A stretch of DNA of 64,000 nt, taken from NCBI RefSeq assembly GCF_013213835.1, contig NZ_JABSSU010000005.1, positions 205,294 to 269,293 of the forward strand, written 5' to 3'. The position numbers and the translations under genes are program-made. The stretch is from Winogradskyella sp. Lineage in GTDB: Bacteria > Bacteroidota > Bacteroidia > Flavobacteriales > Flavobacteriaceae. Below, in pieces: positions 1 to 64,000 of the stretch (positions within the stretch are counted from its first letter, which is position 1; each line of letters begins with the position of its first letter). The notes under the pieces are model-generated. The model was not told the origin of the DNA, ran no database searches, and was given only the letters and a program-made list of their open reading frames with translations.

Positions 1-150
1 AAAACTCTATTTAATTCACCTCTAGAATTGATACTTTTAGAGAATTCTAAACATGTTCCTGGTAGAATTCACCTCGATTTGATTCAATCTAGAATTTTAA
101 AATAGTATAGATATCTTTCTATCAGAATCAAAATTTCAAGAAGCTTATAA

Positions 151-686
151 CTATTTCAGTTCATTAAATCGTCTCTAGGATTGCTGTGCATCCTTATTAA
201 TCCGCCTTGAAAATACTTCAAACAAAAAAATGCTCAAGCTGACACAATCTTAAACGCCTTTTAGTAATTCATCAAAGCGTCTCTAGGATTGCTGCGCATC
301 CTTTTTGATCCGCTTTGAAAATACTTCAAATAAAAAATGCTCAAGCAAGCCTACACAATTTTAAATCCCTTTTAGTAATTCATCAAATCGTCTCAAGGAT
401 TGCTACGCATCCTTTATGATCCGCTTTGAAAATACTTCAAACAAAAAAATGCTCAAGCAAGCCTACACAATTTTAAATCCCTTTTAGTAATTCATCAAAT
501 CGTCTCAAGGATTGCTACGCATCCTTTATGATCCGCTTTGAAAATACTTCAAACAAAAAAATGCTCAAGCAAGCCTACACAATTTTAAATCCCTTTTAGT
601 AATTCATCAAATCGTCTCAAGGATTGCTACGCATCCTTTATGATCCGCTTTGAAAATACTTCAAACAAAAAAATGCTCAAGCAAGC
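151..686. repeat. Tandem array of about 5 head-to-tail units of 111-112 bp
   Basis: Units start at about 151, 258, 369, 481 and 593. Units 3-5 are identical base for base over their shared length, unit 2 differs at a handful of positions, and unit 1 is more diverged. Degenerate relics (taattcacctc...) run to position 1, so the array may continue beyond the left edge. Each unit has two small inverted repeats (aggat-N8-atcct and tttgaa-N5-ttcaaa). Each ends with a copy of the left arm of the terminator palindrome. The period is not a multiple of 3 and no ORF spans the array. Confidence 0.9.
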
Positions 687-698
687 TTGGCATTTTTT
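667..698 (-). terminator. Rho-independent (bidirectional-looking) terminator downstream of tRNA-Arg
   Basis: Hairpin atgctcaag-caag-cttggcat (673-693), flanked by an A-run (667-673, which reads as a U-run on the minus strand) and a T-run (693-698). It is embedded in a longer imperfect palindrome, aaatacttcaaa...tttgaagtattt, at about 655-713. Confidence 0.6.
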
Positions 699-718
699 CT
701 TTTTGAAGTATTTATTCG

Positions 719-792
719 TGACCACGGTAGGATTCAAACCTACGACCGCTGGAGCCGAAATCCAGTGCTCTATTCAGCTGAGCTACGTGGCC
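719..792 (-). tRNA. tRNA-Arg (anticodon UCG)
   Basis: The reverse complement folds as a 74-nt cloverleaf: GGCCACG-TA-GCTC-AGCTGAATA-GAGC-A-CTGGA-TTTCGGC-TCCAG-CGGTC-GTAGG-TTTGAAT-CCTAC-CGTGGTC-A. The anticodon loop uuUCGgc gives UCG. CCA is not encoded. Confidence 0.85.
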
Positions 793-799
793 AATTATA

Positions 800-1252
800 T
801 TAAGCCATTAATTTAGCCTTTACAATAGTAGAAATAGTTTTACCATCTGCCTGACCTGCCAATTCTTTAGAGACAATACCCATAACTTTACCCATATCTT
901 TCATGCCTTCAGCACCAACTTTATCAATGGTCATTACAACAACTTTTTCAATCTCTTCCTCACTAAGCGCTTCTGGTAAAAACTGACTAATAACCTTAGC
1001 TTGCTCCAACTCTGGTTGTGCCAAATCTTCTCTCTTCTGTTCTAAAAAAATAGCAGCACTGTCTTTACGCTGCTTCACCATTTTAGATAGAATTTTAATT
1101 TCCTGTTCTTCCGTTAATTCTTCATCTGATGACGATGCTGTCTTTACCAACAAGATTTCAGCCTTAACTGCTCTTAACGCCGCCAATGCAGTTTGATTTT
1201 TTTCTTTCATAGCAGTCTTCATTGCTGCCATGATCTCAGATTGTAAACTCAT
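800..1252 (-). CDS. yqeY: GatB/YqeY domain protein
   Basis: Translation MSLQSEIMAAMKTAMKEKNQTALAALRAVKAEILL... is typical of YqeY. I use the ATG at 1252; the ORF-track start at 1258 is a GTG two codons upstream. Confidence 0.8.
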   Translation of the reverse strand: MSLQSEIMAAMKTAMKEKNQTALAALRAVKAEILLVKTASSSDEELTEEQEIKILSKMVKQRKDSAAIFLEQKREDLAQPELEQAKVISQFLPEALSEEEIEKVVVMTIDKVGAEGMKDMGKVMGIVSKELAGQADGKTISTIVKAKLMA

Positions 1253-1320
1253 TATCACTACAAATTTAAAGGATACGAATATACTAAAAACTATACGTTA
1301 CCACTTGTTCTTAAGCTAAT

Positions 1321-1359
1321 AAAAAAAACCCAGAAAGTTGAGGGATTTATCTTTCTGGG
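1321..1359 (-). terminator. Rho-independent terminator after ftsZ (end of dcw operon)
   Basis: 9-bp stem cccagaaag/ctttctggg (1329-1337 / 1351-1359) with a 13-nt loop. On the minus strand it is followed by T8 (complement of 1321-1328). It lies 30 nt downstream of the ftsZ stop. Confidence 0.75.
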
Positions 1360-1388
1360 CTCGACTATGTTGAGTTAAAGCTAACTTT

Positions 1389-3332
1389 TTAATCTACATT
1401 ATCGTGCAAGAAGGAATTATTACTACGCAACTGAATATCATCATTATCATCTGTACCAACAGACATTCTTGATGCATTAGTTTCCGAAGATGAATGCTGA
1501 GCATCCTCTAAATTTACTCCTTGCCTTTTATATGCAGGTTCTTTTTCTATATCGTCAATCTTCGCTGTATTAAATTTATAATTAAAGTCTTTCATGTGCT
1601 TTCTTCGTTCGTCTGCACGTGCTTTAATCAGCTCAGAAATTGGACTATTAATAGGGTCTATTTCTTCTTCTACAACCGGTTTTGTCTCCTCAACAGGCAT
1701 TACTTTCTTTTCGAATACTATCTCTTCCTTAACTTCTGTTTCTTTTGTTTTAGCTTCGGTATTGATTGATGAACCGTAGGTTTCAAAATCATCTAAAACA
1801 TAACGCTTCTCACCTTCTTCGTTTACTTCTGTTACTGAAATAATCTCAATTGGTTCATTAACTTCGATATCTTTGACATCGTCATCTAAGCTAAAGAAAA
1901 TCGTTTCTTCACCTGTTTCTGGTTCTTCAATTTTCTCAGGCTCTACATTAGATAATGGTAAATCAAATGTAAGTGTAATCTGCTCTTCTTGAATTGGTTC
2001 TATGTCTTCAACCTTATTTTCTATCGGCGTAATGATAAAGTCTTCAGTCGTATCTTCAGTAGGAATTTTAGCATCTAAAACTTCCTCGTATACCACATTA
2101 ATATTTCTAATCGCTTCTGTTGTGGCAATTAAATCTGTTTGGTTACTAGTAGTTATCTCAAACTCATCTTCAATATCGTCTGTTAAGACGTGCTTCACAA
2201 TAGGAGCTTCTTTCTTTTCTTCTAAAACGATATCTGGCGTAATAATAGCCGGCTCTCTTTCTTGAGTACTTATTTCTTCAATGATCTCTTCCTCTTCTAA
2301 TGCATGAATGACTTTCTTGGCTTCTGTATTAGATATCTCATTTTGCTGATCAATATCAAATCCTGTAGCTATAATGGTCACAGAAATAGATTCTTGAAGT
2401 GATTCATCTTCACCAACACCCATAATTATATTTGCTCCATGACCTGCTTCATTTTGAATGTGGTCATTGATTTCACCGATTTCATCAATAGTGATTTCTT
2501 GAGAACCTGAAACTATTAACAATAGTACATTCTTAGCTCCTGTAATCTTATTATCATTTAGCAATGGTGAATCCAAAGCCTTCATAATCGCCTCTTGAGC
2601 TCTTGTCTGTCCTGAAGCCGTTGCAGAACCCATAATTGCTGTTCCACTATTACTTAATACCGTTTTAGCATCACGTAAATCGATGTTTTGCGTATAGTGA
2701 TGTGTAATAACCTCAGCAATACCTCTAGATGCTGTTGATAATACTTCATCAGCTTTAGAGAATCCGGCCTTAAATCCTAAGTTACCGTATACTTCTCGAA
2801 GCTTATTGTTATTAATTACAATTAACGAATCTACATGCTGACGTAATCTTTCGATACCTTTTTGTGCTTGCTCATTACGCATCTTTCCTTCAAACTGAAA
2901 AGGCATCGTTACAATACCAACAGTAAGAATATCTAATTCCTTAGACATTTTAGCGATTACAGGTGCAGCACCAGTACCTGTTCCGCCACCCATTCCTGCA
3001 GTGATAAACACCATCTTTGTATTGGTGTCTAACATTCTGCGGATATCTTCAAGACTTTCAACAGCAGCTTGCTCACCAACATCTGGGTTAGCACCAGCAC
3101 CTAAACCTTCAGTAAGATTAACACCTAACTGAATTTTATTTGGTACACCACTGTTATGAAGTGCTTGCGCATCTGTATTACAGATCACAAAATCAACTCC
3201 TTTTATGCCTTGCTGAAACATATGATTAATGGCGTTGCTTCCACCTCCACCAACACCAATTACCTTGATGACATTAGATTGATGCTTAGGTAAATCAAAT
3301 GAAATGCTTTCGAAATCGTTATTATTACTCAT
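1389..3332 (-). CDS. ftsZ: Cell division GTPase FtsZ with a long acidic C-terminal linker
   Basis: 647 aa. Tubulin-type motifs GVGGGGSNAINHM and GGGTGTGAAP. It is the last gene of the dcw cluster. Confidence 0.97.
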   Translation of the reverse strand: MSNNNDFESISFDLPKHQSNVIKVIGVGGGGSNAINHMFQQGIKGVDFVICNTDAQALHNSGVPNKIQLGVNLTEGLGAGANPDVGEQAAVESLEDIRRMLDTNTKMVFITAGMGGGTGTGAAPVIAKMSKELDILTVGIVTMPFQFEGKMRNEQAQKGIERLRQHVDSLIVINNNKLREVYGNLGFKAGFSKADEVLSTASRGIAEVITHHYTQNIDLRDAKTVLSNSGTAIMGSATASGQTRAQEAIMKALDSPLLNDNKITGAKNVLLLIVSGSQEITIDEIGEINDHIQNEAGHGANIIMGVGEDESLQESISVTIIATGFDIDQQNEISNTEAKKVIHALEEEEIIEEISTQEREPAIITPDIVLEEKKEAPIVKHVLTDDIEDEFEITTSNQTDLIATTEAIRNINVVYEEVLDAKIPTEDTTEDFIITPIENKVEDIEPIQEEQITLTFDLPLSNVEPEKIEEPETGEETIFFSLDDDVKDIEVNEPIEIISVTEVNEEGEKRYVLDDFETYGSSINTEAKTKETEVKEEIVFEKKVMPVEETKPVVEEEIDPINSPISELIKARADERRKHMKDFNYKFNTAKIDDIEKEPAYKRQGVNLEDAQHSSSETNASRMSVGTDDNDDIQLRSNNSFLHDNVD

Positions 3333-3384
3333 ACTCTCTAAGATTATATGATTTTTATATTTTTTAGTTTAGTTTCTTATTAGT

Positions 3385-4707
3385 TTATTCTGCGTTATCC
3401 AAAAAATCTTTAACGCGTTCTGTTAGTTTATCTAAAAACGAACGTCTTTCCTTCGGTTGTTCAGGCACCACTTCAGGCTCTGCTTCTGTAACCTCAGGTG
3501 TTTCTAATTCATTTTCGATCTCTTGCTCTTCTGCAACCTTACGTTCTTGTCGTTTTAGTCCGTCCATCACTAGTCCTACTGCTGTTGCATACAAGGGACT
3601 GGCAATATCTTCATCACTATCTCCAGCCAAATGCTCATTTGGATAGCCTATTCTGGTATCCATTCCTGTGATATATTCTACCAATTGCTTTAAATGTTTC
3701 AACTGGCTTCCACCACCAGTTAAGACAATACCACCAATGAGCTTTTTCTTTTGCTCTTCGTGACCATAATTTTTTATCTCTACATACACTTGTTCAATAA
3801 TTTCCACAACTCTTGCATGAATAATCTTTGACAAGTTTTTTAATGTAATCTCTTTTGGCTCTCTACCTCTTAACCCAGGAATAGATACGATTTCGTTATC
3901 CTTATTTTCACCTGGCCAAGCTGAACCAAACTTTATTTTCAACAGTTCCGCTTGCTTTTCAATAATAGAGCAACCTTCTTTGATATCTTCTGTAATGACA
4001 TTTCCACCAAAAGGAATTACCGCTGTATGTCTAATGATTCCATCCTTAAAAACCGCTAAATCTGTCGTTCCACCACCAATATCAATTAAGGCTACGCCAG
4101 CTTCTTTTTCTTCTTGACTTAATACCGCATTTGCAGATGCTAATGGCTCAAGCGTAATGCCTTCTAATTGTAACCCAGAACTTTTTACACATCTACCAAT
4201 ATTTCTTATCGATGACACTTGTCCTACAACAACATGAAAATTAGCTTCAAGTCGTCCACCATACATTCCTATTGGTTCTTTAATTTCAGCCTGACCATCC
4301 ACTTTAAATTCTTGTGGTAGCACATGGATAATTTCTTCACCTGGAAGCATCACTAACTTATGGACCTGATTGATTAAACGGTCTATATCAGAATCTTCAA
4401 TGACAACTTCTGAGTTTGATCTCGTGATATAATCACTGTGTTGTAAGCTTCTAATATGTTGACCAGCAATACCAACTGTAACCTCTTCTATCTTTTCTGA
4501 TGCAGCAGCTTCAGCTTCTTGCACCGCTTGCTGAATTGACTGAATGGTTTGGGTAATATTATTAACTACTCCGCGATGTACACCCAAACTTTTGGATTTC
4601 CCTACACCAAGTATTTCTACTTTACCGTACTCATTCTTACGACCAATCATGGCCACAATTTTTGTGGTTCCTATATCTAAACCTACCGAAATGTTATGTT
4701 TGTCCAT
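3385..4707 (-). CDS. ftsA: Cell division protein FtsA
   Basis: 440 aa. Actin-like ATPase motifs DIGTTKI and DIGGGTTD. It sits between ftsQ and ftsZ. Confidence 0.95.
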   Translation of the reverse strand: MDKHNISVGLDIGTTKIVAMIGRKNEYGKVEILGVGKSKSLGVHRGVVNNITQTIQSIQQAVQEAEAAASEKIEEVTVGIAGQHIRSLQHSDYITRSNSEVVIEDSDIDRLINQVHKLVMLPGEEIIHVLPQEFKVDGQAEIKEPIGMYGGRLEANFHVVVGQVSSIRNIGRCVKSSGLQLEGITLEPLASANAVLSQEEKEAGVALIDIGGGTTDLAVFKDGIIRHTAVIPFGGNVITEDIKEGCSIIEKQAELLKIKFGSAWPGENKDNEIVSIPGLRGREPKEITLKNLSKIIHARVVEIIEQVYVEIKNYGHEEQKKKLIGGIVLTGGGSQLKHLKQLVEYITGMDTRIGYPNEHLAGDSDEDIASPLYATAVGLVMDGLKRQERKVAEEQEIENELETPEVTEAEPEVVPEQPKERRSFLDKLTERVKDFLDNAE

Positions 4708-4710
4708 AGT

Positions 4711-5430
4711 CTATGCTTTGGTGCAAATTACTTGTTTGTCAAACTTTAGGTTGACACGTTTATACTTATCTAAAATTTTATCTTTTAAAGCCTTTTGATA
4801 AAAAGCCTTGAAATTATTTATCTTTTTTTCGAGCTGTTTTAATGTTCCTAAATGCACAGTAAAATCACTCTTTCTAATCTTGAAATCAATAGTTTTATCA
4901 CTATTCTGGTGGATTTCAATGACGTATTTTTTCAAGAATTCATCTTCATCAACAGCTTTAGCGAATTGATAAACTGTCTCAAGGTCATTTTTCTTAATAT
5001 TACCAGTAACTAATGGAACTCTTGCAGCATAGTTAGTTGACAGAGGCATAAACTGACCTTCATCATCAATGTAATATGATGCATTGGTATTCACCCGCGC
5101 AATAGGTCGTTTTTGTTCAATTTCTGCCGAAAGCTCACCGTTTACTGACATAAACACTTCTGCTTTCTTTATCATTGGATTAGATTTTAGGGCAATCTCT
5201 AATTCATTCAAATCTATAATATCTTTAGGCTGGTCTGAAACGGGCTGTTGATTTTGTATTAACAATTTACTAACAGTAGCTTCAGTTATAAATAATTTGT
5301 TCTCACCCTGAAATTCGATGTTTGGCTCACTGACTTTTCGTGTTCGATTCCGGTGGTTTGAAAAGGCATATAAAAACCCTACAAACAGCACTAAAACAAT
5401 GATTTTTAAGTAGTTATAATTAACCTTCAT
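4711..5430 (-). CDS. ftsQ: Cell division protein FtsQ
   Basis: 239 aa. One N-terminal TM helix followed by a POTRA-like region. Conserved position between murC and ftsA. Confidence 0.8.
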   Translation of the reverse strand: MKVNYNYLKIIVLVLFVGFLYAFSNHRNRTRKVSEPNIEFQGENKLFITEATVSKLLIQNQQPVSDQPKDIIDLNELEIALKSNPMIKKAEVFMSVNGELSAEIEQKRPIARVNTNASYYIDDEGQFMPLSTNYAARVPLVTGNIKKNDLETVYQFAKAVDEDEFLKKYVIEIHQNSDKTIDFKIRKSDFTVHLGTLKQLEKKINNFKAFYQKALKDKILDKYKRVNLKFDKQVICTKA

Positions 5431-6772
5431 TTGAAAAAGCAGCTTTAATGTATTTCACTTCTTCCCCTATATCTCCAGCACCCAAAGTGAGCACTATATC
5501 TGCATCTGATTTTTTAATTGATTGGATGATTTCAGATTTTAAAATCAACTTTTTATTTAGATTTTCAACCTTATTTAAAAGCCAGTTAGACGTCACTCCT
5601 TCGATTGGTAATTCCCGTGCTGGATAGATATCTAAAAGCAATACTTCATCAAAATTTGAAAGACTTTCCGCAAACTCATCTACAAAATCTTTTGTTCTAC
5701 TAAATAAATGTGGTTGAAATATCACCAATACACTTTTGTTTGGATACATTTCACGTACTGCAGCATGCACTGCATTGATTTCTGTTGGATGATGCGCGTA
5801 ATCATCTATATAGACAAAATCCTTTGTTTTGATTTGATAAGTAAATCGTCTTTTAACTCCTCTGTAAGCGTCTAGTCCAGTTTTCAAATCAGGAATATCA
5901 CAACCATATTCGATTGCCATTGCTAGCCCGATTACTGCATTAGATAAATTATGTCGTCCAGGTAAATGAAATGTAAACGCTTCAAAAATGTTTTGAGGTG
6001 TCTTTAAATCGAAAATATACGCACCATTTTCTATGCGAACATTCTGAGCTTCATAATCTGAATTATCCTCAACCCCATAGGTTATGCCTTCTAACGACAA
6101 TCCGTTTTTTACAAAAAGCTTACCATTTGGTTTTATACACTCTGAAAACTCCTTAAAGGATTTATGAAGTTCTGAAGCATCACCATAAATATCTAAATGG
6201 TCAGCATCCATAGACGTAATACACGCTATATCTGGTGCTAATGTTAAAAACGAACGGTCAAATTCATCAGCTTCAACCACTGTGGTTTCTGTGCCATTAA
6301 GGATTAGGTTAGAATTGTAATTTTCACTGATTCCACCTAAAAATGCCGTTACCGGCGCATTGCATTCATTAAGTAAATGCCCTAAAATACTCGTTGTTGT
6401 TGTTTTACCATGAGTGCCTGCAACTGCTAAACATTGAGTTTGCTTTGTAATTTCTCCAAGCGCGACAGACCGCTTAACTACATTAAAGCCATTAGCTTTA
6501 AAATACTGAAACTCCGAATGACTGTTTGGTATTGCTGGTGTGTACACTACCAATGTCTGCTCTGGATTTAAAAACTTTGAATCCACTAAAGCAATATCAT
6601 CTTCAAAATGAACTTGTACACCTAAGTCTTCCAAAGCTTTTGTTATTTCAGTTGATGTTTTGTCATAACCACCAACTTGTTTACCATAAGCCACAAAATA
6701 ACGCGCTAAGGCACTCATTCCTATGCCACCAATGCCAATAAAATAAACGTTATTTACAGACTTAAAATTCAT
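5420..6772 (-). CDS. murC: UDP-N-acetylmuramate--L-alanine ligase
   Basis: 450 aa. GIGGIGMSALA Rossmann motif and GTHGKTTT P-loop of the Mur ligases. Confidence 0.95.
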   Translation of the reverse strand: MNFKSVNNVYFIGIGGIGMSALARYFVAYGKQVGGYDKTSTEITKALEDLGVQVHFEDDIALVDSKFLNPEQTLVVYTPAIPNSHSEFQYFKANGFNVVKRSVALGEITKQTQCLAVAGTHGKTTTTSILGHLLNECNAPVTAFLGGISENYNSNLILNGTETTVVEADEFDRSFLTLAPDIACITSMDADHLDIYGDASELHKSFKEFSECIKPNGKLFVKNGLSLEGITYGVEDNSDYEAQNVRIENGAYIFDLKTPQNIFEAFTFHLPGRHNLSNAVIGLAMAIEYGCDIPDLKTGLDAYRGVKRRFTYQIKTKDFVYIDDYAHHPTEINAVHAAVREMYPNKSVLVIFQPHLFSRTKDFVDEFAESLSNFDEVLLLDIYPARELPIEGVTSNWLLNKVENLNKKLILKSEIIQSIKKSDADIVLTLGAGDIGEEVKYIKAAFSNEG

Positions 6773-7875
6773 TATTTGGTTAAAAGCTTTTCAACTTCAT
6801 CTACGATATCATTAGTTGCATTGATCAATGCCAATGCTTCAATATTTTTACTTAAAGTTTTTCGTTTTTCTTCGTTAGAAATCAATTCAGAAAACATATT
6901 CTGAAATTCAGTATCTAAATCTTTTTCTCTTACTAAAATTGCGGCTTCTTTATCTGCAATAGCTTGAGCATTCTTTGTTTGATGGTCTTCTGCAACATTT
7001 GGCGATGGAATAAAAATGGTTGGTTTACCGACAATACAAAGCTCTGATACCGAAATGGCGCCAGCTCTAGAGATGATAATATCTGCCGCCGCATAAGCCA
7101 TATCCATATTATTCAAAAATGCATGTACTTGCACGTGGTTTAATTCATTATGATGCTTGTATTGGTCATAATATAGTTTGCCACATTGCCATACCAATTG
7201 CACATTATTATCTTCAAAAAACTGAAGATTAGTCTCAATAAGTTCATTTATTCTTCTTGCTCCTAAACTTCCACCTAAAACTAGAAGCGTATGCTTACTG
7301 TGTATTAAAGTAAATGCATCTTTACCTTCAATTTCTTTCCCCTTCACCTTTAATAAGTCCTGCCTAATCGGATTGCCAGTTAATTTCAGTTTTTCTTTTG
7401 GGAAGAATCGTTCCAAACCTTCATAAGCCACACAAACTGTATTCACTTTTTTACTTAATAGTTTATTCGTAATTCCTGGATATGAATTTTGTTCTTGAAT
7501 TAAACTAGGAATACCCTTTGAAATAGCAACTTTCAACAAAGGTCCACTCGCAAAACCGCCAGTACCGATAGCAACATTTGGTTTAAAGTTGTTTATTATT
7601 TTTCGAGATTTAAGCAAGCTTGATATTAACTTAAAAGGAAACATCAGATTCTTTAATGTAAGTCTACGCTGAATTCCAGAAATCCAAAGTCCTTTAATTT
7701 TATAACCTGCTTGAGGCACTTTATCCATTTCCATACGATCTGAAGCTCCTACAAACAAAAATTCAGCATCTGGATAACGAGATTTCAACTCATCAGCAAT
7801 AGCAACCGCAGGATAAATATGACCTCCTGTTCCACCTCCGGACAATATGAATTTATATTTTGATTTACGACTCAT
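6772..7875 (-). CDS. murG: UDP-GlcNAc:lipid I GlcNAc transferase MurG
   Basis: 367 aa. [11 protein letters not shown] motif. dcw position. Confidence 0.95.
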
Positions 7876-7883
7876 CTTTTCTC

Positions 7884-7903
7884 AACTTCGACAGCGCTCA
7901 GTT
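7884..7903 (-). repeat. Short intergenic stem-loop element (loop GAGCGCTGTCGA, stem AACT/AGTT), copy 1 of 3
   Basis: The minus strand reads aact-GAGCGCTGTCGA-agtt in the ftsW-murG spacer. The same 12-nt core with different complementary flanks occurs at 50308-50329 and 52137-52156. Confidence 0.6.
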
Positions 7904-7919
7904 TGACATTCTAATTCAG

Positions 7920-9113
7920 TTAAATAGCTTCACTTAAAATATCTAAAGGATTTTCTTCTTCTGATTCTTCTTTACTTTTTATCTCTTGGCGCTTAACACT
8001 TACACTTAATATGATTCCGATTGCCAAACAAGTCATCCATATGGATGTTCCACCACTACTTATTAAAGGCAAGGTTTGTCCTGTAACTGGAAACAATTCT
8101 ACCGCCACTGCCATATTTATCAATGCTTGAAAAACGATTGGCAAACCAACGGCTAAGACTAATAATTTCCCAAAAATGGTGTCTGACTTTTGAGAGACAA
8201 TAACAATCCTAAACAACAACCAAGAATACATTACCAACAGAAAAACACCACCAAATAAACCATACTCTTCAATAATGATAGCAAAAATGAAATCAGAAGA
8301 TGATTGTGGCAAAAAGTTCTTCTGAACACTTTTACCTGGCCCAAGCGGTTTTAATCCTGTTGCAATAGCAATTTTTGCTTTTTCAATTTGATAATCTGCC
8401 TCAGTATCTTCACCATTTGAGAAATTTTCTATTCTGCTCATCCAAGTATCCACACGGTTTGGCATTTGCTCTGGGAACGCTTTTGCTACCAAAATGAACA
8501 TAGCTAAAGCCGCAACTCCAGCACCGATAACCAGTAATAAATACTTCACCGGATAACCACCAATAAACGTGATCATCACAACCATAGAAAAAATAATTGC
8601 TGTTGTAGAAAAGTTAGCAGGTAGAATTAATATCAGAATAAAAAACACTGGCATCCATAACGGTATAATAGTCTCCTTAAAACTGACATTTTTATCTCTA
8701 ATTTTAGACAAGTACCTTGCTACATATACCATGAGTACAACAGCCGCTAAAGTGGATGTTTGAAATGACATATTAACCACCGGAATTTTAATCCAGCGAC
8801 TAGCATTGGCTCCTTCAATCGTGGTTCCTTGTAACATTGTAACCAACAACAATACAATAACAATAGGAACCATTATCATCGATAGACCTCTGAAATATTT
8901 GTAAGGTATTTTATGTATACCAAACATAATCCCAAACCCCAACGCCAAATGCATAAAATGCTTTAAAAAGAATGAAAACGTATTACTTGTTCCGCTAATA
9001 TTGGCCAAATTACTAGCAGCACTATACACAGGTAAAAAGGAAAAAATAGCCAACAATGTTGCTATAGCCCAAATGGCTCTATCACCTTTTATTTGCGAAA
9101 ACATGTTATTCAT
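7920..9113 (-). CDS. ftsW: SEDS-family peptidoglycan polymerase FtsW
   Basis: 397 aa polytopic membrane protein of the FtsW/RodA/SpoVE type, located between murD and murG. Confidence 0.9.
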   Translation of the reverse strand: MNNMFSQIKGDRAIWAIATLLAIFSFLPVYSAASNLANISGTSNTFSFFLKHFMHLALGFGIMFGIHKIPYKYFRGLSMIMVPIVIVLLLVTMLQGTTIEGANASRWIKIPVVNMSFQTSTLAAVVLMVYVARYLSKIRDKNVSFKETIIPLWMPVFFILILILPANFSTTAIIFSMVVMITFIGGYPVKYLLLVIGAGVAALAMFILVAKAFPEQMPNRVDTWMSRIENFSNGEDTEADYQIEKAKIAIATGLKPLGPGKSVQKNFLPQSSSDFIFAIIIEEYGLFGGVFLLVMYSWLLFRIVIVSQKSDTIFGKLLVLAVGLPIVFQALINMAVAVELFPVTGQTLPLISSGGTSIWMTCLAIGIILSVSVKRQEIKSKEESEEENPLDILSEAI

Positions 9114-9127
9114 TTCTTTATTTATTT

Positions 9128-9152
9128 GATGACTGAGTTACTCAAAGTCATC
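9128..9152 (-). other. Imperfect hairpin in the 81-nt murD-ftsW spacer
   Basis: gatgact-gag-tta-ctc-aa-agtcatc: a 7-bp outer stem plus a 3-bp inner stem with a 2-nt bulge. There is no flanking U-run. Confidence 0.4.
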
Positions 9153-9194
9153 CTTTTCCAATGAAGCTTCAAGAACCTCAGCCTCCATATTTAA

Positions 9195-10526
9195 TTACAG
9201 ATTTCGAACAGCATTTTTAAATTGACGACCTCTATCTTCATAGTTTTCAAACAAGTCGCAACTTGCACATGCCGGAGACAATAACACGTTATCACCTGCT
9301 TCGGCCACCTTATATGCAATCTTTACAGCTTCCTCTATATATTGCGTTTCTACGATTATATCAACCATATTTCCGAAGGCATCGAGCAACTTGGCATTAT
9401 CAACACCAAGGCATATAATGGCTTTAACCTTTTCATTAATAAAAGGATATAGCTCAGTATAGTCATTACCTTTATCTACTCCTCCAACAATCCAAACTGT
9501 TGGCGCATCCATGCTTTCTAATGCAAAATAAGTTGCATTAACATTGGTTGCTTTAGAGTCATTAATGTATTGCACTTTATTAATTTTCAATACATGTTCT
9601 AAGCGGTGCTCTACGCCTTGAAAATTTTCTAAACTCTCTCTAATCGTCTGCTTTCTTATTTTAAGCAAATGTGCCACTGTAGAGGCAGCCATGGCATTTT
9701 TCACGTTATGTTTGCCTTGTAATCTTAAGTTTGCTGTTGGCATAATTATTTTATTATTATCTATCGTTATTATTATGTTATTGTTATCTAAATAAGCGCC
9801 TTCTTCCACAACTTGAGTTATTGAAAAAGGTAATTTTTTGGATTGAATTGAATTGTTTTGAAGCCAGTTTGAAATCACTTCATCATCTGCATCATATATG
9901 AAATAATCCTCGTTAGATTGATTCTCAACAATCCTAAATTTTGAAATGATGTAATTCTCAAACTTATAATCATATCGATCTAAATGATCTGGTGTAATAT
10001 TGGTTAGTACTGCAATTTTCGGCTGAAAGCTACTGATGTCATCCAATTGAAAACTACTTACCTCAAGCACATAATTTTCATGGTTTTCTTCTAGAATTTG
10101 TTTTGCAAAACTGTCACCAATATTACCAGCTAAACCCACATTTAATTCTTGCTTTAACAAGTGATGCGTTAACGTTGCTGTTGTGGTTTTACCATTACTA
10201 CCAGTTATAGCCACCAAAGTGGCATCTGTATAATTTGAAGCAAACTCAATTTCAGAAACTATTGTAATTCCCGCAGTTCTTATTTTTTGGATCAAAGCCA
10301 CTTTATCTGGAATCCCAGGACTTTTCATGATGAGATCTGCATTCAGAATGTTTAATTCTGTATGCTGCTCATCTTCAAATTCAATCTCATTATTTAAAAG
10401 AACGTCTCTATAATTTTCTTTAATTTTTCCCTTATCGGAGACAAACACATCATATCCTTTTTCCTTTGCTAAAAGTGCGGTACCAACTCCACTTACTCCT
10501 CCTCCCAATATGACTAATCTTTTCAT
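9195..10526 (-). CDS. murD: UDP-N-acetylmuramoylalanine--D-glutamate ligase
   Basis: 443 aa. GGGVSG dinucleotide-like N-terminus and GSNGKTTT P-loop. Confidence 0.95.
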   Translation of the reverse strand: MKRLVILGGGVSGVGTALLAKEKGYDVFVSDKGKIKENYRDVLLNNEIEFEDEQHTELNILNADLIMKSPGIPDKVALIQKIRTAGITIVSEIEFASNYTDATLVAITGSNGKTTTATLTHHLLKQELNVGLAGNIGDSFAKQILEENHENYVLEVSSFQLDDISSFQPKIAVLTNITPDHLDRYDYKFENYIISKFRIVENQSNEDYFIYDADDEVISNWLQNNSIQSKKLPFSITQVVEEGAYLDNNNIIITIDNNKIIMPTANLRLQGKHNVKNAMAASTVAHLLKIRKQTIRESLENFQGVEHRLEHVLKINKVQYINDSKATNVNATYFALESMDAPTVWIVGGVDKGNDYTELYPFINEKVKAIICLGVDNAKLLDAFGNMVDIIVETQYIEEAVKIAYKVAEAGDNVLLSPACASCDLFENYEDRGRQFKNAVRNL

Positions 10527-11767
10527 TATCTAATCTTCAATGTCACAATAGAAAGGATGGCTAGCAGTATACTAACAATCCAAAATCGTGTTACAATTTT
10601 ACTTTCATGATATCCTGATTTTTGATAATGATGATGCAACGGAGACATCTTAAAAATTCTCCGACCTTCACCATACTTTTTCTTGGTGTATTTGAAATAA
10701 CTCACCTGCATCATCACAGATAAATTTTCAGCTAAAAAGATGCCACATAATAATGGAATCAACCATTCCTTTCTTACAGCTATACCAATTACAGCAATGA
10801 TTCCTCCAATAGTTAAACTTCCAGTATCTCCCATAAAAACCGAAGCCGGATATGCATTATACCACAGGAACCCAACAAGAGCACCGACAAAAGCTGCGAT
10901 ATAGATGGTGATTTCTTCTACTTGTGGTATGTACATGATGTTGAGATACTTTGAGAAGATGATATTACCCGAAACCCAGGCAAAAATACCTAAGGTAAGT
11001 ACTACAACTGCTGAAGTTCCTGCAGCTAAACCATCGATTCCATCTGTTAAATTGGCCCCATTAGAGACCGCTGTAACAATGACTATGGTGAGCAAAACAA
11101 AAATGATCCAAGCATATTTTTCTAATTCTGGACTAATCCATGTAATGAGATCTGAATAATCAAACTCGTTATTTTTTACAAATGGAATGGTGGTCTTGGT
11201 AGACTTCTTTGCTTCATCAAATAATTTTGCTTCAGGAATATTAGAGTTTTCTGCAAGTAATTCTTGTTGCACTTGTAAAGGCAATTCTTCTTTGATGGTA
11301 ACATCTCCATGAAAATACAAGGTTAACCCAACAATAAGTCCTAAACCAACTTGGCCCAAAACCTTAAATCTTCCTTTTAGACCTTCTTTATCGTTTTTAA
11401 ACTTTTTAATATAATCGTCTAAAAACCCAATCACTCCCATCCAGAGTGTTGTAATAATCAACAGAATAATATAGATGTTTTCTAGCTTAGCAATCAACAA
11501 CACCGGGATCAATGTTGCTAGTATAATAATGATTCCTCCCATGGTCGGTGTCCCAGCTTTTTGAGCTTGTCCTTCTAAACCAAGATCTCTAATAGTTTCC
11601 CCAACCTGTTTTCTTCTTAAGAATTCAATGATACGTTTACCATAAATCGTTGATATCAACAAAGACAAAATTATTGCTAGAGCGGCTCTAAAGGTTAAGA
11701 ACCCAAATAGCGAAGCCCCAGGAAACTGAAATTGTTGTTCGAGATATTCAAATAAGTAATATAACAT
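10526..11767 (-). CDS. mraY: Phospho-N-acetylmuramoyl-pentapeptide transferase
   Basis: 413 aa polytopic protein. Motifs [10 protein letters not shown] and MGDTGSL. Confidence 0.95.
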
Positions 11768-13231
11768 CTACTTCTGTAATTGTTTTAAAAGTTCATTTAC
11801 GGTTTTATAGTCATCAAAATCGAAACGCTCACCATTAATTTCTTGATATGTTTCGTGTCCCTTACCTGCAATAAGAATAATGTCTTTAGACTCTGCCATT
11901 TGACACGCTGTTTTTATAGCCTGCTTTCTATCTGTTATGGACAAGGTCTTTTTGAAATTTTGAGGCTCAACACCTTCTTCCATTTCCTGAATAATAGTTT
12001 CAGGATTTTCACTTCGTGGATTGTCACTTGTAAAAATCACCTTCGTACTTAGTGCTGAAGCAATATGCGCCATCTTTGGCCGCTTAGTTTTATCTCTATC
12101 ACCACCACAACCCACGACAGTTATCAATTGCTCATTATTAGTACGGATATTATTTATAGTTTGAAGTACATTCTTTAACGCATCTGGTGTATGCGCATAA
12201 TCTACAATCGCAGTTATTTTATTTTCTGAAATGAGATATTGGAAACGACCTGAAACATTTTCAAGCTCACTAATAAGTCTTAAAATTTCTTCTTTTTCTA
12301 GTCCTAAAAGCTCAGCAGCACCATAAATAGCAAGAATATTATAAGCATTGAAACTCCCAATTAACCTTGTCCATAATTCATTGTCATTTACCTTTAATAG
12401 CAAGCCACTAAATTCATTTTCTAAAATCTGTGCTCTATAGTCTGCATAGTTCTTCAAGGCATAGGTGTACTTTCTTGCCTGGGTATTCTGAAGCATTACT
12501 AAACCATTCTTGTCATCAATATTTGATAATACAAATGCCTCTTTTGGTAATACATCAAAAAACGATTTTTTAACATCTCGATATTCCGCAAACGAACTGT
12601 GATAATCTAAATGATCGTGCGATAGATTAGTGAAAATTCCACCTTCAAACTTTAAGCCTTCTATTCTACTTTGATGAATACCATGTGAGCTCGCTTCCAT
12701 AAAACAAAACTCAACTCCTTCATCATTCATTAATTTTAGGTAGTAGTTTATACTCAATGAATCTGGTGTAGTGTGCGTCGCTTTATATTCAGTTTCACCA
12801 ACCATAATTTTCACTGTAGACAACAAGCCAACTTTGTAACCTGCGTTTTTAAACAATTCATATAACAAGCTTGTTACGGTTGTTTTACCATTAGTACCCG
12901 TAACACCTACCAATCTCAAATTTTGTGATGGATGCTCATAGTAATTTGCAGCCATAAAAGCTAGCGCCTCATTAGAATTCGCTACTTCTACATAGGTTAC
13001 TCCTTCTTGTAAATTTTCAGGAAGTGTTTCACAAACAATGGTGTTTGCCCCTTTTTCTATAGCTTTCTCTATAAAATCATGTCCATTTGAGACAGCACCA
13101 GTTATAGCAACAAATACATCTTCTTGAGTTACCTTACGAGAGTCAAACTCAATTTTCTTTATGAATATACTCGTACTACCAACGACAGCATTTATAGTCA
13201 CCTTATACAATATGTCCTTTAATACTTTCAT
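11768..13231 (-). CDS. murE: UDP-MurNAc-tripeptide synthetase (meso-DAP adding)
   Basis: 487 aa. GVTGTNGKTT P-loop and the DNPR motif (SDNPRSENP). Confidence 0.95.
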   Translation of the reverse strand: MKVLKDILYKVTINAVVGSTSIFIKKIEFDSRKVTQEDVFVAITGAVSNGHDFIEKAIEKGANTIVCETLPENLQEGVTYVEVANSNEALAFMAANYYEHPSQNLRLVGVTGTNGKTTVTSLLYELFKNAGYKVGLLSTVKIMVGETEYKATHTTPDSLSINYYLKLMNDEGVEFCFMEASSHGIHQSRIEGLKFEGGIFTNLSHDHLDYHSSFAEYRDVKKSFFDVLPKEAFVLSNIDDKNGLVMLQNTQARKYTYALKNYADYRAQILENEFSGLLLKVNDNELWTRLIGSFNAYNILAIYGAAELLGLEKEEILRLISELENVSGRFQYLISENKITAIVDYAHTPDALKNVLQTINNIRTNNEQLITVVGCGGDRDKTKRPKMAHIASALSTKVIFTSDNPRSENPETIIQEMEEGVEPQNFKKTLSITDRKQAIKTACQMAESKDIILIAGKGHETYQEINGERFDFDDYKTVNELLKQLQK

Positions 13232-15243
13232 GAGGCTTCTAAGACAATTGTTTGGTTAGCTTTCAATTTTTGATGCTTACTTATAGATTGAGATTTTACG
13301 GTTCCACTACCTTTAAGTTTCACCCTAACATCTACTTGTAAATTTTCTAACAGCGCAATAGCATCCATAGCTGGCATACCAACGACACTCGGCATTAACT
13401 CTTTGTACTTATTTGCATAATCAAAATAAGCATCATAATCTGCATCGACATTATTATTATCAAAAACGAGACCTTCAACCTCATCAATTACAGGTGTATC
13501 TGTATAAATCTTTTGTGCTATTCTTTTAAAAACTGGTCCAGAAACATCAGCACCATAATACCCAACTTTTGTACTTGGCTTATGAATTACTACAATACAA
13601 GAATATTTAGGGTTATCTGCCGGAAAGTAACCTGCAAATGATGAAATGTATTTTTTATCTTCTTTCCATTCTTCATAGTTAGCATAATCCGTTCTGGCAG
13701 TCCCGGTTTTACCAGCCATTGAAAATGTTTCTGAATACATACGCTGACCTGTACCACGAATCACAATATTCTTCAGCATATCCTTTACTTCACCTAAAGT
13801 CTCATCCGAACAAATCTTATCCACTAACACTTCCTTCTCAAACACCTCAATATCCTTGTCAAAGGACTTCACTGACCTTATAAATCGAGGCTTTATCAAC
13901 TCACCATCATTAGCAATTGCATTATAAAAAGCCAAGGTTTGCAAAGGCGTCATTGTTAAGTTATAGCCATAAGCCATTGATGGTAGTGCGTTTCTACTCC
14001 AGTTTACGGCACCTGGCCTAGGAATATCTGGCTTTCCTTCACCTATTATAGAAACACCTAGCGGTTGGTCTAATCTCCATTTACTTAAGCGATCTAAAAA
14101 CTTTTCAGGTTTCTTGGAATAATGATCATCAACAATGGTAGCTAAACCAATATTTGAGGATACTTCTAAAGCTCTAGCTGCAGAAATTTTACCATAACCA
14201 CCACGATGGGAATCACTAATAGTTCTTCCATAAAAATATTTCGTTCCTTTCTTAGTATCAACTACTGTAGACGTGTCTATTACCTTATCCTCTAATGCGG
14301 CCATTATGGCCATGACTTTAAACGTAGAACCAGGCTCATGACTTTCACCAACAGCATAGTTTAACTTTTCGTAATATGTTTCTTTTGAAGTTCTTGCAAG
14401 ATTAGAAATTGCTCTAATTTCACCAGTTCTAACATCCATAACAACTACACAACCATGCTCAGCCTCATATTTCTCTAGCTGACCTAACAAGGAATGGTGT
14501 GCAATATCTTGAACATTAACATCTATTGTAGTGTACACATCATAACCATCTTGTGGTTCAACCTGATCAAAATCTGCAATAGGCTTCCATTGTCCATTAC
14601 CTATTTTCTGCTTTAGACGCTTTCCTTTTTTGCCTTGCAAGTATTTTTCACCGAACGCACCATCAATACCTACTCTTGTCGCATAATTATTTTCATCAAT
14701 GCGCTCGTAACCAATAGACCTAGCCGCTATTTCTCCCATTGGATGTTCGCGTCTTGTGGTTTGCTCCACAATCAAACCACCTTTAATAGCACCAAGATTT
14801 AACAATGGAAAACTGCGCATTCTTAAATAGTCAGAATAGCTGATATTTCTGGCTAATAAGAAGTATCTATTTCTGTTTTTACGTGCTTTCCTTAATATAT
14901 TTTTATAGTAAGATTTAGGCTTGCCTTTATACAGAGACAATGAATCAGCCAAGGCATCAAGGTGTTTTTCAAAAGTTGCTTTTTTTGCCTGTATAGCATC
15001 AATCCTAATATCATATTTAGGAATTGAAGTTGCTAATAAACTTCCGTCTGCAGAATATACATTCCCACGATTGGGTTCAATATCAAAATCCCTAACAGTA
15101 CGTTTCTCTGCTAACTCGCGATACTGATCACCTTGCACAAACTGAATACTACACAGTTTAAAAACCACTGCAAGCACAAAGACAAACATGCAACCTGCCA
15201 CAAAGTACAATCTGTTTAATATGTTAGTTTCGGTTGTTGCCAA
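13228..15243 (-). CDS. ftsI: Class B penicillin-binding protein (PBP3/FtsI)
   Basis: 671 aa. N-terminal TM anchor. Transpeptidase motifs STFK, SSN and KTGT. Confidence 0.93.
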   Translation of the reverse strand: MATTETNILNRLYFVAGCMFVFVLAVVFKLCSIQFVQGDQYRELAEKRTVRDFDIEPNRGNVYSADGSLLATSIPKYDIRIDAIQAKKATFEKHLDALADSLSLYKGKPKSYYKNILRKARKNRNRYFLLARNISYSDYLRMRSFPLLNLGAIKGGLIVEQTTRREHPMGEIAARSIGYERIDENNYATRVGIDGAFGEKYLQGKKGKRLKQKIGNGQWKPIADFDQVEPQDGYDVYTTIDVNVQDIAHHSLLGQLEKYEAEHGCVVVMDVRTGEIRAISNLARTSKETYYEKLNYAVGESHEPGSTFKVMAIMAALEDKVIDTSTVVDTKKGTKYFYGRTISDSHRGGYGKISAARALEVSSNIGLATIVDDHYSKKPEKFLDRLSKWRLDQPLGVSIIGEGKPDIPRPGAVNWSRNALPSMAYGYNLTMTPLQTLAFYNAIANDGELIKPRFIRSVKSFDKDIEVFEKEVLVDKICSDETLGEVKDMLKNIVIRGTGQRMYSETFSMAGKTGTARTDYANYEEWKEDKKYISSFAGYFPADNPKYSCIVVIHKPSTKVGYYGADVSGPVFKRIAQKIYTDTPVIDEVEGLVFDNNNVDADYDAYFDYANKYKELMPSVVGMPAMDAIALLENLQVDVRVKLKGSGTVKSQSISKHQKLKANQTIVLEAS

Positions 15244-15246
15244 GCT

Positions 15247-15567
15247 CTATTTTTCCTGTGTTTTAATTCTGATTTTCGTTGGCGGCACTTCAGAAATATA
15301 TATTTCCTTTTCTGCCACTTTATTTATTATTGTGGATTCCATCTTCAGACGCATCAACTTTGAACGACCATCCACAAAAGCAGATCTTAATTCTTTAACT
15401 TCATTGGTTAAACGCGCGATTTCATGCACTTTTTCATCAGCCTTATGAGAACTTGCAATCATTATAATCGCCAGAAACGAAACAAAAATGATGATACGCC
15501 AATTTTTAAACGAATCATCACTGATTAGAAACTTCCCTCTTAATATGCTGTAGATGCTTTTCTTCAT
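15247..15567 (-). CDS. FtsL-like small bitopic division protein
   Basis: 106 aa. One TM helix followed by a helical segment. It occupies the ftsL slot between rsmH (4-nt overlap) and ftsI. Confidence 0.7.
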   Translation of the reverse strand: MKKSIYSILRGKFLISDDSFKNWRIIIFVSFLAIIMIASSHKADEKVHEIARLTNEVKELRSAFVDGRSKLMRLKMESTIINKVAEKEIYISEVPPTKIRIKTQEK

Positions 15568-16463
15568 ATTTTTTCAGCAATTCTCAACTTTGCGCTTCTC
15601 GCTCTATTATTATCTTTTATTTCAGCTTCGGTTGGCACAATCAAGCCTCCTACTTTTCTTAACGGTACCTCAAAATTTCCGAACATATCGCGCTCTGGTT
15701 CACCTTCAAACAATCCGTTTCTTATAAATCGTTTTACTAACCTATCTTCTAATGAGTGATATGAAATAAAACTGAGTCTACCACCTACTTTAAGAACCTC
15801 TGGCATCTGCTGTAACAACTCTTTTAATACTTCAATTTCTTGATTCACTTCAATTCTTATCGCCTGATAAATCTGAGCTAAAACTTTATTTTCACGCTTA
15901 TGATTTAAAAAACGCTTTAAAACCAATTTCAATTGTTGACCCGTCTCAATAGGCGCTATTTTACGTTCCGAAACTATAACTCTCGCCATGGCAGGCGCTT
16001 GCCTTAATTCTCCATACTGCAATAGCACCGAGCGTAACTGCTCCTCTTCATATTCATTAATTACCTCAAAGGCAGAAAGTTTATCATCTTGATTCATTCT
16101 CATATCTAACCTCGCATCAAAACGTGTTGAAAATCCGCGCTCAGCAACATCAAACTGATGAGAAGACACACCAAAATCAGCTAAAACGCCGTCAACTTCC
16201 TTAACACCATAGAATCTTAAGAACCTTTTTATATATCTGAAATTCTCATTGATGAGCACAAAACGACTATCATCTATTTTGTTAGCTAAAGCATCTTTAT
16301 CTTGATCAAAAGCAAACAATTTACCTTGCTCACCAAGTCTAGACAAAATCTCTCTGCTATGACCTCCACCGCCGAATGTTACATCTACATAAACACCATC
16401 TGGCTTTATATTTAAACCATCTACGGTTTCCTTAAGCAGCACTGCATTATGATAATCCATCAT
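15564..16463 (-). CDS. rsmH: 16S rRNA (cytosine1402-N4)-methyltransferase
   Basis: 299 aa. SAM-binding motif VDVTFGGGGHS. Second gene of the dcw cluster. Confidence 0.95.
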   Translation of the reverse strand: MMDYHNAVLLKETVDGLNIKPDGVYVDVTFGGGGHSREILSRLGEQGKLFAFDQDKDALANKIDDSRFVLINENFRYIKRFLRFYGVKEVDGVLADFGVSSHQFDVAERGFSTRFDARLDMRMNQDDKLSAFEVINEYEEEQLRSVLLQYGELRQAPAMARVIVSERKIAPIETGQQLKLVLKRFLNHKRENKVLAQIYQAIRIEVNQEIEVLKELLQQMPEVLKVGGRLSFISYHSLEDRLVKRFIRNGLFEGEPERDMFGNFEVPLRKVGGLIVPTEAEIKDNNRARSAKLRIAEKI

Positions 16464-16914
16464 CTTCGTCTTGTCCCATTACCTCTTCAGCCAAATCGGC
16501 AAAGTCTAAAGCCGCATCATCAATTGCCTGCTCATACCTGTCTTTATCCCATATTTCAATAATATTGACCGCGGAAGCCAAAACAACCTCTTTGCTTATA
16601 CCAGAAAAGCCCATTAAATCTTTTGGAATCAACAATCTACCCGCATTATCTACTTCAACCACCTTCACACCAGCCGTAAAACGTCTAATAAAATCGTTGT
16701 TTTTCTTCTTGAAGCGATTGAGCTTATTCACCTTAGTCATTAAAACATTCCATTCTTCCATGGGATATAACTCTAGACAAGGCTGAAATACTGCTCGTTT
16801 TAAAACAAAACCATTCTGCAAAGCAGCTGACAACTGCTTTTTTAACGCTGCAGGAATCATCAATCTTCCTTTAGAATCAGCTTTACATTCATATGTTCCT
16901 ATAAATGAATTCAA
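16447..16914 (-). CDS. mraZ: Transcriptional regulator MraZ
   Basis: Two DxxxR repeats (DSKGRLMIP, DNAGRLLIP). I start at the TTG at 16914, giving (M)NSFIGTYECK and 155 aa. The ORF-track ATG at 16971 lies inside the predicted MraZ operator and adds 19 non-conserved-looking residues. Confidence 0.85.
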   Translation of the reverse strand: MNSFIGTYECKADSKGRLMIPAALKKQLSAALQNGFVLKRAVFQPCLELYPMEEWNVLMTKVNKLNRFKKKNNDFIRRFTAGVKVVEVDNAGRLLIPKDLMGFSGISKEVVLASAVNIIEIWDKDRYEQAIDDAALDFADLAEEVMGQDEDDGLS

Positions 16915-16965
16915 TGGAGTGGTTTTAGTAGCTAAACGATTTAAATCCAAAGATATTGAAAAAAT

Positions 16966-16991
16966 TACCACATTTTACCACTAACTCCCAC
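16966..16991 (-). promoter_or_regulatory. Candidate MraZ operator: three direct GTGGKA boxes with 10-bp phasing
   Basis: The minus strand reads GTGGGAgttaGTGGTAaaatGTGGTA (boxes at 16991-16986, 16981-16976 and 16971-16966). This lies about 50 nt upstream of the proposed mraZ start. It resembles the E. coli arrangement of three TGGGN repeats at 10-bp period. Confidence 0.55.
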
Positions 16992-17330
16992 TTTTGTTGA
17001 TAAGTTTTAAAGTCACAAGAACCCAACATATCTCAACCACTATATTTTACTGCTTTTACGAAGTGTTAATTGTAGTGGTAATTATTAACAGAGTGATGTC
17101 TTCTGAAGAAAAAAGAAAAAAATGAAACTATATGATCCGACTTGATTTAAAAAAGATTTAACCTTATATGCTCGAAGCAAACAAAATTTTAATTTAGAGG
17201 TTATAAAAACTAGTTTTACTCGAGGAATCAATTCGTGAGTTCAAATATTTTTTTCATTTATATGTATTGAGATTTATAAATAAAAAAAATCATGTACTTT
17301 TGTTTTTAACATTAAGCACTAATTCCATAG

Positions 17331-18095
17331 ATGACACACCTTTTAAAAGAAGAAAAGGATTATAGGTATATTGAAGTAGGAGAAGGCACACCAATCATAG
17401 TGTTGCATGGCTTAATGGGTGGATTAAGTAACTTCGATGCAGTCACCAATTTTTTTGGTAGTAATGGCTATAAAGTTGTGATACCTGAGTTACCTATTTA
17501 CACTATGTCTCTTCTAAAAACCAATGTGAAGAGTTTTGCCAACTACCTTAAGGATTTTATTGAATTTAAAGATTTTGATGAAGTTTTACTATTAGGAAAT
17601 TCACTTGGTGGCCATATTGGACTTTACCACACTAAACTTTATCCAGAAAAGGTAAAAGGCTTAATAATAACGGGAAGCTCAGGACTTTATGAGAGTGCCA
17701 TGGGAAGTGGTTACACTAAAAGAAGTGACTACGAAGTGATTAAGAAGAAAGCTCAAGATGTATTTTACGATCCTGAGGTAGCTACTAAAGAAATCGTAGA
17801 TGAAGTTTACGAGACTGTTAACGACAGAAATAAACTAGTTAAAACTTTAGCTATTGCCAAAAGCGCGATTCGTCATAACATGGCTAAAGATTTACCTAAA
17901 ATGGAAACACCAACTTGTATCATTTGGGGCAAGAATGATAATGTAACACCACCAGAAGTTGCTGAGGAATTCCATGAGTTGTTACCAGATTCCGACTTAT
18001 TTTGGATAGACAAATGTGGCCATGCTGCAATGATGGAGCATCCTGAAGAATTTAATACAATTTTGAATTCTTGGCTCGAGAAACGTCAATTTTAA
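17331..18095 (+). CDS. Alpha/beta-fold hydrolase
   Basis: 254 aa. HGLMGG oxyanion region, nucleophile elbow GNSLGG and C-terminal CGH. Confidence 0.8.
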   Translation: MTHLLKEEKDYRYIEVGEGTPIIVLHGLMGGLSNFDAVTNFFGSNGYKVVIPELPIYTMSLLKTNVKSFANYLKDFIEFKDFDEVLLLGNSLGGHIGLYHTKLYPEKVKGLIITGSSGLYESAMGSGYTKRSDYEVIKKKAQDVFYDPEVATKEIVDEVYETVNDRNKLVKTLAIAKSAIRHNMAKDLPKMETPTCIIWGKNDNVTPPEVAEEFHELLPDSDLFWIDKCGHAAMMEHPEEFNTILNSWLEKRQF

Positions 18096-18154
18096 GATTC
18101 TTACGAAGTCAATAAGACCAAATAATACTTTATTATACGTTTAACTAAAAAAGA

Positions 18155-18172
18155 TTCCCACTTTCGTGGGAA
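18155..18172. repeat. GC-rich intergenic hairpin (ttCCCAC-tttc-GTGGGaa)
   Basis: Perfect 7-bp stem with a 4-nt loop, immediately upstream of the engB ATG. Same architecture as 54260-54273 and 54307-54327. Confidence 0.6.
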
Positions 18173-18177
18173 ATGAT

Positions 18178-18795
18178 ATGAAAATAAAATCGGCTGAATT
18201 TGTAATGAGTAATTCTGATGTGGCAAAATGCCCTAAGAATACTATTCCAGAATACGCTTTTATAGGTCGCAGTAACGTTGGTAAGTCTTCTCTTATTAAT
18301 ATGTTGACTAACCGAAAGAGTTTAGCGAAGACTTCCGGAAAGCCAGGAAAAACACAACTGATTAATCATTTTATCATCAATAACAATTGGTTTTTAGTCG
18401 ATTTACCAGGTTACGGTTATGCTCGTGTTTCTAAAACGTCTAAAAAGACATTTCAAAAATTTATTACTAACTATTTTGAACAACGTAAACAATTGGTTTC
18501 TGCTTTTGTTCTCGTTGATATTAGACACCAACCTCAACCTATTGATTTAGATTTTATGATGTATTTAGGTGAAAATGGTATTCCGTTTGGAATCATTTTT
18601 ACTAAAGCAGATAAACTAAAACCTAAGGCTATTGAAAAACATGTTGATGATTATTGCAATGTTTTACTTGAAACTTGGGAAGAATTACCACCATACTTCA
18701 TTACCTCTTCGAGCAAAAAAATAGGTCAAGATGATGTGCTCGATTTTATTGAAGCTACTAACGAGGAAATCGCAAATTTAAGTTCAGACTTATAA
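18178..18795 (+). CDS. engB: Ribosome-biogenesis GTPase YihA/YsxC (EngB)
   Basis: G1 [13 protein letters not shown]3 DLPGYG, G4 TKADK. I use the ATG at 18178; the track start at 18166 is a GTG inside the hairpin. Confidence 0.9.
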
Positions 18796-19884
18796 TTAAG
18801 TTTTAACGTCTAGCGCATCTCTTAAGGCATTACCAATCAACATAAATGCCATTACCAAGAACATGATACATAATCCTGGTATAATTGCTAAATACGGCTT
18901 ACCTAGGATAATATAATTGTAGTGATCTTTTATCATAGCTCCCCAACTTGCCATTGGAGGTTGTGCGCCAATACCCAAGAAGCATAAACCACTCTCAATT
19001 AAAATTGCTGCAGCAAAGTTCGCCGCTGAAATTACGATTAGAGGACCAAATATATTTGGTAAGATATGCTTAGTAATTATTCTATAATCATTATAACCTA
19101 ATGCTCTTGCAGCGGTTACATATTGCATTTCTTTTGCACTTATAATTTGACCTCTTACAACTCTTGCCACTTCAACCCACATGGTTAAACCGACAGCAAT
19201 AAAGACTTGCCAAAATCCTTTACCTAAAGCCAAAGTAATTGCAATAACCAATAAAAGTGTTGGAATAGACCATGTAATATTAATAATCCACATAATAAAG
19301 GCATCTATCTTTCTACCATAATAACCCGCTATACTTCCCATTAATAATCCTACCAAAAGTGAAATAAGCACAGCTACAAAACCAATAAAAAAAGATATAC
19401 GAGAACCAATTAATACACGGCTTAAATAGTCTCTTCCGTATTTATCTGTTCCAAAGGTAAATGTCCGCGTTTCGATGTAATCTTCAAACTTGCCACCACC
19501 TAAAGCATCTATACTCAATTCTTTTTCAACACCTTTTAATCCATCTGATGCATATTCAACATAACTCAATACATTATCCTTGATTCTATAGGATTGAATA
19601 GGAATTTCTGTATCTGTATTATCCTTGCCAAAGAATAGTTTAGAAAACACATTTTGATCAGACGATATACCTGAAGGAATCGTTAGCATCCCTACTTCAA
19701 AACCAGGAGACTTAGAATGAATGGAGAGATGCATCTGGTTAGCGTTTTTAGAAGCGTCTGGCGCAAACACATAAGCAAAAATTGAAACTAAACCAATACA
19801 AACAATAGCTACAAAACTAAAAACGCCCCAAAAGTTTTTTTTAAACTTTTGAAGCGCTAAAGCTGTAAGTGAATTATTTTTCAA
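18796..19884 (-). CDS. ABC transporter permease (DppC/OppC type)
   Basis: 362 aa, with about 6 TM helices. EAA-like loop AARALGYNDYRIITKHILPN. No partner ATPase or binding protein is present in the window. Confidence 0.8.
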   Translation of the reverse strand: MKNNSLTALALQKFKKNFWGVFSFVAIVCIGLVSIFAYVFAPDASKNANQMHLSIHSKSPGFEVGMLTIPSGISSDQNVFSKLFFGKDNTDTEIPIQSYRIKDNVLSYVEYASDGLKGVEKELSIDALGGGKFEDYIETRTFTFGTDKYGRDYLSRVLIGSRISFFIGFVAVLISLLVGLLMGSIAGYYGRKIDAFIMWIINITWSIPTLLLVIAITLALGKGFWQVFIAVGLTMWVEVARVVRGQIISAKEMQYVTAARALGYNDYRIITKHILPNIFGPLIVISAANFAAAILIESGLCFLGIGAQPPMASWGAMIKDHYNYIILGKPYLAIIPGLCIMFLVMAFMLIGNALRDALDVKT

Positions 19885-19939
19885 AGGTATCTTATTAGAG
19901 TATTGTTAAGCGTACCAATATACATTTTAATTATAAAAA

Positions 19940-22132
19940 TTACTCCTTTACTCCTGCCATTTTCCCTTTAATAGAGTATGTCATTTTTAAGTCTTGAAGT
20001 ACATTTAAGGCTTCTTCAATATACACATCCTTAGATAAATTAACATGCCATCTTCTTCTCTTTTCTTTTAAGATAGAATCTTTTTCCATCAGTTGCACTT
20101 CGTATGGTAAGGATTTAAATGTAAGGTCTGTTTTATATTCTGAAAGCTTTTCAAAACGTCTAGCTTCTTCTTCATTAACTTCCATTTCTTTTTTATAATC
20201 GTCATAATTTAATGAGAACACTTCTCTATCTCTCATTCGCTTTACCCATTGTGCATTTTCATCTATCAATTTCAATTGATCATTAGCAGCCATACGGGCT
20301 TTACTTTTTTCTATTGTAGCCTCGTAATCAAAATACTTATCCCAATATTCATAATCAACAGCATCAATTTTATCCCAAGGCAACGGATTTTCTTGGTCTT
20401 TCTCACCTATATCAATATAACTGTAACGATCTGGAACTACGACGTCGCTCTTTACACCTTCAAGTTGTGTAGAACCACCATTAATTCTGTAAAACTTTTG
20501 AGTTGTAAAACGTAATGCTCCCATATCACCATTAGAATTGTTACGCACCATTCGATTTAAATCAAATACAATTTGAACCGTCCCTTTACCATAAGTCTGC
20601 TTACTTCCTATAACAATTCCTCTTTTATAATCTTGCATTGCTGCTGCTAAGATTTCTGATGCAGATGCAGACAATTCATTTACTAAAATCACTAATGGAC
20701 CATCCCAAATTATGGACTTGTCTTCATCTTTGAGTACTTCTTTTGGCTCACCTGTTGTTTTCACCTGCACAACTGGCCCATCTTCAATAAATAACCCAAC
20801 AATATCTACTACAGTTTGTAAAGATCCTCCTCCATTATTCCTAAGATCTAAAACCAAACCTTCCATACCTTGTTCTTTTAAACGAATGACTTCTTTTTTG
20901 ATATCTGAAGCTGCATTTCGCTTGTTATAATCTTCGAAATTGATATAAAATTTCGGTAGATTAATGACACCAAAGGTTTTACCATCTTTATCTACTGTTG
21001 AAGACTTGGCATAAGTTTCTTCTATCTCTACAACATCTCTTGTAATATTTATATCTTGTGTAGTTCCATCAACTTTTTTGAGCGTTAGTGTCACCACAGT
21101 GCCTTTCGGTCCCTTGATGAATTTTATGGCGTCGTCTAGACGCATACCAACCACATTTACTGGCTCTTCTTCATCTTCTTGTTTTACTTTAAGAATATGA
21201 TCACCAACTTCTAATTCATTTGCTCTCCAAGCAGGACCACCACTAATCAATTCTGTTACCACAATCGCATTTCTTCGCTTTTGAAGTCTTGCGCCTATGC
21301 CTTCAAAATTCCCAGAAATTGCTACATCAAAACGGTCTTTATCTTCTGGTGCGTAATATGCTGTATGCGGATCGAATTCATTTACTATAGCATTCATGTA
21401 CACCGCAAACCAGTCTTCTCTTCTTCTATCTTTAATAAAATCATATAAATCATCAAGTGACTGCTTAGTTTCTAGTCTCGCCTCAGATTCAATCTCTTTT
21501 TCTGACTTCTTTTCCAATTTTTCAGTCGCAGTGTCTTCATTGAAAACACTTTCAGGCAGATTATTTGAGGACAAGTCTGAATTCCTTTCTTCTAAAGCAG
21601 CATCATAATTCGCGATAGATGAAAATTTTAATTGTTGCCTCCAACGTTCTTTCATTTCACGCTTATTCTTCACATAGTCTAATGCTTCATAATCTGCGAC
21701 AAACGTTTCGTCTTTTGAATAATCAAATGGTTTCTCTAATATCTCAGTATACAACTTCTTAGACTCCTCAATGCGCTCAAGTAAACGCTGATGTGTTAAA
21801 TTAAAAAAGGTTAAGTCATAAGACTGTAACTGATCATCAATCTCATTTTTATAGGCTTGAAACTCTTCGATATCAGAAGCATAGAAATAGCGCTTTAATG
21901 GATCTAACTGAATTAAATAATCATCGAAAACACTAGCCGAAAACTCATCGTTTAATTCTTGTGGATCAAAATGACCTTGATCTAAAAGATAAGTAATCAG
22001 CTGTATGAGTAATTTGTCTTTATCTGGATTGTCAAACGTCTTATTTGTAAAACTGCACGAAGCAAATGCGATTAAAAGTGCAAGCAACAAAAACTTATAA
22101 TTCCCTTTCATGTCCTTATTTATATTTTTCAA
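19940..22132 (-). CDS. Carboxy-terminal processing peptidase (family S41)
   Basis: 730 aa. Lipoprotein-like N-terminus (LLALLIAFASC), a PDZ-like middle, a catalytic Ser region (ELSASASEIL) and a Lys region (YGKGTVQ). Confidence 0.85.
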   Translation of the reverse strand: MKNINKDMKGNYKFLLLALLIAFASCSFTNKTFDNPDKDKLLIQLITYLLDQGHFDPQELNDEFSASVFDDYLIQLDPLKRYFYASDIEEFQAYKNEIDDQLQSYDLTFFNLTHQRLLERIEESKKLYTEILEKPFDYSKDETFVADYEALDYVKNKREMKERWRQQLKFSSIANYDAALEERNSDLSSNNLPESVFNEDTATEKLEKKSEKEIESEARLETKQSLDDLYDFIKDRRREDWFAVYMNAIVNEFDPHTAYYAPEDKDRFDVAISGNFEGIGARLQKRRNAIVVTELISGGPAWRANELEVGDHILKVKQEDEEEPVNVVGMRLDDAIKFIKGPKGTVVTLTLKKVDGTTQDINITRDVVEIEETYAKSSTVDKDGKTFGVINLPKFYINFEDYNKRNAASDIKKEVIRLKEQGMEGLVLDLRNNGGGSLQTVVDIVGLFIEDGPVVQVKTTGEPKEVLKDEDKSIIWDGPLVILVNELSASASEILAAAMQDYKRGIVIGSKQTYGKGTVQIVFDLNRMVRNNSNGDMGALRFTTQKFYRINGGSTQLEGVKSDVVVPDRYSYIDIGEKDQENPLPWDKIDAVDYEYWDKYFDYEATIEKSKARMAANDQLKLIDENAQWVKRMRDREVFSLNYDDYKKEMEVNEEEARRFEKLSEYKTDLTFKSLPYEVQLMEKDSILKEKRRRWHVNLSKDVYIEEALNVLQDLKMTYSIKGKMAGVKE

Positions 22133-22272
22133 AATGGTAGATTATACTAAAATAGAAGAAAAAACCATGCCAATAAAAAATAGCGACACTAAATTTTTGT
22201 TAAACCAGAAATTACAAGTTGTTACATTGGTTTTTAGTACTTTTACATTACCTAAGAATCAATACTATTTAC

Positions 22273-23046
22273 ATGTCAAAACGACCATTAATTTTAATTA
22301 CAAATGATGACGGAATTACAGCTCCTGGAATCAGAACTTTAATAGCTGTAATGAAGACCATCGGAGATGTTATTGTAGTCGCTCCTGATAGCCCACAAAG
22401 CGGTATGGGTCATGCCATTACTGTTAATGCGACATTACATTTAGACAAAGTTAAAATTGAAGGTGATGATACTGAATACAGTTGTTCTGGTACACCTGCA
22501 GATTGTGTGAAACTTGCAGTTAGAGAAATTTTAAAAAAGAAGCCAGACATCTGTGTTTCAGGCATAAACCATGGCTCTAACTCTTCAATTAATGTGATTT
22601 ATTCCGGAACCATGAGTGCGGCACTTGAAGCTGGTATTGAAGGTATACCTGCAATTGGCTTTTCCTTATTAGACTACAATTGGAATGCCAATTTTGAGCA
22701 TTGTAAATCTTATGTAAAAACCATTACAGAACAGGTTTTAGAACACGGATTACCAGATGGTGTTGTGTTAAACGTTAATCTTCCTAATGTTAGTAAAGCT
22801 GAAATTAAAGGCATTAAAATCTGCCGCCAAGCTAGGGCGAATTGGGTTGAAGAATTTGACAAGCGCACCAACCCGATGGGAAGAGAATATTATTGGTTGG
22901 CAGGTAAATTTGTTAACGAAGATAATGGTGAAGACACCGATGAATGGGCTTTAGCGAACAACTATGTTTCTGTTGTACCTGTGCAGTTCGATTTAACCGC
23001 ACATCACACTATTCAGCAACTAAACACTTGGAATCTCAATGACTAA
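22273..23046 (+). CDS. surE: 5'/3'-nucleotidase SurE
   Basis: From the ATG at 22273: MSKRPLILITNDDGITAPGI... The track start at 22219 adds 18 residues with no family resemblance. Confidence 0.92.
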   Translation: MSKRPLILITNDDGITAPGIRTLIAVMKTIGDVIVVAPDSPQSGMGHAITVNATLHLDKVKIEGDDTEYSCSGTPADCVKLAVREILKKKPDICVSGINHGSNSSINVIYSGTMSAALEAGIEGIPAIGFSLLDYNWNANFEHCKSYVKTITEQVLEHGLPDGVVLNVNLPNVSKAEIKGIKICRQARANWVEEFDKRTNPMGREYYWLAGKFVNEDNGEDTDEWALANNYVSVVPVQFDLTAHHTIQQLNTWNLND

Positions 23047-23080
23047 TTTCGACTTTATAATCTTTAAACACTTCGATTAA

Positions 23081-24202
23081 ATGAAGTACTATATTATTGC
23101 TGGAGAAGCTTCAGGTGATTTACATGGTTCTAATTTAATGAAAGGTATTTTGAAGCAAGATACCAACGCAAATATCAGATTTTGGGGAGGAGATTTGATG
23201 CAAGCTGTTGGTGGCGAATTGGTAATTCATTATAAGGAACGTCAATTTATGGGGTTTGCAGAAGTTATTATGAACCTTCGCAAAATATCTGGTCATATAA
23301 AATTCTGTAAAAAAGATATTGAAAGTTACAATCCTGATGTGATTATCTTCATTGATAATTCTGGATTTAACCTAAGAATTGCCAAATGGGCAAAAGAAAA
23401 CAACTATAAAACACATTACCATATTTCACCTCAAGTATGGGCGTCTAGAGCAAGCAGAGTTGAAAAAATAAAACGCGATGTTGATGCTATGTATTGCATT
23501 CTTCCGTTTGAGAAAGCATTCTACAAAACATATAATTATGATGTTCATTTTGTTGGGCATCCACTTATTGATGCCATTGCAGATAGACCACAAATTGATG
23601 AAAACCAATTTAGAGACACACATCATTTAGGTTCTAAACCCATTATAGCACTATTGCCAGGTAGTAGAAAACAAGAAATCACCAAAATGCTCGGCGTAAT
23701 GCTAAGTTTAGTAGATGATTACAAAGATTATCAATTTGTTATTGCCGGTGCACCTAGTCAAGATTATGAGTTCTACAAAGGCTTTATAAAACAAAACAAT
23801 GTGAGTTTTATATCTAATAAAACCTACGATTTATTAAGCATTTCTAATGCAGCATTGGTGACTTCTGGAACAGCAACTCTTGAAACTGCCTTATACAAAG
23901 TCCCGCAAGTAATCTGCTATAAAGCCAATGCCATTAGTTATCATATTGCGAAAAGAATTATTACACTTAAATATATTTCATTGGTAAATTTAATTATGGA
24001 CCGAGAAGTAGTTACAGAATTGATTCAAGGCGACCTTAACAAAACAAAACTTAAGCAAGAGCTAAACAAAATTCTTGATTCTGATAACCGAGAAAAACTA
24101 TTCATGGATTATTATGAATTAGAGGAAAAACTAGGTGGTAAAGGAGCTAGTGATAAAGCAGCCAAATTAATTTATGAGAATATCTTAAATTCTAAAAACT
24201 AA
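23081..24202 (+). CDS. lpxB: Lipid-A-disaccharide synthase
   Basis: 373 aa. GT19 N-terminus MKYYIIAGEASGDLHG. Confidence 0.9.
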   Translation: MKYYIIAGEASGDLHGSNLMKGILKQDTNANIRFWGGDLMQAVGGELVIHYKERQFMGFAEVIMNLRKISGHIKFCKKDIESYNPDVIIFIDNSGFNLRIAKWAKENNYKTHYHISPQVWASRASRVEKIKRDVDAMYCILPFEKAFYKTYNYDVHFVGHPLIDAIADRPQIDENQFRDTHHLGSKPIIALLPGSRKQEITKMLGVMLSLVDDYKDYQFVIAGAPSQDYEFYKGFIKQNNVSFISNKTYDLLSISNAALVTSGTATLETALYKVPQVICYKANAISYHIAKRIITLKYISLVNLIMDREVVTELIQGDLNKTKLKQELNKILDSDNREKLFMDYYELEEKLGGKGASDKAAKLIYENILNSKN

Positions 24203-24219
24203 AAACCATCTCTATTGAA

Positions 24220-24729
24220 ATGAAAAAGATACTACCGCTTCTATTATTCTTATTATTAGTAAGTAGTTGTAAGTCTAAGAAACGCTATACATCTTCTAAA
24301 CGACAAACTAAAACAGTTAATGTTACTACTTCCAAAAAACCAACAGAAGAGGCAAAGGCCATTGTTAAGACTGCCAAAAAATTTAGTGGAACACGCTACA
24401 AATTTGGTGGTACCACAAAACGTGGTATGGATTGCTCTGGCTTAGTGTATACCACTTTTAAGGAGCATAATATCAACTTACCTAGAACTACTAGAGACCT
24501 TAAAAGTGAAGGCCATTGGATAGATATTAAAGATGTTAATGTTGGAGATTTAGTGTTTTTTGCTACTAAAAAAAATAGTAGGAATATTAACCATGTTGGT
24601 ATTGTGACTCATGTTAGAACTGGTCATGTAGAATTTATTCATGCCTCAAGTAGCAAAGGCGTTATGATATCATCACTTGCCGAACGCTATTGGTATTTTG
24701 CTTACGTACAAGCACGTAGAGTTTTGTAA
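24220..24729 (+). CDS. NlpC/P60 (C40) peptidoglycan peptidase lipoprotein
   Basis: 169 aa. Lipobox LLVSSC. Catalytic Cys in MDCSGLV and His in INHVGIV. Confidence 0.85.
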   Translation: MKKILPLLLFLLLVSSCKSKKRYTSSKRQTKTVNVTTSKKPTEEAKAIVKTAKKFSGTRYKFGGTTKRGMDCSGLVYTTFKEHNINLPRTTRDLKSEGHWIDIKDVNVGDLVFFATKKNSRNINHVGIVTHVRTGHVEFIHASSSKGVMISSLAERYWYFAYVQARRVL

Positions 24730-24778
24730 TCTTTTTCTGTATTTTAATTGAATTTGCTATATTTAGTAACTGACTATC

Positions 24779-26809
24779 ATGAAGTTATTAAATTTTACAA
24801 TCATAAAGCTTACGCTTTGCCTTGTCATAGGCATTATACTCGGCCGTTATTTCCGTTTTAATTTTCACATCTCAACGCTATTATCTATTGGACTAATCAT
24901 CTCAACAAGTGTTTATTGGTTCTTTCAAAGAGGCAAAATAATTGATTCAACATTTTTTGCCATTTTAGGTTATGCATGTATGACGAGCCTTGGAATTAAT
25001 GCTTACAATATTCAAAATGAAAGGTTAGACACAATCCATTACACCAATTTTCAGGTTGAAAGCAACTTTAATGACATTGTATTTACAACTGAAGAGCGAC
25101 TAAAACCGGATCTTTATAATGACAAATATATTGGTCGGATTCAATCCATAAATAACTCGGCTGCCAATGGTCGAATTCTGATTAATATCAAAAGAGATTC
25201 AATTGCTTCAAACTTACCCATAGATGCTGTTCTATTGGTAAAAAGCGAATTTAAAGGCATTCAAAAACCTTTAAATCCCCATCAGTTTAATTACAGCGAA
25301 TATTTAGAATTAAAACAAATCTACAAACAGATATACCTCAAAAAATCTGAAACTTTTTTACTATCAAAAGAAAAAACTTCCATTTACGGATTTGCTGACG
25401 CACTGAGACAAAACATTAATCAAAACCTAAAACAAGCTGGATTTAAAGATGATGTTTTAAGCATTATTAATGCGTTATTATTAGGACAAAGACAGTCTAT
25501 TGATAAATCCATATATAACAATTATGTCAATTCAGGAACCATACATATACTTGCAGTATCTGGCCTTCATGTTGGTATAATATTATTGATTCTAAATTAT
25601 CTTTTTTCGCCATTACTATACTTAAAACATGGACGCATACTAAGACCTTTAATTATTATCACTTTATTATGGGCTTTTGCTATTGTAGCAGGCTTATCAC
25701 CTTCTGTAACTAGAGCAGTAACAATGTTTAGTATCATAAGCTTTGCCATGCATTTAAAACGACCAACAAATATTTACAATACACTTGCGATCTCAGCTTT
25801 CTTTATTCTATTGGGAAAACCAATGTTTCTATTCGAAGTTGGTTTTCAGCTAAGTTATTTGGCTGTTTTGGGTATTGTGAGTATACAACCTATACTTTAC
25901 AGAATAGGGAATCCCAGGTTTTTATTGACAGATAAACTGTGGCAAATTTTCACTGTTACTGTTGCTGCCCAAATTGGGGTTTTACCAATTAGTTTATTTT
26001 ACTTTCATCAATTTCCTGGATTATTTTTCGTGTCAAATTTGGTCATTATTCCTTTTCTAGGAATAATCTTAGGTTTAGGACTCTTAGTTATATGTCTTTC
26101 GCTTTTACATCTATTACCATCATGGTTAGTACATATCTATACTTTTATAATTGAAAGTTTAAATAATTTTATTGCTTGGATTGCACAGTTTGAAGACTTT
26201 CTGTTTAGAGATATTCCTTTTACGTTTCTTCAAGTTATTTGTAGCTATTGGTTTATTGTTTCGATAGTACAACTCAACAGGGGCAAAAATTACAAATGGA
26301 TAATTGCGTGCCTCATTGCAATTATTGGCTTTCAGAGTACATTATTCATTAATAAGTACAATTCAAAACATGAAGCTTTTATTGTATTTAACAAAAGTCG
26401 TCATTCTATTATCGGGCAAAAACAAAGTAATCAACTTACAATACATCATAACCTCGATGCTTTAAAACTAAAAACTGAAAATACCGTTAAAAACTATAGC
26501 GTTGGTGAAATGATTGATACTATCTCTTTTGATGAATTAAAGTCCATTTATAAATTCAAAGACAAAACTATTTTAGTAATTGACAGCTTAGGTGTTTACA
26601 AGAACATTTCTTTTAATCCCGATTATATCTTACTAAGAGAATCACCTAAAATCAATCTCAATCGGTTAATTGACAAACAAGAACCAAAACTTATAATTGC
26701 AGATGCAAGCAATTACAAATCCTACGTAAAACGATGGAAACTGACTTGTGACAATAAAAAAATCCCTTTCCATTACACCAATGAAAAGGGAGCATTTATA
26801 TTAGATTAA
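24779..26809 (+). CDS. comEC: ComEC/Rec2 family membrane protein
   Basis: 676 aa polytopic protein. Competence-domain motif HILAVSGLHVG. No C-terminal metallo-beta-lactamase motif is obvious. Confidence 0.8.
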   Translation: MKLLNFTIIKLTLCLVIGIILGRYFRFNFHISTLLSIGLIISTSVYWFFQRGKIIDSTFFAILGYACMTSLGINAYNIQNERLDTIHYTNFQVESNFNDIVFTTEERLKPDLYNDKYIGRIQSINNSAANGRILINIKRDSIASNLPIDAVLLVKSEFKGIQKPLNPHQFNYSEYLELKQIYKQIYLKKSETFLLSKEKTSIYGFADALRQNINQNLKQAGFKDDVLSIINALLLGQRQSIDKSIYNNYVNSGTIHILAVSGLHVGIILLILNYLFSPLLYLKHGRILRPLIIITLLWAFAIVAGLSPSVTRAVTMFSIISFAMHLKRPTNIYNTLAISAFFILLGKPMFLFEVGFQLSYLAVLGIVSIQPILYRIGNPRFLLTDKLWQIFTVTVAAQIGVLPISLFYFHQFPGLFFVSNLVIIPFLGIILGLGLLVICLSLLHLLPSWLVHIYTFIIESLNNFIAWIAQFEDFLFRDIPFTFLQVICSYWFIVSIVQLNRGKNYKWIIACLIAIIGFQSTLFINKYNSKHEAFIVFNKSRHSIIGQKQSNQLTIHHNLDALKLKTENTVKNYSVGEMIDTISFDELKSIYKFKDKTILVIDSLGVYKNISFNPDYILLRESPKINLNRLIDKQEPKLIIADASNYKSYVKRWKLTCDNKKIPFHYTNEKGAFILD

Positions 26810-26812
26810 AAC

Positions 26813-27385
26813 CTATTCCTTAAAAGTAGGCTCGAAATTTTGATAATACTCGTTAAATTTTTCCTGAGTTGTCATTTCTTTATACTTATCAGTTTTAAAC
26901 AACTTTAAGTACAACTCTAAGCCTTGTGGCTTTTTATAACCAGTTATTGGTTGCGTTATTACTTTTCCATCCTCATCAAAAAACACTATTGAAGGATAAG
27001 CTCTAACACCTAAAGCTCTAGAAAACTCGTGCGGACTGTTTCTTCTATTTGCTTTAGCAGGATCGTAATTTGGATTCTTATACGTTTTATCTTTATAATT
27101 CACTGTTTCGTTTCCTTCAGCATTGAATTTTACAGCATAAAAGTGTTCGTTAACATACTCAACGACATCTGCATTTTGGAAGGTATTCTTGTCTAACATT
27201 TTACAAGGCCCACACCAAGTGGTATAGACATCCATAATAATTTTTTTAGGTTCCTTCTTTTGAAGCTCAATGGCTTCATCAATAGATACCCAATTAATTT
27301 TTTTATCTGCTGCTTCGTCTACATTATTAAAAGAGAATAAGGTTCCGAAAGCTATAAAGGCTAATAGTATTTTAAATTTTTTCAT
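26813..27385 (-). CDS. Secreted thioredoxin-fold protein
   Basis: From the ATG at 27385: MKKFKILLAFIAFGTLFSF signal peptide and a WCGPC active site. The track start at 27475 adds 30 residues upstream of the signal peptide. Confidence 0.8.
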   Translation of the reverse strand: MKKFKILLAFIAFGTLFSFNNVDEAADKKINWVSIDEAIELQKKEPKKIIMDVYTTWCGPCKMLDKNTFQNADVVEYVNEHFYAVKFNAEGNETVNYKDKTYKNPNYDPAKANRRNSPHEFSRALGVRAYPSIVFFDEDGKVITQPITGYKKPQGLELYLKLFKTDKYKEMTTQEKFNEYYQNFEPTFKE

Positions 27386-27491
27386 TTTAAGCTGAATTTG
27401 TTTCAGTAATAGATTTGTTGCAAATGTTATACCGAACTTACAAAAAATGCTCCTAAACAGGAGCATTTTCATCATTTTTTAACGGTTATCA

Positions 27492-29267
27492 CTATTTAAC
27501 ACCATGCATTAATCGTTTTAACAATGGGTGTAATGCGAATGAAATTAACCCAAGGACTACCGGAACAATTGTAAAAATCAAAAAGAAATATGAAAGACCA
27601 TCTTCTTTGGTAATCTTTTCTATATCACCACCAACATAATGAGCCATTTTATTACCTATGGCAATTGCCAAATAATAAACACCAAACATAAAAGCTACCA
27701 TTCTGGCTGGAACTAGTTTACTTAAATAAGATAAGCCCATAGGCGATAAACACAACTCACCCAGCGTATGAAATAAATAAGCTAATACCAACCAAATCAT
27801 ACTTAATTTAGCCGTTTCAGCACCTAAAGGCACATTTCTAGTTGCAAAAGCCAACAACCCAAATCCAATAGCCATTATTATTAAACCCAAACCATATTTT
27901 ACGGATGCTGGTGGATTATATTTACTATCCCACCATTTTGTAAATAAGGGCGCAAATACTATTATAAACAACGAATTAAGAATGGCAAACCAAGTAATTT
28001 CCACTTCTTTAGCTTCTACACTGAAATTTATATAAAGTTTGTAAATAACAAGAGCCCAAATAAGAACAAAACTTATTGCAAGAACAATGTTCGAGAATCC
28101 AATACGCTTGAACGTTTTTCCAAATAAACTAATCAACACATAAGTTATAATTCCAATAGGAACTATCGTTACAATCGCGTCAATTATTTTAAAAATAGAT
28201 GCCGCATTACCTTCCAAAACTCTATCTGTAAAGTCCTTAGTGTAAATAGGTAAAGAACCTGCTGCTTGTTCAAATGCAGCCCAAAAGAAAATTGTGAATA
28301 TGCAGAAGATAGTAAATGCAATCATCCTATCCCTTACAACTTTTTCATAACGAGGTATACGAACAATAAGTATAACGATAAAAACTAATGCTGCGAGTAA
28401 AGCAAAAAATAATGAGTCTGTCATACCAGCTACAGTAAAATTGAGAACATTTATATTACCAATTTTACTCAATGGGTCATTTATAATAAATATTAGTGCA
28501 GAGACTATAAAAACTGCTATCAATGCATAATCAACTGGCAAAAATTTATTTAATTTTTCAGAGATATTGTCTTTTGCATTACCCGCATTGTCAACAAGAT
28601 TATCTATTAGATCAATTTTCTCATTCTTTGGTTTATCCCCAACGGTACCAAATAATGGCTGAGCATAGTAAAATTGGACCATTCCTAAAAACATAAAAAT
28701 ACCAGCTAAACCAAAGCCATAGCTCCAACCCACATTTTCTCCAAGCCAACCACAAAGCATAATACCTAGAAAAGCACCAGCATTCACTCCCATGTAAAAA
28801 ATATTATATGCACCGTCTTTCTTATCATCATGACCTTCATACATTTTTGATATTATCGATGTCATGTTTGGCTTAAAAAAACCATTACCTAAGACTAATA
28901 GAAATATACCTATATAAAGAAATGTTGGAGTTTCAACTGCCATTGAAGCATGACCTAAAGTCATTAGTAATGCACCTATTACCACGGCCATCCTATAACC
29001 AATTTTATTGTCTGCCAACCAACCACCAACAATTGGTGTTAAATAAACAAACATAGCATATGTTCCTAAAAGAGATAAAGCAGCAGGTTTTTCCCATCCC
29101 CATCCAGGATTATCACCAGTTAAACCGCCTATTAGAAAAATAACAAGTATGGCACGCATTCCATAATATGAAAAACGCTCCCACATTTCTGTAAAGAATA
29201 AAACAAACAGACCGGCTGGATGCCCCATTACTTTTGTCTCGAAAAAGTTTTCGGTAGTATTACTCAT
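27492..29267 (-). CDS. POT/PTR2 family di/tripeptide:proton symporter (long form)
   Basis: 591 aa. PTR2 signature FTEMWERFSYYGMRAIL. Polytopic. Confidence 0.9.
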   Translation of the reverse strand: MSNTTENFFETKVMGHPAGLFVLFFTEMWERFSYYGMRAILVIFLIGGLTGDNPGWGWEKPAALSLLGTYAMFVYLTPIVGGWLADNKIGYRMAVVIGALLMTLGHASMAVETPTFLYIGIFLLVLGNGFFKPNMTSIISKMYEGHDDKKDGAYNIFYMGVNAGAFLGIMLCGWLGENVGWSYGFGLAGIFMFLGMVQFYYAQPLFGTVGDKPKNEKIDLIDNLVDNAGNAKDNISEKLNKFLPVDYALIAVFIVSALIFIINDPLSKIGNINVLNFTVAGMTDSLFFALLAALVFIVILIVRIPRYEKVVRDRMIAFTIFCIFTIFFWAAFEQAAGSLPIYTKDFTDRVLEGNAASIFKIIDAIVTIVPIGIITYVLISLFGKTFKRIGFSNIVLAISFVLIWALVIYKLYINFSVEAKEVEITWFAILNSLFIIVFAPLFTKWWDSKYNPPASVKYGLGLIIMAIGFGLLAFATRNVPLGAETAKLSMIWLVLAYLFHTLGELCLSPMGLSYLSKLVPARMVAFMFGVYYLAIAIGNKMAHYVGGDIEKITKEDGLSYFFLIFTIVPVVLGLISFALHPLLKRLMHGVK

Positions 29268-29292
29268 AAAAAATTAATTTAGTTAGTAGTAT

Positions 29293-29326
29293 AAAAAACC
29301 CTTACACATAAGGTTTGCATAAGGGT
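29293..29326 (-). terminator. Probable terminator between the two POT genes
   Basis: Stem accctta/taagggt (29298-29304 / 29320-29326), followed on the minus strand by T6 (complement of 29293-29298). Confidence 0.45.
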
Positions 29327-29344
29327 ATATTTTTTAAATATTTA

Positions 29345-30742
29345 TTAGCTATTGATGTCTGGATCTGCTAGCTCATACTTTTCTGACTCTAACATCTCAT
29401 GCTCGTTATCTTCTGCACCATGAGTTAAAGCTTCGAGCTTCTTTCTAAAAATCATTACTAAGAAACCAAAGACAACACAGAACACAGCTATACCTGTGAA
29501 AATTGTAAATTCTCCTAGCTTTTCTGAAGCCTCACCAAGTAAACCAGCGAGCTTATTACCAAACCCAGTCATTGCAAAATAAACACCCATCATAAGAGAC
29601 GCATACTTAAGTGGCGCCAATTTGGTAATGTAAGATAATGCAACCGGTGAAATACACAACTCACCAACTGTATGGAATAAATAAGCTAAAACTAACCAAT
29701 ACATTGCAGACGAACCCGCACTTTCAAACTGTGCTGCCGCAGCTGTCATGAAAAAGAATCCTGTACCCATTATAATTAAACCGACTATCATCTTAAAAAG
29801 ACTAGTAGAAACTTTAGCCTTTAATTTTCTAGTTGCCCAATAACCTGCTACAGTTGTGCCTAAGAAAATAATGAACATTGCATTCAAAGACTGAAACCAA
29901 GATGCTGGCACTTCCCAACCCATTAACATACGATTGGTCTTCTCAGAAGCATAAATATTCATTAACCCACCGGCTTGTTCAAAAGCTCCCCAAAACACAA
30001 TTACGAGTAAAAATGAAATAAGTAAAACTACAATTCTATCTTTCTCAATTTTAGTTAATGGTTTATCCATCGCTTCTTGCTCAAGTTTATTTTCTGAAGC
30101 ACCCAAAAAGTTACCAACTTGTTTGAGATATTTTAGTCCTGCCAAATACTGAATTAAACCTGCTGCCATTCCAATACCTGCTAAACCAAAACCGTAATGC
30201 CAGCCATGAACTTCACCAACATACCCTACAATTAAACTAGACAGAAATGCACCGATATTAATTCCTATATAAAATATTGTAAAACCTTTGTCCCTTCTAA
30301 TATCTCCTTGCTTATACAAACCTCCTACCATTGTAGATATGTTTGGTTTCAACATTCCAACACCAGCCACGATTAATCCTAAACCAGTGTAAAATGCCCA
30401 TAATTGTTCTATTGCCAAAATACTGTGGCCTGCAACTAAGAGTATTCCACCATACAGCACAGATTTTTTTTGACCTAAAAATTTATCTGCAATCCAACCT
30501 CCTGGAATAGAAGCTACATATACTAACATCGTATACCATCCGTAAAGTGCTAAAGCCTCTCCATTCGTCCACCCTAATCCAGCATTATCTCCAGTTGTTT
30601 GCGCTACTAGATATAATACAAGTATGGCTCTCATTCCATAATAAGAAAAACGTTCCCACATTTCAGTGAAAAACAAAACATATAATCCTACTGGATGACC
30701 AAATAGCTCCTTTTGGTGTGGTTGTTTAGTTAGTGTTGACAT
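29345..30742 (-). CDS. POT/PTR2 family di/tripeptide:proton symporter
   Basis: 465 aa. The same signature, FTEMWERFSYYGMRAIL. Confidence 0.9.
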   Translation of the reverse strand: MSTLTKQPHQKELFGHPVGLYVLFFTEMWERFSYYGMRAILVLYLVAQTTGDNAGLGWTNGEALALYGWYTMLVYVASIPGGWIADKFLGQKKSVLYGGILLVAGHSILAIEQLWAFYTGLGLIVAGVGMLKPNISTMVGGLYKQGDIRRDKGFTIFYIGINIGAFLSSLIVGYVGEVHGWHYGFGLAGIGMAAGLIQYLAGLKYLKQVGNFLGASENKLEQEAMDKPLTKIEKDRIVVLLISFLLVIVFWGAFEQAGGLMNIYASEKTNRMLMGWEVPASWFQSLNAMFIIFLGTTVAGYWATRKLKAKVSTSLFKMIVGLIIMGTGFFFMTAAAAQFESAGSSAMYWLVLAYLFHTVGELCISPVALSYITKLAPLKYASLMMGVYFAMTGFGNKLAGLLGEASEKLGEFTIFTGIAVFCVVFGFLVMIFRKKLEALTHGAEDNEHEMLESEKYELADPDINS

Positions 30743-30769
30743 AAAATCTATATTTTTTAGTTAGTTAGT

Positions 30770-32995
30770 TTATCCTCTAATCTTAGAAGTCTCTTTTTCT
30801 TCTTCTTTTTCAATCTTATCTCCTAATGTTCTGTTGATAAAATTGGTCATCTTTTTATATAAATGCAATCTTGTATTACCACCATAAATACCGTGATTTT
30901 TATCTGGATATATCATCCATTCAAACTGCTTGTCTGCTTGCACAAGGGCTTCTACCATACGCATGGTATTTTGCAGATGCACGTTATCATCACCTGAACC
31001 ATGAATCAAGAGGAAATCACCTTTTAATTTATCTACATGATTTATTGGAGAATTATCATCATATCCACTTGGATTTTCTTGTGGAGTAGTCATGTATCGC
31101 TCTGTATAAATAGTATCATAAAATCTCCAACTTGTTACAGGTGCTACAGCAATTGCCATTTTAAATACATCATTTCCTTTAAACAAGGCATTACTACTCA
31201 TAAAGCCACCATAACTCCAACCCCAAATACCCATGCGAGTTTCATCTATATATGGTAATTCACCTAGTTTTTGAGCAGCAGCAATTTGATCTTCAACCTC
31301 GTACTTACCGAGTTCGTTCTGAGTGACCTTCTTAAACTCAGCACCTTTAAAACCTGTTCCACGTCCATCAATACAAACCACGACATAACCTTGTTGTGCC
31401 AACATCTGATACCAATAATCGTTAATACCATTCCATCTGTTTGCTACAGATTGAGAACCTGGACCAGAATATTGGTACATAAATAATGGATACTGCTTAT
31501 TTTCATCAAAATTAGCCGGTTTAATCATCCACATGTTAAGATCATTCCCATTGACATTTATAGTACTAAACTCTTTCTCTGAAGTTACATATTCACCAAC
31601 TTTTTGAGCTAACTTATCATTATCCTTAATGCCTTTTACTAAATCACCCGTTTTAGCGCTATTTAAAGTATATTCTGGTGGTGAAGTGGCACTTGAGTGT
31701 GTATTAATAAAATAAGTGAAATCAGCACTAAAAGAGGCATTGTTAGTACCATCCGTTTTAGTCAATCGCTTTTTATTTTTACCGTTTAATTTGATAGAAT
31801 ATACATCTCTGTTGATTGAACCGTTTTCTACAGACTGGTAATAAATAGTATTATTATCTTCATTGAAACCATAATAATCGGTCACTTCCCAATTACCAGA
31901 TGTCACTTGGTTAATCAGTTTGCCGTCCTTTGCGTAATGATAAATATGGTTATAACCATCTTTTTCGCTTGTCCAAATAAAACTATTATCCTTAAGAAAT
32001 GTCAAATTGAAGGTGACGTCAATATAAGCCTCATCTTTTTCAGCAAGAACTATTTTTGAAGTCATCTTTTCAGTATCAATCATCCAAAGATCTAATTCAT
32101 TTTGATGACGGTTCATAAATTGAGCACTTAAGACATTGCCTTCCTTTGTCCATTGAATTCTAGGAATGTAGAAATCATTGTAAGCCTTATCAACTTTAAT
32201 TTCTGACAACTTATCAGAAGATAAATCATACAAATGCAAAGAAACCTTAGAGTTAGCTTCACCGGCTTTAGGGTATTTAAATACCTGTTGTGTTTGGTAC
32301 AAGTCAGAACCAAAAACATCCATAGAGAATTCTGGCACCTCTGATTCATCAAAGCGAATAAATGCAATTTGATTGCTATCTGCATTCCAATCGAACGCTC
32401 TTACAAAACTAAATTCTTCCTCATAAACCCAATCTGTAATTCCGTTGATGATTTTATTCTTTTCACCATCAAAAGTAATTTGCTTTGTTTCACCAGAAAC
32501 CAAATCTTTTACATAAAGGTTATTTTCAAATCCGAAAGCTATTTTAGTACCATCTGGTGACAACGTTGGTTCTTGCACCATCTCATCAGACACTTTAGTT
32601 ACCTCTTTAGTATTGATATCATAAATATAATATTGCCCAAGTCTAGAACGTCTAAATACAGGAACCTCATTCGTCGTTAATACCAACTTTGATTCATCCA
32701 AACTAAAAGTATAATCAAAAAAACCTGGAATTTCTGAAATATCTGCTGAAGACACTAAAGTCTTCACCTTATCTAAGGTCTTGTAGTCATAGATATCTAT
32801 GGTTGATGTTCTTGTATTTCTGTCAAAATTTAACACCGAATACTGCTTGCCGTTCTTCATTGAATGAAGCGCCTGCATCCCTTCAGTTCTAAAGGCTCCA
32901 CGCCATATTTCTTCTAAAGTAAGTTGTTTATTTTGACTAAAAATTAATGAGGTGGTTAAAAAACCAATAATTGCAACGAAGTGTTTCAATTTCAT
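30770..32995 (-). CDS. Dipeptidyl-peptidase IV (family S9B)
   Basis: From the ATG at 32995: MKLKHFVAIIGFLTTSLIFSQ signal peptide. Beta-propeller N-domain. Catalytic GWSYGG (Ser), GSGDDNVH (Asp) and DKNHG (His). Confidence 0.9.
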   Translation of the reverse strand: MKLKHFVAIIGFLTTSLIFSQNKQLTLEEIWRGAFRTEGMQALHSMKNGKQYSVLNFDRNTRTSTIDIYDYKTLDKVKTLVSSADISEIPGFFDYTFSLDESKLVLTTNEVPVFRRSRLGQYYIYDINTKEVTKVSDEMVQEPTLSPDGTKIAFGFENNLYVKDLVSGETKQITFDGEKNKIINGITDWVYEEEFSFVRAFDWNADSNQIAFIRFDESEVPEFSMDVFGSDLYQTQQVFKYPKAGEANSKVSLHLYDLSSDKLSEIKVDKAYNDFYIPRIQWTKEGNVLSAQFMNRHQNELDLWMIDTEKMTSKIVLAEKDEAYIDVTFNLTFLKDNSFIWTSEKDGYNHIYHYAKDGKLINQVTSGNWEVTDYYGFNEDNNTIYYQSVENGSINRDVYSIKLNGKNKKRLTKTDGTNNASFSADFTYFINTHSSATSPPEYTLNSAKTGDLVKGIKDNDKLAQKVGEYVTSEKEFSTINVNGNDLNMWMIKPANFDENKQYPLFMYQYSGPGSQSVANRWNGINDYWYQMLAQQGYVVVCIDGRGTGFKGAEFKKVTQNELGKYEVEDQIAAAQKLGELPYIDETRMGIWGWSYGGFMSSNALFKGNDVFKMAIAVAPVTSWRFYDTIYTERYMTTPQENPSGYDDNSPINHVDKLKGDFLLIHGSGDDNVHLQNTMRMVEALVQADKQFEWMIYPDKNHGIYGGNTRLHLYKKMTNFINRTLGDKIEKEEEKETSKIRG

Positions 32996-33144
32996 ATGTT
33001 CAGTTTTCTGTAAAGTGATGCCAAGTTTACTAAAAAATATGCAGAAATCCGCTTTTATTAACAGTAAATCAGCAATAATATCAGATAACTCACACATTTT
33101 ATGCCAATCCTAAGTATCTTTGTTTTTATTAAAATTATCAACCT

Positions 33145-34458
33145 ATGCCAAATGCTATTTCTGGCTTTTCTAAGCTTTCAAAATCTGAAAAGATTGAATG
33201 GCTTTTAGACAATTATTTTGAAGATAAAAAAAGTGCCCGATCGCTTGTTACACAATACTGGAATTCAGACGAAAAACTGCAAAGTCTTCATGACGAATTC
33301 ATAGAAAACACCATCACTAATTATTATTTACCGCTAGGTATTGCACCTAACTTTTTAATAAACAACAAACTTTACACAGTACCAATGGCAATTGAAGAAA
33401 GTTCTGTGGTTGCCGCTGCGAGTAAGGCCGCTAAGTTTTGGCTAGAACGTGGAGGATTTAAAGCCGAAGTGATTTCTACTGAAAAAATAGGCCAAGTTCA
33501 TTTTAATTACGATGGTGATTTTGAAGCTTTATACCAGTTTTTTGAAACTGTAAAAACAAAGCTTATTTCTGATTGCAAAGGCATCACCAAAAATATGGAG
33601 CGTCGTGGTGGTGGTATTATAAACATTGAATTAAAAGACAAGTCTACTGATTTAAAAGACTATTATCAGCTGCACGCCACTTTCGAAACTTTGGATGCAA
33701 TGGGTGCAAACTTTATCAATTCTTGCCTAGAACAATTTGCCAAAACCTTTAAAGGTGAAGCTGAAACAAAACTTGAAGGAAACATAGACATCATCATGTG
33801 TATTCTTTCTAATTATGTCCCAAATTGCTTAGTAAAAGCTGAAGTATCTTGTCCTATTGCAGATTTAAAAAGTAAAGATATTTCAGATCCAAAACTGTTT
33901 GCTGAAAAGTTTAGTCAGGCTATTAATATTGCAAAGGTAGAACCATATAGAGCAGTTACTCATAATAAAGGCGCTATGAATGGTATTGATGCTGTTATTT
34001 TAGCGACAGGTAACGATTTTAGAGCTGTGGAAGCTGGTGTACATGCTTACGCTGCTAAAGACGGCAAATACTCTAGTCTTACGCATTGCTCTATTGAGAA
34101 TGATAATTTTAAATTTTGGATTGAAATTCCGCTTGCTCTCGGAACTGTTGGTGGTTTAACTAGTTTACATCCTTTAGTGAAGTTCTGTATGGAACTGCTC
34201 GAAAAACCAACCTCACGTGATTTAATGCAAATTGTTGCAGTTGCTGGATTAGCTCAAAACTTTGGTGCTGTAAAATCTTTAACAACAACCGGTATTCAGC
34301 AAGGACATATGAAAATGCACTTAATGAATATTTTAAATCAAAACCAAGCAACTAAAGCTGAAAAGGCCACATTAGTAGAGCATTTTAAAACAAATGTTGT
34401 GACACATAGTGCTGTTGAAGAAGCTTTGAGAGATTTACGAATGACAATTGATAATTGA
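33145..34458 (+). CDS. HMG-CoA reductase (bacterial type)
   Basis: 437 aa. Motifs EESSVVAAAS, DAMGANFIN and LGTVGG. Confidence 0.9.
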   Translation: MPNAISGFSKLSKSEKIEWLLDNYFEDKKSARSLVTQYWNSDEKLQSLHDEFIENTITNYYLPLGIAPNFLINNKLYTVPMAIEESSVVAAASKAAKFWLERGGFKAEVISTEKIGQVHFNYDGDFEALYQFFETVKTKLISDCKGITKNMERRGGGIINIELKDKSTDLKDYYQLHATFETLDAMGANFINSCLEQFAKTFKGEAETKLEGNIDIIMCILSNYVPNCLVKAEVSCPIADLKSKDISDPKLFAEKFSQAINIAKVEPYRAVTHNKGAMNGIDAVILATGNDFRAVEAGVHAYAAKDGKYSSLTHCSIENDNFKFWIEIPLALGTVGGLTSLHPLVKFCMELLEKPTSRDLMQIVAVAGLAQNFGAVKSLTTTGIQQGHMKMHLMNILNQNQATKAEKATLVEHFKTNVVTHSAVEEALRDLRMTIDN

Positions 34459-34519
34459 CGATTGACGATTGACGATCCATAATAAAAACTAAAGATTTCT
34501 TACTCTAACAGATACAGAA

Positions 34520-35440
34520 TTGCATAAGGCTACAACATATAGAAGTAACGGTAAATTACTATTGACTGCTGAATATGTCGTTTTAGATGGTGCCAAAGCT
34601 TTGGCATTACCAACTACATTTGGACAGAACTTAACTGTTAAGGAGACTACCAACAATACTATTTCATGGCAAAGCATCAATGAATTGGGTAATACATGGT
34701 TTGAAACTGTAATATCAGTAGAGGAGCTTACCAATACTTTAAATATCGATATTGAAAAGGACGTAAAACAAAGATTGATTCAAATTCTTAAATCTGCTAA
34801 AACTTTAAACCCAGAGTTCTTAAATTCATCTACAGGATACGCTATTGAAACACATGCAGATTTTAATACATCCTGGGGACTTGGAACGTCTTCTACATTA
34901 ATTAATAATATTGCTGAATGGGCAGTTGTAAACCCTTACCAATTACTTAAGCTTACCTTTGGTGGTAGTGGTTATGATATTGCCTGTGCATCGGCAAAAT
35001 CTGCGATAACTTATCAAATAGAAAGCAACAATCCAATTGCAAATGCCGTGGATTTTAATCCTTCGTTTAAAAATCAATTGTACTTTGTCTATCTAAATCA
35101 AAAACAAAACAGCAGAAAAGGAATTGCTCAGTATAAAGCTTACAAAGGAGATCTTTCTAAAACTATTGATAACGTTAATGGTATTACAGATGCTTTCATA
35201 ACCTGTGAAACACTCGAAGAATTTCAATCACTTATGAGACAACATGAGCGACTGATTTCTAATATCATTAAGCTTGAACCTGTAAAATCTAAACTATTTA
35301 ATGATTTTAATGGTGCTATTAAAAGTTTAGGTGCTTGGGGCGGTGATTTTGTTCTCGTTGCTAGCGATTCTGACCCAACAGCATATTTCAAATCAAAGGG
35401 TTATAACACTATTGTATCTTATGAATCAATGATTCTATAA
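34520..35440 (+). CDS. GHMP-superfamily kinase of the GYDIA type (mevalonate-pathway associated)
   Basis: 306 aa. GHMP motif WGLGTSSTL and the GGSGYDIA motif. N-terminus ...NGKLLLTAEYVVLDGA. The only in-frame start nearby is the TTG at 34520. Confidence 0.75.
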   Translation: MHKATTYRSNGKLLLTAEYVVLDGAKALALPTTFGQNLTVKETTNNTISWQSINELGNTWFETVISVEELTNTLNIDIEKDVKQRLIQILKSAKTLNPEFLNSSTGYAIETHADFNTSWGLGTSSTLINNIAEWAVVNPYQLLKLTFGGSGYDIACASAKSAITYQIESNNPIANAVDFNPSFKNQLYFVYLNQKQNSRKGIAQYKAYKGDLSKTIDNVNGITDAFITCETLEEFQSLMRQHERLISNIIKLEPVKSKLFNDFNGAIKSLGAWGGDFVLVASDSDPTAYFKSKGYNTIVSYESMIL

Positions 35441-35464
35441 TTAGAACATTTAAATTGAATACAT

Positions 35465-35497
35465 AAAAAAAGACTTTACCAATGGTAAAGTCTTTTC
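35465..35497. terminator. Bidirectional terminator between convergent genes
   Basis: Palindrome agactttacca-a-tggtaaagtct (35471-35493), flanked by A6 and a T-run. Confidence 0.7.
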
Positions 35498-35527
35498 AGC
35501 TATTAATTAAAATACTAGAAAAAAATA

Positions 35528-37672
35528 CTAGTAAACTGTTTTAGCTCTGTTATCTTCGATATCAGCAGCTTCCTCTAATGCTTTATATACCTTCGTTTGA
35601 ACCGTATTTCTACGTGTAGAATTTAATCTATTCATTATAGGTGCATAGTTGTCAATTTCTGTAGCTTCAGTAACTTTAGTAACCTCAATAACATACACAC
35701 CTTTTTCACCATCGATAGGATTAGATACTTTTCCTTGTTCTAATCCAAATGCAGTACCTATCACTTTAGGTTCAGCACCTGCGCCTGATAAAGTTGTATT
35801 TTTTAATGTTAATGATGTTGCAGTTCGTGGACTCTGACCTTGATTTTTTGCAATATCATCAATTGATGTTGCAGTGATCTTAGCACGAATCATTTCGGCC
35901 TTTTTCTCTTTTCTAATTTCTGATAATGCTGTTACAGATGCATCTTCAACACTCATTAATCCTTCATCATTCTTCTCAACTAATTTAGCTACAACAAAAC
36001 CAAACCCAGAAACTGGGAAGTTCTTGTAATTACCAACTTCAGTATCTTCTTCAAAAGACCAACGTACAATTTGTCTCTGAGCACCTAAACCAGGTATGTT
36101 CTCATCAAGCTCTTTGAAAGTGATTGGCTTAACTGTAAATCCTTTTTCTTCAGCTAACTCATTAAAGTCTTTATCCTTTAATGCAATTTCAAACTTAGAC
36201 ATTCTATTAAAAACGTCTTGTAATGTTTGATCAGAAGGTTCAATTTTTCTAGAGATTGTTCCTAACTGAATTGCTTTATTAAAACTCTTTTGTTCTAATA
36301 TTTCGATAATATGGTATCCAAAAGATGTACCTACAACTTCAATATCGCCAACTTTGTTGTTAAAAGAAAACTCTTTAAACTCTGGTGCCATTCCAGCATT
36401 GTATGCAAACTCAATTTCACCATCATCCTCGTTACTCACTTTATCAGAAGACAACTCTAATAAATCTAAGAATTTTGTCCCTGAATTAATTTGGGCTAAG
36501 ACACTATCAGCTGTCTTTTTTGCCTCATCTGGTGTTGCAGTAACAGAAGCATCTGCTCTTTGACCACCTGCAAAAGGAATTAAGATATGTCTTACTTTAA
36601 CTGTATCTGCAAGTTGCTTCACTGCTAAAAGCTTAGTTAACTTAAATAAATCACCATCTCTGTAAGGACCATAATACTCACCTACTTCAAGGTTTAATAA
36701 ACTATCTTTAGCTACTGCAGGAATTTGAGCATCTCTTAAGAATGTAGCATCGTACTTTGTATCTGAATTAGAATTGATAAATTCTTCTACATCCGTTACA
36801 GAATCAAAACCAGGAATAGTGTCCGTATTCTTGCTGCTAGAGTTGTACTCCGCTCTATCACTTTTTAGCGCTAACAAGCTTGCTTTAATTGCATCTTCAT
36901 CTTCTTTAGATGCCTCTTCTTTAAACTCAACGTAAACTACGTCTCGATTAGCATCTTCTTTGTAAGTCTCTTCATGATTATTCATGTAAGTCTTAACATC
37001 TGCATTTGTTATTGTAATTAAACTGTCTGCAATTGAAGTATATGGTATCTGTACAAAACGAATATCAACGTTTTTGTTATCACCAAAATAATCATCTTTA
37101 GCTTCTGCTATTGTAGTGCTAATTCCAGCTTTAATCATATTGTAGTACGACTGTTGGATTGAGTTAGCCGCTATGGTTTGCTCATTATTTGACCAACTTT
37201 CGTAATTCACCATGAAATTACCTAAAGGAGCAGCTTCGCCTTTTAAATCTTTAAGGTTTGCAATAAATGCATTTAAACGATTTACATCGAAAGTTCCATT
37301 TTCATCTTGAAACTCTGGATAAGACTGAAAACTATTTTTTAGTAAATCTCTCATCTCATCTTTTTCAACAGATAAACCTAGAGTCTCATACTCTTCATCC
37401 ATGATAATTCTACGCAGCTCTTGATTGTATATTGTATTCATAGCTTGCGTCGATGTTACTCGACCACCTACTCTATCTTGGTAGTTTTTCACTTTTTGCT
37501 GAAAATCTACTCTATCGATATCTGTACCATTTACTGTAGCAATTACACCTTGGGTATTTGAGAATGCGTTTGGATTATCAATAACACCTTGAATTACAAA
37601 GGCGAATAATGCTAAAGCGATTACTAATATTAAGATTAGCGAGCGTTGTCTAATTTTATTTAAAATTGCCAT
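35528..37672 (-). CDS. Periplasmic chaperone/peptidyl-prolyl isomerase (PpiD/SurA-like)
   Basis: 714 aa. N-terminal TM anchor. Parvulin signatures VRHILIPF and FGYHIIEI. Confidence 0.85.
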   Translation of the reverse strand: MAILNKIRQRSLILILVIALALFAFVIQGVIDNPNAFSNTQGVIATVNGTDIDRVDFQQKVKNYQDRVGGRVTSTQAMNTIYNQELRRIIMDEEYETLGLSVEKDEMRDLLKNSFQSYPEFQDENGTFDVNRLNAFIANLKDLKGEAAPLGNFMVNYESWSNNEQTIAANSIQQSYYNMIKAGISTTIAEAKDDYFGDNKNVDIRFVQIPYTSIADSLITITNADVKTYMNNHEETYKEDANRDVVYVEFKEEASKEDEDAIKASLLALKSDRAEYNSSSKNTDTIPGFDSVTDVEEFINSNSDTKYDATFLRDAQIPAVAKDSLLNLEVGEYYGPYRDGDLFKLTKLLAVKQLADTVKVRHILIPFAGGQRADASVTATPDEAKKTADSVLAQINSGTKFLDLLELSSDKVSNEDDGEIEFAYNAGMAPEFKEFSFNNKVGDIEVVGTSFGYHIIEILEQKSFNKAIQLGTISRKIEPSDQTLQDVFNRMSKFEIALKDKDFNELAEEKGFTVKPITFKELDENIPGLGAQRQIVRWSFEEDTEVGNYKNFPVSGFGFVVAKLVEKNDEGLMSVEDASVTALSEIRKEKKAEMIRAKITATSIDDIAKNQGQSPRTATSLTLKNTTLSGAGAEPKVIGTAFGLEQGKVSNPIDGEKGVYVIEVTKVTEATEIDNYAPIMNRLNSTRRNTVQTKVYKALEEAADIEDNRAKTVY

Positions 37673-37766
37673 GGTTTATATATTTCGTATAAATAAGTTC
37701 GCGAAAATAGTATTTTCTAGTAAATTATGAAAGGAGATAGCTAGTTTTTATAAGGCTCTAAAGCGA

Positions 37767-39056
37767 TTAGTCCTCTTCTAGTATTTTAAGCAAGACAACA
37801 TCAATTTTAGTTGAAGAAACTTCCGCTATTGTAAACTTAAAATGATCAATTAAAACATCTTCATTTTCTACGGGAATCTCTTCTGTTGCATTAACAATTA
37901 AACCACCGAGAGTCTCATAATTTTCACTTTCAGGAAGATTAAGCTTATAGGTTTCATTGATATAATCTACTTCTAATCTTGCAGAAAATTTAAATGTATT
38001 TTCACTCAATTGTTCCTCAGTTAAATCTACATTATCATGTTCATCTTCAATCTCACCAAATAATTCTTCAATAATATCTTCAACTGTCATAATACCAGAC
38101 GTTCCACCATACTCATCAATCACTACAGACATGCTTTTTCGTTTTTTCGTCAAAATATTAAGTACATCTTTGATAAGTATTGTTTCAGGTACAAAACCAA
38201 TCGGTATTAAAATTGACTTAATAGACTTAGGCTTCTTAAAAAGCTCAAAAGCATGCACATAACCTAAAATATCATCTATTGTATTTTTATAGACTATGAT
38301 TTTTGTGCGTCCTGTCTCGATAAATAATTGTGTTAGATTTTCAATAGTTTCAGAGATATCGACCGCAGTTATCTCAGTTCTTGGCACCATGACTTCTCTT
38401 GCTTTAACTTCTGAAAATTCTAAAGCATTTTGAAAAATCTGAATTTCACTATCTACCTCATCGTGGTCTTCAACAGATTCCATCTGCTCACTAATGTAAT
38501 TACCGAGTTCTACTTTAGTCATCACCAACTCAACATCTTCTCCATTAGCCTTAAATATATTTTTTAAAACAGCGTTAGAAATCCAAAGCACAAAATCTGA
38601 AATAAGTGAGAAAAAAATATAAAAAATGTAGGCAGGTAGAGCAAATATTTTCAATAGAGAATTCGCATAGATTTGAAAGAATACTTTTGGTAAAAACTCT
38701 GCTGTAAGTAAAATGATCAAGGTTGAAATTACGGTCTGTGTCAATAACTGTAAATCAACCAATAAATAAGTTAAAAAAGTACTATTTGAAGGTAACATCG
38801 ACAAAAACCAATCCACTAAAAGGTCGCCCATTTTAAATCCGTAAATCACCAGCGCAATATTGTTGCCAATTAGCATCGTAGCAATAAACTTTGATGGTTT
38901 TGCGGTAAGCTTACTTAAGATTTTACCTAAAAAATCATCTTGCTTTTTCTCTAACTCAATATGAATTTTATTTGAAGAGACATAAGCAATCTCCATGCCT
39001 GAGAAAAATGCAGATAATAAAAGTGTAGAAACAATAATGACTATATCTAAAGCCAT
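37767..39056 (-). CDS. CNNM/CorC-HlyC family membrane protein (DUF21 + CBS pair + CorC_HlyC)
   Basis: 429 aa. 4 N-terminal TM helices, a CBS-pair region (EVMVPRTEI...) and a C-terminal transporter-associated domain. Confidence 0.85.
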   Translation of the reverse strand: MALDIVIIVSTLLLSAFFSGMEIAYVSSNKIHIELEKKQDDFLGKILSKLTAKPSKFIATMLIGNNIALVIYGFKMGDLLVDWFLSMLPSNSTFLTYLLVDLQLLTQTVISTLIILLTAEFLPKVFFQIYANSLLKIFALPAYIFYIFFSLISDFVLWISNAVLKNIFKANGEDVELVMTKVELGNYISEQMESVEDHDEVDSEIQIFQNALEFSEVKAREVMVPRTEITAVDISETIENLTQLFIETGRTKIIVYKNTIDDILGYVHAFELFKKPKSIKSILIPIGFVPETILIKDVLNILTKKRKSMSVVIDEYGGTSGIMTVEDIIEELFGEIEDEHDNVDLTEEQLSENTFKFSARLEVDYINETYKLNLPESENYETLGGLIVNATEEIPVENEDVLIDHFKFTIAEVSSTKIDVVLLKILEED

Positions 39057-39059
39057 TTA

Positions 39060-39248
39060 TTATTGGTTATTTCTATCCTGAAATTTCTTAGCGTATCGCT
39101 TTCTGAAGAAAAACATAAACACAGCTAATGCTGCAAAGAATAAGCTTAAGTATGGTCCTTTTTCTGTATTCCATTCAGAAATACCCTTGTATAAAAATAA
39201 AACGGCTATTGCTAAATAAGCATATTGAAATAATTGAAGAATTTTCAT
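39060..39248 (-). CDS. Small two-helix membrane protein
   Basis: 62 aa. Two hydrophobic segments and a basic C-terminus. It is packed 3 nt from the downstream gene. Confidence 0.45.
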   Translation of the reverse strand: MKILQLFQYAYLAIAVLFLYKGISEWNTEKGPYLSLFFAALAVFMFFFRKRYAKKFQDRNNQ

Positions 39249-39277
39249 GATCTAATCGTTATAAGAAACAAAGGTAA

Positions 39278-39850
39278 TTAATTATCAAATTCAAAATCGC
39301 CTCCCATTTCTAACATCTGAAAGTTTTTAAAATCTTTGTCAGCATCAAAACCAACACCATGCTTGGTACCTGCAGCATCTTTATATAACCAAGGCTTATT
39401 GGTAAAAACCCATTCTAATTTTTCGTTATAATATAATTGCTCTGTAAACAAGGAGTCTTTTTGGTGTGTTGCAATAACCACATTACCTCTTAAATCAATG
39501 ATATTGGTATCATCATAGAAAATAGCATAATCTGAAGTTATTGTTGTCAACTTTCCTTCTCTATCGTATGTCTTAAGCATAATACCTTCTGGAAATTCAG
39601 AAAAAGAAAAATCTCTGTTAGAATAATCTAACATTTTTGGACTTAATAGGTTTGCCAATAAGTGAGTTACAGTATCATTCTCTTGGAGTTCGGTATACTT
39701 TAAATCAATATTTTCTGCCTCACCAACAGGCTGATTCTGCAATACACCAATTTTCTGTACATCACTAAAATTGTTCTCACAAGAAAAAAACAAAGTCACA
39801 GCGATTACTGTGACTAAGTTCTTTATAATATGTGTTTTATTTATAACCAT
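39278..39850 (-). CDS. lptC: LPS export protein LptC-like
   Basis: 190 aa from the ATG at 39850, which overlaps the upstream stop as TAATG. N-terminal anchor VTVIAVTLFFSC. The C-terminal pattern DLRGNVVIAT...TEQLYYN is typical of LptC. Confidence 0.6.
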   Translation of the reverse strand: MVINKTHIIKNLVTVIAVTLFFSCENNFSDVQKIGVLQNQPVGEAENIDLKYTELQENDTVTHLLANLLSPKMLDYSNRDFSFSEFPEGIMLKTYDREGKLTTITSDYAIFYDDTNIIDLRGNVVIATHQKDSLFTEQLYYNEKLEWVFTNKPWLYKDAAGTKHGVGFDADKDFKNFQMLEMGGDFEFDN

Positions 39851-41211
39851 TAAAGTTTCGGAACTGTTATAGTTCTTTGAATCCAACATCCAACCTCAAC
39901 CTTTTTTCTATCAGGGTTATTGAATATATCTGATTTTGTAGGTGCACTAGCTCTATAACTTCTAGCAGACTTCGCAGCCGCCGACTTTAATCTACCATCT
40001 ACTCTACCTGCCTTTTCAGCAGTATCAGCAGCTAACCAAAATACAGCTCTCTTACTAAAGTTATCAGTACCACAGTTATTTGCACTCTTAGCATACATTG
40101 TCGCTATTGCTAAGTATGGTGAACCATCTGATGGATTTAATTTTAAAGCTTCCATGTAGTACTGTCTAGCTCTACCAAAACTTCCTTTCTTTTTAAGATC
40201 TTGTGCTAACTTCTTATAAAGTTTCGCCTTTTTTAATGGGTCACTTTCTAAAACTAATGACTCATCTAAATATTTCTTGTCATCTGTTAATAGATATAAA
40301 TAGTATGCCGTATCTGCTGTAGGCTCTAAGCTGTACTTTTGCTTAACTAATTTTAAGAATAACGGATCTTCTTTACATCCTTTAGCATACATTCTATTCA
40401 TAGCTCTTTGTAACCAAACACCATCATTCTTCTTGTCTTCAAAACTCTTTTGGTATAACGGCACTAAAACCTCACAATTTGCCCTGTCACCAAGTTTTTT
40501 ATCCATACTTGGAACGATCTTTTCTTCAAAATTTGAAATTTTCTTTTGATAACTAGCTCTTAACTTTCCTTCTCTTTTTGTTAATGTAGCACCAGACTCT
40601 TCCTTAGCAGCAAGTTTGTTTAATTTAAGGGTAAGACCCGCTATGATTGACTCAATTAATTCATTAACGTCATCATATTTATCAAACATATCTTGTGCTG
40701 GCATCTTGCCTTCGTCGTATAAGTCTACCGCTAAAGAAAAATATGTGTATAATGCTTTAGAATTTGTAAAGTTTGCTTTATCCTTTGTAAAAGCCGCATC
40801 AAACATATTATATAATTCTTGCTTAGATTTACCTAGTTCTTTTTTATACTTATATGCAAGATTTGCTTTATCCTCTAACACCTCACCTAACTCATATTTA
40901 GAAGCAAAATGCTCTCTACTTTGATCATGAAGCAGCATTAAATCATTGATAAAAGCTATTTGATCTGCACCAGTAGAATTCTTAATCTTATCCTTTAAAA
41001 TTTTTTCTCCGTGTACATAAATGGCTCTGTTAAACTTTGGACATTTATTTCTTACAATCATCCAAGGCCCATAAGCATCATCGTACTTCTTACTTTTTAC
41101 ATAGCTATCAAAAAGTGATAAATTATTCATACACTCCTCATCTTGCTGAGCAAAACCAAAGTTAAAGCTCATAAAAAGTGTTAATAGCATTACTGTAATT
41201 CTCGTCTTCAT
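39850..41211 (-). CDS. Secreted TPR-like repeat protein
   Basis: 453 aa. Signal peptide MKTRITVMLLTLFMSFNFGFAQ. Helical-repeat composition. No catalytic motif recognised. Confidence 0.6.
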   Translation of the reverse strand: MKTRITVMLLTLFMSFNFGFAQQDEECMNNLSLFDSYVKSKKYDDAYGPWMIVRNKCPKFNRAIYVHGEKILKDKIKNSTGADQIAFINDLMLLHDQSREHFASKYELGEVLEDKANLAYKYKKELGKSKQELYNMFDAAFTKDKANFTNSKALYTYFSLAVDLYDEGKMPAQDMFDKYDDVNELIESIIAGLTLKLNKLAAKEESGATLTKREGKLRASYQKKISNFEEKIVPSMDKKLGDRANCEVLVPLYQKSFEDKKNDGVWLQRAMNRMYAKGCKEDPLFLKLVKQKYSLEPTADTAYYLYLLTDDKKYLDESLVLESDPLKKAKLYKKLAQDLKKKGSFGRARQYYMEALKLNPSDGSPYLAIATMYAKSANNCGTDNFSKRAVFWLAADTAEKAGRVDGRLKSAAAKSARSYRASAPTKSDIFNNPDRKKVEVGCWIQRTITVPKL

Positions 41212-41386
41212 TTTAATTATAATTGTTAGTTATACTTTATTTTATTTAACTAATCTAGGTTTCAAAATATTTTCATGTAGTCACCTACACAGATATCTTC
41301 AGATTATGTTACGGTTAATTATTCATGTTTTTGAATAACCACTATTGTGCAACCAAAAGATATGCCAAACTTTTAAAGATGTGTTT

Positions 41387-42121
41387 TTATTTATTGCTAG
41401 AATTAAATTCAAGAATAAAATTTAAACCCTCTAAAAGAAAATTTGCGTTGGCAAATATGCTATTTTTTAATTGGTTTCCCAAAAATTCAGTGTCACCTCC
41501 AGTTAAAATAATCTTTAAATCTGGGTATTTTAACAAATAATTATCTATTACGCCATCTAATTCTTTGGTTACTCCCATAACAACACCTGAGTGAATCGAT
41601 GATTCCGTTGAATTACCTGTAATATTTTCTGGTATTGACTTTTCTAATAAAGGAAGATTTGCAGTGAAATCATTTAGTGATTTGTAACGTAATCGAATTC
41701 CAGGTGAAATTGCACCACCTAAATATTCATTTTTGTTGGTTATAAAATCATATGTTATACACGTCCCTGCGTCTATGATCAATACATCATGATTAGGAAA
41801 TTGATTTACTGAAGCGCTAACCAAAGCTATTCTATCTACCCCAAGTGTTTTAGGTGTACTATAAGAGTTAATAAAAGGTAATTCTATTTGATGATTTAGT
41901 AATAAAACATCAATATCTTTTTGAAGTAATCTGAGATGATCATCAGGCAATTTACCTACAGAAGAAACGATTGCTGATTTTAATTTTGGAAATCTTTTTT
42001 TTAAGTGTTGGTATTGTTCTTTAAAGTGAGAAAGCTCAAAACTTTGTTTAAAATTCAATCTATTTTGACTAAAAACGGCAAATTTCACAAAAGTATTTCC
42101 AACATCAACTATAAGATTCAT
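41387..42121 (-). CDS. coaX: Type III pantothenate kinase
   Basis: 244 aa. N-terminus MNLIVDVGNT and an ASKHA fold pattern. Confidence 0.88.
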   Translation of the reverse strand: MNLIVDVGNTFVKFAVFSQNRLNFKQSFELSHFKEQYQHLKKRFPKLKSAIVSSVGKLPDDHLRLLQKDIDVLLLNHQIELPFINSYSTPKTLGVDRIALVSASVNQFPNHDVLIIDAGTCITYDFITNKNEYLGGAISPGIRLRYKSLNDFTANLPLLEKSIPENITGNSTESSIHSGVVMGVTKELDGVIDNYLLKYPDLKIILTGGDTEFLGNQLKNSIFANANFLLEGLNFILEFNSSNK

Positions 42122-42171
42122 AAGGAATTAATGAATTGCAAATTTATAAAATCAAATTTTACAATTTTATT

Positions 42172-42202
42172 TTTGCGAATAATAAAAATGAATATATATT
42201 TG
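42172..42202 (+). promoter_or_regulatory. Bacteroidetes-type sigma-A promoter for tRNA-Phe
   Basis: TTTG (42172-42175), a 19-nt spacer, then TAtaTTTG (42195-42202). This matches the -33 TTTG / -7 TAnnTTTG consensus. The box ends 21 nt before the tRNA 5' end. Confidence 0.5.
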
Positions 42203-42223
42203 CATCCGCTTATTTAAGCAACT

Positions 42224-42299
42224 GGTGCCTTAGCTCAGTTGGTAGAGCAAAGGACTGAAAATCCTTGTGTCCCTGGTTCGATTCCTGGAGGCACCACCA
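42224..42299 (+). tRNA. tRNA-Phe (anticodon GAA), CCA encoded
   Basis: GGTGCCT-TA-GCTC-AGTTGGTA-GAGC-A-AAGGA-CTGAAAA-TCCTT-GTGTC-CCTGG-TTCGATT-CCTGG-AGGCACC-A-CCA. There is one U-U mismatch in the T-stem. Confidence 0.9.
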
Positions 42300-42300
42300 T

Positions 42301-42332
42301 AAAAAATCCGGTTCAATTGAATCGGATTTTTT
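42301..42332 (+). terminator. Strong rho-independent terminator after tRNA-Phe
   Basis: aaaaaatccggttcaa-ttgaatcggatttttt: a near-perfect long palindrome followed by T6. Confidence 0.85.
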
Positions 42333-42523
42333 GGTTTTAGACATTTATACTCCATATAAAGTTTTAGTCTATACAGAAAACACACTACCTTGGTCATCAT
42401 GCAAAAAACCTCAACAGGACTAGGAAATTAACCTATGATAAATTCTAACTCGACAGCGACTAATTATCAATTTTTTTAACAATTTTTCGTAATTTTAGTT
42501 TTAAATAACTAAATCAATTAACT

Positions 42524-42883
42524 ATGACGTTCTCTAGTAAAGAAGCTTTTAGCACTCGTGAATCAATGAATCAAGACGCAATGGATGACTTAAATTTTGG
42601 TGTTATTAGAATGGATCGTAACGCTAACATTAAAGCCTATAACAAATACGAATTAAATCTCTCGGGAAATCAGCGTGAGGAAGTTTTGGGAAAAGATTTT
42701 TTTAAACAGATTGCACCATGCACAAACAACTTTATGGTTGCAGAAAAATACCTGTTAGATGATATTATTGATGAAGAAATAGATTATATTTTCACCTATC
42801 GTATGGCACCAACCAAAGTGAAATTGCGATTGCTTTCTAACCCTAATGAGAACCATCAATATCTCCTCGTTCAAAAGTCTTGA
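42524..42883 (+). CDS. pyp: Photoactive yellow protein (PYP), p-coumaric-acid-binding PAS photoreceptor
   Basis: 119 aa, colinear with remembered Halorhodospira halophila PYP. Matches include LNFGVIRMD..N.NI.AYN.YE (Tyr42/Glu46 equivalents Tyr39/Glu43), GKDFFKQIAPCT (chromophore Cys66, TGC at 42719-42721) and YRMAPTKVKL. Confidence 0.9.
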   Translation: MTFSSKEAFSTRESMNQDAMDDLNFGVIRMDRNANIKAYNKYELNLSGNQREEVLGKDFFKQIAPCTNNFMVAEKYLLDDIIDEEIDYIFTYRMAPTKVKLRLLSNPNENHQYLLVQKS

Positions 42884-42893
42884 TTTGTAGCCC

Positions 42894-44132
42894 ATGCGTA
42901 GTGAAGCAGAAAAAGAAATTCATTCTTTAATCGGGTTTTTAAACCAATGTCCATTTGCAATTATTAAAGCAGATAGTGATGGGCAAATTGTTATGCAAAA
43001 CGCCGCCGCCAGTCAGATCCTTATACCGTTTTGTCTTAGTAAGGGTTGTTCAACCTCTGATATTTATGCTATTATAAACGAAATGCATCCAGATTGGTTA
43101 GACCGTATTAAATCTTTTGATGCAGATTTTGGGAATATCATCGAAAATGAAAGAGTAGGTATTGCTTTTTCTAATCGGGAGGCAGATTTACATCTCGCTT
43201 TTTCGGTAATTAAAATTGATGAAAATACGTTTCAATACGCATTCAACGACATAAGCGCACGAGTTAAAATTGAAGAAGAACTAAACGCTCTTGCAGAATC
43301 TAAAGCGCTTGAAGCAGGTAAGCTTGAGATGGCAACGGGTGTTTTACACGATATCGGAAACGCAGTAACATCTTTTGGAACAGATGTAGCGCGACTACAA
43401 AATAAAGTTGAAGGCAAAGAAAAAGACGAACTCAAAAAACTTGAAACGTTATTTAGCAAGCAAGAAGCTGCATTTGACAAGGCCTTAGGGACTGGCAAAG
43501 GTACTGCATTAAAAAAATTCATTAATGTACTTCAGCAGAGTCTTGCACATCGTGAGACTGATGTAGCAACAATAATAAAGAAACTATATCAAACAACTAG
43601 CCATATTCAAGACATCCTTAATATTCAACGCAACTACGTAAAGGGCAAAGTTAAAGGCGAAAGAGCAAAGTTTAAGCTAAGTTCTATTATTGATGACGCA
43701 TTAGCCATACAGGAAAGAGGACTTCTAAAAAGAGATGTCTTAATAACAAAGGATATTCCTTTAAACAACCCATTAATTAGCGGTGATAAAACAAAGCTTA
43801 TTCAAGTTCTTATCAATGCTTTTAAAAATAGTGCAGAAGCTTTTGATGAAGTTAAAGAAACAAGAGAGAAAACTTTACATATAGATTTAAGCATAGATAA
43901 AGCCTCTAATATGGTCATACTTAGTATTGAAGACAACGCTATAGGTTTTGAACCCAGCTTATCTGACAAATTATTAGAAAAAGGAAATACTTTTAAAAAG
44001 ACTGGAACTGGATTTGGACTTTACAATTGCAAACAAATTATAGAAACCCATCAAGGTGAAATTAGTATTACTAGCAATGGCCCTAATCAAGGCGCAAAAT
44101 TTACAATTAAAATACCTTACACAAACCAATGA
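42894..44132 (+). CDS. Soluble PAS-domain sensor histidine kinase
   Basis: 412 aa with no TM helix. N-terminal PAS-like fold (about aa 10-125, ending FNDISARVKIEEEL). H-box GVLHDIGNAV, N-box INAFKNSAEA, G-boxes EDNAIGF and GTGFGLYNCKQI. It starts 10 nt after the pyp stop, and its stop overlaps the next ATG (ATGA). Confidence 0.9.
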   Translation: MRSEAEKEIHSLIGFLNQCPFAIIKADSDGQIVMQNAAASQILIPFCLSKGCSTSDIYAIINEMHPDWLDRIKSFDADFGNIIENERVGIAFSNREADLHLAFSVIKIDENTFQYAFNDISARVKIEEELNALAESKALEAGKLEMATGVLHDIGNAVTSFGTDVARLQNKVEGKEKDELKKLETLFSKQEAAFDKALGTGKGTALKKFINVLQQSLAHRETDVATIIKKLYQTTSHIQDILNIQRNYVKGKVKGERAKFKLSSIIDDALAIQERGLLKRDVLITKDIPLNNPLISGDKTKLIQVLINAFKNSAEAFDEVKETREKTLHIDLSIDKASNMVILSIEDNAIGFEPSLSDKLLEKGNTFKKTGTGFGLYNCKQIIETHQGEISITSNGPNQGAKFTIKIPYTNQ

Positions 44133-45703
44133 CAATGAAGATAAAAAGTAGATTATTAATAATTGACGACGAAGAAATTGTAAGAGATAGTATAAGAGAA
44201 ATCTTAACCCCTGAAGAAGAAGACAATTTTTCCTTAGATCTTGGCGAAGCTTCAGCTGATCTTTTTGGCGACACACAAGAGGTTATCGAAAGAAATCCTA
44301 GAAGTTTACACCCACATTTTGACATTGTCGAAGCTAAAAATGGTGAGGAAGGTTTGCAACGCGTTAAAGAAAGTCTTGAGGCTAACGAACCGTTTAATGT
44401 TATTTTTATTGATATGCGAATGCCCGGCTGGGATGGCTTAACTACTTGTGTAGAAATACGTAAAATTGACCCGAAAGCACAAATTTCTTTTATCACTGCA
44501 TTTACTGACCGTAGTATTGATGAAATCATAAAATTAGCTGGTGGAGATGTGGGTTACTTAAGCAAACCCTTTATTCCAGAAGAAATATTACAATTAGCAA
44601 CAAAAAGTCTTTACGATTGGGCGAGATTAACCAATTTAGAAAAATTGCTAGAAATTATTGGTGAAATTGGTCTTGGTACAACACAACTAAAAACGCTTCT
44701 AACTAATATTTTACATCAAATTGCAGATTATATAGGTTCTGACTATGCTGTTTTAGGTAAATTAGAAGCAGATGGTTTCGAAGAGATTTCTGTTATGGGC
44801 ATTGGCAAAGAACGTATTAAGATAGACGTTCTTTCAGAAAAAATAGATTTAAAGGCAATACACGATATTCAATATACTGAAGGTCTATTAGTTTGCCCTC
44901 TCGAGCAATACTATATTCTGGCCGTACCTTCTAAGCCCGAACTATTCAACCAAGAAAAAATCTATTTATTACGACTATTTGTTGAAAATGCAGTGAGAGC
45001 TATCCACAATTCTGAATTAAACGAAGAACTATTAAAACGAGAGAAGCTTTCTGCAGTTGGACAAGCGATAAGTATGGTAATGCATGATATTAGAAACCCC
45101 ATAGCTCACCTCACTAACATAGGGCAGTTAATTCAAATGAACCCTGGCGATAGTAGTCAAAATGAGACAATGGCTCAATTGATCCTAAAATCTACCGACA
45201 ATGCACTAAATATAATTACAGATGTCTTAGATTTTACTAAGAATGCATCAATCCATAAAAAGGAAATAACCCTTAAAAATTGGTTAGATGAAATTATAAG
45301 TCGTCTTAAAGGACGTGACGGTTTTGAAACTGTAGATATCAATATCACAGGCATGCAAGATGCTACAATAGAATTAGATCCTAAGAAAATGGATCGGGTT
45401 ATTATTAACCTGGTTAATAATTCTGTTGAGGCATTAGTAGATAACAAAACAGAAGCGCCAAGAGTTGAGATAAATATTTCTGAAGATGATGCCAACCTTA
45501 TTCTTAAAATCCGAGACAATGGCCCAGGTATTCCTGAAGAAATAAAAGCTAAATTATTTGAAGCATTCGTAACTAAAAACAAAGTTGATGGCACTGGCTT
45601 AGGCTTAGCTATTGTAAAACAGATCATAGACGCCCATAAAGGCTTTATTAAATTAAATGATCCTGAATTGGGAGCTGAGTTTGAAATTGGTTTACCAAAA
45701 TAA
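44129..45703 (+). CDS. Hybrid REC-GAF-histidine kinase
   Basis: 524 aa. The receiver (LLIIDDEE, FIDMRMPGWDG, LSKPF) carries an acidic insertion of about 35 aa. GAF-like middle domain. HisKA H-box MHDIRNPIAHL. HATPase_c motifs (NLVNNSVEA, RDNGPGI, GTGLGLAIVK). Confidence 0.9.
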   Translation: MTMKIKSRLLIIDDEEIVRDSIREILTPEEEDNFSLDLGEASADLFGDTQEVIERNPRSLHPHFDIVEAKNGEEGLQRVKESLEANEPFNVIFIDMRMPGWDGLTTCVEIRKIDPKAQISFITAFTDRSIDEIIKLAGGDVGYLSKPFIPEEILQLATKSLYDWARLTNLEKLLEIIGEIGLGTTQLKTLLTNILHQIADYIGSDYAVLGKLEADGFEEISVMGIGKERIKIDVLSEKIDLKAIHDIQYTEGLLVCPLEQYYILAVPSKPELFNQEKIYLLRLFVENAVRAIHNSELNEELLKREKLSAVGQAISMVMHDIRNPIAHLTNIGQLIQMNPGDSSQNETMAQLILKSTDNALNIITDVLDFTKNASIHKKEITLKNWLDEIISRLKGRDGFETVDINITGMQDATIELDPKKMDRVIINLVNNSVEALVDNKTEAPRVEINISEDDANLILKIRDNGPGIPEEIKAKLFEAFVTKNKVDGTGLGLAIVKQIIDAHKGFIKLNDPELGAEFEIGLPK

Positions 45704-46804
45704 ATGAATGAAATTCTAGATTTAGAAAGATTAAAAGTACTCATTAACGAAATTTTCTGGGAAACCGTTCCAAGTTGCAGAAACATTCCTTTTGAAGGAG
45801 ATTTAAGAAAGCACTTAAATATAGACTCTTTAGACGCTCTAGATTTAGCCTCAGAATTTCATTTTAGGTTCGATATGCTCTCTGAATCTAAAGAACAGTA
45901 TTTACTACAGTATGATACTGCCGAAGATTGGTTAAATCAAATTTATATTTCTGCCAATAACCCCGAAAAAAGATTTGGTTTCTTTTCTTCCGGCTCAACA
46001 GGACAACCAACACAGGTTTGGCACGATAAGCAGCAACTCATTGAAGAGCGTGACTTTTGGCTTCAAATTACCAAAGCAAAAGGCGTTATCTGTTTAGTGC
46101 CTGTGAGACATATCTACGGTTTTATTTGGGGATTAATGTTAGGTACTAAATTAGAACGGTCCAAATTTTTAAATATGAAGGACTGGCACAAAACGTCTGA
46201 ATACTCAAATGATGATGATCTTATTATTGGTCATCCTACCGCTTGGAAACATATCAATTTAACATTTTCACATAAATACGCGGTGAGCTCAACCGCACCA
46301 ATTGGTAAATCATTAATTGAAGAACTCAAGCTCGACAATATTAAGGGTTTAAATATTTATGGTAGTACGGAAACTGGAGCTATCGGCTATCAATACTGGG
46401 ATAATGATTATTTTAAATTATTACCATATTGGCAAACAGAAAGTGACAAACTAACTAGAGATAACTTTACCTTTGAAATTCCTGACCACATAGAATGGCT
46501 CAGCTCAAGTACATTCCAATTAAATGGAAGAAAAGACAAGCTTATTCAAATAGGAGGTGAAAATGTTTCTCTTATTGAAGTCGAAGCAAATCTCAAAAAA
46601 ATCTCTGGAGTTAAAAATGTTTGGGTGAAACCGTATCATAGTCATTGGGGAATTAGATTATTTAGCTATTTTCAATTACAACCAGAACAAAAAATAAATA
46701 CCTTTGAAGACAAGCTTATTGAACATTTAAAGAGCTTACCATCAAAACTTAAACCACGTAAATGGGAATTTAGCTACGACCCATTTGATAAATTGAATAT
46801 ATAA
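45704..46804 (+). CDS. pcl: Minimal adenylate-forming ligase, PYP-activation 4-coumarate ligase type, with ACP-like N-terminus
   Basis: 366 aa. ANL motifs SSGSTGQPT (aa 95-103), YGSTETG and GRKDKLIQIGGENVSLIEVE. The N-terminal 80 aa carry a carrier-protein-like LNIDSLDALDL motif. The ATG immediately follows the upstream stop, and the gene's own stop overlaps the tal ATG. Confidence 0.75.
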   Translation: MNEILDLERLKVLINEIFWETVPSCRNIPFEGDLRKHLNIDSLDALDLASEFHFRFDMLSESKEQYLLQYDTAEDWLNQIYISANNPEKRFGFFSSGSTGQPTQVWHDKQQLIEERDFWLQITKAKGVICLVPVRHIYGFIWGLMLGTKLERSKFLNMKDWHKTSEYSNDDDLIIGHPTAWKHINLTFSHKYAVSSTAPIGKSLIEELKLDNIKGLNIYGSTETGAIGYQYWDNDYFKLLPYWQTESDKLTRDNFTFEIPDHIEWLSSSTFQLNGRKDKLIQIGGENVSLIEVEANLKKISGVKNVWVKPYHSHWGIRLFSYFQLQPEQKINTFEDKLIEHLKSLPSKLKPRKWEFSYDPFDKLNI

Positions 46805-48366
46805 TGTCACAAAAAGCATCTGACATTCCGTTTTCTAAATCTTGGTCTATCGAAAATTTTATTGCTATTGGTCGTAAGCAAATTATGCCTTCAATCTCAA
46901 ACTCAGATTTTGAAAAGATTAACCAATCTCACCACACCTTAAAGAACCTCATAAAACAAGACAAATGGATTTATGGTGTAAGTAGCGGTTTTGGACCGTT
47001 AGCTTCAGAAGACGCTTCCAAGAACTCAGAAAGACAACAACGCTTAATTTATCATCTTGCAACTGGTGTAGGACCAAAACTAGATTTAGAAATTGTACGC
47101 ATGATATTCGCCTTGCGCCTTAAACAACTTGCCCAAGGTTATTCGGGAATAAACCCTGAAAGTTTCAAAATTCTTTTTAATTCCTTTAATGCAGACTTAT
47201 TACCTAAAATTCCTTCATTAGGTTCTGTTGGGGCAAGTGGTGATCTTACACCATTAGCACATTTAGCTTTAGGATTAGCAGGAGAAAGTGATTTCTACCT
47301 TAACGGTAAAAAACACTCAGCATCAGATTTTAAAAAAATAAACACTGTACAAAAAATTAAATGGTCAGATAAAGATGCTTTAGCCTTTGTAAACGGTACA
47401 GCCGCCATGACATCTATTGCGACCAAAAACTTTTACGAAACAGTCACTCTATTTCGATTAAGCACGCAACTTGCCTTTAGCTATGGTGAATGTCTAGGTG
47501 CTTACACTGAAGCTTGGCATCCAAAACTAGCAGAGTTACATCCACAAAAAGGGCATTTAGAACTTTCAGAATGGTTGTATAATAAAAGTGAAAAAGGTTG
47601 GTTTCAGAATAATCAATCTCTACAATCTGCATTCAAAACCAAATGGCCACAAGACCAATATTCTATCCGTTGTATTCCTCAACTTTTAGAAGCAGTTAGG
47701 GATCAATTAAAGCAGATTGAAGATTGCCTTACAATTGAAATTAATAGTATAAGCGACAATCCAAATTTCTATTCAGAAAATCAAGAAGTACTTCATGGTG
47801 GTAATTTTAACGGACAGCATTTATCATTTACTTCAGACCAATTAAATCTTCAAATCACCTATCTAGGCATTTATGCCGAAAAACGCATCAGCACCTTGTG
47901 CGATCCTAAATTAAATATAGGCTTACCACCATTTTTAAAATCTGGTACTACTGGTGAAAACAGTGGATTCATGGGCGCTCAAGTTACGGCTACAGCACTC
48001 TGCGCAGAATTAAAGAGTTTATATCGACCATTAAGCCTAGAGACACAGAGCACCAATGGACAAAACCAAGACATGGTGAGCATGGGAACTTCATCAACCA
48101 ATAGAGGCCAAAAATTGCTCTCTATCCTTAAATCTTTAATCAGTATTGAATGCATGGTAAATATTGAAGCCTTAAGACTTCGTAAAGAGCAACTACAACG
48201 AAATGCTTCAAATCAAAATGAAGCCTGGCTAGAATATTTCAGCCCTTATTTTCCACAATTAACTGAAGATCGTCCACTAAGTAAAGAGATAGAATACCTT
48301 TCAAACAATATCATCACTATTTGCGAAACGTTCAAAGAATTGCCATTAAAGCAGAAAAGTCATTAA
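46804..48366 (+). CDS. tal: Tyrosine ammonia-lyase (MIO-dependent aromatic ammonia-lyase)
   Basis: 520 aa. MIO triad in GSVGASGDL (Ala144-Ser145-Gly146, 47233-47241). The selectivity switch His84-Leu85 in IYHLATGVG matches TALs (HALs have Ser-His, PALs have Phe-Leu). No hutU/hutI genes are nearby. Confidence 0.8.
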   Translation: MSQKASDIPFSKSWSIENFIAIGRKQIMPSISNSDFEKINQSHHTLKNLIKQDKWIYGVSSGFGPLASEDASKNSERQQRLIYHLATGVGPKLDLEIVRMIFALRLKQLAQGYSGINPESFKILFNSFNADLLPKIPSLGSVGASGDLTPLAHLALGLAGESDFYLNGKKHSASDFKKINTVQKIKWSDKDALAFVNGTAAMTSIATKNFYETVTLFRLSTQLAFSYGECLGAYTEAWHPKLAELHPQKGHLELSEWLYNKSEKGWFQNNQSLQSAFKTKWPQDQYSIRCIPQLLEAVRDQLKQIEDCLTIEINSISDNPNFYSENQEVLHGGNFNGQHLSFTSDQLNLQITYLGIYAEKRISTLCDPKLNIGLPPFLKSGTTGENSGFMGAQVTATALCAELKSLYRPLSLETQSTNGQNQDMVSMGTSSTNRGQKLLSILKSLISIECMVNIEALRLRKEQLQRNASNQNEAWLEYFSPYFPQLTEDRPLSKEIEYLSNNIITICETFKELPLKQKSH

Positions 48367-48620
48367 ATCACATTTCTTTAACAAAGACCTTTCATTTAAA
48401 AGCTATATGACTGCAATTTTTCAATAAAAAAAATCTGCTTGAACATCATACAGAAAATAGTCTTAAGTATTGTTTTTTAGATATTTAAGTCAGATTTAAA
48501 TTCAATGACTTTAAGCTGTAATCTACACAACAATTACCAATAGAAAACTAATCGTCTAACTTAGATTTTTAATCATTATCACATTTTTAAGAAAAAGATT
48601 GAATAGTTGACTAGAAAATA

Positions 48621-50300
48621 ATGAAAAACCTAAATAAATATAGCAAAACTGTCACACAAGACCCAACACAACCTGCAGCACAAGCAATGCTTCACGGTAT
48701 TGGATTAACACGTGAAGATTTTGAAAAACCCATTGTAGGAATCGCAAGTACCGGATACGAAGGGAACCCTTGTAACATGCACCTCAACGATTTAGCTAAA
48801 CTTGTAAAAGACGGCACAAAAAATGAAGATGTAATAGGCTTAATTTTCAACACTATTGGTGTTAGTGACGGAATTTCAATGGGAACACCTGGAATGCGGT
48901 ACTCACTACCATCTAGAGATGTTATTGCCGACTCAATGGAAACTGTTGTGCAAGCTATGAGTTATGATGGTCTAGTTACTGTTGTAGGTTGCGACAAAAA
49001 TATGCCTGGTGCCTTAATGGCTATGATTCGTTTGAATCGTCCATCCATTTTAGTATACGGCGGCACAATAGATTCTGGTTGCCATAATGGTAAAAAACTA
49101 GATGTTGTTTCTGCTTTTGAAGCTTGGGGAAGCAAAGTTGCCGGAACCATGGAACAAGAAGAGTTTGAATGCATCGTTAAAAAAGCAATTCCTGGTGCAG
49201 GCGCTTGTGGTGGTATGTACACTGCAAACACTATGGCATCATCAATAGAAGCTTTAGGTATGGCACTACCTTTTAACTCATCAAATCCTGCGATGAGTCA
49301 AGCAAAGCAAGACGAAGCTGTAAAAGCGGGTGAAGCCATGCGTGTTTTGCTAGAAAAAGACATTAAACCTTCAGATATCATAACAAGGAAGTCTTTAGAA
49401 AACGCCATACGTCTAATTACAATTTTAGGTGGCTCAACCAATGCTGTTCTTCACTTTTTAGCTATTGCGAGAGCAGCAAATATCGATTTCACTTTAGAAG
49501 ATTTTCAAAAAGTAAGTGATGACACACCATTTTTAGCAGACTTAAAACCTAGCGGTAAGTATCTAATGGAAGACGTACACAAAGTTGGTGGAATTCCGGC
49601 GGTGCTTAAATACCTTTTAAACAAAGGACTATTGTATGGTGATTGTTTAACCGTAACTGGTAAAACACTTGCAGAAAACCTTGCTGATGTAAAAGACCTA
49701 ACTGAAGGGCAAGACGTTATTAAACCACTAGAACAACCTATAAAAACCACAGGACACCTTAGAATGCTTTACGGCAACCTTGCTACTGAAGGTAGTGTAG
49801 CAAAAATTACTGGTAAAGAAGGGTTAAAGTTTACAGGAAAAGCAAAAGTATTTGAAGGCGAATACGATGCTAATGACGGCATTAGAGAAGGTAAAGTAAA
49901 GAAAGGTGACGTTGTAGTTATTAGATACGAAGGCCCAAAAGGTGGCCCAGGAATGCCAGAAATGTTAAAACCAACAGCTGCAATAATGGGTGCTGGCTTA
50001 GGAAAAGATGTAGCGCTAATTACAGATGGACGTTTCTCTGGCGGAACACACGGTTTTGTTGTAGGACACATTACACCAGAAGCACAAGAAGGCGGAACAA
50101 TAGCATTAGTTAAAGATGGCGATACAATCACTATTGATGCTGAAACCAACACAATTTCTCTAGAAGTGTCTGATGAAGAACTAAAAGAAAGAAAAGCAGA
50201 ATGGCAAGCGCCAGATTTAAAAGTAAAACGTGGTGTACTTTACAAATACGCAAGATCTGTATCATCAGCATCTAAAGGCTGTGTAACGGACGAATTCTAA
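48621..50300 (+). CDS. ilvD: Dihydroxy-acid dehydratase
   Basis: 559 aa. IlvD/Edd family with the GCDKNMPG motif. Confidence 0.95.
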
Positions 50301-50307
50301 AGATGTC

Positions 50308-50329
50308 ACTCTGAGCGCAGTCGAAGAGT
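50308..50329 (+). repeat. Short intergenic stem-loop element (loop GAGCGCAGTCGA, stem ACTCT/AGAGT), copy 2 of 3
   Basis: actct-GAGCGCAGTCGA-agagt in the 45-nt ilvD-ilvB spacer. Confidence 0.6.
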
Positions 50330-50345
50330 CTTTAAAAGATAAAAT

Positions 50346-52082
50346 ATGAAAGAAACTCAAACTATAGAATCTACAAATAAGGTGACAAAAACTACAGAAC
50401 GCATTACTGGTAGCCAAGCCATTGTAAGATGCCTCATTGAAGAAGGCGTAAAAGTACTTTACGGTTATCCTGGTGGTGCAATTATGCCAGTATATGATGA
50501 GCTATATAAATATCAAGATAAAATTCATCATGTCTTAACACGTCACGAGCAAGGTGCAACGCATGCTGCTCAAGGCTATGCAAGAATCTCAAACGGAGTT
50601 GGTGTTGCTATGGCGACTTCTGGTCCAGGCGCAACAAACCTCATTACAGGTATTGCAGACGCACAGATAGATTCTACACCAATGGTTTGTATTACAGGTC
50701 AAGTACCTTCTCAACTTCTGGGAAGCGATGCGTTTCAAGAAACAGATATCGTTGGTATTTCTACGCCAATCACTAAATGGAATCATCAAATTACAAAAGC
50801 TTCTGAAATCCCAGAAGTCATTGCTAAAGCATTTTATATTGCTAAAAGTGGTCGTCCAGGTCCAGTTTTGGTAGATATCACTAAAGATGCTCAATTTGAA
50901 GAATTCGATTTTTCCTATAAAAAATGTAAAGGTGTTCGCAGTTACAAAGCGGTTCCAAAAACAGACGCTTCTAAAATTGAAGAAGCTGCAAAACTAATTA
51001 ATGCTGCTAAAAAACCATTAGTTGTTTGGGGACAAGGTGTGATTCTTGGTGAAGCTGAAGAAGAATTTAAAGCTGTAATTGAGAAAGCTGGTTTACCGGC
51101 TGCATGGACAATTCTTGGTGCTTCAGCAATACCTACTTCTCACCCATTAAACGTTGGTATGGTAGGTATGCACGGTAATTACGCACCAAATGTTTTAACC
51201 AACGAATGCGACGTATTAATAGCTATCGGAATGCGTTTTGATGACCGAGTAACTGGTAGTCTAAACACTTACGCCAAGCAAGCCAAAGTGATTCATTTTG
51301 AAATAGACCCAGCTGAAGTTGATAAAAATGTAAAGACTGATGTTGCGGTTTTAGGTGATGCCAAAGAAAGTCTATCACAATTATTGCCATTATTAAATGA
51401 AAACACACATGAAGATTGGCATCAAAAATTTAAAGATTTATATAAAATTGAATACGATAAAGTCATAAAAGATGACCTTCACCCAACAAAAGACGGTTTA
51501 ACTATGGGTGAAGTTTTAAAAGAAATAAATACTTACACAAAAGGTGAAGCTGCAATTGTTACAGACGTTGGTCAACATCAAATGATTGCTTGTCGCTATG
51601 CGGAATTCAATACTTCTAAGAGCAATATTACTTCTGGTGGATTAGGAACTATGGGCTTTGGCTTACCAGCCGCAATTGGCGCAAAAATGGCTGCACCAGA
51701 ACGCGAAGTGGTTTCAATTAGTGGTGATGGCGGCTATCAAATGACCATTCAAGAATTAGGCACTATTTTTCAACAAAGAGTTGCTGTAAAAGTCGTGGTA
51801 CTTAACAATGATTTTCTTGGCATGGTAAGACAATGGCAACAACTATTTTTTGATAAGCGTTACGCTTCAACTGAAATGACTAATCCAGATTTTGTAACTA
51901 TTGCCAAAGGGTATTACATCAATGCAAAACGGGTTACAAAACGCGAAGAATTAGCCGATGCAGTTAAGAAAATGATAGAAAGTAAAGAACCTTACTTCTT
52001 AGAAGTTTGTGTAGAAAAAGAAGATAATGTATTCCCGATGGTACCTTCTGGTGCTTCGGTATCAGACATAAGACTAGAATAA
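50346..52082 (+). CDS. ilvB: Acetolactate synthase large subunit
   Basis: 578 aa. ThDP enzyme with the ThDP motif SGDGGYQMTIQELGT...VLNN. Confidence 0.95.
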   Translation: MKETQTIESTNKVTKTTERITGSQAIVRCLIEEGVKVLYGYPGGAIMPVYDELYKYQDKIHHVLTRHEQGATHAAQGYARISNGVGVAMATSGPGATNLITGIADAQIDSTPMVCITGQVPSQLLGSDAFQETDIVGISTPITKWNHQITKASEIPEVIAKAFYIAKSGRPGPVLVDITKDAQFEEFDFSYKKCKGVRSYKAVPKTDASKIEEAAKLINAAKKPLVVWGQGVILGEAEEEFKAVIEKAGLPAAWTILGASAIPTSHPLNVGMVGMHGNYAPNVLTNECDVLIAIGMRFDDRVTGSLNTYAKQAKVIHFEIDPAEVDKNVKTDVAVLGDAKESLSQLLPLLNENTHEDWHQKFKDLYKIEYDKVIKDDLHPTKDGLTMGEVLKEINTYTKGEAAIVTDVGQHQMIACRYAEFNTSKSNITSGGLGTMGFGLPAAIGAKMAAPEREVVSISGDGGYQMTIQELGTIFQQRVAVKVVVLNNDFLGMVRQWQQLFFDKRYASTEMTNPDFVTIAKGYYINAKRVTKREELADAVKKMIESKEPYFLEVCVEKEDNVFPMVPSGASVSDIRLE

Positions 52083-52136
52083 GTCCATAATGGACATTAA
52101 AAATATCGCATTGAGATGTCAAGCTAAGCAAGCCTG

Positions 52137-52156
52137 TGCTGAGCGTAGTCGAAGCA
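52137..52156 (+). repeat. Short intergenic stem-loop element (loop GAGCGTAGTCGA, stem TGCT/AGCA), copy 3 of 3
   Basis: tgct-GAGCGTAGTCGA-agca in the 115-nt ilvB-ilvN spacer. Confidence 0.6.
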
Positions 52157-52197
52157 TCGAAGCTTAATCAAAATGTAAAAGCATATTTAATATCAAA

Positions 52198-52728
52198 ATG
52201 AGCGAAGAAATAAAACAATTTACAGTATCCGTTTATACTGAAAACAATATTGGTTTACTCAATAGAATATCAGCGATATTCCAAAGAAGACACATCAATA
52301 TTGAAAGTATAAATTCTTCTGTTTCTGAGATTGAAGGTGTTTCAAGATTTACAATTGTTGTAAATATTACCGAATCTCAAATGAAAAAATTCATAGGTCA
52401 GATAGAGAAGCAAATCGAAGTGATTAAGGCATTCTATCACACCGAAGAAGAAACGATTTATCAAGAATCTTGCATGTTCAAAATAAAGTCAGATTTATTA
52501 TTTGAAGAACGTCAAATTCAAAATATCATCAAAGAAAGTGGTGCAAGAATCGTTACCGTAAACAGAGAGTTTTTTGTTTTGGAAAAATCAGGACGAAAAG
52601 AAGAAATAGAATTATTACATAGAGAATTAAGCGCCTTTGGCATCATGCAATTTACGCGTTCAGGAAGAATTGCGGTGACTAAAGACGAAATGAAAATATC
52701 ATCAATGCTAGAAGCATTTCAACACTAA
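52198..52728 (+). CDS. ilvN: Acetolactate synthase small (regulatory) subunit
   Basis: 176 aa. N-terminal ACT domain (VSVYTENNIGLLNRISAIFQRRHINIES). Confidence 0.9.
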   Translation: MSEEIKQFTVSVYTENNIGLLNRISAIFQRRHINIESINSSVSEIEGVSRFTIVVNITESQMKKFIGQIEKQIEVIKAFYHTEEETIYQESCMFKIKSDLLFEERQIQNIIKESGARIVTVNREFFVLEKSGRKEEIELLHRELSAFGIMQFTRSGRIAVTKDEMKISSMLEAFQH

Positions 52729-52743
52729 AAAAGAAAGAAGAAA

Positions 52744-54243
52744 ATGTCAAATTATTTTAACACATTATCATTAAGAGAACAATTAGGACAGTTAGGAAAG
52801 TGTCGTTTTATGGATGCTTCAGAATTTGAAGATGGCGTTGATTCGCTTTTAGGCAAAAAGATTGTCATTGTAGGTTGTGGTGCTCAAGGGCTTAACCAAG
52901 GTTTAAACATGAGAGATTCTGGTTTAGATATTTCCTACGCATTAAGACAAGCTGCCATTGACGAACAACGTGCTTCATATAAAAATGCAACATCAAACGA
53001 TTTTAATATTGGTACTTATGAAGAATTAATTCCAACAGCTGATTTGGTATTGAATCTTACACCAGACAAGCAACACACTAACGTTGTAGCTTCTGTTATG
53101 CCATTAATGAAACAAGGCGCTACATTAAGTTATTCTCATGGTTTTAATATTGTAGAAGAAGGCACAAAAATTCGTGAAGACATTACAGTAATTATGGTGG
53201 CACCAAAATGTCCTGGAACTGAAGTTAGAGAGGAATACAAACGTGGATTTGGTGTACCAACTTTAATTGCTGTACATCCAGAAAACGACCCAGAAAACAA
53301 AGGTTGGGCACAAGCAAAAGCTTATGCCGTTGCCACTGGTGGACATAGAGCGGGCGTACTAGAATCATCTTTTATTGCTGAAGTAAAAAGTGATTTAATG
53401 GGTGAACAAACTATTCTTTGTGGTTTGCTTCAAACTGGTGCGATTCTATCGTTTGACAAAATGGTAGCCGAAGGTATTGAAGCTGGTTATGCTGCAAAAT
53501 TAATTCAGTTTGGTTGGGAAACGATTACTGAAGCTTTAAAACATGGTGGTATCACTAATATGATGGATAGATTATCTAATCCTGCAAAAATTAAAGCGTT
53601 TGAATTGTCTGAAGAATTAAAGGGTATTATGCGTCCATTATTCCAAAAACATATGGACGATATCATCTCTGGTTATTTCTCAAAAACTATGATGGAAGAT
53701 TGGGCAAATGACGATGTTAATCTTTTAAAATGGCGTGCTGCTACAGGAGAAACAGCTTTTGAAAAAACAGCCTTAACAACAGACCATATTACAGAACAAG
53801 AATATTTTGACCACGGTGTATTGTTAGTAGCATTTGTAAAATCTGGTGTTGAGTTAGCTTTCGAAACTATGGTAAGCGCAGGTATTATTGAAGATTCTGC
53901 TTATTATGAGTCATTGCACGAATTACCATTGATTGCAAACACTATTGCAAGAAAAAAATTATTTGAAATGAACCGAGTTATTTCTGACACTGCGGAATAT
54001 GGTTGTTACTTATTTGACCATGCATGTAAGCCATTATTAGAAGACTTTATGAAAACTGTAGATACATCAATTATTGGCAAGCCTTTTGCTTCGATACATG
54101 GTGTTGATAATATTGAATTGATAGCCGTAAATGATGCGATTAGAAATCATCCTATTGAAGCAGTTGGTAAACGCCTAAGAGCTGCCATGACTGCGATGAA
54201 AACTATAAAATCTGAAGAAGTTAAAGAAACAGCTTTAGCTTAA
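52744..54243 (+). CDS. ilvC: Ketol-acid reductoisomerase, long class II form
   Basis: 499 aa. Long stretches match remembered E. coli IlvC ([73 protein letters not shown]). Confidence 0.95.
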
Positions 54244-54259
54244 TAGAAGGATTGTGATT

Positions 54260-54273
54260 CCTGCGAAAGCAGG
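54260..54273. repeat. GC-rich intergenic hairpin (CCTGC-gaaa-GCAGG)
   Basis: Perfect 5-bp stem with a GAAA loop, preceded by gatt, in the ilvC-ilvA spacer. Confidence 0.55.
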
Positions 54274-54306
54274 CATCTCTTTTATTAAAATTTGAATAAT
54301 TTAATA

Positions 54307-54327
54307 AATTCCCGCTTTTGCGGGAAT
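54307..54327. repeat. GC-rich intergenic hairpin (aattCCCGC-tttt-GCGGGaatt)
   Basis: Perfect 9-bp stem with a 4-nt loop (no flanking U-run), ending 6 nt before the ilvA ATG. Confidence 0.6.
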
Positions 54328-54332
54328 TCATT

Positions 54333-55601
54333 ATGAAAGAAACAACAACCACATACAAACCAACATTAAAAGCAGTAGAAGCTGCTGCCGAAAAACTAAA
54401 AGGTATTGCCTCGGTAACACCTTTAATGAAGAATGCTCAGTATTCTAAAAAGTTTGATGCTAATATATTTTTTAAAAGAGAAGACTTACAAGAAGTACGT
54501 TCCTATAAAATAAGAGGTGCATATAATAAAATCTCTTCTTTAAGTGCTACTCAAATTGAAAACGAAATTGTATGTGCAAGTGCAGGAAATCATGCGCAAG
54601 GCGTAGCAATTTCTTGCAAACTATTAAAGATAAAAGGCACTATTTTTATGCCTTCACCAACACCAAAACAAAAGATTGAACAGGTAAAAATGTTTGGTGA
54701 AGATTTTATTAATGTCGTTTTAGTGGGCGATACTTTTGATGACGCCTATCACGCCGCAATGGAAGAATGTGAGCGACTTAACAAAACCTTTATTCATCCG
54801 TTTAATGACGAAAAAGTAATTGAAGGACAAGCCACTGTTGGTTTAGAAATTATAGACCAAACCATAGCACATCCAATACATTATGTTTTTGTACCTGTTG
54901 GTGGTGGCGGATTATCTGCTGGTTTATCTAGTGTGTTTAAATTACTTTCACCGCAAACAAAAATCATTGGTGTAGAACCAAAAGGCGCACCTTCCATGGC
55001 TACTTCTATCAGAAATGACAGAGTTACCATGCTAAATTCTATTGAAAACTTTGTAGATGGCGCAGCAGTAAAACGCGTTGGTGATTTAAACTTTGCTATT
55101 TGTAAAGATACATTATCCTATATTGTGACTGTTGATGAAGGTAAAGTTTGTCAAACCATATTAGACCTTTACAACAAAGACGCCATCGTGGTTGAACCTG
55201 CCGGTGCATTAAGCTTATCTGCTTTAGACCAATACAAAGAAGAGATTAAAGGTAAAAATGTGGTTTGCGTTATTAGCGGTAGCAATAACGATATTACTAG
55301 GACTGCCGAAATCAAAGAACGTGCTTTACTTTATGCTAACTTAAAGCATTACTTCATTATTAAGTTTCCTCAGCGCGCTGGTGCATTAAGAGAGTTTGTA
55401 ACGACTATTCTAGGCCCAGAAGATGATATCACACACTTTGAATACACTAAAAAAGTAAACCGAGAAAAAGATGTTGCTGTTGTTGGACTTCAACTCAAAT
55501 CACCTGAAGACTTAGAACCTTTAATTACTAAAATGAAGCTTCATAAATTCTTTGGTGATTACTTGAATGATAAGCCAGATTTGTTTCAGTTTTTGGTGTA
55601 A
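54333..55601 (+). CDS. ilvA: Threonine ammonia-lyase (biosynthetic threonine dehydratase)
   Basis: PLP-Lys motif SYKIRGA, a GGGGL loop and a C-terminal ACT-like regulatory domain. I use the ATG at 54333; the track start at 54318 is a TTG inside the hairpin. Confidence 0.92.
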   Translation: MKETTTTYKPTLKAVEAAAEKLKGIASVTPLMKNAQYSKKFDANIFFKREDLQEVRSYKIRGAYNKISSLSATQIENEIVCASAGNHAQGVAISCKLLKIKGTIFMPSPTPKQKIEQVKMFGEDFINVVLVGDTFDDAYHAAMEECERLNKTFIHPFNDEKVIEGQATVGLEIIDQTIAHPIHYVFVPVGGGGLSAGLSSVFKLLSPQTKIIGVEPKGAPSMATSIRNDRVTMLNSIENFVDGAAVKRVGDLNFAICKDTLSYIVTVDEGKVCQTILDLYNKDAIVVEPAGALSLSALDQYKEEIKGKNVVCVISGSNNDITRTAEIKERALLYANLKHYFIIKFPQRAGALREFVTTILGPEDDITHFEYTKKVNREKDVAVVGLQLKSPEDLEPLITKMKLHKFFGDYLNDKPDLFQFLV

Positions 55602-55669
55602 GTTAACATTTGGTTAACCAACTGCAAATCAACAATATCTTAACTTCGTGGGTTTCAAAATGAATTGTT

Positions 55670-57262
55670 ATGACATCAACTTTCAACGAAATCCCAAAAG
55701 CCTATATAATTGATAAGTTAACACATCAAAAGACTTATCTTTTAAACGGCGAACTTATAGAATGGACAGGAAATACATCTGACATCTATTCTACAATTTC
55801 ATCAACAGAAGAGTACAAACCAACACTTTTAGGAAGTATCCCTGTATTAACAGAAAAAGAGGCGCTTTTAGCTTTAGACGCAGCTTCTGATGCTTTTGGT
55901 AAAGGGAAAGGACTTTGGCCTACTATGAAGGTTGCTGACAGAATATCGTGCATGGAAAAGTTTGTGACTCAGATGAAAACCAAACGTGATGAAGTAGTCA
56001 AACTATTGATGTGGGAAATTGGAAAAAATCTTTCTGATTCTGAAAAAGAATTTGATCGAACTGTAGAATACATCTATGATACCATCGAAGATTATAAAGA
56101 AATGGATCGTAATAGTGCTAAATTTGAAAAGCATAGTGGAGTTCGTGCCCATATAAGACGTGGACCTTTAGGTGTTGTACTTTGCCTAGGACCATACAAT
56201 TATCCACTCAATGAAACCTTTGCACTCTTAATTCCTGCATTAATCATGGGGAATACCGCTATTTTTAAACCTGCTAAATATGGTGTACTCTTACTATCAC
56301 CTCTTATTGAAGCATTTCAGAATAGTTTCCCAAAAGGCGTAGTAAATATACTTTTTGGTAGAGGTCGCACTGTAGCTACACCAATTATGAAAGACGGTCG
56401 TGTAGATGTACTTGCATTAATTGGACATAGCAATTCTGCAAATGCCCTGCAAGATATACATCCAAAAAGCAATAGATTAAGAATGGTTTTAGGATTGGAA
56501 GCTAACAATCCAGCAATTGTATTACCAGATGCCGATTTAGAACTTACAATTAAAGAATGTGTGAACGGAACGACCTCTTTTAATGGACAGAGATGTACCG
56601 CATTAAAAGTATTATATGTTCATGAAAACATTATTGAAGATTTTAATAAGCGATTCTGTGAAGCTATTGACGCACTTAAATTTGGGAATCCATGGGATAA
56701 TGGCGTACAACTTACACCACTTCCTGAACCTGACAAACCAAATTACATTCAAGAATTAATTGACGACTCCATTGCTCAAGGGGCTAAAATAATAAACAAG
56801 AAAGGTGGCCTTAGAACAGAAAACTATATTTTCCCAGCCGTAATGTATCCTGCCAAAAATGAGATGCGCGTTTGCGAGGAAGAACAATTTGGACCTATAA
56901 TACCAATAATACCCTTTAAAAATATCGAGGAACCTCTTGATGATATGGCATCATCAAATTACGGACAACAAGTAAGCCTATTCGGTAAAGATATTAATAC
57001 GCTTGCCCCTTTAATTGACACTTTAGTGAACTTAGTTTGTAGAGTGAACCTAAATAGTTCTTGCCAGCGAGGTCCTGATGTATATCCTTTTACAGGACGT
57101 AAAGATTCTGCTGTGGCAACCTTGAGTGTCCATGATGCGTTAAGATCATTCTCAATTAGAACCTTTGTAGCTTCAAAAGATAATGAGTATAACAATAACA
57201 TACTTAAAGAACTTCTAGATTCTCGAGCTTCAAATTTTGTTAGTACTGATTACCTATTATAA
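55670..57262 (+). CDS. NAD(P)-dependent aldehyde dehydrogenase, GapN-like
   Basis: 530 aa. ALDH catalytic Cys ([10 protein letters not shown]) and Glu (LGLEANNP). Confidence 0.8.
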
Positions 57263-57267
57263 AAATC

Positions 57268-57296
57268 AAAAAGCATCCGGTAATTCGGATGCTTTT
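57268..57296. terminator. Bidirectional terminator between convergent genes
   Basis: aaaaagcatccg-gtaatt-cggatgctttt: a 7-bp GC-containing stem extended by A/T pairs, with A-rich and T-rich flanks. Confidence 0.75.
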
Positions 57297-57351
57297 CTTC
57301 ATAAACTAATAACACTAATAGCACAAAAGTCACATTAGCTTCTTAAATATT

Positions 57352-58818
57352 TTAAATTCGTGGTAAATCACTGTCATCTTTAAGAGGTAAATTAGATTCA
57401 CCCATTAAATAGGCATCAACATGATGCGCTGCTTGTCTACCTTCTGAAATTGCCCAAACAATTAAGGATTGTCCTCTACGCATATCGCCTGCGGCAAAAA
57501 TGCCATTGACGTTAGTTGCATAGTCTGAAGTAGATGCTTTTATGTTAGTTCTAAAGTCCATTTCTAAACCAAACTGTTCTGCTAATGTATTTTCAGAACC
57601 TGTAAAACCAAGAGCTAACAATACTAAATCACATTCCCATTCTTTTTCAGTATTTGGTAATTCTTTTAATTGTGGCCTTTCGCCTGGTTTAAAAATCCAC
57701 TCAACCTCAACGGTTTTTAAACCCTTTAAATTTCCATCTTTATCACCCAAAAACTCTTTTGTCGACACACTAAAGAAACGCTCAACACCTTCTTGATGTG
57801 ACGAGGTTGTCTTTAGCTTCATTGGCCAATATGGCCATGGTTGATGCGCTGGTCTTCCTTCTGAAGGTTTGCTCAAAATTTCAAAGTTAGTAACCGATTT
57901 TGCACCATGACGATTAGAAGTTCCTATACAATCCGAACCTGTGTCACCACCACCAATTACAATAACATTCTTGTTTTTCGCTGAGATTAATTCTTCAAAC
58001 TCTTTTAAACCATCAACATATTCATTATTCGCTTTTAAGAAATCCATAGCCTGATGCACACCTTTTAAATCTGCACCAGGAATCGGAATCTTTCGTCTTA
58101 CCGTTGCACCACCACAAAGTAATACTGCATCATAATCTTCTTGTAATTGTTTTGTTTGAATATCGATACCAACATAAGTATTAGTCTTAAAAGAAATGCC
58201 TTCTTCTTCTAAAACAGCAACACGTCTATCGATAACATGTTTTTCCATTTTAAAATCAGGAATACCATAACGTAATAAACCTCCAACTTTAGCATCACGC
58301 TCAAAAACAGTTACCCTATGTCCTGCTCTATTTAATTGCTGAGCTGCAGCTAAACCTGCTGGCCCAGAACCAATAATTGCCACTGTTTTATCTGTTCTTA
58401 TTTTTGGCGGATTGGCTTTAATCCATCCTTCTTTAAATGCAGTTTCAACAATATTCTTTTCAATATTCTCAATAGTTACTGGGTCTTCATTGATACCAAG
58501 CACACAAGCCTCTTCGCATGGTGCAGGACATAATCTACCTGTAAACTCAGGGAAATTATTGGTCTTATGTAGAATTTCTGCCGCTTCTTTCCATTTGCCA
58601 TTATAAACATTATCATTAAAATCTGGTATTAAATTACCAAGCGGACAACCACTATGACAAAACGGAATACCACAATCCATACATCTTGCCCCTTGCTCTT
58701 TTAGCTTCGGTTCATCTAAAGCAATGGTAAATTCTTTATAATTCTTTATTCGGCTTTTTGGTGTTATATAACCTTCAACCTCTCTTTTATATTCTAAAAA
58801 TCCTGTTGTCTTTCCCAT
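57352..58818 (-). CDS. gltD: Glutamate synthase small subunit
   Basis: 488 aa. N-terminal Cys clusters (CMDCGIPFCHSGCP). Two dinucleotide folds (GSGPAGLAAA, GGGDTGSD). Confidence 0.95.
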   Translation of the reverse strand: MGKTTGFLEYKREVEGYITPKSRIKNYKEFTIALDEPKLKEQGARCMDCGIPFCHSGCPLGNLIPDFNDNVYNGKWKEAAEILHKTNNFPEFTGRLCPAPCEEACVLGINEDPVTIENIEKNIVETAFKEGWIKANPPKIRTDKTVAIIGSGPAGLAAAQQLNRAGHRVTVFERDAKVGGLLRYGIPDFKMEKHVIDRRVAVLEEEGISFKTNTYVGIDIQTKQLQEDYDAVLLCGGATVRRKIPIPGADLKGVHQAMDFLKANNEYVDGLKEFEELISAKNKNVIVIGGGDTGSDCIGTSNRHGAKSVTNFEILSKPSEGRPAHQPWPYWPMKLKTTSSHQEGVERFFSVSTKEFLGDKDGNLKGLKTVEVEWIFKPGERPQLKELPNTEKEWECDLVLLALGFTGSENTLAEQFGLEMDFRTNIKASTSDYATNVNGIFAAGDMRRGQSLIVWAISEGRQAAHHVDAYLMGESNLPLKDDSDLPRI

Positions 58819-58823
58819 GCTTC

Positions 58824-61800
58824 CTACGCTATTTGTAATTTTTCCTTTTCTAATCTTATCAATGCCTGTCTGTATTCTTCAGGTAACACCTTTTTGAATT
58901 TCGGTAAATATGCATCCCAATTATTCAAAATACGTTCTGCTAATGGACTTGAAGTTGCTTCAAAATGATTTTGAATTAATCCTTTCAATTCAAGATTGTC
59001 TTCACTATTCAGAATGATATAATCGACATTTAAATCTTCACCATTACAATTCTGCTTGAAGGTGTTATTTTCATCTAAAACATACGCAACTCCACCACTC
59101 ATTCCGGCACCAAAGTTTCTTCCAACTTCACCAAGAATCACAGCTACTCCACCAGTCATATACTCGCAACCATGGTCGCCAATACCTTCAACTACGGCTT
59201 TGGCACCTGAGTTTCTTACACAGAAACGCTCACCAGCTTTTCCATTGATATAAACCTCGCCAGAAGTCGCACCATAAAGTGTTACGTTACCAGTGATGAT
59301 ATTCTCTTCTGGAACGATTGTACTTTCTTCAGGCACTTTAATAATAAGTTTTCCGCCAGATAAACCTTTACCTAAATAATCATTAGTGTTTCCATGAACC
59401 GTGAAACACAATCCTTTTGTTGCAAATGCCCCAAAACTCTGACCTGCAGAACCATAAAAATCAATATTAATGGTATCTTCTGGCAAACCATCTGCACTAT
59501 AAATCTTAGAAATTTCATTACTCACAATGGCACCAACAGCTCGGTCAATGTTAGTAATTGGCAGTTCTAAATGCGTTTCTTGCCTTCTAAACAAAGCTTG
59601 ATGCGCTTGCTTAATAATTTTGAAATCTAAATGTGTTTCTAATCCATGGTCTTGCTGCTCTGTATTATAGAACTTTGTCCCTTCTGGAACATCAACACTA
59701 TGCAATATTGGCGTTAAGTCTATACCTGAAGCCTTATAATGTTCAATGGCTTTTCTACGGTTCAGTTTATGTACCTGACCAACCATTTCATTAACCGTTC
59801 TGAAGCCAAGTTTCGCCATGATTTCTCTTAACTCTTGCGCCACAAAATACATATAATTCACCACATGCTCTGGCTTACCTTTGAACTTCTTACGTAATTC
59901 TGGGTTTTGAGTAGCGATACCAACCGGACACGTATTCAGATGACAAATACGCATCATAATACAACCCGAAGCTACCAATGGCGCTGTTGCAAAACCAAAC
60001 TCTTCTGCACCGAGCAAACAAGCAATAGCCACATCTCTACCTGTTTTTAGTTGACCATCGCACTCTAAAACAATGCGGTTTCTAAGGTCGTTCATTACCA
60101 AAGTCTGTTGTGCTTCAGCAATCCCTAGTTCCCATGGTAATCCTGCATGTTTTAAAGATGTTAAAGGTGATGCACCTGTTCCTCCATCAAAACCAGACAC
60201 TAAAATCACATCTGCTTTTGCCTTAGCAACACCAGCCGCAACCGTACCAACACCAACTTCGGAAACCAATTTTACATTAATTCTGGCTTCTCTATTCGCT
60301 GATTTCACATCATAAATTAATTGTGATAAATCTTCAATTGAATAAATATCGTGATGTGGTGGTGGCGAAATTAAACCTACATATGGCGTTGAATTTCTAG
60401 TCTTGGCAATTTCAGGATTTACCTTTGCACCTGGCAATTGTCCACCTTCACCAGGTTTTGCACCTTGTGCTATCTTAATTTGAATTTCACTTGCATTGGT
60501 TAAATAATTCGATGTCACTCCAAATCGACCTGAAGCGACTTGCTTTATCGCAGAGTTTTTCCAATCACCTTGAGAACTCTTATAAAAACGCTCTTGGTCT
60601 TCTCCACCTTCACCAGAATTGGATTTTCCACCAATTCTATTCATTGCGACAGCTAAATTCTCATGCGCTTCTTTACTAATAGAACCGTAAGACATTGCAC
60701 CTGTTTTAAAACGCTTTACAATTTCTGTCCAAGGCTCTACTTCTTCAAGTGGAATTGGGTCGTATTGGTCAAACTCAAACAAACCTCTAATCGTCATTAA
60801 ACTTTTAGATTGGTCGTTAACCAACTTAGAATATTCCTTATATGTAGACGCTTTATTAGTTCTAACAGATTCTTGAAGTTTTGCAATGGTCAACGGATTA
60901 AACAAGTGCTTTTCTTGCCCTCTTCTCCACCTATAATCACCACCAATTTCGATATCTGCTGTGATTTCATTCTTTTGAAACGCCTTCTTATGACGTTTTA
61001 CAATTTCTTGTTCTATTTCTCTAAGTCCAATACCTTCAATACGTGTTGGTGTGTTAGGGAAATACTTTTCAACAGTCTTTGCATTGATTCCGATACACTC
61101 AAACAATTGTGAACCACGATACGAATTCAACGTTGAAATTCCGATTTTATTCATCACCTTCAGAATACCTTTTCCAATGGCTTTGTTATAATTTTTAATC
61201 GCCGCTAAGTAATCTAAATCAGTAATATCGTTTGCTTTAACTTGGTCGTAAACAATTTCGTTAACGATATAAGGATTAACTGCACTTGCCCCGAAACCAA
61301 ATAATAATGCAAAGTGATGCACTTCTCTTGGTTCAGCCGATTCAATAATGATACTAACCTGAGAACGTTTCTTTAATTTATGTAAGGCATGATTCACATA
61401 AGAACATGCTAACAGTGCAGGAATTGGCGCGTGATTTTCATCTACATATCTATCTGAAAGAATGATAATATTTGCACCATTATCTATTGCTTTAGACGCT
61501 TTTGACATAAGATTATCTAACGCAACTTCTAGCTCGTTTAAACCTCTATTTACTTCATAAAGCATTGATATAGATTCCACTTTAAAATTAGGATTGTTAT
61601 CATAATTTCTAATCTTATCTAAATCGTGTTTTGAAATTACAGGATTCTGAATCTTTAACTTTTTACAATGCTCTGCATTGATGTCAAACAGATTCACATC
61701 TCTACCAAGGGTTAAACTGATGTCTGTAATCAATTCTTCCCGAATACCATCTAATGGTGGATTTGTTACCTGAGCAAACAACTGTTTGAAGTAGTTATAC

Positions 61801-63326
61801 ACCAATTGCGGTCTTTCTGACAATACCGCAATTGGGGTATCGCTTCCCATTGAGCCAATTGGTTCTTTTCCAATTTGAGCCATAGGTTTTATAATAGTAT
61901 TTAAGTCTTCTTCAGTATAACCAAAAACTACTTTACGTTTTTTAAGTGCAATCTCATCGTAATTAATTGGACCTTTTTTTGCGGAAATGGATTTAAGATG
62001 TACTAAGTTTTCATCTAACCATTTTCTATATGGATGCTTAGACGCTATCTTTTCTTTAATTTCTTCATCGTTAACAATACGACCTTCATTCATGTTAACT
62101 AAGAACATTTTCCCTGGTTCTAAACGCCCATGATAGCTCACATTTTCTGGCTTAATATCTACAACACCAGTTTCTGAAGACATAATTACATTACCACTTT
62201 TAGTAACTGTATATCGCGATGGACGCAACCCATTTCTATCCAATACTGCTCCAATATAATCTCCATCTGTAAAAGGAATAGATGCTGGTCCATCCCAAGG
62301 TTCCATTAAGCAAGAATTATACTCGTAAAATGCTTTTTTAGCATCAGACATATTTGAGTTTTTCTCCCATGCTTCTGGCACTAACATCATCATGGCTTCT
62401 GGTAGTGAACGACCAGTCATCAATAATAATTCTACAACCATGTCTAATGTTGCAGAATCAGATTTTCCTCTTAAAACCGTTGGCAAAATCTTTTTGATAT
62501 CATCACCAAACAAAGGACTACTCATAATTTCTTCGCGCGAAAACATACGAGACACATTACCTCTTAAAGTATTGATTTCACCATTATGACAAATGTATCT
62601 AAATGGTTGTGCCAAGTCCCAAGTTGGGAAAGTATTGGTAGAAAAACGCTGATGTACTAAAGCTAAACGCGTATCTAAATCTGAATTGTATAAATCTAGA
62701 TAATACTCATTAATATGTTCTGGTTTTAATAACCCCTTGAAAATTATAATTTTTGTTGAAAGGCTTGGGATGTAAAAAAACTGAGATTCTGATAGTTTTG
62801 AATCGTATATAATATGCTCTGCAATTTTACGAGCAGCAAATAATTTTAGCTTAAAGTCGAAATCGGTTTGCTTTGCATCAGATTTACCTATAAAAATCTG
62901 CTTTACGAATGGCTCTGTTGTTTTTGCAATTTCACCAAGCACATCGCTATTAACTGGCACATCTCTCCAACCTAAAAGTTTTAATCCTTGATTTTTGATT
63001 TCTTGCTCTAAAACTTGAACACAAAAGGCACGTTGATTTTCTTTTTTTGGAAGAAACACATTACTCACCGCATAATCACCAAGTTTTGGCAATTTAAAAT
63101 CACAGAATTTTTCAAAAAACTTATGTGGAATATCAATTAATATTCCAGCTCCATCACCTGTAACTCCATCTGCACTTACAGCACCACGATGCTCTAATTT
63201 CACTAGAATTTCTAGCGCCTTGTGAATAATATCATTTGAGCGTTTTCCTGTTAGACTACAAATAAATCCTGCACCACAATTATCATGTTCAAATTCGGGC
63301 AAATAAAGTCCTTGTTTCTTCAGCAT
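58824..63326 (-). CDS. gltB: Glutamate synthase large subunit
   Basis: 1500 aa. Ntn-amidotransferase Cys (HDNCGAGFI), a central FMN/Fe-S domain and a C-terminal GXGXG-repeat domain. Confidence 0.97.
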
Positions 63327-63461
63327 AATTCAAAAATTTTCGAGGGTTTTTATACCTGATTATTTATTCAATATATATGGTATAATTTGATTTAAAAAAA
63401 AGTGAAAACACTTTTCTCAAATTGATAATTTCAAGGATTTTTTATGAAAAAAAGGCAATTA

Positions 63462-63480
63462 TTTGCATTTAAAATGCAAA
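63462..63480. promoter_or_regulatory. 19-bp perfect palindrome, candidate operator in the gltB/porin-like divergent region
   Basis: TTTGCATTT-a-AAATGCAAA. It lies 136 bp upstream of the gltB start codon and 293 bp upstream of the + strand gene at 63773. Confidence 0.3.
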
Positions 63481-63772
63481 AATCTCAACGAATTATTATT
63501 CAATAAAAATTATCAAAAATTACGAAAACGTTTGCGATAAACACCTTAAACTGACAATTATATATTATTTATTATAAAATTCTATCAATTTCGCATTTTT
63601 AGGATTATGATTTATTAAATATTTCCTCAAAAAAAATTTTGACCCTTAATTTTTTAGGGATAAAAATATCATATTCATAAAAATACATCTAATAACCCTA
63701 TTTTTTTAGGGGTTTATTTCAATTTTAAATAGTTTAGCTGCCGAACTAACTATAATTTAAAATTTAGAACTC

Positions 63773-64000
63773 ATGAAGAAAATTTTTACTTTATTATTTG
63801 TAATGGTAGCTTTTAGTGTTTTTGCTCAAGAAGAAAGCACAGATGACAAATTAAGTGTTGGATTAAGCCTTAATAGTGATATGTTTTTTGGTCTTAATCC
63901 AATGATGACTTTCAGTTATGACGTTAGTGACACTGGATCTCTTACGGCTTATGGTATTCAATGGGGTGCTGGTACAGGAAGTGCTTGGGGACAATGGACA
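63773..64000 (+). CDS. Secreted, probably outer-membrane protein; 5' fragment truncated by the window end
   Basis: The ATG at 63773 gives the signal peptide MKKIFTLLFVMVAFSVFAQ, followed by a Gly/aromatic-rich beta-type sequence. The frame is open to position 64000. Confidence 0.6.
   Translation, partial: MKKIFTLLFVMVAFSVFAQEESTDDKLSVGLSLNSDMFFGLNPMMTFSYDVSDTGSLTAYGIQWGAGTGSAWGQWT

Follow-up and report, generated by a model that had tools for sequence, protein, structure and literature searches.

Within the 64-kb stretch of a marine Winogradskyella genome which was analysed as a whole (hereafter the window, 64,000 nucleotides), an open reading frame check reveals five genes on the same strand spanning positions 42524-48366 (Table 1). 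The junctions between them amount, in gene order, to +10, -4, 0 and -1 nt, which exactly matches the five-gene, one-strand layout given in an earlier note on this DNA. Judging from this spacing, the five genes are counted here as one putative operon. Pattern searches, including the region upstream of pyp (42333-42523), yielded no convincing promoter for it, and a corresponding search of the locus identified no terminator.

In the window the cassette sits between a tRNA-Phe gene and ilvD. Just 5' of the tRNA gene a pattern search places a match to the Bacteroidetes-type promoter consensus TTTG-N19-TAnnTTTG (42172-42202). The palindrome, which is bordered by an A-run and a T-run and bounds the pyp promoter region upstream, probably acts as terminator for the tRNA gene. 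Three out of four metagenome contigs carrying an identical pyp begin inside or just 5' of tRNA-Phe, corresponding to about 42183-42266 of the window.

Table 1. Features of the locus, with predicted functions and positions in the window.
Feature	Position	Strand	Size or description
pyp, photoactive yellow protein	42524-42883	+	119 aa
HK1, soluble PAS-like histidine kinase	42894-44132	+	412 aa
REC-HK2, receiver-histidine kinase	44129-45703	+	524 aa
pCL-like adenylate-forming ligase	45704-46804	+	366 aa
tyrosine ammonia-lyase	46804-48366	+	520 aa
tRNA-Phe(GAA)	42224-42299	+	ARAGORN; Rfam tRNA 70.3 bits; left neighbour of cassette
perfect palindrome, 16+16 nt	42301-42332	.	inverted repeat I7, 94% complementary, 0 nt between arms

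The photoactive yellow protein

The 119-aa product of the first gene matches TIGR02373, the model of photoactive yellow protein (PYP), over the model's full length (E = 1e-24), its score of 86.9 being, however, below the curated NCBIfam equivalog cut-off of 143. Alignment with solved PYP structures of the PDB covers residues 2-105 (E = 6e-17) and places the chromophore cysteine Cys66 (TGC, 42719-42721) as well as Tyr39 (42638-42640) and Glu43 (42650-42652) at the positions of Cys69, Tyr42 and Glu46 of Halorhodospira halophila PYP. Indeed, the pocket residues Tyr42, Glu46, Cys69, Tyr94, Phe96, Tyr98 and Met100 are all matched in this alignment. The blocks GKDFF (42689-42703) and PTKVK (42809-42823) are likewise present, and every residue which the earlier note had named, including the His84-Leu85 pair of the lyase, is found at the codon assigned to it there. 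In one alignment comprising 27 relatives and three published PYPs of other groups the Ala-Pro-Cys motif is invariant. The AF2 model (pLDDT 85.7) resembles 2phy with TM 0.89 and an rmsd of 2.1 Å. When it is compared with the PDB, the top 39 matches are all PYP or PYP-derived, and the TM values of generic PAS domains do not exceed about 0.65. Family model, alignment with solved PYPs and specific fold match thus agree with the earlier proposal that this is a PYP, as opposed to a generic PAS protein with unaligned pocket residues, and on these grounds we assign it as a true, if predicted, photoactive yellow protein.

The protein is of the single-domain type and belongs to the 'APCTNNFMVAEKY' subgroup, clade C type, in which three to four residues are missing from the helix following the chromophore loop and Tyr replaces Trp119. 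Its sub-cut-off score agrees with what Xing et al. 2022 report for clade C, two entries of which, that of Haliangium and a further one, bear the flag 'photo_yellow (< cutoff)'. Both the PYP and the ligase, scoring below their NCBIfam cut-offs, are divergent members of their families. The positions of Thr50 and Arg52 are occupied by Ser47 and Asn49, for which reason colour and kinetics may differ from those of textbook PYP. We found no experimental characterisation (biochemistry, spectrum or photocycle) of any flavobacterial or clade-C PYP in the literature.

Genes for the predicted chromophore supply

The best family of the short ligase is the PYP-activation 4-coumarate ligase TIGR02372 (E = 1e-45; score 156, below the curated cut-off of 334.7), and the protein also matches AMP-binding of Pfam. 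Since the adenylation motifs are in place, namely the P-loop SSGSTGQPT (residues 95-103), YGSTE (219-223) and the hinge motif NGRKDKLIQIGGENV (274-288), its earlier designation as a ligase of the PYP-activation type is upheld at that sub-cut-off score. The N-terminal domain (residues ~1-90) is acyl-carrier-like: its profile matches almost exclusively acyl carrier proteins in the PDB, Pfam PP-binding is matched in six of eight orthologues, and Ser42 (45827-45829) is invariant in the orthologue alignment. A paper describing such a domain in this ligase was not found in the literature.

The last gene product matches Lyase_aromatic with E = 2e-124, and its best solved relative is the tyrosine ammonia-lyase of Rhodobacter sphaeroides (RsTAL, 2o6y; E = 2e-84). 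Ala144-Ser145-Gly146 (47233-47241), which would form the MIO group, aligns with the MIO position of RsTAL, and the selectivity switch His84-Leu85 (CAT CTT, 47053-47058) with His89-Leu90, as anticipated for a MIO lyase bearing the His-Leu switch for tyrosine. Tyr57, Tyr286 and Arg289 are present as well.

The two kinases

HK1 consists of a PAS-like domain (residues ~1-120), a long helix, a DHp domain with His152 (43347-43349) and a HATPase_c domain (E = 1.6e-18). In its AF2 model (pLDDT 82) the N-terminal part comprises five strands plus helices, and the fold as modelled is most similar to that of the LOV-histidine kinase YF1 (4gcz, E = 1.8e-21). A Pfam search matched no family, PAS and LOV included, to the PAS-like domain, and no flavin-binding Cys motif is evident on reading the HK1 sequence. 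Across 64 homologues H152, D153, G155 and N156 are invariant, and G22, G30, N36, P45 and G80 of the PAS-like domain are conserved.

REC-HK2, whose reading frame shares its first 4 nt with the end of HK1, carries a receiver (Response_reg, E = 1e-16) with Asp13-Asp14, the phospho-acceptor Asp95 (44411-44413) and Lys146, followed by HisKA (E = 8e-8) with His319 (45083-45085) and HATPase_c (E = 6e-23). The middle region (~155-305) is unassigned: it gave no more than a faint GAF_2 signal (E = 0.03), and a PDB search returned no match. In both kinases the catalytic motifs are all intact and membrane segments are absent. We propose HK1 as the putative direct partner of PYP and REC-HK2 as the putative second tier of a relay. 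A response regulator with an output domain is encoded neither in or near the operon nor elsewhere in the 64-kb window; hence the system is not strictly self-contained, as it had been called.

Distribution and prior description of the cassette

Gene neighbourhoods, whose tabulation had been suggested along with the PYP model search reported above, were compared for Flavobacteriaceae, Chitinophagaceae, Sphingobacteriia, Cytophagales and one Spirochaetaceae MAG. At every PYP locus which is long enough (21 across Bacteroidota and the spirochaete MAG) pyp, HK1 and REC-HK2 are adjacent and in the same order, while the flanking genes are unrelated and differ across three phyla. The identities of PYP, HK1 and REC-HK2 to those of the window fall roughly in parallel, from 75/73/74% (L005) via 53/44/54% (L023) to 42/34/42% (L015), which fits inheritance as one unit. 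This recurring order in unrelated genomes, together with the PYP matches, argues against chance. The five genes thus appear to constitute a compact, horizontally movable cassette, which is rare in Flavobacteriia.

The PYP of the window is 100% identical to the NCBI entry 'photoactive yellow protein [Winogradskyella sp.]' and is contained as NRB60168.1 in the set of 984 PYPs of Dohmen et al., J Bacteriol 2025 (PMC12826048). The supplement of that study already tabulates the order pyp-HK-HK-ligase-lyase for Polaribacter litorisediminis, and Bacteroidota PYPs have been in the literature since 2022. The novelty asserted in the earlier note is therefore lost for the protein, which NCBI had named, and for the gene order, but holds in so far as no characterised flavobacterial PYP is on record; the operon has been described, yet it is not common in Flavobacteriia. 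The cassette is real, a predicted blue-light sensor system and an uncharacterised member of an already catalogued kind.

Proposed mechanism and alternative explanations

Gene identities, catalytic and pocket residues, predicted folds and conserved linkage are established; chromophore binding, photocycle, protein contact and phosphotransfer are predicted. We consider it probable that the locus is a movable blue-light cassette in which a PYP with its own chromophore supply signals via HK1 to REC-HK2. According to their families, the lyase would deaminate tyrosine to p-coumarate, the short ligase would use ATP to activate p-coumarate, whose activated acyl group would then become thioester-linked to Cys66. 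By analogy with H. halophila PYP, blue light would isomerise the chromophore, which Glu43 would protonate, whereupon the partly unfolded protein would represent the signalling state. For the subsequent steps the conserved gene order is our guide: the signalling state may act on the N-terminal PAS-like domain of HK1 and alter autophosphorylation of His152, the phosphate may pass to Asp95 of the REC-HK2 receiver, the receiver may gate the second kinase (His319), and this kinase may finally phosphorylate a response regulator encoded elsewhere.

The pair of HK1 and REC-HK2 also occurs without pyp within 4-5 kb, namely in Pedobacter africanus (L020), Pontibacter sp. G13 (L021) and a marine contig (L025). 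Hence the two kinases can do without PYP and might constitute a separate two-kinase system of Bacteroidota which merely co-travels with a genuine photoreceptor signalling elsewhere, the more so as the conserved PAS-like sensor domain of HK1 could bind a signal of its own. We nevertheless regard this as unlikely, since for every subgroup PYP examined the next gene is HK1 and the one after it REC-HK2, provided that the contig is long enough and irrespective of the flanks, and since such strict adjacency and translational coupling, with gaps in the window not exceeding 10 nt, are difficult to account for if the genes have no functional connection. Both the adjacency to pyp and the pyp-free pairs agree with two kinases that accept interchangeable stand-alone sensors.

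A similarly low probability is given to a PYP which binds p-coumarate but operates as a UV-A/violet sensor with protonated chromophore, or as a very slow-cycling integrator, instead of as a classical 446-nm receptor. Besides the shortened helix and the Tyr at position 119, the exchanged tuning residues point in this direction: those studied PYPs which have Ser50 absorb further to the blue (maxima at 432-434 nm) and recover very slowly, and Rhodobacter PYPs display forms at 360-375 nm (PMC12826048). The residues setting the deprotonated chromophore state, Tyr39, Glu43, Cys66 and the remaining pocket, are intact, however, and this reading is in any case a variant of the blue-light cassette proposed above rather than an alternative to it.

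That lyase and ligase make a flexirubin-type, other aryl-polyene or phenylpropanoid pigment next to a generic, non-photoactive PAS protein is very improbable and close to refuted, for although flexirubin synthesis in flavobacteria commonly begins with TAL and 4-coumarate ligase (PMC3992019) and the FlxA model matches the lyase at 319 bits, this score is far under the cut-off of 700 and exceeded by generic HAL models, no polyketide or dialkylresorcinol genes are found within the 64-kb window, the ligase matches the PYP-activation family and not the standard 4CL families, and the matches of the small protein are PYP-specific.

Comparison with known systems

HK1 shares with YF1 the layout of PAS, coiled-coil, DHp and CA, a likeness which at 16-18% identity is architectural only, and REC-HK2 resembles receiver-kinase hybrids of the LvrB type (Leptospira LvrB, PDB 8vc9; NF047466, 83.7 bits). 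The sole experimental precedent for a PYP acting on a kinase is Ppr of Rhodospirillum centenum, in which a histidine kinase, and through it a two-component output, is under the control of the PYP domain (PMC12826048). In Ppr, however, PYP, bacteriophytochrome and kinase are fused in one polypeptide, whereas in the window PYP is encoded by a gene of its own, a PAS-like domain is already part of the first kinase and a second receiver-kinase follows.

In the founding system, pyp-pcl-tal of H. halophila (PMC12826048), a single-domain PYP is, as in the window, followed on the same strand by ligase and lyase, which provide p-coumarate and activate it, and both PYPs are predicted to adopt the same fold (TM 0.89). 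Yet the two share only about 31% identity, the PYP of the window belonging to another clade, with Asn in place of Arg52, Ser in place of Thr50 and three residues deleted. Moreover, the two kinase genes between pyp and ligase are absent from the H. halophila operon, whose PYP output is phototaxis.

The Hoch_5523 operon of Haliangium ochraceum (PMC12826048) contains the same triad of PYP (129 aa), HK (423 aa) and REC-HK (524 aa), with proteins almost equal in size to those of the window, its PYP being assigned to clade C and flagged below cut-off by Xing et al. 2022, in line with the PYP of the window. Like the cassette described here, it is a predicted system; it differs in its phylum, Myxococcota, and in the lack of both ligase and lyase. 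The closest counterpart is the K8354_02615 operon of Polaribacter litorisediminis (PMC12826048), listed there without discussion or testing as part of a predicted operon extending to 10 genes. Its site, between a GIY-YIG gene and AAA_15/DUF3883 genes, differs from that in the window. Nevertheless, all five genes recur there in unchanged order, with tight junctions and with product sizes near those of the window (PYP 119 aa, HK 411, hybrid HK/RR 522, AMP-binding 366, ammonia-lyase 522), PYP and HK1 being 67% and 71% identical, respectively, to their counterparts in Winogradskyella.

Organisation and genomic setting of the cassette

The five same-strand ORFs which the earlier note had combined into one operon are all present on the forward strand, and recalculating the junctions between them returned the claimed values of +10, -4, 0 and -1 nt. 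They encode a photoactive yellow protein (PYP), a soluble PAS-like histidine kinase (HK1), a receiver-histidine kinase (REC-HK2), a short ligase and an aromatic ammonia-lyase. Since a dcw cluster (mraZ, mraW, a PBP, murE, mraY, murD, ftsW, murG, murC, ftsQ, ftsA, ftsZ) and an ilv block lie in the same window, the cassette sits in the core chromosome; peptidases and transporters are also encoded there.

Features of the cassette and its surroundings (window coordinates)
Feature	Position	Strand	Remark
dcw cell-division/cell-wall cluster	1389-16971	-	ordinary, complete
Type III pantothenate-kinase-like gene	left of cassette, adjoins tRNA-Phe		assigned by sequence reading
tRNA-Phe(GAA)	42224-42299		224 nt upstream of pyp
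Perfect 16+16 nt palindrome	42301-42332		follows tRNA-Phe
pyp	42524-42883	+	119 aa
HK1	42894-44132	+	412 aa
REC-HK2	44129-45703	+	524 aa
Ligase	45704-46804	+	366 aa
Lyase	46804-48366	+	520 aa
ilvD-ilvB-ilvN-ilvC block	48621-54243	+	flanks cassette on right

We do not call the cassette a tRNA-integrated island, a reading we tried and rejected, because no direct repeat matching the 3' end of tRNA-Phe, nor any other att-like repeat bracketing the cassette, was found and because its GC content does not differ from that of the flanks. In three independent metagenome assemblies, the contig with the identical locus ends at or just before tRNA-Phe. Upstream of this tRNA, the sole Rfam match within 41000-49000, lies one of the window's only two full matches to the Bacteroidetes promoter consensus (42172-42202); for the cassette, the scan with this consensus yielded that site alone. 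A sigma-70 promoter scan returned sites no more numerous than in shuffled sequence, and no forward-strand terminator was found downstream of the lyase gene.

Identity of the PYP

The NCBIfam model of PYP, TIGR02373, matches the 119-aa protein with 86.9 bits (E = 1.1e-24, model positions 5-123 of 124), which is below the curated equivalog cut-off of 143.05 bits, and the Pfam scan of the protein gave no match. It has 33 matches to solved structures, none of them outside PYP itself, the PYP domain of Ppr and tags derived from PYP (best E 6e-17). In the alignment to the solved PYPs, Cys66 of the APCT motif, whose TGC codon is read at 42719-42721, coincides with Cys69 of the Halorhodospira halophila protein, Tyr39 with Tyr42 and Glu43 with Glu46; these two hydrogen-bond partners and the GKDFF and PTKVK blocks lie precisely where the earlier note had placed them. 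Ala64, Pro65 and Cys66 are invariant in 30 aligned sequences. The pocket residues Ile28, Phe59, Ala64, Pro65 and Phe90 are identical to Ile31, Phe62, Ala67, Pro68 and Phe96 of H. halophila PYP, with Val66 of the latter replaced by Ile63. Tyr94, Phe96, Tyr98 and Met100 are likewise conserved, and Thr50 and Arg52 are exchanged for Ser47 and Asn49, respectively.

An AlphaFold2 model calculated with 27 relatives (pLDDT 85.7, pTM 0.80) superimposes on 2phy with a TM score of 0.89 and an rmsd of 2.1 Å. The best 39 PDB fold matches of this model are all PYP or PYP-derived, followed by ordinary PAS domains at a TM score of about 0.65; the protein thus presents the single PAS fold of about 125 residues with an N-terminal helical cap, nearer to PYP than to other PAS domains, by which the family is defined. 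As its structure matches are confined to PYP, and in view of its fold and pocket residues, it does not score as a generic PAS domain, the outcome which by the terms of the earlier note would have overturned its claim; PYP-specific matches to HMM, structures and fold uphold the identification. We are highly confident that the window encodes a genuine chromophore-binding PYP whose chromophore is supplied from within the operon.

The score below the TIGR02373 cut-off follows from the membership of the protein in a divergent subgroup whose features, the motif APCTNNFMVAEKY and a subsequent deletion of 3-4 residues, are common to the PYPs of Spirosoma, Mucilaginibacter, Burkholderiales and Haliangium. 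In Xing et al. (2022; PMC9664959), the Haliangium PYP belongs to clade C, and two clade-C entries (Haliangium and one other) carry the flag 'photo_yellow (< cutoff)'; the clade is described there as poorly characterised. We read the shortfall as that of a model trained on other clades and not as counter-evidence to PYP membership. The 12 PYPs studied so far include no clade-C and no flavobacterial member.

Six relatives of the window PYP within this subgroup (P0020, P0022, P0023, P0026, P0027 and P0028) retain the cysteine and the tyrosine and carry Asn, Ile or Leu in place of the proton donor Glu46. Replacement of Glu46 by Gln has been recorded in 2.6% of the sequences surveyed by Dohmen et al. 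(J Bacteriol 2025; PMC12826048), and the substitutions seen in our alignment exceed that Glu-to-Gln variation; the photochemistry of these relatives, if any, should differ. Two proteins from the representative search are of unusual architecture. P0150 (1174 aa) has four PYP domains in tandem which look genuine, each showing YN..E and VAPCT, and P0149 (4799 aa) contains 31 PAS-like stretches similar to PYP which lack the Ala-Pro-Cys motif.

Chromophore enzymes

Pfam Lyase_aromatic is the only lyase model which the lyase passes (E = 2e-124). Its scores against NCBIfam models remain below the respective cut-offs (HAL 375 versus 524, hutH 365 versus 539). The best relative of solved structure is the tyrosine ammonia-lyase (TAL) of Rhodobacter sphaeroides (RsTAL; 2o6y, E = 2e-84), with histidine ammonia-lyases (HAL) at about 1e-66. 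His84-Leu85, whose codons CAT CTT are read at 47053-47058, aligns to His89-Leu90 of RsTAL, the substrate-selectivity position, at which PAL carries Phe-Leu and HAL Ser-His. Ala144-Ser145-Gly146 (47233-47241) falls on the MIO position of 2o6y. With both motifs aligned to RsTAL, the description of this protein as a MIO ammonia-lyase with the His-Leu switch of TALs proves well founded. A role of the lyase in flexirubin formation was rejected, since the flexirubin FlxA TAL model (NF053541) gives 319.5 bits at a cut-off of 700 and no polyketide genes are found in the 64-kb window.

The ligase is best matched by TIGR02372, the family of PYP-activation 4-coumarate ligases, with 156.1 bits (E = 1e-45, positions 46-354 of 386), below the curated cut-off of 334.7 bits, the runner-up family reaching 43 bits; a phmmer search against the PDB gave no match. 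It contains the adenylation motifs, i.e. the P-loop SSGSTGQPT (95-103), YGSTE (219-223) and the hinge GRKDxxIQIGGxNV. Members of TIGR02372 are short ANL enzymes (about 370-390 aa) which possess these motifs and are encoded beside pyp, and the 366-aa ligase conforms to this description. With TIGR02372 as best family and the motifs in place, we concur with its assignment as a short ligase of the PYP-activation type. It is found in the pyp cassette in nine of the 16 clustered loci, the window included, and additionally in loci L022, L023 and L026-L028.

Residues 1-90 of the ligase (45704-45970) appear to constitute an acyl-carrier-like domain where ANL enzymes usually have a long N-terminal region. 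The domain becomes visible only in profile and orthologue scans, as a single-sequence Pfam scan of the N-terminus gave no match. Carrier domains are recognised by a four-helix fold with the phosphopantetheine serine in (D/S)S(L/I/M). A profile of the first 90 or so residues retrieves almost only acyl carrier proteins from the PDB (best E = 0.002), hhalign pairs the N-terminus with E. coli ACP at a probability of 63%, and PF00550 (PP-binding) matches six of eight ligase orthologues (best E = 7e-4), the window's own sequence giving no match. Ser42 (45827-45829), located in the motif HLNIDSLDALDL and invariant in nine orthologues, falls on the phosphopantetheine serine of the DSL motif in the acyl-carrier alignments. 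It is conceivable that this domain mediates delivery of the chromophore, and our literature search found no paper mentioning an acyl-carrier-like domain of a PYP-type ligase.

The kinase pair and its distribution

In HK1, Pfam recognises HATPase_c (E = 1.6e-18). Neither HisKA nor any Pfam match to the first 145 residues was obtained, and the DHp sub-region gave no meaningful match either; His152 in VLHDIGN is invariant. No membrane segment was found, and the NCBI name 'HAMP domain-containing' is without Pfam support. The AlphaFold2 model (pLDDT 82) comprises a five-stranded PAS-like domain (residues ~1-120) which passes via a single long helix into the DHp and catalytic domains, and its best PDB fold match is the engineered LOV-histidine kinase YF1. 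A search of a set of 5.8 billion proteins with residues 1-146 alone returned nothing, whereas full-length HK1 gave matches. REC-HK2 combines a full receiver (Asp13-Asp14, Asp95, Lys146) with HisKA (His319) and HATPase_c. From Pfam, its middle region yields solely GAF_2 at E = 0.03, and a profile of this region found nothing in the PDB, so that it is left unassigned. Both kinases possess the two-component set of a phospho-acceptor His in a DHp helix and a HATPase_c domain with N and G boxes. A response regulator carrying an output domain is not encoded in the window.

When one genome per species was scanned, 15 related loci emerged, to which exact-protein look-ups added six. An HK1 orthologue directly follows pyp in all 21, with a REC-HK2 orthologue next wherever the contig continues. 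These loci belong to Flavobacteriaceae MAGs, Polaribacter, Roseivirga, Sediminibacterium, Chitinophagaceae, Mucilaginibacter flavus, Sphingobacteriia, Cytophagales and one Spirochaetaceae MAG. In most of them the ligase comes after the kinases, and among the loci compared the lyase is restricted to the marine flavobacterial group and Roseivirga. As the flanking genes differ and are unrelated between the lineages, the cassette moves as a unit. Lon protease, ribosomal protein S1, CoA-transferase subunits and peroxiredoxin were considered as parts of the system and discarded, being unconserved between lineages; from their ORF translations we read these neighbours as housekeeping genes.

Comparison of window 42560-52806 with L016, an uncultured Flavobacteriaceae MAG, gives a mosaic picture. 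The ilvD proteins are 98.7% identical, and the DNA from about 46100 onward is about 84-97% identical, mostly above 90%. From pyp through HK1 and REC-HK2 into the 5' portion of the ligase gene identity is only 65-80%, and upstream of pyp there is no homology at all. A recombination breakpoint seems to fall within the ligase gene at around 45900-46100, and from the mosaic we conclude that close relatives have exchanged the portion comprising sensor and kinases.

In four loci of the Mesohalobacter type (L005, L006, L026 and L027) the lyase gene is directly followed, in convergent orientation on the opposite strand, by a gene for a giant multi-PAS protein with a receiver (1416 to over 2100 aa), a possible downstream partner in these genomes. 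The window has no such gene.

Probable signal output of the PYP

We consider it rather probable that the PYP signals through HK1 and REC-HK2, which we read as a relay of two kinases into which PYP plugs. Alternatively, the kinases might be independent passengers of the cassette. In favour of this, the pair occurs without a nearby pyp in L020 (Pedobacter africanus), L021 (Pontibacter sp. G13) and L025 (a marine metagenome contig); on the other side stands the constant succession of pyp and HK1 in the 21 loci. In two of the three pyp-less loci the same-strand gene just upstream of the pair codes for a protein of thioredoxin fold, with 369 aa in L020 and 132 aa in L025. These genes hint at interchangeable upstream inputs, and two such cases could be due to chance.

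Returning to PYP signalling through the pair, one extended scheme links the relay to chromophore delivery by the ligase. According to it, HK1 and REC-HK2 would form a general Bacteroidota relay for exchangeable stand-alone sensors encoded just upstream, PYP being one of them. Beyond producing free p-coumaroyl-CoA, the ligase would hold the activated chromophore on a phosphopantetheine arm at Ser42 of its own carrier-like domain, from where it would be handed over to the PYP cysteine by transthioesterification. We regard this combined scheme as unlikely. If true, the plug-in relay would name the direct signalling partner of a free-standing PYP.

Significance and relation to known systems

PYP has served as a model photoreceptor since the 1980s, and other light responses, e.g. 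proteorhodopsin, are known from marine flavobacteria, so that an additional blue-light input in these organisms would be of ecological interest. There is hardly a cleaner test case for a PYP partner than this cassette, which comprises PYP, two soluble kinases and both chromophore enzymes within 5.8 kb and is ready to be expressed in E. coli; a spectrum and photocycle of its PYP would be the first from clade C and from Flavobacteriia. The abstract of Dohmen et al. (PMC12826048) names the signalling partner of free-standing PYP as a gap in knowledge. As far as searched, the texts of that paper and of PMC9664959 do not recognise the PAS-kinase/receiver-kinase pair as the invariant core of this PYP subgroup, do not mention its existence without PYP and contain no experiment on the clade of the window PYP.

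The novelty proposed in the earlier note does not stand: the window PYP is 100% identical to the NCBI entry 'MAG: photoactive yellow protein [Winogradskyella sp.]', and the gene order has been tabulated in PMC12826048. As NRB60168.1, the protein is among the 984 PYPs of that survey, and PYP was found in 26 Bacteroidota genomes in PMC9664959. The cassette is therefore a catalogued, uncharacterised case, for which the functional reading of the earlier note is essentially right. In the main text of PMC12826048, PYP is proposed to feed two-component systems; of the 113 pyp operons considered there, 17 contain kinase genes, 42 the ligase and seven the lyase. Kinase genes are said there to lie preferentially upstream of pyp. 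The supplementary table gives the three-gene operon of Haliangium ochraceum (pyp, HK, REC-HK), which lies on the complement strand, in genome order; read in the direction of transcription, pyp is the first gene, and the same holds for all loci studied here. Judging from this row, the upstream preference may partly reflect strand bookkeeping.

The worth of the cassette is that of an entry point for experiments on the signalling partner of PYP. It is not a new type of system, because a general association of PYP with kinase genes has already been published, as has this gene order. The operon of Polaribacter litorisediminis, as tabulated in the supplement of PMC12826048, consists of PYP (119), a histidine kinase (411), a hybrid kinase/response regulator (522), an AMP-binding protein (366) and an aromatic ammonia-lyase (522), identical to the window in gene order and nearly so in gene sizes.

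Follow-up and report, generated by a model that had tools for sequence, protein, structure and literature searches.

In the window analysed here (64,000 nucleotides of a contig of Winogradskyella sp., a marine flavobacterium), five genes lie contiguously at positions 42524–48366, separated by gaps of 10 nt at most. All five ORF positions given in the preliminary description of this DNA were reproduced, and the genes are the following:

42524..42883, forward strand: pyp, stand-alone photoactive yellow protein (PYP), 119 aa, NRB60168.1
42894..44132, forward strand: HK1, soluble histidine kinase with N-domain, DHp and CA regions, 412 aa, NRB60169.1
44129..45703, forward strand: HK2, Rec-controlled histidine kinase, 524 aa (start at 44129) or 522 aa (start at 44135), NRB60170.1
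45704..46804, forward strand: pCL, 4-coumarate-CoA ligase-like enzyme, 366 aa
46804..48366, forward strand: TAL, aromatic amino-acid ammonia-lyase, 520 aa

The spacing between pyp and HK1, as read from the sequence, is 10 nt, while HK2 and pCL abut (TAAATG) and pCL shares 1 nt with TAL (TAATG). At the HK1/HK2 junction, CAATGACAATG, translational coupling through an ATGA overlap had been proposed. The junction is indeed tight, with a gap of no more than 2 nt under either start of HK2, but the overlap itself holds only if HK2 starts at 44129; it is uncertain, because the NCBI annotation uses the second ATG (44135, giving 522 aa) and near homologues open with 'MKIK...'. The arrangement was found again in more than 80 independent loci of several phyla, and its recurrence on this scale excludes a chance origin.

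The PYP has exactly the sequence of NRB60168.1, a protein of a Winogradskyella sp. MAG, and this entry is listed in the taxonomy table of the PYP catalogue published by Dohmen et al. (2025; J Bacteriol, PMC12826048). Its chromophore-binding residue is Cys66 (codon 42719–42721), corresponding to Cys69 of Halorhodospira halophila PYP; Cys66 lies in the motif 'APCT' and is invariant in an alignment of 25 sequences (24 relatives and H. halophila PYP). In the alignment with the H. halophila protein, the residues that hydrogen-bond the chromophore are also retained, Tyr39 as Tyr42 and Glu43 as Glu46. The model TIGR02373 matches with 86.9 bits (E = 1e-24), under its curated equivalog cut-off of 143.05, and the protein, although still named PYP by NCBI, belongs to a divergent subfamily marked by 'APCTNNF'. 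It should be noted that this score under the NCBIfam cut-off and the two substitutions present, Thr50 to Ser (T50S) and Arg52 to Asn (R52N), count against function. Because the Cys, Tyr and Glu of the pocket are conserved and pCL and TAL are co-transcribed, the PYP is probably functional, with a predicted photocycle.

As for the chromophore enzymes, pCL matches TIGR02372 (156 bits, E = 1e-45, under the cut-off) as well as the Pfam AMP-binding family, and is predicted to serve in chromophore activation; a pCL homologue comes after HK2 in many Bacteroidota loci. TAL matches PF00221 (E = 2e-124) and contains the MIO motif ASG at residue 144 and 'YHLATG' at residue 83, whose His-Leu pair we take, from the literature on Rhodobacter TAL, to be a mark of tyrosine specificity; its product is probably p-coumarate formed from tyrosine. 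TAL and pCL would thus make and activate p-coumarate for attachment to Cys66 of the stand-alone PYP, a proposal made because this pathway is known from H. halophila and the key residues are conserved. The pyp-pcl-tal genes of H. halophila are the same holo-PYP genes in the same relative order, but in the window pyp is separated from pCL by the two kinase genes.

The first of these kinases, HK1, can be divided as follows:

42894..43259, forward strand: N-terminal PAS-like domain, residues 1–122 (AlphaFold2 fold), proposed PYP-receiving module
43260..43658, forward strand: DHp-like helical region, with the His152 codon at 43347–43349
43659..44129, forward strand: CA (catalytic ATP-binding) domain, PF02518 HATPase_c at residues 297–410, E = 1.6e-18

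The H-box GVLHDIGNAV is present, with H152 as the phospho-acceptor, and in an alignment of the HK1 family (36 homologues) H152, N308, N312, D347, G351, G371, G373 and G375 are invariant, as is the LHDIGN motif as a whole; HK1 has therefore the phospho-acceptor His and the N, G1 and G2 boxes of a class I kinase. HATPase_c is its only Pfam match, and no HisKA-family model was matched in Pfam even at E ≤ 10. The AlphaFold2 model (pLDDT 81.9) places DHp helices at residues 121–172, 176–198 and 202–251, with an additional helical insert between the two long helices. The best Foldseek match is the LOV-HK chimera YF1 (4gcz, E = 2e-21), with YF1 and VicK, both PAS-DHp-CA kinases, among the matches of the full-length protein. 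HK1 had been called a TM-less PAS kinase. The absence of a TM segment was borne out, the maximum Kyte–Doolittle 19-mer score being 1.13. The PAS assignment agrees with the predicted fold, residues 4–119 being modelled by AlphaFold2 with PAS topology at a pLDDT of about 90, but not with Pfam, where no PAS match was obtained at E ≤ 10; profile comparison gave only weak, partial matches to the PAS domains of VicK, WalK and CitA.

For HK2, the features are:

44129..44623, forward strand: receiver (REC), with the Asp95 codon at 44411–44413, and D13/D14, T123 and K146
44207..44305, forward strand: acidic insert of the REC, 33 aa, residues 27–59, between helix alpha1 and strand beta2
44675..44938, forward strand: middle alpha/beta domain, GAF-like candidate, residues about 183–270 (AlphaFold2 secondary structure)
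44951..45700, forward strand: kinase core, DHp His319 (codon 45083–45085) followed by CA

Of the domains previously assigned to this protein (REC-GAF-HisKA-HATPase), three were recovered with Pfam as Response_reg, HisKA (residues 311–372) and HATPase_c (417–523), while Pfam returned no GAF. The receiver appears intact, since D13, D14, D95 (the phospho-acceptor, in FIDMRMP), T123 and K146 are all invariant in the HK2 family alignment; likewise, H319, N427, N431, D463–G467, G488, G490 and G492 are invariant in the core. The Response_reg match is split by the acidic insert, which had been described as an unusual insertion of about 35 aa. The insert is certainly present (33 aa), but it is a conserved trait of the HK2 family, of similar length in 36/36 homologues and with L45, F46 and F64 invariant; AlphaFold2 models it as a low-confidence helix (34–46) followed by a disordered loop. 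The middle region gave a partial, sub-threshold match to GAF_2 (E = 0.01 over 33 residues) and an alpha/beta model of moderate confidence (pLDDT 65–80), and PF11849 is precomputed on some HK2 homologues. The best Foldseek match of the whole model (pLDDT 73.9) is LvrB (8vc9, E = 6e-18). On domain content and predicted structure, HK2 is classified as a Rec-controlled kinase. No output regulator is encoded in the operon, as had been stated, and this extends to the whole 64-kb window, across which there is no other REC domain.

Neither the operon nor the general idea of kinases as partners of PYP is a new discovery, an orthologue of the former and the latter itself having already been published (PMC12826048). 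It had been assumed in the preliminary description that kinases are linked to PYP only in covalent fusions, but this is outdated: Xing et al. (2022; PMC9664959) described kinases beside pyp and proposed them as partners, and Dohmen et al. (PMC12826048) found HisKA/HATPase genes in 17 of 113 pyp operons and made the same proposal. The supplement to the latter paper (Data Set S2) contains the Polaribacter litorisediminis operon K8354_02615 and the pyp-HK-RecHK trio of Haliangium ochraceum (Hoch_5523). The Polaribacter operon matches that of the window in all five genes and in their order (PYP 119 aa, HK 411, hybrid HK/RR 522, AMP-binding 366, ammonia-lyase 522), with 67%, 71% and 75% identity between the respective PYP, HK1 and HK2 proteins, and the Haliangium trio consists of a PYP of 129 aa, an HK of 423 aa and a Rec-HK of 524 aa. 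While a preference of kinases for the position upstream of pyp is stated in that paper, we read the coordinates as downstream in both examples. Neither the conserved HK1-HK2 cassette nor the N-domain that HK1 has in common with GGDEF and PP2C partners is described there, and the shared N-terminal domain is mentioned in neither of the two surveys of the PYP family (PMC9664959, PMC12826048).

Our comparison covered about 170 related loci. HK2 directly follows HK1 in 66/67 genome loci with room for it, and the pairing was also seen in 3/3 loci sampled from the HK2 side, although such adjacency counts do not represent independent events, because neighbouring genes are inherited jointly. The view of HK1 and HK2 as a fixed pair is thus upheld; in one locus (L163), the HK2 slot is filled by a CheY-like receiver. 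To call the kinases dedicated to PYP would, however, be too strong. A pyp gene lies upstream of HK1 in 48/75 loci, in a pattern structured by clade, and is not adjacent in the other 27/75 nor in the 3/3 pairs sampled from the HK2 side. In those 27 loci, and in the pairs of Mucilaginibacter defluvii, Arcticibacter and Pontibacter sp. G13, the N-domain of HK1 is intact although no PYP is encoded within 5–10 kb, which implies that this domain can work without a cis-encoded PYP. HK1-HK2 is an older and more general module, with PYP upstream in about two-thirds of the closest relatives.

These PYP-less pairs, together with the thioredoxin gene that is the upstream co-directional neighbour in one PYP-less clade, are what would be expected if HK1 and HK2 formed an autonomous relay, the PAS-like domain of HK1 sensing a signal of its own (a small ligand or redox) and PYP being merely co-transcribed or co-regulated. 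In variants of this explanation, the kinases would control the expression of pyp and of the chromophore genes, or both would answer the same condition, with no physical signalling between PYP and HK1. The co-evolution signal, which is weak, also agrees with it: in a mirror-tree comparison, the partial correlation between PYP and the HK1 N-domain is 0.33–0.44.

The N-domain itself, a region of about 125 residues, has no match in Pfam even at E ≤ 10 and no close solved structure, and we came across no account of it in the literature searched; AlphaFold2 predicts an N-cap helix followed by a five-stranded PAS fold (pLDDT about 90). It is a distinct family, because its HMM reaches generic PAS domains of the same loci at an E value of only about 0.005, and PDB and PYP profiles match its beta1-beta2 motif and nothing else. 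The family is large (1746 representative clusters match), and among the best 71 there are 31 with GGDEF and 30 with HATPase. The HMM was run on proteins adjacent to pyp, and a reverse test, a metagenome scan seeded with PYP, yielded 80 loci. In 74/80 an ORF encoding the N-domain begins, on the strand of pyp, 3–90 nt beyond the end of that gene; of the other six, four have no room for it, and in two a double-N-domain protein is encoded immediately upstream. An N-domain protein thus adjoins pyp in 76/76 loci of the subfamily with room, whatever the output, these adjacent proteins including about 35 of HK1 type, about 17 with GGDEF, 4 with GGDEF-EAL, 4 with PP2C/SpoIIE and 1 with HisKA-HATPase-REC. 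In the opposite direction, for N-domain proteins of varied architecture with available DNA, a PYP gene lies directly upstream in 5/5 (E = 1e-35 to 1e-43), and upstream of two others, known from their gene context without DNA, lies an unannotated short ORF of 130 or 115 aa.

Five positions of the N-domain (L13, Y17, P20, Q41 and R87) are conserved when it is PYP-linked and relaxed when it is PYP-less, P20 being present in 100% and 100% of the PYP-linked sequences as against 54% of the PYP-less ones. Finally, a natural in-frame PYP-Ndomain-PAS-GGDEF fusion (P0365) exists. Its support is thin, consisting of a single 2.1-kb metagenome contig.

Taken together, these data suggest that the N-domain of HK1 receives the PYP signal. 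A functional link of pyp with the first kinase, as originally proposed, is borne out by the 76/76 loci with an N-domain protein and by the fusion. An autonomous relay would leave unexplained the presence of the N-domain beside every PYP of the clade (with HK, GGDEF, GGDEF-EAL and PP2C outputs), the in-frame fusion and the residues conserved only next to a PYP, and we consider it rather unlikely. More generally, the N-domain may be a dedicated PYP-receiver module, the direct partner of the stand-alone 'APC[TM]NN'-clade PYPs across outputs, so that PYP and N-domain would form a split tandem-PAS photosensor; for this wider claim we regard the odds as even.

The partner of PYP could also be sought in HK2. 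PYP distances track the HK2 REC (r = 0.75, partial correlation 0.38–0.49) at least as closely as the HK1 N-domain, the partial correlations being modest in both cases, and HK2 has two regions with no assigned role, its GAF-like domain and the conserved insert of the REC. PYP might then dock on either of them, and HK1 would be an independent second input acting by phosphorylation. This is improbable, considering that both regions show the same degree of conservation in pairs that lack PYP, and that GGDEF or PP2C partners occur with no HK2-like protein, yet all have the HK1 N-domain in common.

Our preferred reading is therefore of a five-gene light-signalling operon in which the signal would pass from PYP to the HK1 N-domain, from HK1 to the HK2 receiver and from HK2 to a regulator elsewhere; from sequence and gene context, we assign it a probability of roughly 0.6. 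Blue-light-activated PYP would act in trans on the N-domain and change the autophosphorylation of HK1 at His152, the two proteins behaving as if a tandem-PAS sensor had been split between them; this step is suggested by the gene context, the domain-swap pattern and the natural fusion. HK1 would then hand its phosphate to Asp95 of the HK2 receiver, as indicated by the near-universal adjacency and by the sister architecture with a single-domain receiver in the slot. By analogy with LvrB, the phosphorylated receiver may switch the HK2 kinase core, while the GAF-like domain between receiver and DHp could give HK2 a second input, and the output would go to a response regulator encoded elsewhere.

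The same genes could be read in the reverse direction, with the kinases upstream of PYP, phosphorylating a regulator of pyp-pCL-TAL transcription, and PYP signalling to an unrelated partner elsewhere. The kinase genes are indeed located within the chromophore operon, and no regulator is present that would show the direction of signalling. However, sister PYP loci hold enzymatic effectors (diguanylate cyclases and PP2C phosphatases) rather than transcriptional feedback devices, and Spirochaetota, Verrucomicrobiota and 'delta' loci carry the pyp-HK1-HK2 trio with neither pCL nor TAL. We rate this as the least probable of the alternatives.

Several known systems resemble parts of the chain from PYP through HK1 to HK2. 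In Ppr of Rhodospirillum centenum, a PYP domain provides a blue-light input to a histidine kinase (PMC12826048, PMC9664959). Ppr, however, combines PYP, a phytochrome module and a HisKA or HWE kinase in a single chain, while in the window PYP is separate (stop codons and a 10-nt gap), there is no phytochrome, PHY or GAF-bilin module, the DHp is a non-Pfam one with an LHDIGN H-box, and a second, Rec-controlled kinase is added. Assignment of the locus to the Ppr-type PYP-phytochrome-kinase fusions was rejected, the genes being separate. For HK2, a parallel is LvrA/LvrB of pathogenic Leptospira, for which the activation mechanism of LvrB and its upstream kinase LvrA have been described (Agustoni et al., 2026; PMC13269768). 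There, a Rec-DHp-CA kinase is phosphorylated on its N-terminal receiver by a kinase acting before it and then passes the signal on. The NCBIfam LvrB model matches the HK2 core, but Rec and DHp of LvrB are joined by a single alphaS helix, whereas in HK2 a GAF-like domain of about 100 residues is interposed and a conserved receiver insert of about 33 residues is added. Moreover, LvrA, a hybrid kinase, takes no input from a PYP, and no counterpart of the LvrB partner LvrC (Rec-anti-sigma) was identified for HK2.

An experimental precedent for a neighbour as PYP partner is found in Rhodobacter capsulatus, where the stand-alone Rc-PYP binds light-dependently to PBP, the product of the adjacent gene and a dimeric alpha+beta protein of 142 aa (bioRxiv 10.1101/2021.06.01.446672); PBP differs in having no output domain, and Rc-PYP is activated by UV-A and reversed by blue light. 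In the PYP-diguanylate cyclase pairs of Idiomarina loihiensis and of the Burkholderiales 'clade C' (PMC9664959), a stand-alone PYP is also followed by a signalling enzyme, and the GGDEF partners of the present PYP subfamily, in metagenome loci, have the HK1-type N-domain as their N-terminus. The output of such pairs is the synthesis or degradation of c-di-GMP, while for the window a phosphorelay is proposed.

PYP is among the most intensively studied photoreceptors. Its signalling target is nevertheless counted among the unsettled questions of the field (PMC12826048, PMC9664959). What is added here is the HK1-HK2 pairing, the clade-structured presence of pyp upstream, the reverse test, the fusion, and the assignment of HK2 to the Rec-controlled kinases. 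An inventory of neighbours is in this way turned into a specific, testable claim, that a domain found beside every PYP of the clade, and once fused to it, is the proposed receiver, and that, where the output is a kinase, the signal would run through a Rec-controlled second kinase. In vitro reconstitution of the chain would be feasible, with three soluble proteins, the chromophore enzymes in the operon and a cultured Polaribacter litorisediminis carrying an identical operon. If the N-domain is indeed a dedicated PYP receiver, it would supply the downstream partner that has long been sought for much of the PYP family, and the operon would provide a soluble, reconstitutable light-to-phosphorelay system.

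Five co-directional ORFs, pyp, HK1, HK2, pCL and TAL, occupy 42524-48366 on the + strand, and the intervals between them are very short: pyp and HK1 are separated by a gap of 10 nt (junction sequence), the HK1/HK2 junction reads CAATGACAATG, HK2 and pCL abut (TAAATG), and TAL begins with a 1-nt overlap with pCL (TAATG).

Genes of the light-sensor operon and features preceding it
42224-42299, + strand: tRNA-Phe (GAA), between a divergent pantothenate-kinase-like gene and pyp
~42303-42335: terminator-like hairpin directly past tRNA-Phe
within 42524-48366, + strand: pyp, ORF of 119 aa
within 42524-48366, + strand: HK1, soluble histidine kinase, ORF of 412 aa
within 42524-48366, + strand: HK2, second kinase, ORF of 524 aa
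within 42524-48366, + strand: pCL (4-coumarate-CoA-ligase-like), ORF of 366 aa
within 42524-48366, + strand: TAL (aromatic amino-acid ammonia-lyase), ORF of 520 aa

HK2 has two candidate ATGs, at 44129 (524 aa) and at 44135 (522 aa, 2 nt past the HK1 stop); the second is the choice of the RefSeq/GenBank annotation, and close homologues start MKIK. The ATGA overlap of HK1 and HK2 reported in the preliminary description therefore holds if HK2 starts at 44129, but not with 44135, the start favoured by NCBI and the homologues. Because the spacing is minimal with either start, the five genes are packed as one operon, and the ORFs and junctions bear out the arrangement with two kinases between pyp and the chromophore genes. 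Given the tRNA-Phe gene and the hairpin upstream of pyp, the operon begins after them and its promoter must lie in ~42340-42520. A scan of 42050-48700 for promoters and terminators gave counts equal to the shuffled expectation, with a sigma-70 model from which Bacteroidota promoters differ. The operon is followed by ilvD- and ilvB-like genes. PYP, HK1 and HK2 are identical to NRB60168.1, NRB60169.1 and NRB60170.1 from a Winogradskyella sp. MAG.

The PYP scores 86.9 bits against the equivalog model TIGR02373, which is significant, yet under the curated cut-off of 143. Alignment with Halorhodospira halophila PYP shows that Cys69, Tyr42 and Glu46 (H. halophila numbering) are retained, while Thr50 is replaced by Ser and Arg52 by Asn. 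In PYPs of other loci (L030, L017, P0148, P0146 and P0143 in the A3 alignment), chiefly from Chitinophagales and Sphingobacteriales, Glu46 is replaced by Gln, Leu, Ile or Asn with Cys69 kept, which may represent spectral or kinetic tuning. One Bacteroidota MAG (L006) has two tandem PYP genes, 8968-9324 and 9502-9858, upstream of HK1.

No TM segment was found in HK1. Its sole Pfam match is HATPase_c, and a search for PAS, HisKA and GAF down to E<=10 returned nothing usable, so that the domain reading was drawn from AlphaFold2 and Foldseek. In the model (pLDDT 81.9), residues 4-119 form an N-cap helix and a PAS fold (pLDDT ~90), after which come two long helices, the first with H152, separated by an extra helical insert, and then a CA domain; the top Foldseek matches are full-length PAS-DHp-CA kinases, the first being YF1 (4gcz, E 2e-21). 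Across a 36-sequence family alignment the LHDIGN H-box (H152) is invariant and the N, G1 and G2 boxes are intact. The label of TM-less PAS kinase was right, the predicted PAS part being visible by structure prediction alone.

HK2 is recognized by Pfam as Response_reg, HisKA and HATPase_c, and the catalytic set of its receiver (D13, D14, D95, T123, K146) is invariant. The acidic insert of the receiver, between alpha1 and beta2, had been called unusual; however, it is of similar length in all 36 aligned HK2 homologues, and L45, F46 and F64 of this region are invariant. The AlphaFold2 model (pLDDT 73.9) has an alpha/beta domain at ~183-270, between receiver and DHp; since the match to GAF_2 is only partial (E=0.01), the "GAF" label is unconfirmed. 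The closest structure (Foldseek) is LvrB of Leptospira (8vc9, E 6e-18), the prototype Rec-controlled histidine kinase, which is active once LvrA, an upstream kinase, phosphorylates its receiver (PMC13269768). HK2 is likewise a receiver-bearing kinase, but as modelled with a GAF-like domain interposed that LvrB does not have.

The relation between these kinases and PYP was examined from both sides, and the search from PYP was the more informative. With a PYP alignment as the seed (pattern [QE][VI]APCTNN), a scan of metagenomes gave 80 PYP loci, about half of which had an HK1 homologue downstream of pyp by tblastn. An HMM built on HK1 residues 1-128 only, i.e. on the N-terminal PAS-like domain (N-domain), gave a full-length match to the pyp-adjacent protein in all loci without an apparent HK1. 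In the HMM recount, an N-domain ORF starts 3-90 nt past pyp on the same strand in 74/80 loci; four of the other six have no room for it, and two (L157, L160) have a double-N-domain protein immediately upstream, so that an N-domain protein stands beside pyp in 76/76 loci with room. Several early tblastn "HK1" matches at 25-30% identity in this set were discarded as such, being GGDEF proteins matched via the N-domain only.

Partners of PYP in the 80 metagenome loci
HK1-type kinase: ~35 loci
Ndom-PAS-GGDEF: ~17 loci
Ndom-PAS-GGDEF-EAL: ~4 loci
Ndom-SpoIIE/PP2C: ~4 loci
Ndom-HisKA-HATPase-REC: ~1 locus
partner cut off by contig ends: the remaining loci

The N-domain is the sole feature common to these partners of differing output. 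Ordinary PAS domains of the same loci reach only E ~0.005 against its HMM, and its PDB matches are weak and partial only. Descent from PYP itself was considered and rejected: hhalign of the N-domain with PYP covers 28 columns of a generic beta1-beta2 motif, at 78% probability. As judged by profile comparison, the N-domain forms a family of its own. Among 1.84 billion representative proteins searched by profile, it occurs in 1746 clusters at E<=1e-3 (346 at E<=1e-10), nearly always at residues 1-130, and the outputs among the 71 top full-length representatives include GGDEF (31) and HATPase_c (30). Genomic contexts were examined for seven N-domain proteins of varied architecture: a PYP gene lies directly upstream in 5/5 with DNA available (E 1e-35 to 1e-43), and the remaining two are preceded by a small ORF (130 or 115 aa) that lacks annotation.

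Two loci vary this arrangement. P0365 (L168 296-1972, 558 aa) is an in-frame PYP-Ndomain-PAS-GGDEF fusion with the chromophore Cys intact, from a single 2.1-kb metagenome contig. At L163 (384-2262), a PYP of 122 aa with the motif FALCLNN in place of APCTNN is followed by an Ndom-HisKA-HATPase protein (370 aa) and then by a CheY-like receiver (126 aa) in the slot of HK2's receiver in the window; this is a canonical two-component version of the PYP-kinase cassette.

Five N-domain residues (L13, Y17, P20, Q41 and R87 in window numbering) are conserved in PYP-linked HK1s and in other PYP partners and relaxed in PYP-less HK1s; P20, for instance, is present in 100% and 100% of the former two versus 54% of the latter, a pattern that is suggestive but not proof because the PYP-less set comprises two clades only. 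Mirror-tree correlations between PYP and kinase domains are 0.62-0.91 for all pairs via shared ancestry, and partial correlations do not tell the HK1 N-domain and the HK2 REC apart.

From the kinase side, a scan with an HK1 alignment over one genome per GTDB species gave 230 relatives, and the best 80 of the 230 loci were compared by tblastn with the five window proteins. Among these 80, an HK2 homologue lies immediately 3' of HK1 in 66/67 loci with room, and a PYP homologue immediately 5' in 48/75. The trio pyp-HK1-HK2 is spread over Flavobacteriales, Chitinophagales, Sphingobacteriales and Cytophagales, and also in Spirochaetaceae MAGs, Chthoniobacterales, an Acidobacteriota MAG and a "delta proteobacterium" MAG. 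Many Bacteroidota loci have pCL downstream of HK2; a downstream TAL is confined to the clade of the window and a single neighbouring one.

The presence of PYP follows the clades of a neighbour-joining tree of HK1, with three PYP-positive clades and two PYP-less ones, namely Pedobacter/Dyadobacter/Chitinophagaceae and Schleiferiaceae/Croceimicrobium, the latter nested among PYP-positive lineages. In Mucilaginibacter defluvii, Arcticibacter and Pontibacter sp. G13, the HK2 homologue sampled is preceded by an HK1-type gene in 3/3 cases and has a PYP within 5 kb in 0/3. Pedobacter africanus and Puia sp. P3 are further carriers of PYP-less HK1-HK2 pairs. HK1-HK2 is a fixed unit, yet not exclusive to PYP, and to call the kinases "dedicated" to PYP was too strong, considering the many pairs without adjacent pyp.

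No small sensor upstream of HK1 is common to the PYP-less loci. In the Schleiferiaceae/Croceimicrobium/UBA7878 clade, the next gene 5' of HK1, ~470-510 nt away, is a 120-aa same-strand thioredoxin (WCGPC) in pyp's usual place (L029, L037, L038, L063, L076, L077, L079), which may reflect mere synteny or an input of another kind; another PYP-less clade has a divergent 185-aa membrane protein and a hybrid kinase upstream. In PYP-less Chitinophagaceae loci (L034, L036, L053, L072, L073, L075 and L080), extra large sensor kinases (750-1400 aa) 2-5 kb past HK2 have an HK1-like core with an MHDIGNAV H-box, and several HK1-type kinases may there feed one HK2. In Pontibacter sp. G13 (L172 2592-7786), a 399-aa gene resembling a pCL-type ligase overlaps the 3' end of HK1-HK2, and upstream lies the gene for a 334-aa protein whose N-terminus may form a helix-turn-helix; with no PYP within 5 kb, its PYP may be encoded elsewhere.

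As to the output, the operon lacks a regulator, as previously described, and no REC domain besides HK2's is present in the 64-kb window. Nor do the 80 genome loci (best 80 of 230) share a conserved response-regulator gene beside the cassette, and the CheY-like gene of L163 was the only receiver seen in this search.

Judged from sequence, the tight operon holds a complete set for holo-PYP synthesis and two soluble kinases predicted to be catalytically intact, with a competent HK2 receiver. Light-activated PYP would act in trans on the HK1 N-domain, as a split tandem-PAS sensor; HK1 would pass phosphate to Asp95 of HK2; HK2 would be switched as LvrB is, its interposed GAF-like domain possibly bringing a second input; and HK2 would signal to a regulator encoded elsewhere. 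We place the probability that PYP signals through HK1 at about 0.7, and lean with somewhat less assurance towards the whole chain; the main point against is the many HK1-HK2 pairs without adjacent pyp. The three-step chain first proposed is thus plausible and better grounded, but its exclusivity to PYP is not upheld.

Clade A PYPs were known to be often beside histidine kinases, and clade C PYPs beside GGDEF proteins (Xing et al. 2022, PMC9664959). In a later analysis of 113 predicted pyp operons (Dohmen et al. 2025, PMC12826048), Data Set S2 contains an orthologous Polaribacter operon and a Haliangium PYP-HK-RecHK trio with an HK of 423 aa, and the taxonomy table includes the window's own PYP, NRB60168.1; the window operon thus adds one more member to a locus kind already published. 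The main text of that survey has kinase genes tending upstream of pyp; in the Data Set S2 coordinates they are downstream in transcription order, both in Polaribacter and in the complement-strand Haliangium operon. The one demonstration that a stand-alone PYP binds its neighbour's product in a light-dependent manner comes from Rhodobacter capsulatus, with Rc-PYP and the PYP-binding protein PBP, RCAP_rcc01067 (bioRxiv 10.1101/2021.06.01.446672). Another known neighbour of PYP is a 134-aa protein in L. biflexa. The novelty of the kinases as PYP partners had accordingly been overstated, the central hypothesis being in print (PMC12826048). Neither PMC9664959 nor PMC12826048, nor the literature searched, describes how widespread and how fixed the pyp-HK1-HK2 cassette is, identifies HK2 as a kinase of the Rec-controlled type or, above all, reports the N-domain that PYP's kinase, cyclase and phosphatase partners have in common. 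In a locus type already catalogued, the long-standing question of PYP's signalling partner becomes directly testable.
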